A DNA stretch of 22,597 nt, from assembly GCA_037481835.1 (NCBI GenBank), contig JBBFKW010000024.1, positions 4,502 to 27,098 of the forward strand, in the 5' to 3' direction. This document shows, one piece after another, positions 1 to 22,597 of this stretch. The stretch comes from Desulfosoma sp. Lineage in GTDB: Bacteria > Desulfobacterota > Syntrophobacteria > Syntrophobacterales > DSM-9756. Made by a program: the position numbers and the translations under genes. How positions within the stretch are numbered: the first letter of the stretch is position 1; the number at the start of each line of letters is the position of its first letter. The notes under the pieces were generated by a model that was not told the DNA's origin, did not search any database, and saw only the letters and a program-made list of their open reading frames with translations.

Positions 1-565
1 TGGCAAGGCTTTGTTCGGTGCGTGTCTGGGCCTGGGCGAGTTCTTCGAGTCGCCGTTCGGTGCGTTCTTGAGCTTCGGCGAGCCGGTCGACGCGTTCGGT
101 CAGAGTGGCAAGGCTTTGTTCGGTGCGTGTCTGGGCCTGGGCGAGTTCTTCGAGTCGCCGCTCGATGCGTTCTTGAGCTTCGGCGAGCCGGCCGACGCGC
201 TCGGTCAAGGCGGTGAGGTGCTGCTCGGTGCGCTCTTGGGCTTCGGCGAGGCGGTCGACGCGCTGGGTCAGAGTGGCGAGGCTTTGTTCGGTTCGTGTCT
301 GAGCCTGGGCGAGTTCTTCGAGTGGCCGTTCGATGCGCTCTTGAGCTTCGGCGAGCCGGTCGACGCGTTCGGTCAAGGCGGTGAAGTGCTGCTCGGTGCG
401 TTCTTGGGCTTCGGCGAGGCGGTCGCCACTTTCGGTCAGGGCACGAAGACTTTGTTGGGTTCCTAGCTGGGCCTGGGTCAGTTCCTCCAGGTGCCGTTCG
501 GTCCGTCCTTGGGCGTCGGCGAGGCTTTGGAGGGACTGTGCCGTAAACTCCTGGGCGGCGGCAAG
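1..565 (-). repeat. Intragenic tandem repeats built from 42-bp and 63-bp modules (higher-order periods 105 and 168 bp)
   Basis: tggc(a/g)aggctttgttcgg recurs at 1, 106 and 274. The protein modules are 14 and 21 aa long and all begin LAxAQ/LTxAQ. Confidence 0.92.
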
Positions 566-724
566 TCTTCTGACCGCGTTCACGAGGTCGTCGAATTCCG
601 CTCGAGTGACGGATTCTTCCCTCGGCTCTTTTTGACTCGCCATTTCCTCCATGATGGCGAGAAGAGCGTCTCGAAGCGTGGGATCCAACGCGCTGAGTTT
701 TTTCATCAAGGCGACGGAAGGCAT
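1..724 (-). CDS. Coiled-coil repeat protein (LAEAQ-R-TE repeat type, often annotated 'chordopoxvirus fusion protein'/DUF3782-like); 5' part only, runs off the window edge
   Basis: Manual translation from ATG at 724: [81 protein letters not shown]...[48 protein letters not shown]. Open for 241 codons with no stop in the window, which is why the ORF track misses it. GGGGAG SD about 10 nt upstream. Confidence 0.85.
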
Positions 725-772
725 GTCCGCGGCTCTCCCCTACGGCCGTCTTGTCAAGGCATCCTTGCCCAA

Positions 773-800
773 AGCATAACAAATTCCAAAAACTCGGCAA
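773..800 (-). promoter_or_regulatory. Putative sigma70 promoter of the coiled-coil gene
   Basis: Minus strand reads TTGCCG-16 nt-TATGCT with a TGn extended -10, in an AT-rich patch about 50 nt upstream of the ATG. Confidence 0.5.
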
Positions 801-804
801 TCCT

Positions 805-834
805 CATGGGGCCCCCTCGGGTGGAGGCCCCATG
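805..834 (-). terminator. GC-rich hairpin downstream of mgtE
   Basis: CATGGGGCC...GGCCCCATG inverted repeat about 20 nt after the mgtE stop; no clear U-tract. Confidence 0.4.
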
Positions 835-855
835 GCGGGGCCGCAACGGGCGGGC

Positions 856-2241
856 TCAGATCCCGAGAAGCATTTTGGCCGTTGAAAAGTAGATCATGAG
901 CCCGGTGATGTCCACGATGGTGGTCAAGGCCGGGCTTGCCACAACGGCGGGATCCAGTTTCATTTTGGCCGCCGCCAGGGGCAGCAGGGCGCCGATGAGT
1001 GTGGCCGTGACGACCTGCAATCCCAAGGCTACGGCAATGGCCGCCCCGATCTTGGCCAGGGAATAACCCGCCGGGATTTCGCTTCCCCGGGAAAGAAACA
1101 TGACTTTGGCCCACGAAAGAATCCCCAGGACCACGGCCAGGAGAATGGCCACGTTGAATTCCTTCCAAAGAACCCGGAACGTGTCTCGAGGGGACACTTC
1201 CCTGAGGGCCAAAGCCCGCACGACCACCGTGGCGGCCTGGCTTCCCGTGTTGCCGCCCGTGTCGGCCACCATGGGCATGTACAGCGCCAAAATGAGAAGC
1301 TTCGTGAGGGCGTCTTCGAAGCTGTGGATGATGAGCCCTGATACCAGCCCCAGGGCCGCCAGGCCGACGATCCAGTAAGCGCGGTTCCTGAAATGCACCC
1401 AGGCCGGGGTTTTCAGGTATACGCCCGCTTCATGGCTGCCGGCGATGGCCATGAGTTTTTCCATGTCCTCCGTGTGTTCCTGAGTGATGATGTCGATGGC
1501 ATCGTCGTGGGTGATGATCCCCACCAGGGCGTCCCCGCCGTTGACCACAGGGAGCGCGATGAGGTCGTATTTTTGGATGATCCGGGCCGCGTCTTCCTGG
1601 TCGTCGTCCACGCGGGCGAAAATCACGTCGCGATGCATAATGTCCCGGATCTTGGCGTCCCTTCGGGCCAAGATAAGATCCCTCAAGGACACGAAGCCCA
1701 ACAGACGGCGCTGCGCATCCACCACGTAGGCGTAGTAGATGGTTTCCTTGTCCGGGGCCACTTCCCGGAGGCGCTCGATGGCTTGAGCGGCCGTGAGGTC
1801 CGGCGACAGGGTGGCGTAATCGGAGGTCATGACGGCCCCCGCCGTGCCTTCCTTGTAGGCGGCCAGTCGGCGGATGTCTTCCCGTTCCGCCTGGGCCAGG
1901 GCGGGAAGCACCGATTCCTGGAGCTCCTCGGGCATGCGTTTAAACAGGTCCACCCGATCGTCGGGGGGCATGTCGGAGAGAAGCCGTGCCATCTCTTCGC
2001 GGCGCAACGTCCGGATGACTTCCACCTGGAGGTCTTCGTCCAAGTGGCTGAAGATTTCGGAGCGCTGGGGGGAGGGCGTGTGCCGAAGAACGGCCCACAC
2101 CTCGGCGGGCTCCAAGGCCGACAAACCTTCGGCGATGACGGCCGGGTGGGCCGTCGCACAGTACTCTGCGATGGCCTGGGAGTCCCCTGAGGCGATGAGG
2201 TGCTGCAGGTCGGATGCAATGAGCGGATTTTTGTTCGTCAT
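856..2241 (-). CDS. mgtE: Magnesium transporter MgtE
   Basis: 461 aa. MgtE N-domain (MPPDDRVDL), CBS pair (TAGAVMT, ETIYYAYVVD, KYDLIALPVV, GIITHDD), TM motifs GGNTGSQ and DPAVVASPALTTIVD. GGAGGT SD. Confidence 0.97.
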   Translation of the reverse strand: MTNKNPLIASDLQHLIASGDSQAIAEYCATAHPAVIAEGLSALEPAEVWAVLRHTPSPQRSEIFSHLDEDLQVEVIRTLRREEMARLLSDMPPDDRVDLFKRMPEELQESVLPALAQAEREDIRRLAAYKEGTAGAVMTSDYATLSPDLTAAQAIERLREVAPDKETIYYAYVVDAQRRLLGFVSLRDLILARRDAKIRDIMHRDVIFARVDDDQEDAARIIQKYDLIALPVVNGGDALVGIITHDDAIDIITQEHTEDMEKLMAIAGSHEAGVYLKTPAWVHFRNRAYWIVGLAALGLVSGLIIHSFEDALTKLLILALYMPMVADTGGNTGSQAATVVVRALALREVSPRDTFRVLWKEFNVAILLAVVLGILSWAKVMFLSRGSEIPAGYSLAKIGAAIAVALGLQVVTATLIGALLPLAAAKMKLDPAVVASPALTTIVDITGLMIYFSTAKMLLGI

Positions 2242-2296
2242 GGTCCACCTCCCGCTGAGCTGCCGCGGAGCCCGCCGCGTGCCCCGGAGGTGAACC
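2242..2296 (-). promoter_or_regulatory. Hairpin sequestering the mgtE Shine-Dalgarno
   Basis: In the mRNA, GGUUCACCUCC (2296-2286) pairs with GGAGGUGGACC (2252-2242): 11 bp with one G-U, ending right before the AUG. Inner CGCGG/CCGCG stem. Confidence 0.7.
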
Positions 2297-2302
2297 GGCG
2301 GG

Positions 2303-2434
2303 CTAGGCTCGGGAGGAAGCCCGGAGGATCACGGACTGAGGGGAACGGGGCAGGCGTCGCGACGGATGTTTTTCTCCGAAAGGCCCATGCAGGCCCCGCT
2401 TCGGGCAACTTGGGCTGCCATCGGCGTCGGTCAT
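2303..2434 (-). CDS. Putative mgtE leader peptide (43 aa, 6 Pro)
   Basis: GGAGG SD 8 nt before ATG 2434. MTDADGSPSCPKRGLHGPFGEKHPSRRLPRSPQSVILRASSRA*. The stop lies 6 nt before the anti-SD arm. Confidence 0.4.
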   Translation of the reverse strand: MTDADGSPSCPKRGLHGPFGEKHPSRRLPRSPQSVILRASSRA

Positions 2435-2581
2435 GAAAAAAGCCTCCGTGTTCTGGAAAACAAAGGGGCTCCCGCTGAGCACCCAAACGCCGCTTCTTCT
2501 GCCACAGCAAGCGTCTCAATTCAATACTTTTTCTCGAGGCCGAATTTTTTTCTTGACCGGCTGAAATTTTTCGGTTCCTAT

Positions 2582-2596
2582 GTTAACACTATGAAC
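2582..2596. promoter_or_regulatory. Putative MarR operator 1, overlapping the marR start codon
   Basis: GTTAACACTATGAAC, an imperfect palindrome (GTTnAnAnTnTnAAC). Its exact reverse complement occurs at 3087-3101. Confidence 0.65.
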
Positions 2597-3067
2597 GAAA
2601 AGGCGAACCGATCCGACGACTACTTTGCGTATCAGGTGCGGCGTTTTCAGAGCCTCATGGAGGAGGTGGTCCAGTGCTGCGAAACGCGGGCGGCCTATCT
2701 TTCCAAGAAATTCGGCCTTCCCGGCGCGGAACTGCGCGCTCTGATGCTCTTTCGCGAGGACAAGTATCTGACCGTCAAGGGGATCGCCCTGAAGATGGAT
2801 GTGGCCAAGAGCCGCGTGACCAAGATCGTCGCCGGCCTGCTGGAAAAGGGGCTGGTGAGCCGCATCGACGACCCGGCCGACGGGCGCATCAAGCTCATCA
2901 GCCTGACCCCCGCCGGTCGGGCCGCGTGCGATGAAATCTCCGCCTTTATCGCGACCCTTCACGAAATGATCCTCCGGGAACTGGACCCGGAAGAGCGCAA
3001 ACAGGTTCTGACGGCTCTGGAACGGTTGCGCACGAGCATGGAAGCGGTGAAAGAAAGGATGTTTTAG
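2591..3067 (+). CDS. MarR-family transcriptional regulator
   Basis: 158 aa from ATG 2591. wHTH signature LTVKGIALKMDVAKSRVTKIVAGLLEKGLVSRIDDPADGRIKLISLTPAG. No SD and TATGTT 6 nt upstream, so possibly leaderless. Confidence 0.92.
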   Translation: MNEKANRSDDYFAYQVRRFQSLMEEVVQCCETRAAYLSKKFGLPGAELRALMLFREDKYLTVKGIALKMDVAKSRVTKIVAGLLEKGLVSRIDDPADGRIKLISLTPAGRAACDEISAFIATLHEMILRELDPEERKQVLTALERLRTSMEAVKERMF

Positions 3068-3086
3068 AGTTTTTTGGCTCCTTATG

Positions 3087-3101
3087 GTTCATAGTGTTAA
3101 C
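3087..3101. promoter_or_regulatory. Putative MarR operator 2, just upstream of the dsrE2-like SD
   Basis: GTTCATAGTGTTAAC, the reverse complement of 2582-2596, followed by gAAAGGAGG. Confidence 0.65.
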
Positions 3102-3115
3102 GAAAGGAGGCGTTT

Positions 3116-3673
3116 ATGACGCACGATTTGGCGACGGTGGAAAAACAGGTGGCGGAGATGCGGGCCCAGCTGGAATCACTCCAGAAGAGGGTTCCGTCCA
3201 ACAAGCTTTCCATGGTGGTTTTCAGCGGCGATCTGGACCGCGCCTTGGCGGCCTTCATCATTGCCACGGGCGCCGTGGCCATGGGGATGGAGGTGGTCAT
3301 GTTTTTCACCTTCTGGGCCACGCCGATTCTGCGCGACCCGGCCAAGAAGGTGGAAGACAAGGATCTCATGGGCAAGATGTTCGGCACCATGCTGCCCAAG
3401 GGAGCCTGTTCCGTGAAGCTTTCCAAGATGAACATGGGCGGCTTGGGCACGGCCATGATGAAGAACCTCATGAAGCAGAAAAACGTGGCCAGCTTGGAGC
3501 AAATGATCGCCTTGGCGGGGGAACTGGGCGTGCAGATTTACGTGTGCGAGCTTTCCATGGAGCTCATGGGGTTCAAGCGCGAGGAGATGATTCAATACCC
3601 GTCCATGGATTTTTGCGGGGTGGCCAAATTCCTGGAAGAAGCCATGGACAGCCGCGTGCAGCTTTTCATCTAG
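3116..3673 (+). CDS. DsrE2/DrsE_2-type (DsrE/F/H-like) sulfur-transfer protein
   Basis: 185 aa. VFSGDLDRALAAFIIATGAVAMG, MFFTFW, LSKMNMGGLG, conserved Cys in VCELSMELMG, C-terminal LFI. Strong SD AAAGGAGG. Confidence 0.9.
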   Translation: MTHDLATVEKQVAEMRAQLESLQKRVPSNKLSMVVFSGDLDRALAAFIIATGAVAMGMEVVMFFTFWATPILRDPAKKVEDKDLMGKMFGTMLPKGACSVKLSKMNMGGLGTAMMKNLMKQKNVASLEQMIALAGELGVQIYVCELSMELMGFKREEMIQYPSMDFCGVAKFLEEAMDSRVQLFI

Positions 3674-3744
3674 ATCCCCGGCCCCACGGGGGGCGAGGGG
3701 GAAATCGGGGACGTGTTCCCGCAACAAGAAAGGGAGGATGGATC

Positions 3745-3987
3745 ATGAGCGAGGCCGTTCGAGCAGACAAGGTGATGGATTTGAAGGGGCTTCCGTGTCC
3801 CATGCCGGTGGTGAAGGTGAGCAAGGGGATCAAGGACGTTGCGGTGGGGCAGATCCTGGAAGCGCAGACCACCGATCCGGGCTCTCTCACCGATTTCCCC
3901 GCCTGGGCCCGGACCAGCGGCAATGAAATCGTGGACACCATCCAAGAAAACGGGATCATCAGGATTTTCATCAGGCGAAAAGTTTGA
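3745..3987 (+). CDS. tusA: TusA/SirA-family sulfur carrier
   Basis: 80 aa from ATG 3745 (SD GGGAGG). DLKGLPCPMP (CPxP motif), TTDPGS, DFPAWAR. Confidence 0.92.
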   Translation: MSEAVRADKVMDLKGLPCPMPVVKVSKGIKDVAVGQILEAQTTDPGSLTDFPAWARTSGNEIVDTIQENGIIRIFIRRKV

Positions 3988-4101
3988 GTCACGGCACGGC
4001 CTGAAAGGCCCGGCGCGCGCTCCTTTCCCCTTCGGGGGCAGGGGCCCCAACCGGGCCGAAAGGCCGGGGTGCGCGCGCCCCAAGAGCCGGAAGGGGGATC
4101 C

Positions 4102-4812
4102 ATGCAGACCGCCTACTATCTGATTCTGGTTCCCATGGTGTATGCGGCTTTCGCCGTTTTTGTCTTGGGCACGGCGGTGCGTCTCATCCAGACGGCCCGC
4201 CGGCCCCCCCACCCGACGACATTGCAGATCTTCCCCAAAAAAGAACCCGCGTGGCTGTATGCCGTCGCGGACACGTTTCTCATGCCGTCCGTTCTTCGCC
4301 ACACCCCCGTCCTGTGGTTCTTCCTGGCCGTTTTTCATCTCGCGGTGCTCCTGCTCATCATCGGGCATCTGGAGCTTTTCGGGGATTGGGCGGTTTTCCA
4401 AGTGGTGCCCCATGAAGTTTTCCTGGGCAGAGGGTTCGTGGGCCTGGCGGCGGCGGTCTCCTTGCTCTATCTCCTTGTGCGCCGTTTCCACGCCCCGGTT
4501 CGGGACCTTTCCGTACCCGAAGACTATTATCTCTTGATCCTTCTTTTCCTCACGGTCATTTTCGGAAGCCAGATGGATTGGGCCCGTCGTTGGTACGACT
4601 ACGACGTCATGGGTGTGGGCGCCTACCGGGCCTACCTCTGGAGTCTCGTCACCTTCAAGCCTTTCGTGCCCGACGAAATCCTCTATTCGGGCCATGCCTT
4701 CATGCTGGTGCTCCACGTCTTTTTCGCCAACCTGTTTCTCATGGTCTTTCCCTTCACGAAAATGATGCACACGTTCTTGGCCCTGCCCATGAACCTCTTG
4801 AAGCGAGGGTAG
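4102..4812 (+). CDS. NarI/DsrM-like di-heme b membrane subunit
   Basis: 236 aa from ATG 4102. About 5 hydrophobic helices and four His in the NarI/DsrM pattern: FHLAVLLLIIGH and LHVFFANLFLMVFPFTKMMH. Also LVRR...VR..S.PEDY. Confidence 0.88.
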   Translation: MQTAYYLILVPMVYAAFAVFVLGTAVRLIQTARRPPHPTTLQIFPKKEPAWLYAVADTFLMPSVLRHTPVLWFFLAVFHLAVLLLIIGHLELFGDWAVFQVVPHEVFLGRGFVGLAAAVSLLYLLVRRFHAPVRDLSVPEDYYLLILLFLTVIFGSQMDWARRWYDYDVMGVGAYRAYLWSLVTFKPFVPDEILYSGHAFMLVLHVFFANLFLMVFPFTKMMHTFLALPMNLLKRG

Positions 4813-4814
4813 TC

Positions 4815-6077
4815 ATGGACCTGCAAACAAGAGAGGATCTCCTCAAGCTTTTCCAGACCAAGCTCAACCGGGCCATGGTGTACTACCTGGAAACGTGCAC
4901 CCGGTGCGGGGTGTGCACCACGGCCTGCCACGTGTACCAATCCATGCCGCAGGCCCGATACATCGCCGCCTACCGCGCGGAAATCGTTCGGCGCATCTAC
5001 AAGAAATATTTCAAGGGCCAGGGGAAGGTGTGGCCGGCTTACGGGGAAGCCAAGGAACTGACCGAAGCGGCCTTGCAAGAGCTCTACGATGCGGCCTACT
5101 CCTGCACGGGATGCCGGCGCTGTATGGTCTATTGCCCCTTCGGGATCGACACCCAAATGATCATGTCCATCGCCAAGCTGCTCCTGGTGGGGGCCCATGC
5201 GGAACCGGAAATCCTGACCCTTCTTGCGGATACGTCCATCGAAAAGGGGCGTTCCCTGGAATTTTTCAAGGAAGGGTTCCTGCAAGGCGTCAAGAACCTG
5301 GAGCAGAAGGTTCTCGAAAAATGGAAGATGGAGGCGGAAGGCAAGACCGTCATTCCCGTGGATGTGGAAGGAGCCGACCTCCTTTATGTCGCCTTGGCCG
5401 GCGCCCATTCCATCATTCCAGCCGCGGCGGTCTTCAACGCCGCCGGAGAAAACTGGACTTTGAGCTTCTTCGAAGCGGTCAATTTCGGTGCCTTCGTGGG
5501 AGATCCGACCCGAACCAAGCTCATCCTCGATCGGATTGTAAACGAAGCCTTGAGGCTCAAGGTCAAGGAAGTGTGCATCTGCGAATGCGGCACGGCCTAT
5601 CGCGTCATGAAGCAGCTTTCCGGCACCCAGCCCTTTAAGGTGTCCTCGGTGACCGAAGTCCACGCGCGGTATCTGCGCGAGGGCCGTATTCGGGTGAGTA
5701 AGGAAGCTTTCCGAGGGCAGGCGGTCACCTACCACGATCCTTGCCAAATCGCGAGAAACGGCGGTATTTTGGAAGAGCCCCGCTTCATCCTTCAGCATCT
5801 CACCGACGACTACCGGGAAATGGCTCCCGATCCCCGTTACAACTACTGCTGCGGCGGCGGGGGCGGCTTGGTGGCCCTGGGCGAGGATACCCTGGATTTT
5901 CGCATGAAATCCGCAAGGGTCAAAGCCGAACAGGTCCAAAGAACGAAAGCGACCCTTTTGGCGACCGCCTGCGAAAACTGCCATACCCAGCTGAGCGACC
6001 TGAATCGGCATTACGGCTTGGGCGTGAACGTCCAGTTTCTCACTTCCATGGTTGCCGACGCTTTGGTTGTGTCCTGA
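4815..6077 (+). CDS. DsrK/HdrD-like Fe-S, CCG-domain heterodisulfide-reductase-type catalytic subunit
   Basis: 420 aa from ATG 4815, 2 nt after the previous stop. Ferredoxin motifs CTRCGVCTTAC and CTGCRRCMVYCP; CCG-domain motifs ECG, YHDPC, CCGGGGG, ACENC. Confidence 0.9.
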   Translation: MDLQTREDLLKLFQTKLNRAMVYYLETCTRCGVCTTACHVYQSMPQARYIAAYRAEIVRRIYKKYFKGQGKVWPAYGEAKELTEAALQELYDAAYSCTGCRRCMVYCPFGIDTQMIMSIAKLLLVGAHAEPEILTLLADTSIEKGRSLEFFKEGFLQGVKNLEQKVLEKWKMEAEGKTVIPVDVEGADLLYVALAGAHSIIPAAAVFNAAGENWTLSFFEAVNFGAFVGDPTRTKLILDRIVNEALRLKVKEVCICECGTAYRVMKQLSGTQPFKVSSVTEVHARYLREGRIRVSKEAFRGQAVTYHDPCQIARNGGILEEPRFILQHLTDDYREMAPDPRYNYCCGGGGGLVALGEDTLDFRMKSARVKAEQVQRTKATLLATACENCHTQLSDLNRHYGLGVNVQFLTSMVADALVVS

Positions 6078-6373
6078 GGCGGAGTCCTCACGGTTTTCCT
6101 TCGGGGGTCGACCGGCGTTTGGAAGCAGGGACCTTCGGTGCGCAAAAGAGGCGTGCCGGAGGTCCGCCGGCGTCCGGTCTTGTGCAAAGGGGCACGAAGT
6201 GAACATGTGCTGGAGCGACGCAAAGGGGGTCGGGCGTTCCGCCACGGCGCCGACCCCCTTGGGGGCGCCGACGTCGCCAGGGAAAGGAGGTGCATGGGAC
6301 CAAGGCACGGAATGAGGTGAGGGGGGAGTGTTTCGGCCAGCGTATCAGAAAGCGCACATCAAAAGGAGCAACG

Positions 6374-7645
6374 ATGAAAAGAGTCTTCATTTCGTTCGTC
6401 ATTGTTCTGGGGTTTTTGGGAACGGCCGGCTCGGTTTCGGCCACCAACGGGGACAACCTGATCGCCGTCGGTCCGGTGGCGCGTGCCATGGGGGGCGTGG
6501 GCGTCGCCTCCCCGCAGGATGCCATCAGCGCCGTTTTCGTGAACCCGGCGGCCATGTGTTTCGGACCGTATTGTCCTTCTTCGGAGATGAATTTCGGCGG
6601 CACCCTTTTCATGCCCAAGGTGGACACTCGGATCAGTTTTCCCGCTTCGGGCACGGTCATTTCGGCGGACAGCGAAGACAAGGTGTATCCCATCCCGGCC
6701 ATCGGCCTTTCGGTGCCCATCACGGACCGTCCGCCTTTTTGGCGGTTCGGCCTTTCCGCCTATGGGGTTTCCGGTCTGGGCGTGGATTACAAGGGCACGG
6801 CGGTGGATCAGGCATCGTTTTACAATTTCGGACCCATGGGGTCTTTCCCCTTGGTTGCCGGGGCCTACACTGAACTGGCCATCATGAAATTCGCTCCGGC
6901 CGTCGCCTTCCAGCCTTTTGAAAAGGTGTCCTTCGGTTTGGCCCTCCACGTGGACTACGCCACCTTGGACCTGCGCCAGGGATCCTCGTCCGGCTACGGC
7001 GTGGGCGTCCAACTGGGCATGATCTACAAAGCGACGGACAACGTCTCTTTCGGTCTCAGTTACACCTCACCCCAGAACGTCAATCACGATGATGTGGCCG
7101 ATTTCGACGGAGACGGCAGCCTGGATCGACTCAAATTGGAATCGCCGCACCAGGTCGCCATCGGAGCGGCTTACCGTTTCAACAACAAACTGTTGCTGGA
7201 AGCGGACGTGAAATGGTTGAACTGGTCCGACGCCAACGGTTATGAGGAATTCGACTGGGACGACCAATGGGTGTTGGGCATTGGAGCCCAATACAAGCCC
7301 TTGCCTAAGCTGACCCTGCGCGCCGGATACTGTTACGGGAAGAACCCTCTCAATACCCACGACGGTTTCAACGGGCAGATGCCGGTGTCCGTCCAGGGAA
7401 AAACCATGCCCGCCTATTACTACGAAACTTTCCGAATCGTGGGATTTCCCGCCATCGTGGAGCATCATCTCACCTTCGGATTCGGCTACGATTTCACGCC
7501 GCGCTTTTCGGTGCATGCGGGGTATGTCCACGCGTTCGAAAAGAGCGTGGACGAATCGGGAACGGACATCGCCGGGCAGCCGGTTTCTCTGAAATCCACC
7601 TTGAGCGAAAACAGTTTGGATTTCGGCTTTACGTGGCGCTTCTAA
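6374..7645 (+). CDS. FadL/TodX-family outer-membrane beta-barrel for hydrophobic substrates
   Basis: 423 aa from ATG 6374 (SD AAGGAG). Signal peptide ending VSA|TNG, ARAMGG, NPA motif, amphipathic strands, LTLRAGY, C-terminal Phe (FTWRF). Confidence 0.9.
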   Translation: MKRVFISFVIVLGFLGTAGSVSATNGDNLIAVGPVARAMGGVGVASPQDAISAVFVNPAAMCFGPYCPSSEMNFGGTLFMPKVDTRISFPASGTVISADSEDKVYPIPAIGLSVPITDRPPFWRFGLSAYGVSGLGVDYKGTAVDQASFYNFGPMGSFPLVAGAYTELAIMKFAPAVAFQPFEKVSFGLALHVDYATLDLRQGSSSGYGVGVQLGMIYKATDNVSFGLSYTSPQNVNHDDVADFDGDGSLDRLKLESPHQVAIGAAYRFNNKLLLEADVKWLNWSDANGYEEFDWDDQWVLGIGAQYKPLPKLTLRAGYCYGKNPLNTHDGFNGQMPVSVQGKTMPAYYYETFRIVGFPAIVEHHLTFGFGYDFTPRFSVHAGYVHAFEKSVDESGTDIAGQPVSLKSTLSENSLDFGFTWRF

Positions 7646-7658
7646 AGGCCGTGCCGGG

Positions 7659-7708
7659 GCGGCCTGCCGGGGGTTTTTCCCCTTGAGGGAAAAATTCCCG
7701 GCGGCCGC
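7659..7708 (+). terminator. Long hairpin after the OM channel gene (probable end of the sulfur cluster transcript)
   Basis: GCGGCC-t-GCCGGGGGTTTTTCCC-cttga-GGGAAAAATTCCCGGC-GGCCGC, about 13 nt after the stop; weak U-tract. Confidence 0.55.
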
Positions 7709-7745
7709 TTCGGGCCGTGTCAAGCCTTTGCCGAAGACGGCTGGG

Positions 7746-7774
7746 TTGCCGTCGGCCTGCCGTGGAGGTATATG
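7746..7774 (+). promoter_or_regulatory. Putative sigma70 promoter of the ThyA-like gene
   Basis: TTGCCG-17 nt-TATATG (TATGCT lies 2 nt further), about 55 nt upstream of the ATG. Confidence 0.4.
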
Positions 7775-7827
7775 CTTAGGTGCGCTGCGGTGCGCGGACG
7801 GCGATGGTGGATGCAAAGGGGAGGGCC

Positions 7828-8607
7828 ATGCTCAAGGCGGTATTTCTGAAGGCGCGGGACATTCCGGATTTGTGGTACCAGCTGGTGCGCAAGGCCGTGG
7901 AAGAAGGCCGGGAATACAAGGTGGACAAGGGAAGCACTCCCACCAAGCGATGGGAGCTGGACTTCGTTTCGGCCCAGATCACCCATCCGGGCACCCGCCC
8001 TTTGGAGCCGGACATTCCGCCCGGGGTGGGTATTCCCAACCCCGTGGAGCCGGGTTATGCGGAAAAGTATCTCCCCTATTACATGACCGATGCGGCCCAG
8101 CCGGGAGAACACTACACCTACGGGCAGGACTTGGCCTGGCAGATCGAGTGGGTGATTGACTATTACCGCACCCACGGTCCCGGAACCAAGCACTGCTATA
8201 TGACGGTCGGGCGCCCCGAAAGCCTCCTTTTCTATGACACGTCGGTGGACTACGAGGAGGTGATCCGCGTGGCGGATCGGGCGACGGGCAGGGTTGTGCG
8301 CACGCGGAGTATCTCCAACGCTTTCAACAAGAACGAACCGGGAACCACCCAATGCCTGCGCGGCGTGGACACCGCCATCAAGTACGGCAAGCTCCACTTC
8401 AGCGTCCATTTCCGCAGTTGGAATCTGTGGAACGGACTTCCCGCCAACCTGGCCTGCCTCCAGCTGGTCAAAGAGTATATGGCCCAGCAGATCGGCGTGG
8501 AAGACGGGGAGATGTTCATCACCTGCCTCAAGCTGGGCCTGGCGGAAGCTTACTTCGACCTGGCCCGACTGCGACTGTACCTTAAGAGCCGGGACGAGAA
8601 ATCCTGA
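7828..8607 (+). CDS. Thymidylate-synthase-fold protein (archaeal/deltaproteobacterial ThyA type) with non-canonical active-site residues
   Basis: 259 aa from ATG 7828 (SD GGGAGG). YTYG, QIEWVI, QCLR, GKLHFSVHFRSW, GLPANL, EYMA..IGVE.G. RSWD is replaced by RSWN and HxY by GxA. Confidence 0.88.
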   Translation: MLKAVFLKARDIPDLWYQLVRKAVEEGREYKVDKGSTPTKRWELDFVSAQITHPGTRPLEPDIPPGVGIPNPVEPGYAEKYLPYYMTDAAQPGEHYTYGQDLAWQIEWVIDYYRTHGPGTKHCYMTVGRPESLLFYDTSVDYEEVIRVADRATGRVVRTRSISNAFNKNEPGTTQCLRGVDTAIKYGKLHFSVHFRSWNLWNGLPANLACLQLVKEYMAQQIGVEDGEMFITCLKLGLAEAYFDLARLRLYLKSRDEKS

Positions 8608-8734
8608 GGAGCGTCATAGGCCCCTTTCGGCGGGACGACAAAGTTCTCGCCCCGCACCCCGCCCCTTGAAGGCTGTCCCCCGGATACGCGTGGTCCCGCA
8701 CCCCGAACAATGTCTCTTTCGTGGGCGAAAGTTT

Positions 8735-9055
8735 TCAGCGCAGGCGCACCGCCGTGCCGCTCACGCTCACCATGAGCATGCCGTTCTTTTCCCCCAGAAC
8801 CTCGTAGTCGATGTCAATGCCCACGACGGCGTCGGCCCCCAGACTCAGGGCGGCCGCCTTGAGCTCCTCGAAGGCGGTTTCCCGGGCCCGCCGCAGCTCT
8901 TTCTCGTAGGCGGCGGACCGGCCGCCCACGATGTCGCGGATGCCGGCGAAAAGATCTCGAAAAAGATTGGCCCCCATGATGGCTTCGCCGGTGACGATAC
9001 CGAGATAGGCCGCAATGGAGCGCCCTTCGACGCTTGGGGTGGTGGTGAGAATCAT
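8735..9055 (-). CDS. ybjQ: YbjQ/UPF0145-family protein
   Basis: 106 aa from ATG 9055 (SD GAGGAGG). [53 protein letters not shown]. Confidence 0.93.
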
Positions 9056-9110
9056 CGGTGTGCCTCCTCGCTCTTCGTGTTGCCATGGGTTACCCCGTCG
9101 GTTATTTTGC

Positions 9111-9139
9111 AACGTACGAAATGAGTTTCGCGAGAGCAA
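9111..9139 (-). promoter_or_regulatory. Putative sigma70 promoter of ybjQ
   Basis: Minus strand reads TTGCTC-17 nt-TACGTT in the AT-rich divergent gap. Confidence 0.4.
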
Positions 9140-9195
9140 TATTTTTTGCGCACCGCGCCGATCCGCCGGCGGCGATCGAGGGAGGAACGAAGACT

Positions 9196-10089
9196 ATGAG
9201 TCGAAAGCGTTTCGTCGTTTTGGGAGCGATGCTCCTTTTGGGAGCTTTTCTTTGGACCCTTTGCGGAGAAGTGGCCGAAGCGGCCCGGCTTGGCGGCGGG
9301 AAATCTTTCGGAAGCCGTCCCAGCTATCAGCGGAGCGCTCCGGCGCCGTCCCGATCCTACAGCTCCCCGGAAAGGGATGCGGGGCAGACGCCCTTGGGGA
9401 CCCTGCCTCGTTCCCCGATGTCTTCCCCGACCCGTTCGTGGGGGGGCATGTTGGGCGGGCTTCTCCTGGGCGGCTTGATCGGGTCCTTGCTTTTCGGGGG
9501 CGCCCATGCGTGGGGCGGGCCGAGTCTTTTGGACCTCGCGGTCATCGGCGGAGGCTTGTTTCTCCTCTTTCGCTTTCTGAAAGCCCGGCGCCTGGCGACG
9601 CAATCGGCCTCCGGTTACGGGCCCTCGCCTTTTCAAGCGCCGGGAGGGGCTCCTTTCGGAACGGACAGAGCCCGGCCTTCGGGGCCCGAGGCGGCATCGG
9701 CGTTCCATGAGCGGTCCTGGCCCGAGGGCTTCGATCCCCAAAGCTTCCTGGAGCAGGCCAAAGCGCTCTACGTCCGGTTGCAGGAAGCGTGGGACCGGCG
9801 GGATCTGAGGGCCATCGAAGAGGCCGTCTCCCCGGAGGTCTTCGAAGAAATCCGACGCCAAGCCGAAGAGGACCCTCGGCCGAGCCGAACCGCCCTTTTG
9901 TGGATCAACCCGGAGCTCTTGGAGGTTCGAAACCTGGACGGACAGACCGTGGCTTCCGTGCTCTTCGACGTCATGATGCGTGAAACCGAAGAGGAAATGG
10001 CCAAGCAGGTCCGGGAGCTCTGGCATTTTCGCCGGCAAGGCGCCGGCGATGTCTGGATCGTGGAAGGCATCCAGCAGGTGGCGGCCTGA
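9196..10089 (+). CDS. Tim44-like domain membrane protein
   Basis: 297 aa from ATG 9196 (SD GGAGG). Signal peptide then ARLGGGKSFG, Gly-rich TM segments, FDPQSFLEQAKALYVRLQEAWD, ELWHF, WIVEGIQQ. Confidence 0.88.
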   Translation: MSRKRFVVLGAMLLLGAFLWTLCGEVAEAARLGGGKSFGSRPSYQRSAPAPSRSYSSPERDAGQTPLGTLPRSPMSSPTRSWGGMLGGLLLGGLIGSLLFGGAHAWGGPSLLDLAVIGGGLFLLFRFLKARRLATQSASGYGPSPFQAPGGAPFGTDRARPSGPEAASAFHERSWPEGFDPQSFLEQAKALYVRLQEAWDRRDLRAIEEAVSPEVFEEIRRQAEEDPRPSRTALLWINPELLEVRNLDGQTVASVLFDVMMRETEEEMAKQVRELWHFRRQGAGDVWIVEGIQQVAA

Positions 10090-10201
10090 GCCCACGGGTG
10101 CAATGGGCCTCGTCTTTGGGCATCGCGATGAACGTGGCACGGCTTTGCCCGCGAAAGCCCAGGTGCGCGCATCGGCGCAAGAGCCCGATTAGTGGCACTC
10201 A

Positions 10202-10235
10202 CAAGGGGCCCGGCGCCTCAGCGTCGAGCCCCTTG
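10202..10235 (+). terminator. Hairpin between the Tim44-like gene and carB
   Basis: CAAGGGGC-c-CGGCGC-ctca-GCGTCG-a-GCCCCTTG, followed by a pyrimidine-rich run. Confidence 0.45.
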
Positions 10236-10294
10236 GGTTATCCTCTTTTCCCCCACCCGCCCTTTCCATAACCTATACAGAGCCGTAGGCTTTT

Positions 10295-10303
10295 TGCTAT
10301 AGT
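10295..10303 (+). promoter_or_regulatory. Extended -10 element upstream of carB
   Basis: TG-C-TATAGT about 90 nt before the carB ATG. Confidence 0.5.
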
Positions 10304-10395
10304 CGCCCGCCGAACGACCGGGTCTTCTGCGACCCTTTTAGTGACACTCATAAGGTCCGTAACCTTGAACCTTGAGACAGAAAGGCGGTTCGCGC

Positions 10396-13300
10396 ATGCC
10401 CAGGAGAGACGACATCCACAAGGTGCTCATCATCGGTTCAGGTCCCATCGTCATCGGTCAAGCCTGCGAATTCGACTATTCGGGCACCCAGGCCTGCAAG
10501 GCCTTGCGTAAGCTCGGCTATAAGATCGTGCTCGTCAATTCCAACCCGGCGACCATCATGACGGATCCGGGCATGGCGGACGTGACCTACCTGGAGCCGC
10601 TCACCGTGGAATCCTTGGAAAAGATCATCGCCAAGGAGCGACCCGACGCCGTGCTCCCGAACCTGGGCGGCCAGACCGGACTGAACCTGACGGCACAGCT
10701 GCACCGGCAGGGCATTTTAGACCGTTACGGCGTGCAGATCATCGGCGTGCAGGCCGACGCCATCGAACGCGGGGAAGATCGCATCGCCTTCAAGGAAACC
10801 ATGAATCGGCTGGGTATCGAAATGCCCCGGAGCCGGCCCGCCTTCAGCGTGGAAGAAGCCGAAGAGATCGCCGCGCAACTGGGTTACCCGGTGGTCATTC
10901 GGCCGGCGTACACCCTCGGCGGCACGGGAGGCGGCCTGGTCTACAACGTGGAAGAACTGCGCACGGTGGCCAGTCGCGGCATCGCGGCGAGCATGGTGGG
11001 CCAGATCCTCGTGGAAGAGTCGGTCCTGGGCTGGGAAGAGCTGGAGCTGGAGGTGGTGCGGGACGCCAAGAACCAGCGGATCACCGTGTGTTTCATCGAA
11101 AACGTGGACGCCATGGGGGTGCACACGGGCGATTCCTTTTGCACGGCGCCCATGCTCACCATCGACCCCGCCCTGCAGAAACGCCTCCAGGACGCCTCCT
11201 ATGCCATTGTGGAGGCCATCCAAGTCATCGGCGGCACCAACATCCAGTTCGCCCACGACCCCAGGACGGGTCGTGTGGTCGTCATCGAAATCAACCCGAG
11301 AACGTCCCGCTCGTCGGCCCTGGCATCCAAAGCCACGGGCTTTCCCATCGCTCTCATTTCGGCCATGCTGGCCGCCGGGGTCACGCTGGACGAGATTCCC
11401 TACTGGAAAGAAGGCACCTTGGAAAAGTACGCCCCATGGGGGGACTACGTGGTGGTCAAGTTCGCACGGTGGGCCTTTGAAAAGTTTCCCGGGTCCCTGG
11501 ACCGGCTGGGGACCCAGATGCGGGCCGTGGGCGAAGTGATGAGCATTGGGAAGAATTTCAAAGAGGCCTTGCAAAAGGCTGTGCGGTCCCTGGAGATCGG
11601 CCGCTACGGTCTTGGGTTCGCCAAGGACTTCCACACCAAGTCCTTGGACGAGCTCCTGGAGATGGTTTCGGAGCCGAGCAGCGAACGCTACTTCCTGATT
11701 TACGAAGCGCTGCGCCGCGGGGCGGACATCCAAGAGCTTTACGAAAAGACGCACATCAAGCCGTATTTCCTGGAACAGATGAAGGAGCTGGTCGTTCTGG
11801 AGGAAGAGATCCTCACCTACCGAGGTCAGGAACTCCCCGAGGACCTGCTGCGGCGCGCCAAGCGTGACGGCTTCAGCGATCGGTATTTGGCCCAGCTTTT
11901 GGGCCTTTCCGAGACGGCCGTTCGGGAGCGGCGAAAGAGCCTGGGCATCGTCCAAGGCTGGCACATCCTTCCCGTGAGCGGCGTGGAAAACGCGGCCTAT
12001 TACTATTCCACCTACAACGCCCCGGACGAAGTGAAAACCAGCGACAAGCCCAAGGTCATGGTCATCGGTGGGGGTCCCAACCGCATCGGCCAGGGGATCG
12101 AATTCGACTATTGCTGCGTCCATGCCGCCTTTGCGCTGCGAGACCTGGGCTACGAAACCATCATGGTCAACTGTAACCCGGAAACGGTGTCCACCGACTA
12201 CGACACGTCGGACAAGCTCTACTTCGAACCCGTCACCGTGGAAGACGTGCTGGCCATTTACGAAAAGGAAAAGCCCGTGGGGGCCTTGATCCAGTTCGGC
12301 GGCCAGACGCCGCTGAACATCGCCCGCGAATTGGCCGAAGCGGGCGTGAAGATCCTGGGCACATCCCCGGATGCCATCGATTTGGCGGAAGATCGGGACC
12401 GGTTCCGCAAGCGCATGGAGGCTCTGGGGATTCCCATGCCGGAATCGGGCATGGCGAGCACCCTGGCAGAAGCCTTGGAAGTGGCCAAACGCATCGGCTA
12501 CCCCCTGATGGTCCGGCCGTCCTACGTCCTTGGGGGACGGGGGATGGAAGTGGTCTACGATGAAGGGATGCTTCGCGAATACGTCCTGGCAGCCGTGGGG
12601 GTCACGCCCGATCGGCCCATCCTCATCGACCGATTCCTGGAAGACGCCATCGAAGCCGAAGCGGACGCCTTGGCTGACGGGGTCGACGCCTTCGTCCCGG
12701 CCGTCATGGAACATATCGAAAGGGCCGGCATCCATTCGGGCGATTCGGCCTGCGTCATCCCCCCCATTAGTATCCCGGCGCGCCATCTGGAAACCATTCG
12801 CGAATACACCCGCAAGATCGCCGTGGAACTGGGCGTCGTGGGCCTCATGAACATCCAGTACGCCATCGCCAAGGATACGGTCTATGTGCTGGAGGCCAAC
12901 CCTCGCGCTTCCCGAACCGTCCCCCTGGTTTCCAAGGTGTGCAACATTCCCATGGCGCGCTTGGCCACCGAGCTCATGCTGGGGAAGACCCTGGCGGATC
13001 TCGGCCTTTCGCCGACCCGGCACCTCGGCCATTACGGGGTCAAGGAAGCCGTGTTTCCGTTCAACATGTTTCCCGAGGTGGACCCGGTGTTGGGACCGGA
13101 AATGCGTTCGACGGGGGAAGTCCTGGGCCTGGCCGATTCCTTCGGTCTAGCTTTCTACAAAGCCGAGGAAGCGGCCCTGCAGCGGCTTCCGGAAGAGGGC
13201 TGTGTGCTTTTTACGGTGACCGACAAGGATAAGCCGGCGGCCTTGGAAGTGGCCAAGCGCTTCCACCAAATGGGCTTCTCCATACGCGCCACCGGGGGCA

Positions 13301-13599
13301 CCTGGCGGTTTTTTAAGGAAAACGGCCTCCCCTGCCAACACATCGACAAGATGCACGAGGGGCGGCCCAATATTGTGGATGCCGTCAAAAACGGCGAGAT
13401 CCAGTTGGTCATCAACACGCCCAGCGGCCGAAGGAGTGAACACGACGATTCCTATATCCGGAAAGCCGCGGTGAAATATAAAATTCCGTACATCACGACG
13501 ATTGCCGCAGCGGAAGCGGCGGCTCGAGGGATCGAGGCCTGGCGGCGGGGCCACGGCGATGTGAAGTCCCTTCAGGAATACCATGCATCGATCCGCTAA
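10396..13599 (+). CDS. carB: Carbamoyl-phosphate synthase large subunit
   Basis: 1067 aa from ATG 10396. MPRR.DI.KVLIIGSGPIVIGQACEFDYSG, NSNPATIMTD, second half GGGPNRIGQGIEFDYCC, GPEMRSTGEV, C-terminal MGS domain. Confidence 0.98.
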   Translation: MPRRDDIHKVLIIGSGPIVIGQACEFDYSGTQACKALRKLGYKIVLVNSNPATIMTDPGMADVTYLEPLTVESLEKIIAKERPDAVLPNLGGQTGLNLTAQLHRQGILDRYGVQIIGVQADAIERGEDRIAFKETMNRLGIEMPRSRPAFSVEEAEEIAAQLGYPVVIRPAYTLGGTGGGLVYNVEELRTVASRGIAASMVGQILVEESVLGWEELELEVVRDAKNQRITVCFIENVDAMGVHTGDSFCTAPMLTIDPALQKRLQDASYAIVEAIQVIGGTNIQFAHDPRTGRVVVIEINPRTSRSSALASKATGFPIALISAMLAAGVTLDEIPYWKEGTLEKYAPWGDYVVVKFARWAFEKFPGSLDRLGTQMRAVGEVMSIGKNFKEALQKAVRSLEIGRYGLGFAKDFHTKSLDELLEMVSEPSSERYFLIYEALRRGADIQELYEKTHIKPYFLEQMKELVVLEEEILTYRGQELPEDLLRRAKRDGFSDRYLAQLLGLSETAVRERRKSLGIVQGWHILPVSGVENAAYYYSTYNAPDEVKTSDKPKVMVIGGGPNRIGQGIEFDYCCVHAAFALRDLGYETIMVNCNPETVSTDYDTSDKLYFEPVTVEDVLAIYEKEKPVGALIQFGGQTPLNIARELAEAGVKILGTSPDAIDLAEDRDRFRKRMEALGIPMPESGMASTLAEALEVAKRIGYPLMVRPSYVLGGRGMEVVYDEGMLREYVLAAVGVTPDRPILIDRFLEDAIEAEADALADGVDAFVPAVMEHIERAGIHSGDSACVIPPISIPARHLETIREYTRKIAVELGVVGLMNIQYAIAKDTVYVLEANPRASRTVPLVSKVCNIPMARLATELMLGKTLADLGLSPTRHLGHYGVKEAVFPFNMFPEVDPVLGPEMRSTGEVLGLADSFGLAFYKAEEAALQRLPEEGCVLFTVTDKDKPAALEVAKRFHQMGFSIRATGGTWRFFKENGLPCQHIDKMHEGRPNIVDAVKNGEIQLVINTPSGRRSEHDDSYIRKAAVKYKIPYITTIAAAEAAARGIEAWRRGHGDVKSLQEYHASIR

Positions 13600-13656
13600 G
13601 GGGTAAACGGGCTGTCCCTTTTTGGTGCGGGGGACGGCCGACGGCAAGGAGGTCGA

Positions 13657-14982
13657 ATGAACGGACGGTTTCGGGTGGGGCTGGTGCGTTACGAGGAGCC
13701 CTACGCCTCGGTGGCGGCCGCAGTGGAGGCCGCCGGCGGGTTGGGGTTCGTGGGGCCCGACACCCGGGTCTTCATCAAGCCGAATATCGTGTGCTGGACC
13801 TCGGAAACCGCCTTTCCCAAGTGGGGCGTCATCACCACGTCCCGGGTGGTGGAAGATGTGGTGCGGTGTCTTCGCGATGCCGGTGCAGGCGCCGTCACGA
13901 TCGGCGAAGGGATGGTCAATCTGGATCCCAAGGACAAGGCCTTGGCCGGCAGGGCCTTTCGGGCTCTGGGGTACGAAACCTTGGCGCGCCGCTACGGGGT
14001 CAGGCTGGTGGACGTTTTCGAACGCCCGTTTCGAAAGACGACCGTCGCCGACGGGGTGGACCTTTCTTTTAACGTGGACGCGCTGGAAAGCGACCTCATC
14101 GTGGATCTGCCGGTGCTCAAAACCCATGCCCAGACCGTGGTGAGCCTCGGCATCAAGAACCTCAAAGGGCTCATCGACATTGCGTCACGCAAGCGCTGCC
14201 ACAGCCCCGACCCCCACTGGAACCTCCATCGCATGGTGGCCGCCTTGCCGAAGAATCTCCCGCCGATCTTTACGGTCATCGACGGCATTTTCAGCAACGA
14301 ACGAGGGCCGGCCTTCGACGGCACGGCCCATCGGATGAACATCTTGGCGGCTTCCCGGGATGTCCTTTCGGCGGATATGGTCGGTGCCTCTCTGCTGGGG
14401 TTCGCCGTCTCCGACGTGCCGCACCTTCGCTATGCGGCCGAAGAGGCCGGGCGGCCCGACGATCTTTCGGACATCACAATCGTCGGCGAATCCCCCGAAG
14501 CCCTCCGGCGCCCCCATGCCTACAGCTTCGATTACAACGCCGACGGGACACTGCCGGAGGCCATGGCCAAGATGGGCATCCGCGGCGTGAGTTACCGGAA
14601 ATACGACGACACCCTGTGTACCTATTGCTCCTTCATGAACGGGCTGGTTCTGACGGCCGTCGCCCGCGCCTGGCAGGGAATCCCTTGGGATGATGTGGAA
14701 GTCCTCACCGGGAAAGCCATGAGGCCGACCGCCGGAAAGAAGCACACCATCCTCTTGGGCCGATGCATGACGCGCCGGCATCGGGACAACCCCGCCATTG
14801 CCCATGCCATCGCCGTTGCCGGCTGCCCTCCCAAACCCGGCGACATCGCCCGGGCCTTTCAGGAAGCCGGAATCCCCGTGGATCCTAAGGTGCTGGAAAG
14901 CCATGCGGTTTATCCCGGCCGGTTCCTGAAAAAATATGCAGGGCGTCCCGAGTTCGAGGAAGCCTTTTTTCGGGTGGATTGA
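13657..14982 (+). CDS. DUF362-domain protein with a Cys-containing C-terminal domain
   Basis: 441 aa. VFIKPN, IGEG, PVLKTH, SLGIKNLKG, IDG....GP; C-terminal CTYC, GRC, GCPP. SD AAGGAGG. Confidence 0.85.
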   Translation: MNGRFRVGLVRYEEPYASVAAAVEAAGGLGFVGPDTRVFIKPNIVCWTSETAFPKWGVITTSRVVEDVVRCLRDAGAGAVTIGEGMVNLDPKDKALAGRAFRALGYETLARRYGVRLVDVFERPFRKTTVADGVDLSFNVDALESDLIVDLPVLKTHAQTVVSLGIKNLKGLIDIASRKRCHSPDPHWNLHRMVAALPKNLPPIFTVIDGIFSNERGPAFDGTAHRMNILAASRDVLSADMVGASLLGFAVSDVPHLRYAAEEAGRPDDLSDITIVGESPEALRRPHAYSFDYNADGTLPEAMAKMGIRGVSYRKYDDTLCTYCSFMNGLVLTAVARAWQGIPWDDVEVLTGKAMRPTAGKKHTILLGRCMTRRHRDNPAIAHAIAVAGCPPKPGDIARAFQEAGIPVDPKVLESHAVYPGRFLKKYAGRPEFEEAFFRVD

Positions 14983-15003
14983 GCGGAATTCTGGCTGCAA
15001 TCC

Positions 15004-15031
15004 TTGATTTCATGCGCTGCCGGTGTAAATT
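15004..15031 (+). promoter_or_regulatory. Putative promoter for the zincin/MASE3 genes
   Basis: TTGATT-16 nt-TAAATT. Confidence 0.35.
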
Positions 15032-15090
15032 AAAGGAACTCTTGCCGGAGAGGGTGGCGCAGAGAACCCCGCCATTGTCCGGGGAGGCCT

Positions 15091-15480
15091 ATGGCTCGAA
15101 AGAGAATCCGACTCAGCCCCAAAGAGTTCCACCACCTGGTGGAACAGGCCGTCGCCCGCATTCCGTGGGATATCCGGCGGCATTTGGAAAACATGGTGAT
15201 CACCGTGGAGCGACGGCCGAGCCGCGAGTTGCTGGAAGAGGTGGGGGTGCCTCCCGGGGAAACCCTCCTGGGCCTCTACGACGGCGTGCCGCTCACCGAA
15301 CGCAGCGTGACCGACCCGCCCCTCTATCCCGACACGATCTATCTGTTTCAAGAACCCTTGGAGGATGCCTGCGCCACGCGGGAACAACTCATCGAAGAAA
15401 TTGAAATTACCGTCGTCCACGAAGTGGCCCACGCTTTGGGGCTGAGCGACGAGCGGCTCCAAGAGCTGGGCTACGGGTGA
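15091..15480 (+). CDS. Minimal zincin-like metallopeptidase (Zincin_1/DUF1025 type)
   Basis: 129 aa. LLGLYDGVPLTER, PDTIYLFQEPL, TVVHEVAH (HExxH). SD GGAGG. Confidence 0.9.
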   Translation: MARKRIRLSPKEFHHLVEQAVARIPWDIRRHLENMVITVERRPSRELLEEVGVPPGETLLGLYDGVPLTERSVTDPPLYPDTIYLFQEPLEDACATREQLIEEIEITVVHEVAHALGLSDERLQELGYG

Positions 15481-15547
15481 AAAAAACAAACCCGCACGGT
15501 GCGATCGGGATTTCGGGGCACAGACGGACCGGACCTGTGGAGGGGCA

Positions 15548-16600
15548 ATGATTCAAGAAAAGAGGCAGGTTCACCGACCCCAGTCGCTGGTCTTGGCCGT
15601 GATCACCTCCGCGGCCTTATGCCTTTTAAGTTTTTACAATTACCTCCTCTTCCACACACTCGTGGAAATTTTCAGCGTCGTAGTCGCCGGGGGTATCTTC
15701 ATCGTGGCATGGAACACCCGGTCCTACATGTCCCACGATTATTTGTTTTTCGTGGGTATCGCCTATCTTTTTGTCGGGTTCACCGATCTTATCCATACGC
15801 TGGCCTACAAAGGCATGGGGGTTTTCCCATGGGCAACGGCTGACGAACCCACGCAGCTCTGGATCCTCGCCCGGTCCATGGAAGCTCTGTCCCTGGCGGC
15901 AGCCCCGTCTTTCGAACGAAGGAGGGTTCGAGCAGATTTGGTGTTCTCCCTCTTTGCGGGGGCGACGGCCTTGGGCATGGCGGCCGTCTTTTGGTGGAAA
16001 ATTTTTCCGACATGCTTCGTCGAGGGCGCCGGCCTGACGGCGTTCAAAATCGCCAGCGAGGTCGTGATCATCGGCTTGGTCGCTGTGGCCATGGTGCGGT
16101 TCAAAGGCATCAGGCATCTTTTTCCGGTTCGGGTCTACCATCTCATCTTCTGGGCTCTCCTGTGCACCATTGGGGCGGAACTGGCGTTCACCCTTTACAG
16201 GGATGTTTTCGGGCTACCCAACATGCTGGGCCATCTCTTCAAACTCCTCTCGTTCGCGATTCTTTATGAAGCTTTGCTCCAGACGGGGTTCCGGGATCCG
16301 TTCGCCCTGCTCTTTCGTGAACTCAAGGAAAGCGAAACATCCCTTCGAGAAGAAAAGGCAAAGCTGGAAGAAGCCTTACGCGAAATCAAGGTGCTGAAAG
16401 GCCTCTTGCCCATCTGTTCCTTTTGTAAAAGAATTCGGGACGATCGTGGGTATTGGCAAAGCCTTGAAAACTACTTGCGCACCCACACGCAAGCTCAGCT
16501 GTCCCACGGTATCTGTCCGGAATGTCTCAAAGAAAAATACCCGGAATACGCGGAGCAGGTCCTCGGCGCAGAAAAGGACGAAAAGAACGACAAGCCTTGA
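15548..16600 (+). CDS. MASE3 membrane sensor protein with coiled coil and C-terminal four-Cys domain
   Basis: 350 aa. NYLLFHTLVEIFS, DLIHTLAYKGMGVF, TQLWILAR, GLTAFKIASE, GHLFKLLS; C-terminus LLPICSFCKRIRDDRGYW...SHGICPEC. Confidence 0.87.
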   Translation: MIQEKRQVHRPQSLVLAVITSAALCLLSFYNYLLFHTLVEIFSVVVAGGIFIVAWNTRSYMSHDYLFFVGIAYLFVGFTDLIHTLAYKGMGVFPWATADEPTQLWILARSMEALSLAAAPSFERRRVRADLVFSLFAGATALGMAAVFWWKIFPTCFVEGAGLTAFKIASEVVIIGLVAVAMVRFKGIRHLFPVRVYHLIFWALLCTIGAELAFTLYRDVFGLPNMLGHLFKLLSFAILYEALLQTGFRDPFALLFRELKESETSLREEKAKLEEALREIKVLKGLLPICSFCKRIRDDRGYWQSLENYLRTHTQAQLSHGICPECLKEKYPEYAEQVLGAEKDEKNDKP

Positions 16601-16667
16601 AACGAAAAGCGGCCGGGACGGACGTCTTTCGGCCGCTTTGGCAGACGGGTGTGGGGAAAAAAGGGGG

Positions 16668-17243
16668 TTACGGTTTGGGCACGAAAGCCCGTTGGGGGTC
16701 CAGGTCGTAGGTCCAGGGAGCCCCGGAGTTTTTCCAGCCGTTCTTCATCCGCTTGCCCTTGTAGTAGCTTTCCGCATCGGCGACCTTGTCGCCTTCAAAG
16801 CCGTCGACGACGTTATACACATTGGTGAACCCCGCGGCCGCCAGGCGTTCGATGGCTTTCGCAGAGCGATGCCCCGATCGGCACATCACAAGGATCACGT
16901 CGTCGGGTTTGAACCGCGCCTTCACCTGTGCTTCGAAGTTCGGGTTGGGAGCCAGAGGGAAGTCCTTCTTTTCATCATTCCACGTGCCGGTCCATACTTC
17001 CGACGGGATGTTCACCGCCATGGCGGGATGCCCCACGAACACATATTCTTCGGGGGTGCGAACATCCAGGATCGTCACCTTCGTCGGATCCGCCTTCCAC
17101 ATCTCGTAGGCTTCCAAGGCGGTGACGTACTTGTTCAGGCTCGTTCTCTTCTTTTCGTCGGACGGAACGTCCGCGGCGAAAGCCGCCGTCGAAAAAGCCA
17201 CAAGAACCAACACCCAAAGCCAGTGCAAGCCGCGTCGTTTCAT
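16668..17243 (-). CDS. Exported rhodanese-domain sulfurtransferase
   Basis: 191 aa from ATG 17243 (SD GAGGAG). Signal peptide MKRRGLHWLWVLVLVAFSTAAFA, LDVRTPEEY..GH, active-site loop CRSGHRS, DGFEG, GW. Confidence 0.9.
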   Translation of the reverse strand: MKRRGLHWLWVLVLVAFSTAAFAADVPSDEKKRTSLNKYVTALEAYEMWKADPTKVTILDVRTPEEYVFVGHPAMAVNIPSEVWTGTWNDEKKDFPLAPNPNFEAQVKARFKPDDVILVMCRSGHRSAKAIERLAAAGFTNVYNVVDGFEGDKVADAESYYKGKRMKNGWKNSGAPWTYDLDPQRAFVPKP

Positions 17244-17285
17244 GGCTTCCTCCTCGCCGGATTGTTTTCCCCACACCCGGAAACG

Positions 17286-17318
17286 ATCATTGACAAGGCC
17301 ATGTCTTCTGTCAATGAT
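17286..17318. promoter_or_regulatory. Symmetric bidirectional promoter / operator palindrome
   Basis: ATCATTGACA-13 nt-TGTCAATGAT, a perfect 10-bp inverted repeat. Reads TTGACA-17 nt-AATGAT on both strands. Confidence 0.7.
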
Positions 17319-17378
17319 AAATTTATATGAAAATAACATGAAATATTGTATTCACCGACAATTTTGCGGGAGGATCCC

Positions 17379-17978
17379 ATGAAGCTCGGCGGCCGACTCA
17401 AGACGTTTCTGATGATGGGATTCGTATTGGGGGTTTGTCTTGGGGCGTCGGAAAGTGTGCCGCAGGAGGAGAAGGCTCGGCAATTGGGCGCCAATGCGGC
17501 GGCGGAGCTGCAGCGGGTTTTGAAGGCGGAACTGAGCGCCGCCATGCAGGGAGGCGGCCCAGGGCAAGCCATTCGGGTGTGTGCTCAGAAGGCCTTGCTG
17601 TTGACCCGGGACATTCCCCAAAGGATGGAACTGCCGGCCTTGACCATAAAGCGCACGAGTGTGCGGTGGCGCAATGAAATGAACCGTCCCGACGCCTTTG
17701 AAGAGAGGATCCTCGCCGATCTGGAAGCCCGTGTGAAGGCCGAGGCGCCCTCGGAGCCGCTCTTGATCGTGCAAAACAAAGCCTATCATTATTTCGAGCC
17801 CATCCGCACAGTGGGGTTGTGCCTCACCTGCCACGGCCCGGAAGAGAAGATGCCGGAAAACGTCAAAAGCGCCCTGGACACCCTCTATCCCGGGGATCGG
17901 GCTCGAGGCTACGCCGCCGGCGATTTTCGCGGGGTGATTCACGTCACCATCCCTTTGGAGCTGCTCGCGGAGCCGTAG
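17379..17978 (+). CDS. DUF3365/Tll0287-like periplasmic c-type heme protein
   Basis: 199 aa from ATG 17379 (SD GGGAGG). N-terminal signal/anchor, AIRVC, KRTS..WRN..N.PD.FE, CLTCH heme motif, YPGDRARGY..GDFRG. Confidence 0.88.
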   Translation: MKLGGRLKTFLMMGFVLGVCLGASESVPQEEKARQLGANAAAELQRVLKAELSAAMQGGGPGQAIRVCAQKALLLTRDIPQRMELPALTIKRTSVRWRNEMNRPDAFEERILADLEARVKAEAPSEPLLIVQNKAYHYFEPIRTVGLCLTCHGPEEKMPENVKSALDTLYPGDRARGYAAGDFRGVIHVTIPLELLAEP

Positions 17979-18129
17979 GCGCGGGTGATCCTTTTCGGCC
18001 GGAAGCGGGATGGGGGCGGGGGACGCCGCGCGTCGGCTTGGCACAGGGTCTCGAGTTTCTTCCTCCGTTGTGACACCGCGAGGAGTGAGCCCGTCCGCGA
18101 TTTTTGTGGGGGTTCGGGCTGAAGCTCAT

Positions 18130-18160
18130 GTTGGGGTTTGCCGCGCTCACCCCAACCTAC
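18130..18160 (-). repeat. GTAG-type REP-like palindrome (single copy in window)
   Basis: Minus strand reads GTAG-GTTGGGGT-gagcgcggcaa-ACCCCAAC: a GTAG foot directly before a perfect 8-bp stem. Confidence 0.6.
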
Positions 18161-18263
18161 ATCTCGCTCCGGCGACACAACGACCCTGCACGTTTGCCCT
18201 TCTGAGCCGCTGCGCTCGACTTTCAAACAAACACGCCCCATTGGCCCTTGTCGAACAGGCTCC

Positions 18264-19343
18264 CTACGGTCCCTTGATGCGGGAGGTGCCGGGGATCAAG
18301 GTCTTGGTGGCGAGGACGCCGGGAATCTGGCGGATGTTTTCGTGCACGAACTGGGAGATGGTTTCCGCGTCGGAACTCAGGAGATCCCGCCGCAGCTGGA
18401 TCTTGACCAAAAGGTCCACGTCGCCGAAAACGCTGTGGACTTCGTGGACTTCTTCGAGCTGAAAAAGCTTTTCGACGATCTTTTCTTCCTTTTTCGCCTG
18501 AACGTTCATGAGCACAAAGGCCGTGATCGTCCGCTGCATTTCGGGATAGTGCTCCATGTCGGCGTTTTTCATTTTTTCCCGGAAAGCCTCCATATCGTCG
18601 GGAAGGATTTCGTTCAGGCCGATGCCGTAGTGGCGTCGTTCGCCTTTTTCCCAGAGCCTCACGGACACGTAGGCGTAGAGGTCGGCCGTGGTGCGGCCGG
18701 GAAACCCTTGGGCGAGGTGCGCCTTGGAGAGAATGGTCGTCAGGGGCCTGTAGATGTGGTGGTACCAGTCCTTGGCCGCTTCCTGGAAAGTGATGTCGGC
18801 GCGTTCCGTGTCCCGGAGGTGTTCGTGATGGCGTCGGATTTGCTCCAAGAGTCGCTCGTATTGGCCGGGTTCCGTCAGGGTGATGTCGGCCTGGAGGCCG
18901 GTTTCGTCCAAGAAGAGGGCCCTGCGGCGGTAGAGGGCATCGCGGAGGTTGTCACCGGAGGGGATGAATTCCACGATATGGGCGAGGATCTCGTCGTGGC
19001 CGAGGGCTTTGGCTGCGGCCACCCGGTGGTTTCCGTCTTCCACGTAGTAGACGTCGCGAATCTGCCAGAGCCTGACCGGCGGAAACACGGCGCCTTGGCG
19101 CATGGCGTTTTTGATCTGTTCCAGCCGCTCGGAAGGGGCTCGGCTTTTCAGTTGGAACCGCTCATCGAAATCCTGGTAGCGGCCCACACTGCCCACGATT
19201 TTCTCCAGGGGCACGGTGCGCAGGCCGCGGTCGCGGCATTGGAAAGCGCCGTCCTTTTCTTGAAGCTCATAAAAACAGGCGGCGCCGCGGTCCTTTTGGG
19301 GCCGCGCGCCCCAGAGCCCGAGCTTTTCCAGGAATCGTCGCAT
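18264..19343 (-). CDS. ParB/sulfiredoxin-fold domain + DUF4032-like domain + Lrp/AsnC ligand-binding (RAM) domain fusion
   Basis: 359 aa. VPLEKIVGSVGRYQDFDERF, PPVRL, YYVEDGNHRVAAAK; GQYERLLEQI..H, WY..IYRP, RTTADLY; C-terminal AFVL...EVHSVFGDVDLLVKI...IRQIPGVLATKT. Confidence 0.82.
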   Translation of the reverse strand: MRRFLEKLGLWGARPQKDRGAACFYELQEKDGAFQCRDRGLRTVPLEKIVGSVGRYQDFDERFQLKSRAPSERLEQIKNAMRQGAVFPPVRLWQIRDVYYVEDGNHRVAAAKALGHDEILAHIVEFIPSGDNLRDALYRRRALFLDETGLQADITLTEPGQYERLLEQIRRHHEHLRDTERADITFQEAAKDWYHHIYRPLTTILSKAHLAQGFPGRTTADLYAYVSVRLWEKGERRHYGIGLNEILPDDMEAFREKMKNADMEHYPEMQRTITAFVLMNVQAKKEEKIVEKLFQLEEVHEVHSVFGDVDLLVKIQLRRDLLSSDAETISQFVHENIRQIPGVLATKTLIPGTSRIKGP

Positions 19344-19935
19344 CGTCGATATCCACGATGTGCCAACCGAAAGTGTTGAGGATGTTCGTCTCTCCCAGCC
19401 GCATCAGCCTCTGGGAGGGATCGTCAAAGGTTCTGTGAATATGCCCGTGGATGAACCAGCGGGGTTGATGGGTGCGGATGAACCGGACAAAGCATCGGAA
19501 CCCGCGGTGACAGGGATCATCCCCATCGCCCAAGCCCCGCGGCGGCGCATGGGCGATGACCATATCGACGCCGCCGTGCCACCAGATCAGGGGGCGCATC
19601 TTCCAGAGGATCGTGCGCATTTGGGCTTCCGTGTACTGCATGGGCCCGCCGTTGTACCACATGGATCCTTCGAACCCCAGAAGTCGAAGGCCCTTGAGGT
19701 CCACCAGGCGGGCGTGGACGTCCGTGGCCCCTTGAGGCGGTCGGCTGCGGTATCGAATGTCGTGGTTGCCCCGAACGTAGTAAACGGGCACGCGAAAGAA
19801 ATGCCCGAGATACGTCAGGTATTCGGGCGGGACATCCCCGCACGACAGCACGGCGTCCAAAGGTTCAAAGCGCTCTCGGTGCGACACCGGGAAGAGCTCC
19901 GGAGCCGTCACATCCGATACGGTCAAAAGACGCAT
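19267..19935 (-). CDS. Calcineurin-like metallophosphoesterase
   Basis: 222 aa. VSD, SCGD, VRGNHD, AHAPP, CHRGF, HGHIH. Confidence 0.9.
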   Translation of the reverse strand: MRLLTVSDVTAPELFPVSHRERFEPLDAVLSCGDVPPEYLTYLGHFFRVPVYYVRGNHDIRYRSRPPQGATDVHARLVDLKGLRLLGFEGSMWYNGGPMQYTEAQMRTILWKMRPLIWWHGGVDMVIAHAPPRGLGDGDDPCHRGFRCFVRFIRTHQPRWFIHGHIHRTFDDPSQRLMRLGETNILNTFGWHIVDIDDATIPGKARALGRAAPKGPRRRLFL

Positions 19936-19963
19936 GGCGCAGATCCGCCGGGCGACGGGGCCG

Positions 19964-20509
19964 TCAGGCGCCGCCCTTCGGGGAGGAGGTTTCGGCCTCT
20001 GTCGCCTGGGCGATGGGATAGAGCCGATCGCCGAGGCGCAAGGCGAACCGGTCGTCGTCCACGGGCTCGATCCATTGCGCCACCTGGTAATACGCAGGCC
20101 GGGAAAATCGGGCGGGGAAACGGCCGCGGCGCACGCGGCAGTAGAGGACGTTTTCCGGGCCGACCCACAGGGTGGACGGATCCAGGGGCTCCGTTTCCTC
20201 GAGGTGCTTGAAGGTCAGGAGGATGTGGGCCTCGGCGGCCCCGTTGGTGATGCGATCGACCCGGGTGATGACAAAGGGTGTGTCGGCCACGGTAATGGGG
20301 TGCAGCCGCCCTTGCCATTCCAGGACGTAGCGGCCGTCGTCGAGGAGGCGCAGGCACGCGTAAAAAGTCTCGAGAATTTCCTTACGGAAGATGGGCCGCT
20401 CGCCGTAAAACCAGTCTCCCTCCCGGTCTATGTAAATGCCGGTTTCGTCGCCGTTCACCGAAGGCGTCTGCGTGTTCTCACGGGTCGTGTGCGGGTTCTT
20501 TGCGCTCAT
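19964..20509 (-). CDS. DUF1285-like protein
   Basis: 181 aa. IYIDREGDWFY...I.R, ITVADTPFVI, LYCRVR...ARFSRPAYYQ. SD AGGAG. Confidence 0.75.
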   Translation of the reverse strand: MSAKNPHTTRENTQTPSVNGDETGIYIDREGDWFYGERPIFRKEILETFYACLRLLDDGRYVLEWQGRLHPITVADTPFVITRVDRITNGAAEAHILLTFKHLEETEPLDPSTLWVGPENVLYCRVRRGRFPARFSRPAYYQVAQWIEPVDDDRFALRLGDRLYPIAQATEAETSSPKGGA

Positions 20510-20546
20510 GGCGTCTCCTGAGGATGAGGGTTTCAGCGTTCGTCGG

Positions 20547-20996
20547 TCAAAAGGCTTTGCGACTGTCCAAGAGGATGGTGACCGGACCGTCGTTGGTCAA
20601 ATGGACCGCCATGGTTTCTTGGAAAACGCCCGTTTCCACGGGAACGGTGTGATCGCGAAGGGCTTGGACGAAAGCGCCGTAGAGGCGTTTCGCCTGATCC
20701 GGAGGGGCCGCGTCCACGAAGGAAGGTCGACGGCCCTTGCGGCAATCGCCCCACAGGGTGAACTGGGAGACGACCAAGACGGCGCCCCCGATGTCGAGGA
20801 CGGACCTGTTCAATTTGTCATCATCGTCGGGAAAGATCCGAAGATGGACGATCTTTTCCGCAAGATACCGGGCGTCTTCGTCCGTATCCCCTCGCCCCAC
20901 GCCGACGAAGACCAACAAACCGCGGTTGACGGCCCCGACGCTCCGGCCGCCCACTTCAACGGAGGCTTTGGAAACCCTTTGCACGACGGCCCGCAT
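20547..20996 (-). CDS. dtd: D-aminoacyl-tRNA deacylase
   Basis: 149 aa from ATG 20996. [41 protein letters not shown]. Confidence 0.96.
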
Positions 20997-21017
20997 GATC
21001 CCTTCCTCCCGGGCGTT

Positions 21018-21047
21018 TTGACCTTGGCAGCCGGCGCAGGATATAAA
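21018..21047 (+). promoter_or_regulatory. Putative promoter of the radical SAM gene
   Basis: TTGACC-18 nt-TATAAA. Confidence 0.4.
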
Positions 21048-21095
21048 AGCCGCGCCTGGATTGGCAAACGGTTTTGACGGGAAGGACCAAAGTCC

Positions 21096-22502
21096 ATGAT
21101 CCGAAAACCTACGGTGCTCCTCATCAACCCGTGGATCACCGATTTTGCGGCCTACGACCTGTGGGCCAAGCCGCTGGGGCTCTTGCTCCTGGGCGCCTTG
21201 GTGCGGGAATCCGGGTGCCGGGTGTTTTTCGTGGATTGCGTGGACCGACATGATCCGGACACCGTGGGCCGCCAGGATGTGGTGCCCGGCCGGGACGACG
21301 CTTACGGGACGGGAAAGTATCCGAAAATGCCCATCCCCGTCCCTGAAGTTCTCGCCGACGTGGGTCGCCCTTTTTTTCGCTACGGCATTCACCCGGAAAG
21401 CTTTCGAAAGAAGCTTTCCGCCCTCCCCAAGCCGGACCTGGTGTGCGTGACGAGCCTCATGACCTATTGGTACCCGGGCGTGCAGGAAACCATCGCGGTC
21501 ATCAAGGATGTCTTCCCGAAGGTTCCCGTGTGGCTCGGGGGCATCTACGCTCGGCTGTGCCCGGAACACGCCCGGCAACGAAGCGGCGCGGATTGGGTCT
21601 TTTCCGGGCCCTTGTCCCATGCGGCGAAGGCCCTGAAAAATCTTTTCGGCGATGGGTTCACGGAGACGCCGGGGTGGGACGCCTTGGCCCAGGCGCCCCC
21701 TCCCGCCGTGGATCTCATGGAACGCCCCGCTTACGGACCGCTCCTTTTGAGCCTGGGCTGCCCCTACCGCTGCCCGTACTGCGCCTCGGCCATCCTGCAG
21801 CCGGAAAGGGTGTGCTTTTCGGCGCGGCGGATTTTCCAAAACCTCCTCGATCTTTATGAAAAGGCGGGGGTGCGGGATTTCGCCTTTTACGACGACGCAT
21901 TGCTTCTTACAGGAGGCGCGGCCCTTCGGGAGCTGGCGAAAGAGGTCCGTCGGCACGGACTTTCCGTGCGGTTTCATACCCCAAACGCGCTCCATGTGAA
22001 CGCCTTGGCCGATCCCGGCTGGAGTCGGCTGCTCTTCGAAAGCGGCTTTGTCACCCTTCGGCTGGGTTTGGAAACAACCCGTTCGGAACGCCACAAAAAA
22101 TGGGGGGGCAAGACGGACGTGGAGGGGTTTTTTCGGGCCATGGACGCCTTGAGCCGTGCCGGCTTTTCCCCGGAACGCATCGGGGTGTACCTCCTTGCGG
22201 GCCTCCCGGATCAAAACCCGGAAGAAGTGTGGGAAGGGATCGAGGTCGTGAAAAACGCAGGGGCCATGCCGTACGTGGCTGAGTTTTCTCCCATTCCGGG
22301 AACGGCGGTGTGGCCGGAGGCCGTCTCGCGGAGTCCCTTCCCCCTGGAGGAGGAACCCCTGACCCATAACAATTCCTTTTTTGCCTGCAGGCGCCCGAAC
22401 TTTACCCTGCACGACCTGGAGTGCCTGAAACGGCAGGCTCGAAACGCCCGCCGCACCCTTAAGACCGCACGGGGCCAAGGTTCCAGGACACAGGCCGGAT
22501 GA
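21096..22502 (+). CDS. B12-binding-domain radical SAM protein
   Basis: 468 aa. N-terminal [50 protein letters not shown] (CxxxCxxC), FYDDALL, RLGLET. Confidence 0.9.
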
Positions 22503-22597
22503 AGGGCCTCCAGCCCAGGGACGGCCCCGCCGTCTCCATGGGCTTTTTGTTTGCCCGGCAAAGCCGGTAACCCGTCCGCTTGAAAGAGAGCGGAGAT

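Follow-up and report, generated by a model that had tools for sequence, protein, structure and literature searches.

The window analyzed here, a stretch of 22,597 nt from Desulfosoma sp., carries at 2591-7645 on the plus strand genes for a MarR-family regulator, a DsrE2B-like carrier, TusA, a NarI-type cytochrome b (M), a DsrK paralogue (K), and a TodX/FadL-type barrel (Table 1). Each product had a Pfam match, in agreement with the initial annotation, which had described six co-directional genes in this order. That annotation had also stated that dsrAB, dsrC, and dsrJOP are not adjacent, and a search of the window indeed found none of them. The same genome encodes a DsrK matching at 760 bits on one contig (C4) and, on another (C1), dsrA (577 bits) and DsrC (124 bits); the host thus has DsrAB, DsrC, and a canonical DsrMKJOP-type DsrK, all encoded outside the window. 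The arrangement of the genes is far from a chance one, as dozens of other genomes share it. The order MarR-DsrE-TusA-M-K was kept in 57 of the 60 related loci having at least 2700 nt upstream, and one genome collection held at least 565 relatives of K. Scored by K, the cassette was present in 16 of 301 genomes in an even sample of the phylum. No published description of a MarR-DsrE-TusA-M-K cassette was found in the literature.

Table 1. Features of the gene cluster, in window coordinates.
Feature	Position	Strand	Evidence and remarks
Operator O1	2582..2596	-	One arm of exact 15-nt inverted pair GTTCATAGTGTTAAC; overlaps marR start codon
MarR-family repressor, 158 aa	2591..3067	+	PF12802 45.6 bits, PF01047 38.3 bits
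Operator O2	3087..3101	+	Exact copy; 15 nt upstream of dsrE-like start codon, just before ribosome-binding site
DsrE-family carrier, DsrE2B/3PNX type, 185 aa	3116..3673	+	PF13686 DrsE_2 169.9 bits
TusA-family carrier, 80 aa	3745..3987	+	PF01206 70.7 bits; Cys18 within G-L-P-C-P-M-P
NarI/DsrM-type membrane cytochrome b (M)	4102..4812	+	PF02665 54 bits; ATG 4102, ORF open from 4069
DsrK-paralogous Fe-S subunit (K), 420 aa	4815..6077	+	Fer4_8 48.2 bits, CCG 41.9 bits
K-barrel spacer, 296 nt, GC-rich	6078..6373	+	Weak terminator-like hairpin 6075-6090 and two further stems
TodX/FadL-family outer-membrane barrel, 423 aa	6374..7645	+	PF03349 89.2 bits; ATG 6374
GC-rich hairpin, ~27 bp, directly 3' of barrel gene	7654..7713	.	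-62.8 kcal/mol

The regulator has a vicinal Cys29-Cys30 pair that was invariant in 64 of 64 orthologues (mean identity to the window protein 49%) and present in all 12 metagenome copies. The operator-like sites noted earlier as paired were confirmed: the window contains exactly two copies of GTTCATAGTGTTAAC, and none of 100 shuffled sequences had two or more matches. Of 61 related loci, 51 have the hexamer GTTCAT/ATGAAC at the marR start region, where the sites listed give the consensus palindrome GTTCAT-N3-ATGAAC, and 34 have it between marR and dsrE, where the sites listed conform to GTTCAT-N3-AT(T/A)AAC. Sensing of sulfane sulfur has been described for MarR-family proteins (PMC11211675), and we count this in favor of the reading proposed below. 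As the available part of a second source describes, Cys-based sensors of the family such as OhrR also answer peroxides and electrophiles (PMC9495516).

The DsrE-like protein carries a 28-aa helical extension at its N-terminus, and its Cys144, invariant in 68 of 68 sequences, aligns with the conserved Cys of 3PNX and 2QS7, structures it matched at 124.8 and 63 bits, respectively. It is nearest the soluble DsrE2B/3PNX type. The earlier label "DsrE2" had to be dropped, as it matches the Pfam name only, and the DsrE2 profile NF047629 gave 76 bits against an NCBI cut-off of 210. The Metallosphaera prototype of DsrE2B failed, in the portion of PMC4175335 available, to react with any of six sulfur compounds or to bind TusA in vitro, an observation counted against the reading we prefer. 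Cys18 of TusA was found in 71 of 73 sequences, the other two having gaps, and C18, P19, M20, and P21 were invariant among 30 sequences. DsrE-family and TusA proteins are known solely for carrying sulfur or thiosulfonate (PMC13293266 and PMC4175335, in part).

M scored 45 bits with the DsrM profile (cut-off 300) and 43 bits with that of TmcC; its His80, 90, 105, 199, 206, and 224 were invariant in 74 of 74 sequences, and M is presumed to carry two hemes. K starts 2 nt past the cytochrome b stop. Its sequence includes CX2CX2CX3C twice, a single complete CCG motif, and C-I-C-E-C-G-T replacing GECGH. All 16 of its cysteines were invariant (83/83), and identity across related loci was 72-97%. The hallmarks described for DsrK (PMC10861901, in part) are kept in K, namely a pair of [4Fe-4S] motifs, a single CCG motif, and the ECG-motif Cys, yet K scored 258 bits with the DsrK profile, under the cut-off of 400, and phylogeny placed it outside the DsrK clade in a clade of its own (SH-aLRT 99). 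The MK pair is consequently neither canonical DsrMK nor the genome's sole copy; the opposite case was one that the initial annotation had named as counting against its reading. Judged from sequence, it is DsrMK-like yet distinct from DsrK.

The barrel protein has a signal peptide, and its N-terminal hatch bears an NPA motif. Its AF2 model (pLDDT 88.3) gave TodX (3bs0) and FadL as the best Foldseek matches, with TM of 0.64-0.69. After the NPA motif of the hatch lies a clade-specific Cys-x4-Cys, residues 62 and 67 of the precursor; 31 of 37 homologues from genomes and 76 of 79 from metagenomes have this pair. CymD, TodX, and TbuX, the three solved relatives compared, match the barrel at 129-137 bits but lack Cys at the corresponding residues. 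In the window, the spacer ahead of the barrel gene folds no better than shuffled sequences (z = -0.94) and is only partly kept in the two closest contigs, and a search of it for the MarR operator found none. Since this 296-nt spacer contains hairpins and lacks an operator, and Desulfacinum infernum has a terminator-like site there, the barrel may be separately transcribed in this lineage. The long closing hairpin of the initial annotation held up well, none of 200 shuffles being as stable (z = -6.0), and it likely marks a transcript end or acts as a stabilizer. Synteny with a genome of the same genus (G238) breaks just past this hairpin, and homology starts only at window position 7827.

The link of the barrel gene to the cassette is new here. 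Of 66 loci with sufficient flanking sequence, 32 have a barrel gene within 1200 nt after the cassette, so that the FadL-type gene is syntenic in relatives, and 34 lack one. When metagenome loci were collected by the barrel itself, in 34 of the 51 with at least 700 nt upstream the barrel was immediately preceded by a MarR, DsrE, TusA, or K-type gene (K in 25, DsrE without K in 5, MarR alone in 2, and DrsE_2 by Pfam in 2 more). Within the 301-genome sample, a barrel homologue was found in 15 genomes and stood adjacent to K on one contig in 6 genomes of 3 families. Nested forms of the cluster were found, with the orders MarR-barrel, MarR-DsrE-barrel, and MarR-DsrE-TusA-barrel. Among loci without MK, L092 is MarR-DsrE-barrel, L094 barrel-DrsE_2, and L095 has the barrel, a CsoR-like repressor, and a DsrE-like protein, and L153 and L156, both MarR-barrel, have the operator GTTAAT-N3-(A/G)TGAAC ~125 nt ahead of the barrel. 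The barrel is thus genetically coupled to the MarR/DsrE genes. The K-barrel spacer was 150 nt or shorter in 23 of 31 loci, and a terminator-like site was found in only 3 of 31. Thioredoxin genes stand ahead of the barrel in 2 loci.

We give about an even chance to the cluster being a thiol-sensed, self-regulated module that handles zero-valent ("sulfane") sulfur and links carrier-bound sulfane sulfur with the quinone pool, the barrel being a facultative way in. MarR would repress its own gene and the dsrE-tusA-M-K operon via the two palindromic operators and would be released upon modification of the invariant Cys29-Cys30 by sulfane sulfur. The sulfur would be carried as protein persulfides on Cys144 of the DsrE2B-like protein and Cys18 of TusA, and MK would couple the menaquinone pool to this bound sulfur by electron transfer, the predicted reaction site being the single non-cubane cluster site with the adjacent C-x-C-E-C-G cysteines. 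The direction is most likely from persulfide to sulfide, for disposal or respiration. The TodX-like barrel, with its Cys-x4-Cys just behind the hatch, would be a facultative sixth component, and we infer that it lets a small hydrophobic form of sulfur, S8 or organic polysulfanes, cross the outer membrane. Other neighbors with sulfur functions fit this reading, as a rhodanese-metallo-beta-lactamase fusion plus ATP sulfurylase come after the cassette in 4 loci. The initial annotation is partly supported: it keeps its syntenic barrel and noncanonical MK, whereas its DsrE2 label and its DsrC independence are not supported as it worded them. Weighing against the reading are that the cluster encodes no inner-membrane importer, that 17 of the 51 barrel loci had no cassette-type gene directly upstream, and that the K tree shows at least 13 changes in barrel presence. 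The reduction of S0 or persulfide by menaquinol is also uphill at standard potentials. The same energetic doubt has been voiced for DsrMK (PMC3949148, in part).

A further point counted against our reading is that dsrA was found in 9 of 10 tested cassette- or barrel-bearing genomes of this phylum, so that the role may run through DsrC. This is the basis of an alternative we consider unlikely, in which the carriers take up sulfane sulfur, MK reduces quinone and builds a carrier or DsrC trisulfide, and DsrAB, Apr, and Sat then oxidize it. It would parallel the TusA-DsrEFH-DsrC relay of sulfur oxidizers and cable bacteria, and it draws on the Dsr proteins of the host genome and on the ATP sulfurylase of the 4 loci just mentioned, whose gene is the second one after the cassette. 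A relay from TusA through DsrEFH type II to DsrC has been shown in vitro for Desulfobacterota (PMC13293266, in part), and a DsrMK-only clade is described in Deltaproteobacteria that also have DsrMKJOP (PMC10504309, in part). However, no dsrC, dsrAB, or dsrEFH was linked in 80 loci, in a screen made with the six window proteins rather than with direct dsr queries, and the occurrence of the cassette in so few genomes of a Dsr-rich phylum argues that it is not a standard part of the Dsr pathway.

Distinctly unlikely, in our estimate, is that the barrel is an ordinary hydrophobic-compound channel, ancestrally linked and being lost, with no role in cassette function. Its patchy presence in cassettes and repeated changes on the K tree, the barrel loci standing apart from cassette genes, the long window spacer with its hairpins, and an operator half-site in only 1 of 32 K-barrel spacers would fit this. 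Against it stand the cassette genes returned by barrel-seeded searches, the nested forms without MK (L092, L175, L177, L153, and L156), the operator standing right before the barrel gene in L153 and L156, the Cys pair conserved in the barrel clade but not seen in the three solved relatives compared, and a correlation of K and barrel pairwise identities (r = 0.54, 406 pairs), a value that relatedness alone inflates. Very unlikely is a general thiol/disulfide or electrophile stress system that is not sulfur-specific, in which the MarR Cys pair would sense oxidants or quinone-like electrophiles, MK would re-reduce disulfides on the two small Cys proteins, and the barrel would import or handle some unrelated hydrophobic molecule, for instance an aromatic hydrocarbon. 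The peroxide and electrophile sensing of related regulators, the DsrE2B unreactive with sulfur compounds in vitro, the thioredoxin genes, and the toluene and cymene channels nearest the barrel all favor it; they are offset by the sulfur-carrier roles of DsrE-family and TusA proteins and by the recurrent partners of the barrel, which are DsrE, TusA, and MarR and not hydrocarbon-degradation genes. The neighbors also include a CsoR-like repressor gene and the rhodanese-metallo-beta-lactamase fusion, presumably resembling the persulfide sensor CstR and CstB, respectively.

Read as a sulfane sulfur module, this cluster of sulfate-reducing bacteria is a testable candidate for elemental-type sulfur intake and disposal. 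Among known systems, the barrel family is nearest the small-aromatic-hydrocarbon channels for toluene and cymene (TodX, TbuX, and CymD), and a FadL-family protein of Chlorobaculum has independently been suggested, in the part of that source available, as a carrier of hydrophobic sulfur chains (bioRxiv 10.1101/172254).

The locus at 2591-7645 comprises six genes on the same strand, of which the first five form the core cassette; the stop codon of the cytochrome b gene lies 2 nt ahead of the start of the Fe-S protein gene. We refer to the NarI/DsrM-type cytochrome b as M, to the DsrK-paralogous Fe-S subunit as K, to the two together as MK, and to the TodX/FadL-family outer-membrane protein as the barrel. 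The gene positions of the initial annotation were kept, except that the start codons of M and of the barrel gene were corrected to 4102 and 6374. The hairpin found 3' of the barrel gene folds at -62.8 kcal/mol (z = -6.0).

Features of the cassette and its surroundings in the window
Feature	Position	Strand	Evidence or remark
Operator-like site	2582-2596		GTTCATAGTGTTAAC, exact; over the marR start codon
MarR	2591-3067	+	PF12802 45.6 bits, also PF01047
Operator-like site	3087-3101		GTTCATAGTGTTAAC, exact, on the opposite strand to the first; before dsrE
DsrE-family	3116-3673	+	PF13686 169.9 bits
TusA	3745-3987	+	PF01206 70.7 bits
NarI-type cytochrome b (M)	4102-4812	+	PF02665 54 bits
Fe-S protein (K)	4815-6077	+	Fer4_8 and CCG domains
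K-barrel spacer	6078-6373		296 nt
Spacer stretch	~6185-6215		holds the imperfect palindrome GTGC-N6-GCAC
TodX/FadL-type barrel	6374-7645	+	PF03349 89.2 bits
Hairpin	~7654-7713
Thymidylate-synthase-like	7780-8607	+	TIGR03283 52.7 bits, below cut-off
MASE3-domain sensor	15548-16600	+

The flanking genes are unrelated to the cassette, with an MgtE-type transporter gene upstream on the opposite strand and a thymidylate-synthase-like gene, a Tim44-like gene, and carB downstream. When the window was compared with another species of the genus (genome G238, locus L181), synteny was found to begin only at position 7827, just past the barrel's hairpin, and the first ~7800 nt of the window, carrying the MgtE-like gene, the cassette, and the barrel gene, had no counterpart at the matching site. 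The thymidylate-synthase-like gene directly follows the barrel gene in the window and is 90-92% conserved at a different location in two Desulfacinum-like genomes; a 27%-identical homologue occurs in genome G104 (L094 7463-8182), about 560 nt from a barrel-DrsE_2 gene pair and two genes from the barrel. Some 8 kb further downstream the window encodes the MASE3-domain sensor, and MASE3 histidine kinases are encoded directly 3' of the cassette at loci L042 and L043. An Rfam search over 2200-7900 gave no match near the gathering score, its three weak hits being attributable to chance.

Examination of the window's genome (3.63 Mb, 99% complete) revealed a canonical DsrK on contig C4, scoring 760 bits against the curated model, as well as dsrA (577 bits, adjoining a weaker dsrB-like match) and a DsrC-family gene (124 bits) on contig C1. 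Within the window, no dsrJOP or dsrC was linked to the cassette. The top-scoring curated family for K was DsrK (NF045796), yet the score of 258.1 bits was below the curated equivalog cut-off of 400, and K fell far below the cut-offs of both TmcB (213 versus 735 bits) and HmcF (197 versus 750 bits). M belongs to the NarI family but reached only 45 bits against the DsrM equivalog, whose cut-off is 300. The NarI family is marked by four haem-ligand His on two helices. Six His residues of M were invariant in 74/74 sequences, among them the pairs His80/His90 and His206/His224 that correspond to these ligands, whose spacings of 10 and 18 we take to match those of E. coli NarI.

The hallmarks described for DsrK are two CX2CX2CX3C [4Fe-4S] motifs, a single CXnCCGXnCX2C motif, and a catalytic Cys within GECGH (PMC10861901); the last is described as T/GECGH in HmcF and TmcB. 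K carries two [4Fe-4S] motifs (C28/31/34/38 and C97/100/103/107) and one CCG motif (C310, C345-C346, C386/C389), and all 16 of its Cys residues were invariant in 83/83 sequences. Its counterpart of GECGH reads C-I-C-E-C-G-T throughout the family, thus retaining E-C-G but having Thr in place of His and two additional Cys. Among 1.84 billion representative proteins searched with K, 144 matched at E <= 1e-30. A quick IQ-TREE phylogeny was built from the 57 near-full-length proteins among 150 listed (93 fragments or partial matches were dropped), labelled by NCBIfam, together with five proteins of the window's genome, 62 in all. The window's K formed one clade with P0121, P0122, and P0125 (SH-aLRT 99). 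It was separate both from a 27-member clade (SH-aLRT 99) holding the genome's own DsrK and every protein scoring at least 400 bits, and from the clade with HmcF, TmcB, and the genome's Hmc/Tmc-like pair on contig C3. The possibility that MK is canonical DsrMK was therefore rejected on the scores below cut-off, the separate clade, and the presence of the true DsrK on C4. Because K keeps the two [4Fe-4S] motifs, the CCG motif, and the ECG Cys of DsrK while its scores and tree position set it apart, MK is, as judged from sequence, an enzyme that would work like DsrMK yet stands outside that family. A basal 'DsrMK-only' clade is described in Deltaproteobacteria that also possess DsrMKJOP (PMC10504309). 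Two distant relatives of K, P0125 (661 aa) and P0133 (670 aa), are longer by about 240 residues at the N-terminus, which could represent fused domains of the cytochrome b type.

The carrier proteins are likewise members of known families that fall short of the named types. The second gene had been annotated as DsrE2, a name that holds at the level of PF13686 (DrsE_2) and fails against the NCBI DsrE2 model (NF047629; 76 bits, equivalog cut-off 210), and we therefore read it as DsrE2B-like. Its Cys144, invariant in 68/68 sequences, falls in the alignment on the Cys conserved in three solved structures, 3PNX, 2QS7 (DsrE2B type), and 3MC3. The PF01206 score of TusA exceeds the gathering cut-off of 28.6, and the Cys-Pro-X-Pro motif is present as an invariant C18-P19-M20-P21, with Cys18 found in 71/73 sequences. 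TusA scored 41 bits against both the E. coli TusA and the YedF equivalogs, reaching neither cut-off (78 and 79). These equal scores had prompted consideration of a selenium-related role, which was set aside, as no selenium gene lies nearby.

When a genome collection was scanned with K, at least 565 relatives emerged, of which the best 80 loci were analyzed. They came from Desulfacinum, Desulfosarcina, Desulforhabdus, Desulfatiglandales, Syntrophobacteraceae, Olavius symbionts, and many metagenome-assembled genomes. Among these 80, the order MarR-DsrE-TusA-M was found upstream of K at 57 of the 60 loci having at least 2700 nt of upstream sequence; the exceptions lacked a match to MarR (L026) or to MarR or DsrE (L048, L089). 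In an even sample of the phylum, K was detected in only 16/301 genomes (E <= 1e-100); the sole further species of the window's genus gave no match. The cassette is therefore an accessory unit and not part of a core gene set. All six genes are present in the cultured Desulfacinum infernum DSM 9756 (L012), and the ideas developed here are therefore directly testable. The K gene of genome G138 (C13:31246-32493) has an in-frame TAG, which may reflect decay or an assembly error. Transposases of Mu, IS200, and DDE types occur beside the cassette or the barrel gene at L013 (10139-11638), L089 (9395-10348), and L143 (145-1305). In the main texts of the openly accessible literature searched, neither the cassette nor its link to the barrel was found described.

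The first gene encodes a winged-helix protein of the MarR family, and the initial annotation had noted paired operator-like sites beside it. These were borne out as two exact copies of a 15-nt sequence, one per strand, for which the rest of the window gave no match at a tolerance of up to three mismatches; 0/100 shuffled sequences gave two matches. In relatives, the marR start codon is overlapped by a palindromic predicted operator, GTTCAT-N3-ATGAAC, with the half-site hexamer present at 51/61 loci, and a second predicted operator, GTTCAT-N3-AT(T/A)AAC, precedes dsrE at 34/61. From these palindromes at both positions, MarR very probably represses its own gene and the dsrE operon. A half-site was found in the K-barrel spacer at 1/32 loci only, approximately the chance rate. 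The genome-wide search with up to two mismatches to GTTCAT-N3-ATGAAC was too unspecific, giving 71 sites in 3.6 Mb; no further regulon members were identified, and the one inspected of seven sites with a single mismatch (C22:20439) lay in coding-like surroundings.

MarR homologues share a mean identity of 49% with the window's protein, and Cys29-Cys30 was invariant in 64/64 of them. This invariant vicinal pair points to thiol-based sensing, and two adjacent Cys would be bridged more readily through inserted sulfur atoms than by a simple disulfide. We know of no studied example of a vicinal Cys pair acting as the sensor in a persulfide-responsive repressor. Sensing of sulfane sulfur has been reported for MarR-family proteins (PMC11211675).

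The barrel protein surpasses the PF03349 cut-off of 29.7 and has the NPA motif and a predicted N-terminal hatch, as in that family. An AlphaFold (AF2) model based on an alignment of 37 sequences (pLDDT 88.3, pTM 0.84) places a helical segment at the N-terminus, ahead of the barrel, and a Foldseek search with it ranked TodX, FadL, TbuX, and CymD first, with best TM scores of 0.64-0.69; the FadL mutant entries N33A, P34A, and delta-NPA were among the structural matches listed. The family profile scored CymD, TodX, and TbuX at 129-137 bits versus approximately 50 bits for E. coli FadL. As the profile is nearer to the former than to FadL, the barrel is by sequence of the small-aromatic-hydrocarbon channel type; it did not reach the equivalog cut-off for the FadL long-chain fatty-acid transporter (NF007988; 18.2 versus 585 bits). 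The NPA motif lies at mature positions 34-36, with N58 invariant and P59 and A60 nearly so. The mature protein has two Cys only, both within N-P-A-A-M-C-F-G-P-Y-C-P at the junction of hatch and first strand. The pair was found in 31/37 homologues from genome loci and in 76/79 from metagenomes (74 matching the strict pattern, with L140 and L141 recognized by eye), and no Cys occurs at the aligned positions of CymD, TodX, or TbuX.

A thiol pair in a hydrophobic channel whose gene is wired to sulfur carriers would fit thiol-assisted uptake of S8 or polysulfanes. Alternatively, the two Cys could form a structural disulfide, or the barrel could carry another substrate. For Chlorobaculum, transport of hydrophobic sulfur chains by a FadL-family protein has been suggested (bioRxiv 10.1101/172254), and according to PMC10045233 no membrane protein for S0 transport is confirmed.

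The barrel is a facultative sixth gene. Of the best 80 K loci, 66 had at least 1800 nt downstream, and 32 of these carried the barrel gene within 1200 nt 3' of K. For the 34 barrel-less cassettes we examined 39 neighboring ORFs, choosing the longest; their downstream genes included convergent TPR genes (10), transposases (2), MASE3 histidine kinases (2), and others. At four loci of Desulfobacterales (L069, L070, L076, L079) a rhodanese-metallo-beta-lactamase fusion comes next after the cassette, with ATP sulfurylase behind it; the fusion presumably resembles CstB, a persulfide enzyme. In the phylum sample, 15/301 genomes had a barrel homologue (E <= 1e-40). The barrel gene adjoins K on the same contig in six of the genomes, from three families (G000, G178, G070, G258, G288, G169), although in G169 it is split into two frames (C53:194056-195313) by decay or an assembly error. 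In G199 both genes lie at contig ends, and in G138 they are on different contigs. The barrel occurs without K in four genomes: as MarR-DsrE-barrel in G260, as barrel-DrsE_2 in G104, beside a GltD/SudA-like gene in G210, and in G244 (L095 7488-9446) as an interrupted barrel gene followed by a CsoR-family repressor gene (PF02583 78 bits), thus a different repressor family in the place of MarR, and a distant DsrE-like gene. G208 (L098 8457-8985), of the same family but a Desulfacinum-like genus (g2) other than that of the window, has no cassette, and of its barrel gene just the 3' 40% remains, which looks like a deletion scar.

A metagenome scan seeded with the barrel alignment yielded at least 517 relatives. 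Of the best 80 loci, 29 had less than 700 nt upstream and the remaining 51 were scored by tblastn for the gene upstream of the barrel, which was K at 25, a DsrE-type gene without K at 5, and MarR alone at 2, with no hit at 19. A Pfam search covering 31 ORFs at 17 of the loci without a hit placed DrsE_2 directly upstream at L133 and L144, and thioredoxin at L112 and L134, so that a cassette-type gene directly precedes the barrel at 34/51 loci (25 + 5 + 2 + 2). The arrangements form a nested series of MarR-barrel (L153, L156), MarR-DsrE-barrel (L175, L092), MarR-DsrE-TusA-barrel (L177), and the full six genes. At L153 and L156 a predicted operator, GTTAAT-N3-(A/G)TGAAC, lies approximately 125 nt ahead of the barrel gene, which thus occupies the usual place of dsrE; this predicted site provides the strongest evidence that the barrel would belong to the regulon of the cassette.

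Two observations count against a tight link. On a FastTree phylogeny of K (66 loci), the presence of the barrel required at least 13 state changes, compared with 21.8 +/- 2.1 for shuffles, of which 0/500 were as low as 13. The K-barrel spacers of the window's lineage are also long, at 296 nt in the window and 446 nt in D. infernum, the latter having a terminator-like site. Most loci differ, however, in that the spacer was at most 150 nt in 23/31, and a terminator-like site was found in only 3/31. A sigma-70 and terminator scan gave sites no more numerous than in shuffles and no promoter-like site within the K-barrel spacer, and the RNA fold of the spacer was not unusual (z = -0.94). The spacer stretch holding the imperfect palindrome is largely conserved, with one G-to-A change, in the two closest metagenome contigs, and D. 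infernum carries GGCACGTGCC near this stretch, which may be a site for another regulator.

In the mechanism we propose as the best supported, sulfane sulfur would modify MarR, after which the cassette operon would be derepressed; DsrE and TusA would carry persulfide sulfur, MK would connect the carrier-borne sulfur to the menaquinone pool, and the barrel, where present, would bring in hydrophobic sulfur. Against this mechanism, standard potentials are unfavorable for quinol-driven reduction of sulfur, and no inner-membrane importer is encoded in the cluster. The DsrE2B prototype is furthermore described as inert in vitro (PMC4175335), and a like doubt on quinol-driven reduction has been voiced for DsrMK (PMC3949148). 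The initial annotation had proposed that the import and the reduction or oxidation of hydrophobic sulfur are DsrC-independent; dsrA was found in 9/10 tested carrier genomes, so a route through DsrC is possible. Given the patchy distribution and predicted tight repression, an accessory detoxification or niche function fits better than core energy metabolism.

A joint reading, which we put forward only tentatively and consider rather doubtful, is that the six genes form a complete surface-to-quinone route for elemental-type sulfur. The Cys-pair barrel would serve as the entry for S8 or polysulfanes, its two thiols opening or binding the sulfur, MK would act as a quinone:TusA/DsrE-persulfide oxidoreductase, and the vicinal pair of MarR would be bridged only by inserted sulfur, allowing respiration or detoxification free of DsrAB and DsrC in anaerobes. 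Two questions are at stake: how insoluble, hydrophobic elemental sulfur crosses the outer membrane, and by what means strict anaerobes dispose of reactive sulfane sulfur or put it to use. For both, the locus provides candidates with mutable residues: the barrel and its clade-specific Cys pair, the distinct DsrK paralogue linked to TusA and the DsrE2B-like protein, and MarR together with its defined operator. If true, the reading would further assign a role to a DsrMK-like pair that may be tallied as 'extra DsrMK' in genome surveys.

Among known systems, DsrMKJOP with DsrC is described as a menaquinol:DsrC-trisulfide oxidoreductase (PMC10861901). MK resembles DsrMK in pairing a NarI-type cytochrome b with a cytoplasmic subunit having two [4Fe-4S] motifs, one CCG motif, and the ECG Cys, the last within C-I-C-E-C-G-T in place of GECGH, but unlike DsrMKJOP it has no linked dsrJOP or dsrC and is instead linked to TusA, the DsrE2B-like protein, and MarR. 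HmcEF, TmcCB, and methanogen HdrDE also unite a membrane cytochrome b with a CCG Fe-S protein in two subunits; HdrD is described with two CCG motifs whereas K has one, and, unlike HmcEF and TmcCB, the cassette encodes no cytochrome c partner and its K falls in another clade. The enzyme would thus be of the DsrMK/HdrDE type with new partners.

DsrE2-type and TusA genes also adjoin a heterodisulfide-reductase-like enzyme in the dsrE3A-dsrE2B-tusA clusters beside sHdr of sulfur oxidizers (PMC4175335, PMC11094781). There the partner is soluble sHdrABC with lipoate-binding proteins, whereas the cassette has membrane MK, no DsrE3, no rhodanese, a sulfate reducer as host, and its own MarR and outer-membrane barrel. 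The YTD cluster, yedE-tusA-dsrEFH type II, is discussed as a marker of sulfur disproportionation (PMC12998232, PMC13293266); it too occurs in Desulfobacterota and encodes TusA together with a DsrE-type carrier, but lacks an MK pair, MarR, and barrel, and the DsrE of the cassette is of the PF13686 type. Identity with YTD was ruled out, there being no YedE/YeeE-like gene or two extra small ORFs within 2591-7645.

The Cys-pair barrel clade appears to be the most original part of the cassette. It shares the predicted fold and N-terminal hatch of TodX, TbuX, CymD, and FadL, but unlike TodX, TbuX, and CymD it has Cys-x4-Cys directly after NPA, and its genetic partners are sulfur-carrier genes rather than those of hydrocarbon or fatty-acid catabolism. 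In regulation, the cassette resembles the CstR/cst and SqrR regulons and OhrR, MexR, and MarR, in that a Cys-bearing repressor is encoded next to sulfur-carrier genes, with an operator over its own start. The known persulfide dioxygenase is oxygen-dependent and cannot be used by strict anaerobes. Unlike the known persulfide regulons, the cassette has effector genes that would be reductive and quinone-linked, and, unlike their sensors, its MarR carries a vicinal Cys pair.

Follow-up and report, generated by a model that had tools for sequence, protein, structure and literature searches.

A thymidylate synthase homologue with a rebuilt active site and its possible role in a non-canonical thymidylate module

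The gene at positions 7828-8607 of the window (the whole stretch of 22,597 nucleotides of Desulfosoma sp. DNA that was analysed) encodes a thymidylate synthase (TS) homologue, P0001, that belongs to a clade, hereafter clade B, in which key residues of the TS active site have been replaced. I propose, with a probability of roughly 45%, that P0001 is a dUMP-directed accessory enzyme of a non-canonical thymidylate module, that it would operate with a non-classical cofactor mode, and that its active site was rebuilt after a duplication. Thymidylate synthesis has only two established enzyme solutions, ThyA and ThyX, which serve as drug targets and as markers of how DNA metabolism evolved. Clade B is the first case found of a cellular TS-superfamily member devoid of both sugar ligands. 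It also lacks the folate-activating Asp, yet it displays strong purifying selection, and Cys and His residues have become newly fixed in it. Clade B goes with a widespread, unstudied module that appears to have taken the place of ThyX in entire families of sulfate reducers. The features discussed below are the following.

7653..7714, plus strand: stem-loop just 3' of the upstream FadL-like gene (stop at 7645), with weak hairpin-type matches to miRNA models
7815..7825, plus strand: Shine-Dalgarno-like purine run, AAAGGGGAGGG, read from the sequence, with 2 nt between its end and the ATG
7828..8607, plus strand: coding sequence of P0001, a TS-fold protein of 259 residues from clade B, the derived RSWN/GxA branch of the short archaeal-type ThyA family
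8188..8196, plus strand: codons of K121-H122-C123, equivalent to R126-R127-I128 of E. coli ThyA, in the phosphate arm supplied by the partner subunit; clade-specific
8239..8349, plus strand: insertion of 37 residues (138-174) preceding the nucleophile, modelled as a beta-hairpin and a short helix
8353..8355, plus strand: codon of C176, the catalytic nucleophile (E. coli C146), in the motif T-T-Q-C-L-R
8413..8424, plus strand: codons of R196-S197-W198-N199, equivalent to R166-S167-C168-D169, with Asp169 replaced by Asn
8446..8448, plus strand: codon of N207, the uracil-specifying N177, which is kept
8524..8544, plus strand: codons of C233-L-K235-L-G237-L-A239, the rebuilt strand, on which other enzymes of the TS superfamily have H207 and Y209

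The reading frame runs uninterrupted from the ATG at 7828 to the TGA at 8605-8607, and the purine-rich run lies 2 nt before the ATG, in keeping with the intact frame and the ribosome-binding site claimed by an earlier reading of the sequence alone (the sequence-only reading). The start at 7828 is favoured over an in-frame GTG at 7780 because homologues begin at the same MLK. Upstream-extended frames of 333-489 aa in relatives were considered as fusions and rejected, being non-coding read-through in GC-rich DNA. The matches of the 7653-7714 hairpin to miRNA models in Rfam are far under the gathering scores. This stem-loop is probably the terminator of the FadL-like gene, which would give P0001 a transcript start of its own. 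No riboswitch or leader match reached the gathering score when the whole window was compared with Rfam, and a promoter and terminator scan of 7400-9200 returned nothing useful near P0001 and no promoter-like site at 7653-7714.

Pfam PF00303 matches residues 175-234 only, with 19.2 bits for a cut-off of 24.3, and the NCBIfam model TIGR03283 (methanogen-type TS) matches with an E value of 2.9e-14 and 53 bits, short of its curated cut-off of 174.55. The AlphaFold2 model (pLDDT 95.3) has the TS fold, and structure comparison gave Z scores of 18-23 with solved TS-superfamily structures, including 17.8-18.3 over 192-196 aligned residues with many ThyA chains. Pfam detects no domain beyond the TS core; the ESM Atlas returned TS clusters only and PHROGs only weak TS families, and tblastn against 50,697 phage records revealed no phage relative. 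The parent family is that of the short archaeal/methanogen-type TSs (TIGR03283), whose bacterial members have about 216-230 aa and with which P0001 shares 46-51% identity, the same compact fold, the nucleophile segment (P-C-L-R-G), F-R-S-W, the uracil Asn and E-x-Y-x-Y-G. The canonical short TSs, whose biochemistry is described as little studied in the accessible part of PMC9012536, differ from P0001 in having RSWD, HxY, PPC and N-Q at the R126/R127 positions, where P0001 has RSWN, GxA, TQC and K-H-C, plus the 37-residue insertion. At the K121-H122-C123 positions they read N-Q-A, and on the C233-A239 strand S-K-G-L-H-L-Y.

The active-site residues of P0001 were placed by two alignments. In phmmer, residues 181-250 align without gaps to residues 151-220 of E. 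coli TS, a constant offset of 30. MAFFT with E. coli ThyA (NC_000913.3) pairs C176 with C146, R196 with R166, S197 with S167, N199 with D169, N207 with N177, G237 with H207 and A239 with Y209. The residue equivalences on which the sequence-only reading was built are thus borne out, and so is its description of a TS homologue with a remodelled pocket, the residues at D169, H207 and Y209 being N, G and A. Its statement that PPC becomes TQC applies to the comparison of the clade with canonical short TSs, whereas E. coli itself has A-P-C. P0001 and E. coli ThyA have in common the fold (Z about 18), the Cys nucleophile, R166, S167, N177 and Y94, the last being Y98 in P0001. By contrast, D169, H207, Y209, R126 and R127 are all replaced, K121 and H122 standing where Arg126' and Arg127' would be, and the folate-binding W80/W83 segment of the E. 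coli enzyme is absent from P0001, as it is from all short TSs.

In TS, Asp169 is a folate/pterin ligand that is required for opening of the imidazolidine ring, while His207 and Tyr209 bind the 3'-OH of the deoxyribose. A census of 269 proteins of the short TS family shows that these positions changed together. RSWD, the uracil Asn and HxY were found in 161 proteins, and RSWN and the uracil Asn with the His replaced by G, S or N in 45; another 35 rows are gapped throughout the motifs (fragments and intein-split sequences) and 28 show minor or partly gapped states. In no row are features of the first state combined with features of the second. The residue at the D169 position is N in all 45 clade members and D in all 164 canonical relatives. 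H207 and Y209 are invariant in the latter save for one Y209W, whereas in the clade the H207 position is occupied by G in 42 members, S in two and N in one, and the Y209 position by A, Q or V in 40 of 45 (26, 8 and 6, respectively) and never by Y. Conversely, C176, R196, S197, N207 and E94 are invariant in the 45 members, and Y98 is kept in 44, the exception being one Y98H. Twelve further clade-specific residues are fixed, among them three new Cys and three new His; they include H95, K121, H122, C123, R129, Q175, H194, C210, C233 and K235. The L143 position, residue 173 in P0001, holds T or S. A repurposed pseudoenzyme, one of the fates suggested by the sequence-only reading, is unlikely, since the full set of residues for covalent catalysis is invariant and the clade has fixed Cys and His residues of its own.

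The 23 RSWN rows of the tree form a single clade (SH-aLRT 98). The sister of this clade is an RSWS/HxY protein that bears the insertion; one step further out lie insertion-bearing proteins with RSWD/HxY, and the whole insertion-bearing group (31 rows) is nested within the canonical RSWD/HxY short TSs (SH-aLRT 100). The insertion predates the active-site changes, because the nearest RSWD/HxY relatives also carry it. Such a topology is what one would expect if a duplication within the short archaeal-type ThyA family gave rise to clade B, whose active site was rebuilt afterwards. The ratio dN/dS lies between 0.03 and 0.10 in 9 of 12 pairs, those whose dS is unsaturated, and between 0.14 and 0.29 inside the insertion; the frame is unbroken in all 14 orthologous loci translated, and identity across the clade is 72-86%. 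Fixation throughout a clade under purifying selection shows that the substitutions are due neither to chance nor to error. These intact frames, ratios and identities and the confident model refute gene decay or a sequencing artefact, the probability of which is negligible. The co-occurrence of RSWN with a GxA-type strand in a clade under purifying selection, for which the sequence-only reading proposed to look, extends to 45 of 45 RSWN proteins, and the changes are not peculiar to one strain under relaxed selection.

P0001 is not the only TS-like protein encoded in its genome. The assembly (99.4% complete) yielded neither ThyX nor a canonical ThyA, and its sole other PF00303 match is a 491-aa MtrA-like/TS/DUF4346 fusion (contig C2), which also accounts for the only PF14251 (DUF4346) match and whose gene has a dCMP deaminase gene on one side and a HAD hydrolase gene on the other. 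A second gene, for which the sequence-only reading proposed to look, is therefore present in the form of a TS-like gene, but not as a canonical thyA or thyX. The fusion is itself non-canonical. It has D169N and lacks H207 and Y209; in its family the D169 position is Asn in 43 of 43 rows and the H207 position is G in 17, S in 22, T in one, A in one and a gap in two, and never His. It has the TS fold, keeps the Cys, the Arg and Asn177 like P0001, and shows the signature R-x-x-N with G or S at the H207 position that P0001 also carries (RSWN and G237), but has additional N-terminal and DUF4346 'pterin-binding' domains and local motifs (RTHN, S/G-I/L-D) that P0001 lacks. The fusion occupies a separate deep branch of the tree, and the presence of D169N and H207G/S in both proteins is apparently convergent, a claim that is provisional because the tree comes from a quick IQ-TREE search and is midpoint-rooted with long outgroup branches.

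The distribution of these genes was surveyed in 96 genomes of the order. ThyX was found in none of 8 genomes of the window's own family (f1), in 75 of 81 of family f2 and in none of 6 of family f3. Fusion-type matches, with frames of 494-572 aa (624 aa in the window's own genome), were obtained in that genome, in 7 of 8 other f1 genomes, in 6 of 6 f3 genomes and in three more (G016, G036 and G037). P0001-like genes were detected in 7 of 8 f1 genomes and none of the 6 of f3. One genome, G005, and all six of f3 thus have the fusion but neither a P0001-like gene nor ThyX. Since relatives without P0001 have the fusion alone, the housekeeping TS is probably the fusion, with P0001 as an accessory. 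These relatives, which also lack ThyA, argue against P0001 being an ordinary, odd-looking thymidylate synthase or the main one of its genome, and so does the replacement in P0001 of all three of D169, H207 and Y209, which are near-invariant in the 164 canonical relatives. Databases do annotate clade members as 'thymidylate synthase', and a canonical short TS appears to be the sole TS in about 100 of 401 Desulfobacterota genomes sampled (lists read by eye), but I consider that reading of P0001 scarcely probable. The same genome has a DHFR-like gene (56.5 bits), which agrees with the ordinary TS reaction, yielding dihydrofolate, taking place at some point in the cell.

The preferred assignment of P0001 to a thymidylate module derives from its company. 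The module comprises a dCMP deaminase, the MtrA-like/TS/DUF4346 fusion, a ParB-CE protein and a HAD phosphatase. In the 18 clade-B genomes examined, which represent few lineages and are not independent of one another, ParB-CE is present in 18 and ThyX in none. Of 15 clade-B loci, 6 have the P0001 gene immediately upstream of the dCMP deaminase gene or of the complete module: in four it is followed by HAD, ParB-CE, dCMP deaminase and fusion genes, all on the same strand, in one it precedes the dCMP deaminase with the fusion and ParB-CE genes divergent, and in one it precedes the dCMP deaminase alone. Within family f1, no linkage to the module was seen at the window or at the four loci of f1 relatives (L021-L024). 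Loci L030 and L031, both of one lineage, have genes for a CBS protein and the RNA 3'-phosphate cyclase RtcA after the clade-B gene. The conserved linkage to the dCMP deaminase and the module makes dUMP the probable substrate. The module would replace ThyX in these lineages, and this gene set probably makes thymine, while the chemistry of P0001 is likely to be new.

Sequence comparison of ParB-CE with the PDB gave chance-level matches only, and the ESM Atlas returned nothing but its own family name. PADLOC assigned P0001, ParB-CE and the fusion to no defence system, and the one resemblance was that of the dCMP deaminase to the deaminase portion of a dCTPase model. Full-text literature, in a coverage that misses most subscription journals, held no paper on the module, and matches to ParB-CE were unrelated.

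As substrate, the sequence-only reading suggested a ribo-uridine such as UMP, a 3'-substituted uridylate, or uridine within RNA or DNA. The linkage to the dCMP deaminase points instead to dUMP, and I regard action on any of these other substrates as very improbable. Small residues do replace both 3'-OH ligands, and RtcA and the CBS protein do follow the gene in one lineage, but RtcA is confined to that lineage, loss of H207 is common to the fusion, and the invariant phosphate Arg and Ser suit a free 5'-nucleotide. The CMP hydroxymethylase MilA shares with P0001 the TS fold (Z 20.1) and a Lys in place of R126', the latter in an enzyme that prefers ribonucleotides. In the accessible part of the MilA paper, however, this preference requires Ala at the S167 position, where P0001 has Ser. 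MilA is also described there as having Asp at N177, which is Asn in P0001, and as keeping His216 and Tyr218, whose equivalents are both lost in P0001; the same text calls this His/Tyr pair 'extremely conserved' in TS, CH, dUH, MilA and BcmA. Moreover, since the fusion bears the same changes as P0001, these changes need not signal a different nucleotide substrate.

An attractive possibility is rather that the changes in clade B concern the cofactor, and a changed C1 carrier or cofactor is the leading idea for P0001. The protein retains the residues for covalent catalysis on a uracil 5'-nucleotide, namely the Cys, the Arg and Ser that bind phosphate, the Asn that recognizes uracil, Tyr98 and Glu94. 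The Asp that activates methylene-tetrahydrofolate (D169N) and both ligands of the sugar 3'-OH (H207G, Y209A) are lost. D169N and H207G/S being common to P0001 and the fusion, the two proteins may share a cofactor mode unlike the classical use of CH2-H4folate as donor of both carbon and hydride; because P0001 has neither the MtrA-like nor the DUF4346 domain, it is these two residues that suggest the sharing. As the title of PDB entry 1bjg has it, D169N in E. coli TS blocks opening of the imidazolidine ring of the cofactor, so P0001 could be a poor methylase or no methylase. Its most likely product would nevertheless be dTMP or an intermediate towards dTMP, P0001 acting as a second isozyme or a helper. 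The substrate, cofactor and product that I infer are those that would fit the observed conservation, phylogeny, co-occurrence and linkage.

The nearest solved structures raise another possibility. They are the phage flavin-dependent 5-hydroxy-dCMP synthases, HY126 AfhB (9iqu/9iqc) and RB69 gp48, with Z scores of 23.1 and 22.4; 9iqu superposes on the P0001 model with an rmsd of 2.2 over 209 aligned residues. In phage TS homologues, D169N is proposed, in the accessible part of PMC13326640, to mark flavin in place of folate and to be diagnostic of the switch. AfhB, RB69 gp48 and P0001 have in common the Asn at this position and the compact TS fold. The AfhB type has an Asp at N177 (cytosine-specific), H207, Y/F209, R126/R127 and a Glu at L143, and it requires O2. 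P0001 differs in keeping the uracil-specifying Asn, in having T or S at the L143 position and in coming from an anaerobic lineage. A His at the Y164 position was considered as a second flavin-type signature and rejected, phage RHph_I34 (D169N) having Phe and Xp15 (D169) His.

P0001 might then make another C5-modified (deoxy)uridylate (hydroxymethyl, hydroxy or other) for a modified base or metabolite, with the HAD phosphatase perhaps releasing the nucleoside. I hold this to be a serious possibility, though not the likely one. It would account for the loss of the cofactor-site Asp as in the phage enzymes, for a structural ranking that places 9iqu and MilA ahead of ThyA, for the accessory status of P0001 beside a probable housekeeping TS and for the pyrimidine-nucleotidase-like HAD gene that directly follows the P0001 gene in 4 of 15 loci. 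The ranking, however, may reflect the compact size of short TSs, and the fusion, which presumably makes dTMP, shows the same D169N and H207G/S pattern. Desulfosoma and Desulfacinum, the names borne by relatives, are strict anaerobes, which makes an O2-dependent hydroxylation unlikely. No glycosyltransferase, dNMP kinase or other hypermodification gene was found linked to the P0001 gene or at the module loci.

If a dUMP-directed thymidylate enzyme is retained as the preferred reading, a more specific version of it can be formulated. Clade B and the fusion might embody a third thymidylate route, in which the Cys catalysis of the ThyA fold is conserved but the methylene is not reduced by the hydride of tetrahydrofolate itself, electrons coming from a flavin-type (2,4-dioxo) cofactor, from ferredoxin, or from a protein thiol or metal centre. 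Such a route would fit the convergent D169N and H207G/S, the newly fixed C123, C210, C233, H95, H122 and H194, the ferredoxin fusion of one lineage and the replacement by the module of ThyX, a flavin enzyme. I nonetheless consider it speculative and rather unlikely.

The position of K121, H122 and C123 suggests, finally, that P0001 could lend these residues to another active site. In classical TS dimers, according to the accessible part of the MilA paper, R126' and R127', the equivalents of K121 and H122, reach into the site of the partner subunit. A non-catalytic or regulatory P0001 that forms a heterodimer with the TS domain of the fusion would be consistent with this geometry, with the clade-specific nature of the three positions and with the finding of clade B only alongside the module, in 18 of 18 genomes. 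It is improbable nevertheless: a scaffold needs none of the Cys, R196, S197, N207, Y98 and E94, invariant in the 45 members save one Y98H, and the fusion works without P0001 in G005 and in family f3. A catalytic role in the module remains the preferred reading for P0001, whose clade is frequently encoded in one gene cluster with the fusion.

A search for longer forms of P0001 family members, fused to other domains, yielded only six intein-bearing forms. In the gene of Desulfonema magnum, the intein interrupts the sequence exactly inside the invariant E-H-Y|T-Y-G motif. A C-terminal 2x[4Fe-4S] ferredoxin fusion is natural in one lineage, and a non-fused variant lies on another contig of the same assembly; the ferredoxin fusion is a lead only. 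The named cultured carriers are Desulfacinum infernum DSM 9756, D. hydrothermale DSM 13146 and Desulfonema magnum 4be13, and their existence makes the chemistry of the module directly testable.

P0001, a 259-residue protein, is encoded by an intact frame with a purine-rich stretch before its start, as a sequence-only reading that described the ORF as intact with a good Shine-Dalgarno sequence had held. The ATG at 7828 is taken as the start because the Met-Leu-Lys found there is also where the orthologues begin.

7815-7825, plus strand: purine-rich ribosome-binding stretch upstream of the P0001 ATG
7828-8607, plus strand: P0001 coding sequence, intact, 259 aa

Sequence libraries barely recognise the product. 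The Pfam thymidylate synthase (TS) model PF00303 gives 19.2 bits, short of its cut-off of 24.3, over a match confined to residues 175-234, and the NCBIfam methanogen-type TS model gives an E value of 2.9e-14, yet its 53 bits fall below the cut-off of 174.55. The fold predicted by AlphaFold2 from an alignment of 150 sequences (mean pLDDT 95.3, pTM 0.92) is nevertheless that of the TS superfamily, beyond doubt.

Structural matches of the P0001 model (Z; rmsd; aligned residues)
Phage HY126 dCMP hydroxylase AfhB (9iqu): 23.1; 2.2; 209
AfhB, second structure (9iqc): 22.4; 2.2; 209
CMP hydroxymethylase MilA (5jnh_B): 20.1; 1.8; 203
Many ThyA chains: about 18; 2.1-2.5; 192-196

The active-site equivalences proposed from the sequence alone were recovered both by phmmer, which pairs P0001 181-250 with E. 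coli TS 151-220 without a gap, and by alignment of P0001 with E. coli thyA from NC_000913.3: C176, R196, S197, N199, N207, G237 and A239 correspond to C146, R166, S167, D169, N177, H207 and Y209. Y98 further corresponds to Y94, and K121/H122 to R126/R127, the latter pair also in the profile alignment. The proposed change of PPC to TQC holds relative to the canonical short TSs (those with RSWD and HxY), whose state PPC is, but not relative to E. coli, which itself has A-P-C before the nucleophile.

A word-indexed search with P0001 yielded 368 relatives at E<=0.001 out of 786 candidates, and an exhaustive representative search 474. They fall into two groups: some 45 proteins from Thermodesulfobacteriota and Desulfobacterales, roughly 252-265 aa long and 72-86% identical to P0001, and a large set of 216-230 aa, 46-51% identical and labelled thymidylate synthase at source. 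Among 269 proteins tallied, 161 have RSWD, the uracil Asn and HxY, and 45 have RSWN and the Asn, with G (42), S (2) or N (1) at the His position and A (26), Q (8), V (6) or, in the other five, S, E or D at the Tyr209 position. No protein combines elements of these two states; 35 rows are gapped across all motifs (fragments and intein-split proteins) and the other 28 show minor or partly gapped states. RSWN and GxA thus sort together cleanly, the co-occurrence that the sequence-only reading had proposed to look for. In a quick IQ-TREE tree of 87 rows, with SH-aLRT supports only, all 23 RSWN rows form one clade (98), hereafter clade B. Sister to it is a protein with RSWS/HxY in which a 37-aa insertion is already present, and the next group outward combines the insertion with RSWD/HxY, so the insertion preceded the active-site switch; all insertion-bearing rows together (31, at support 100) branch off within the canonical short TSs. 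Clade B is under strongly purifying selection, the other half of that proposed check: of 12 orthologue pairs, the nine in which dS is not saturated give dN/dS of 0.03-0.10, and inside the insertion the ratio is 0.14-0.29. On the alignment, the substitutions at D169, H207 and Y209 singled out earlier do not stand by themselves but belong to a wider group of residues fixed in the clade. Conservation among the 45 members is 91% or more for each of H95, K121, H122, C123, R129, Q175, H194, N199, C210, C233, K235 and G237, and ten of these 12 have frequencies of at most 10% in 164 canonical relatives (C123, in 26, is somewhat commoner; R129 and H122 are in 15 each). R41, E94, Y96, Y98, C176, L177, R178, F195, R196, S197, W198 and N207 are invariant in both groups.

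Neither ThyX nor a second, canonical ThyA was found in the window's own genome (assembly of 3.63 Mb, 99.4% complete), whose relatives carry the names Desulfosoma and Desulfacinum. The genome has genes for thymidylate kinase and a DHFR-like protein. The sole other PF00303 match (38 bits) is a protein of 491 aa that ends in a PterinBD-DUF4346 domain and belongs to the MtrA-like/TS/DUF4346 family, called here the fusion. Its gene lies between those for dCMP deaminase and a HAD hydrolase (contig C2, L001 662-3443, minus strand); a gene for a 'ParB-like catalytic effector' (ParB-CE, PF24392) lies away from it on contig C1 (L045 1369-1983, minus strand).

Occurrence in an order-level survey of 96 genomes, by family (f1, the window's own; f2; f3); counts leave out the window's genome, in which P0001, ParB-CE and the fusion are present but ThyX is not
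ThyX: 0/8; 75/81; 0/6
Fusion-type TS, frames of 494-572 aa (624 aa in the window's genome): 7/8; G016, G036 and G037; 6/6
ParB-CE: 8/8; G016, G036, G037 and G042; 6/6
P0001-like, E<=1e-5: 7/8; 4/81, all at 37-48% identity; 0/6

Throughout the order, the genomes with ParB-CE tend to be those with the fusion, and both genes anticorrelate with ThyX (f1 and f3 versus f2); in G001, whose assembly is fragmented, no fusion was seen. The housekeeping TS is probably the fusion, and clade B probably an add-on, since neither ThyX nor a P0001-like gene accompanies the fusion and ParB-CE in the single-contig genome G005 or in any of the six f3 genomes. Ten more clade-B genomes, reached via their loci, have ParB-CE in 10/10, ThyX in 0/10, and the fusion in 4/5 by PF00303 search and in two more within the locus itself. 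Clade-B genomes thus total 18/18 for ParB-CE and 0/18 for ThyX, in related genomes from few lineages. In a phylum sample of 401 genomes, 116 have a P0001-family match (only four of clade B, all f1), 239 have ThyX, 11 have both when the two lists are compared, and six have canonical ThyA (>370 bits). The canonical short TSs look like the only TS of roughly 100 of these genomes, which supports the parent family being a real TS. Two f13 genomes, G365 (L056 2013-2813, minus strand) and G462 (L057 1957-2754, minus strand), have a fusion-type TS and a 266-aa short TS with an insertion but canonical RSWD and H-A-Y, so having a second short TS in addition to the fusion is not peculiar to the RSWN clade.

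The fusion and clade B share a signature. At the D169 position the fusion family has Asn in 43/43 rows (RTHN in 40), and at the H207 position G (17), S (22), T (1), A (1) or a gap (2), never His; the Cys and the uracil Asn are retained. As the family is a separate deep branch in the quick tree, with flanking motifs unrelated to clade B, the two coexisting lineages seem to have gained D169N and H207G/S independently. All other superfamily members aligned keep His207 (E. coli ThyA, RB69 gp48, Acinetobacter phage PhT2, Rhizobium phage RHph_I34, Xp15 gp36 and PS2 dCMP hydroxymethylase), and a passage on MilA terms its His216/Tyr218 extremely conserved (PMC5175136). According to its title, PDB entry 1bjg shows an E. 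coli D169N mutant in which the folate imidazolidine ring is not opened, and D169N has a single known meaning: in phages, as one passage puts it, it marks flavin-holding TS homologues that hydroxylate dCMP with O2 (PMC13326640). By my own chemical reasoning, an Asn amide would fit a 2,4-dioxo, flavin-like ring better than a 2-amino-4-oxo pterin.

In the window, P0001 stands alone between an upstream FadL-like porin gene and a convergent YbjQ gene downstream. carB (carbamoyl-phosphate synthase large subunit, pyrimidine synthesis; 10372-13599) lies 1.8 kb downstream, a proximity not kept in other annotated clade-B loci. Linkage to the module of dCMP deaminase, fusion, ParB-CE and HAD was tallied over 15 clade-B loci.

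Linkage of clade-B genes to the module
L028, L029, L032, L036: P0001-type gene, HAD, ParB-CE, dCMP deaminase, fusion, in that order on one strand
L035: dCMP deaminase directly downstream; fusion and ParB-CE divergent
L033: dCMP deaminase directly downstream, nothing else of the module
Nine of 15 loci (four from close f1 relatives, two on contigs <5 kb): no linkage

The HAD/ParB-CE and deaminase/fusion junctions of L028 overlap by 4 nt, and 12 nt separate the P0001-type gene from HAD in Desulfonema. Of the evidence available on the substrate, the best is the linkage to dCMP deaminase, the enzyme producing dUMP. The data fit P0001 being an active, dUMP-directed enzyme that would belong functionally to the non-canonical thymidylate module and would depart from classical folate chemistry as the module does. 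Within it, P0001 may be a second dTMP-forming isozyme, may make an intermediate or another C5 product, or may be a partner subunit. The ribo-uridine or RNA substrate, one of the options raised by the sequence-only reading, draws only marginal support, from the Lys at the R126 position and, in one Desulfobacterales lineage (L030 1303-3742, L031 1408-4045), from a clade-B gene followed by genes for a CBS-pair protein and RNA 3'-terminal phosphate cyclase (RtcA).

The newly fixed Cys and His residues, together with a ferredoxin fusion, weakly hint at redox or metal chemistry. P0003 (330 aa, one Syntrophobacteraceae lineage; L026 about 3689-4596, same as L011) ends in a 2x[4Fe-4S] ferredoxin domain; on another contig of its assembly (L042/L016) the clade-B gene is unfused, with a normal end, and the ferredoxin form is either a real variant or a strain mixture. 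The chromosomal clade-B gene of Desulfonema magnum (L036 6714-8483) contains a 330-residue intein with a LAGLIDADG endonuclease domain, which splits the invariant E-H-Y-T-Y-G motif precisely between Y96 and T97; in its record the protein is called simply a homing endonuclease. Indispensable proteins are the typical hosts of inteins, at sites like this one. Many canonical short TSs (550-1014 aa) also have inteins.

Elsewhere in the window, a strong hairpin just 3' of the FadL-like gene, with sub-threshold matches to several miRNA hairpin models, is probably a terminator; a sulfur-metabolism cluster including DsrMK-like genes occupies 3094-6077; and two long ORFs overlap on opposite strands at 20547-22502, the minus-strand frame being probably mostly non-coding.

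856-2241, minus strand: MgtE, upstream of the sulfur cluster
2366-3067: MarR regulator, upstream of the sulfur cluster
3094-3987, C-terminal part: TusA-domain protein
4069-4812: NarI/DsrM-like membrane protein
4578-6077: Fe-S/CCG DsrK-like protein
7653-7714: hairpin
20547-22478, minus strand: 643-aa frame, only its C-terminal 145 aa matching D-Tyr-tRNA deacylase
21096-22502, plus strand: B12-binding radical-SAM protein
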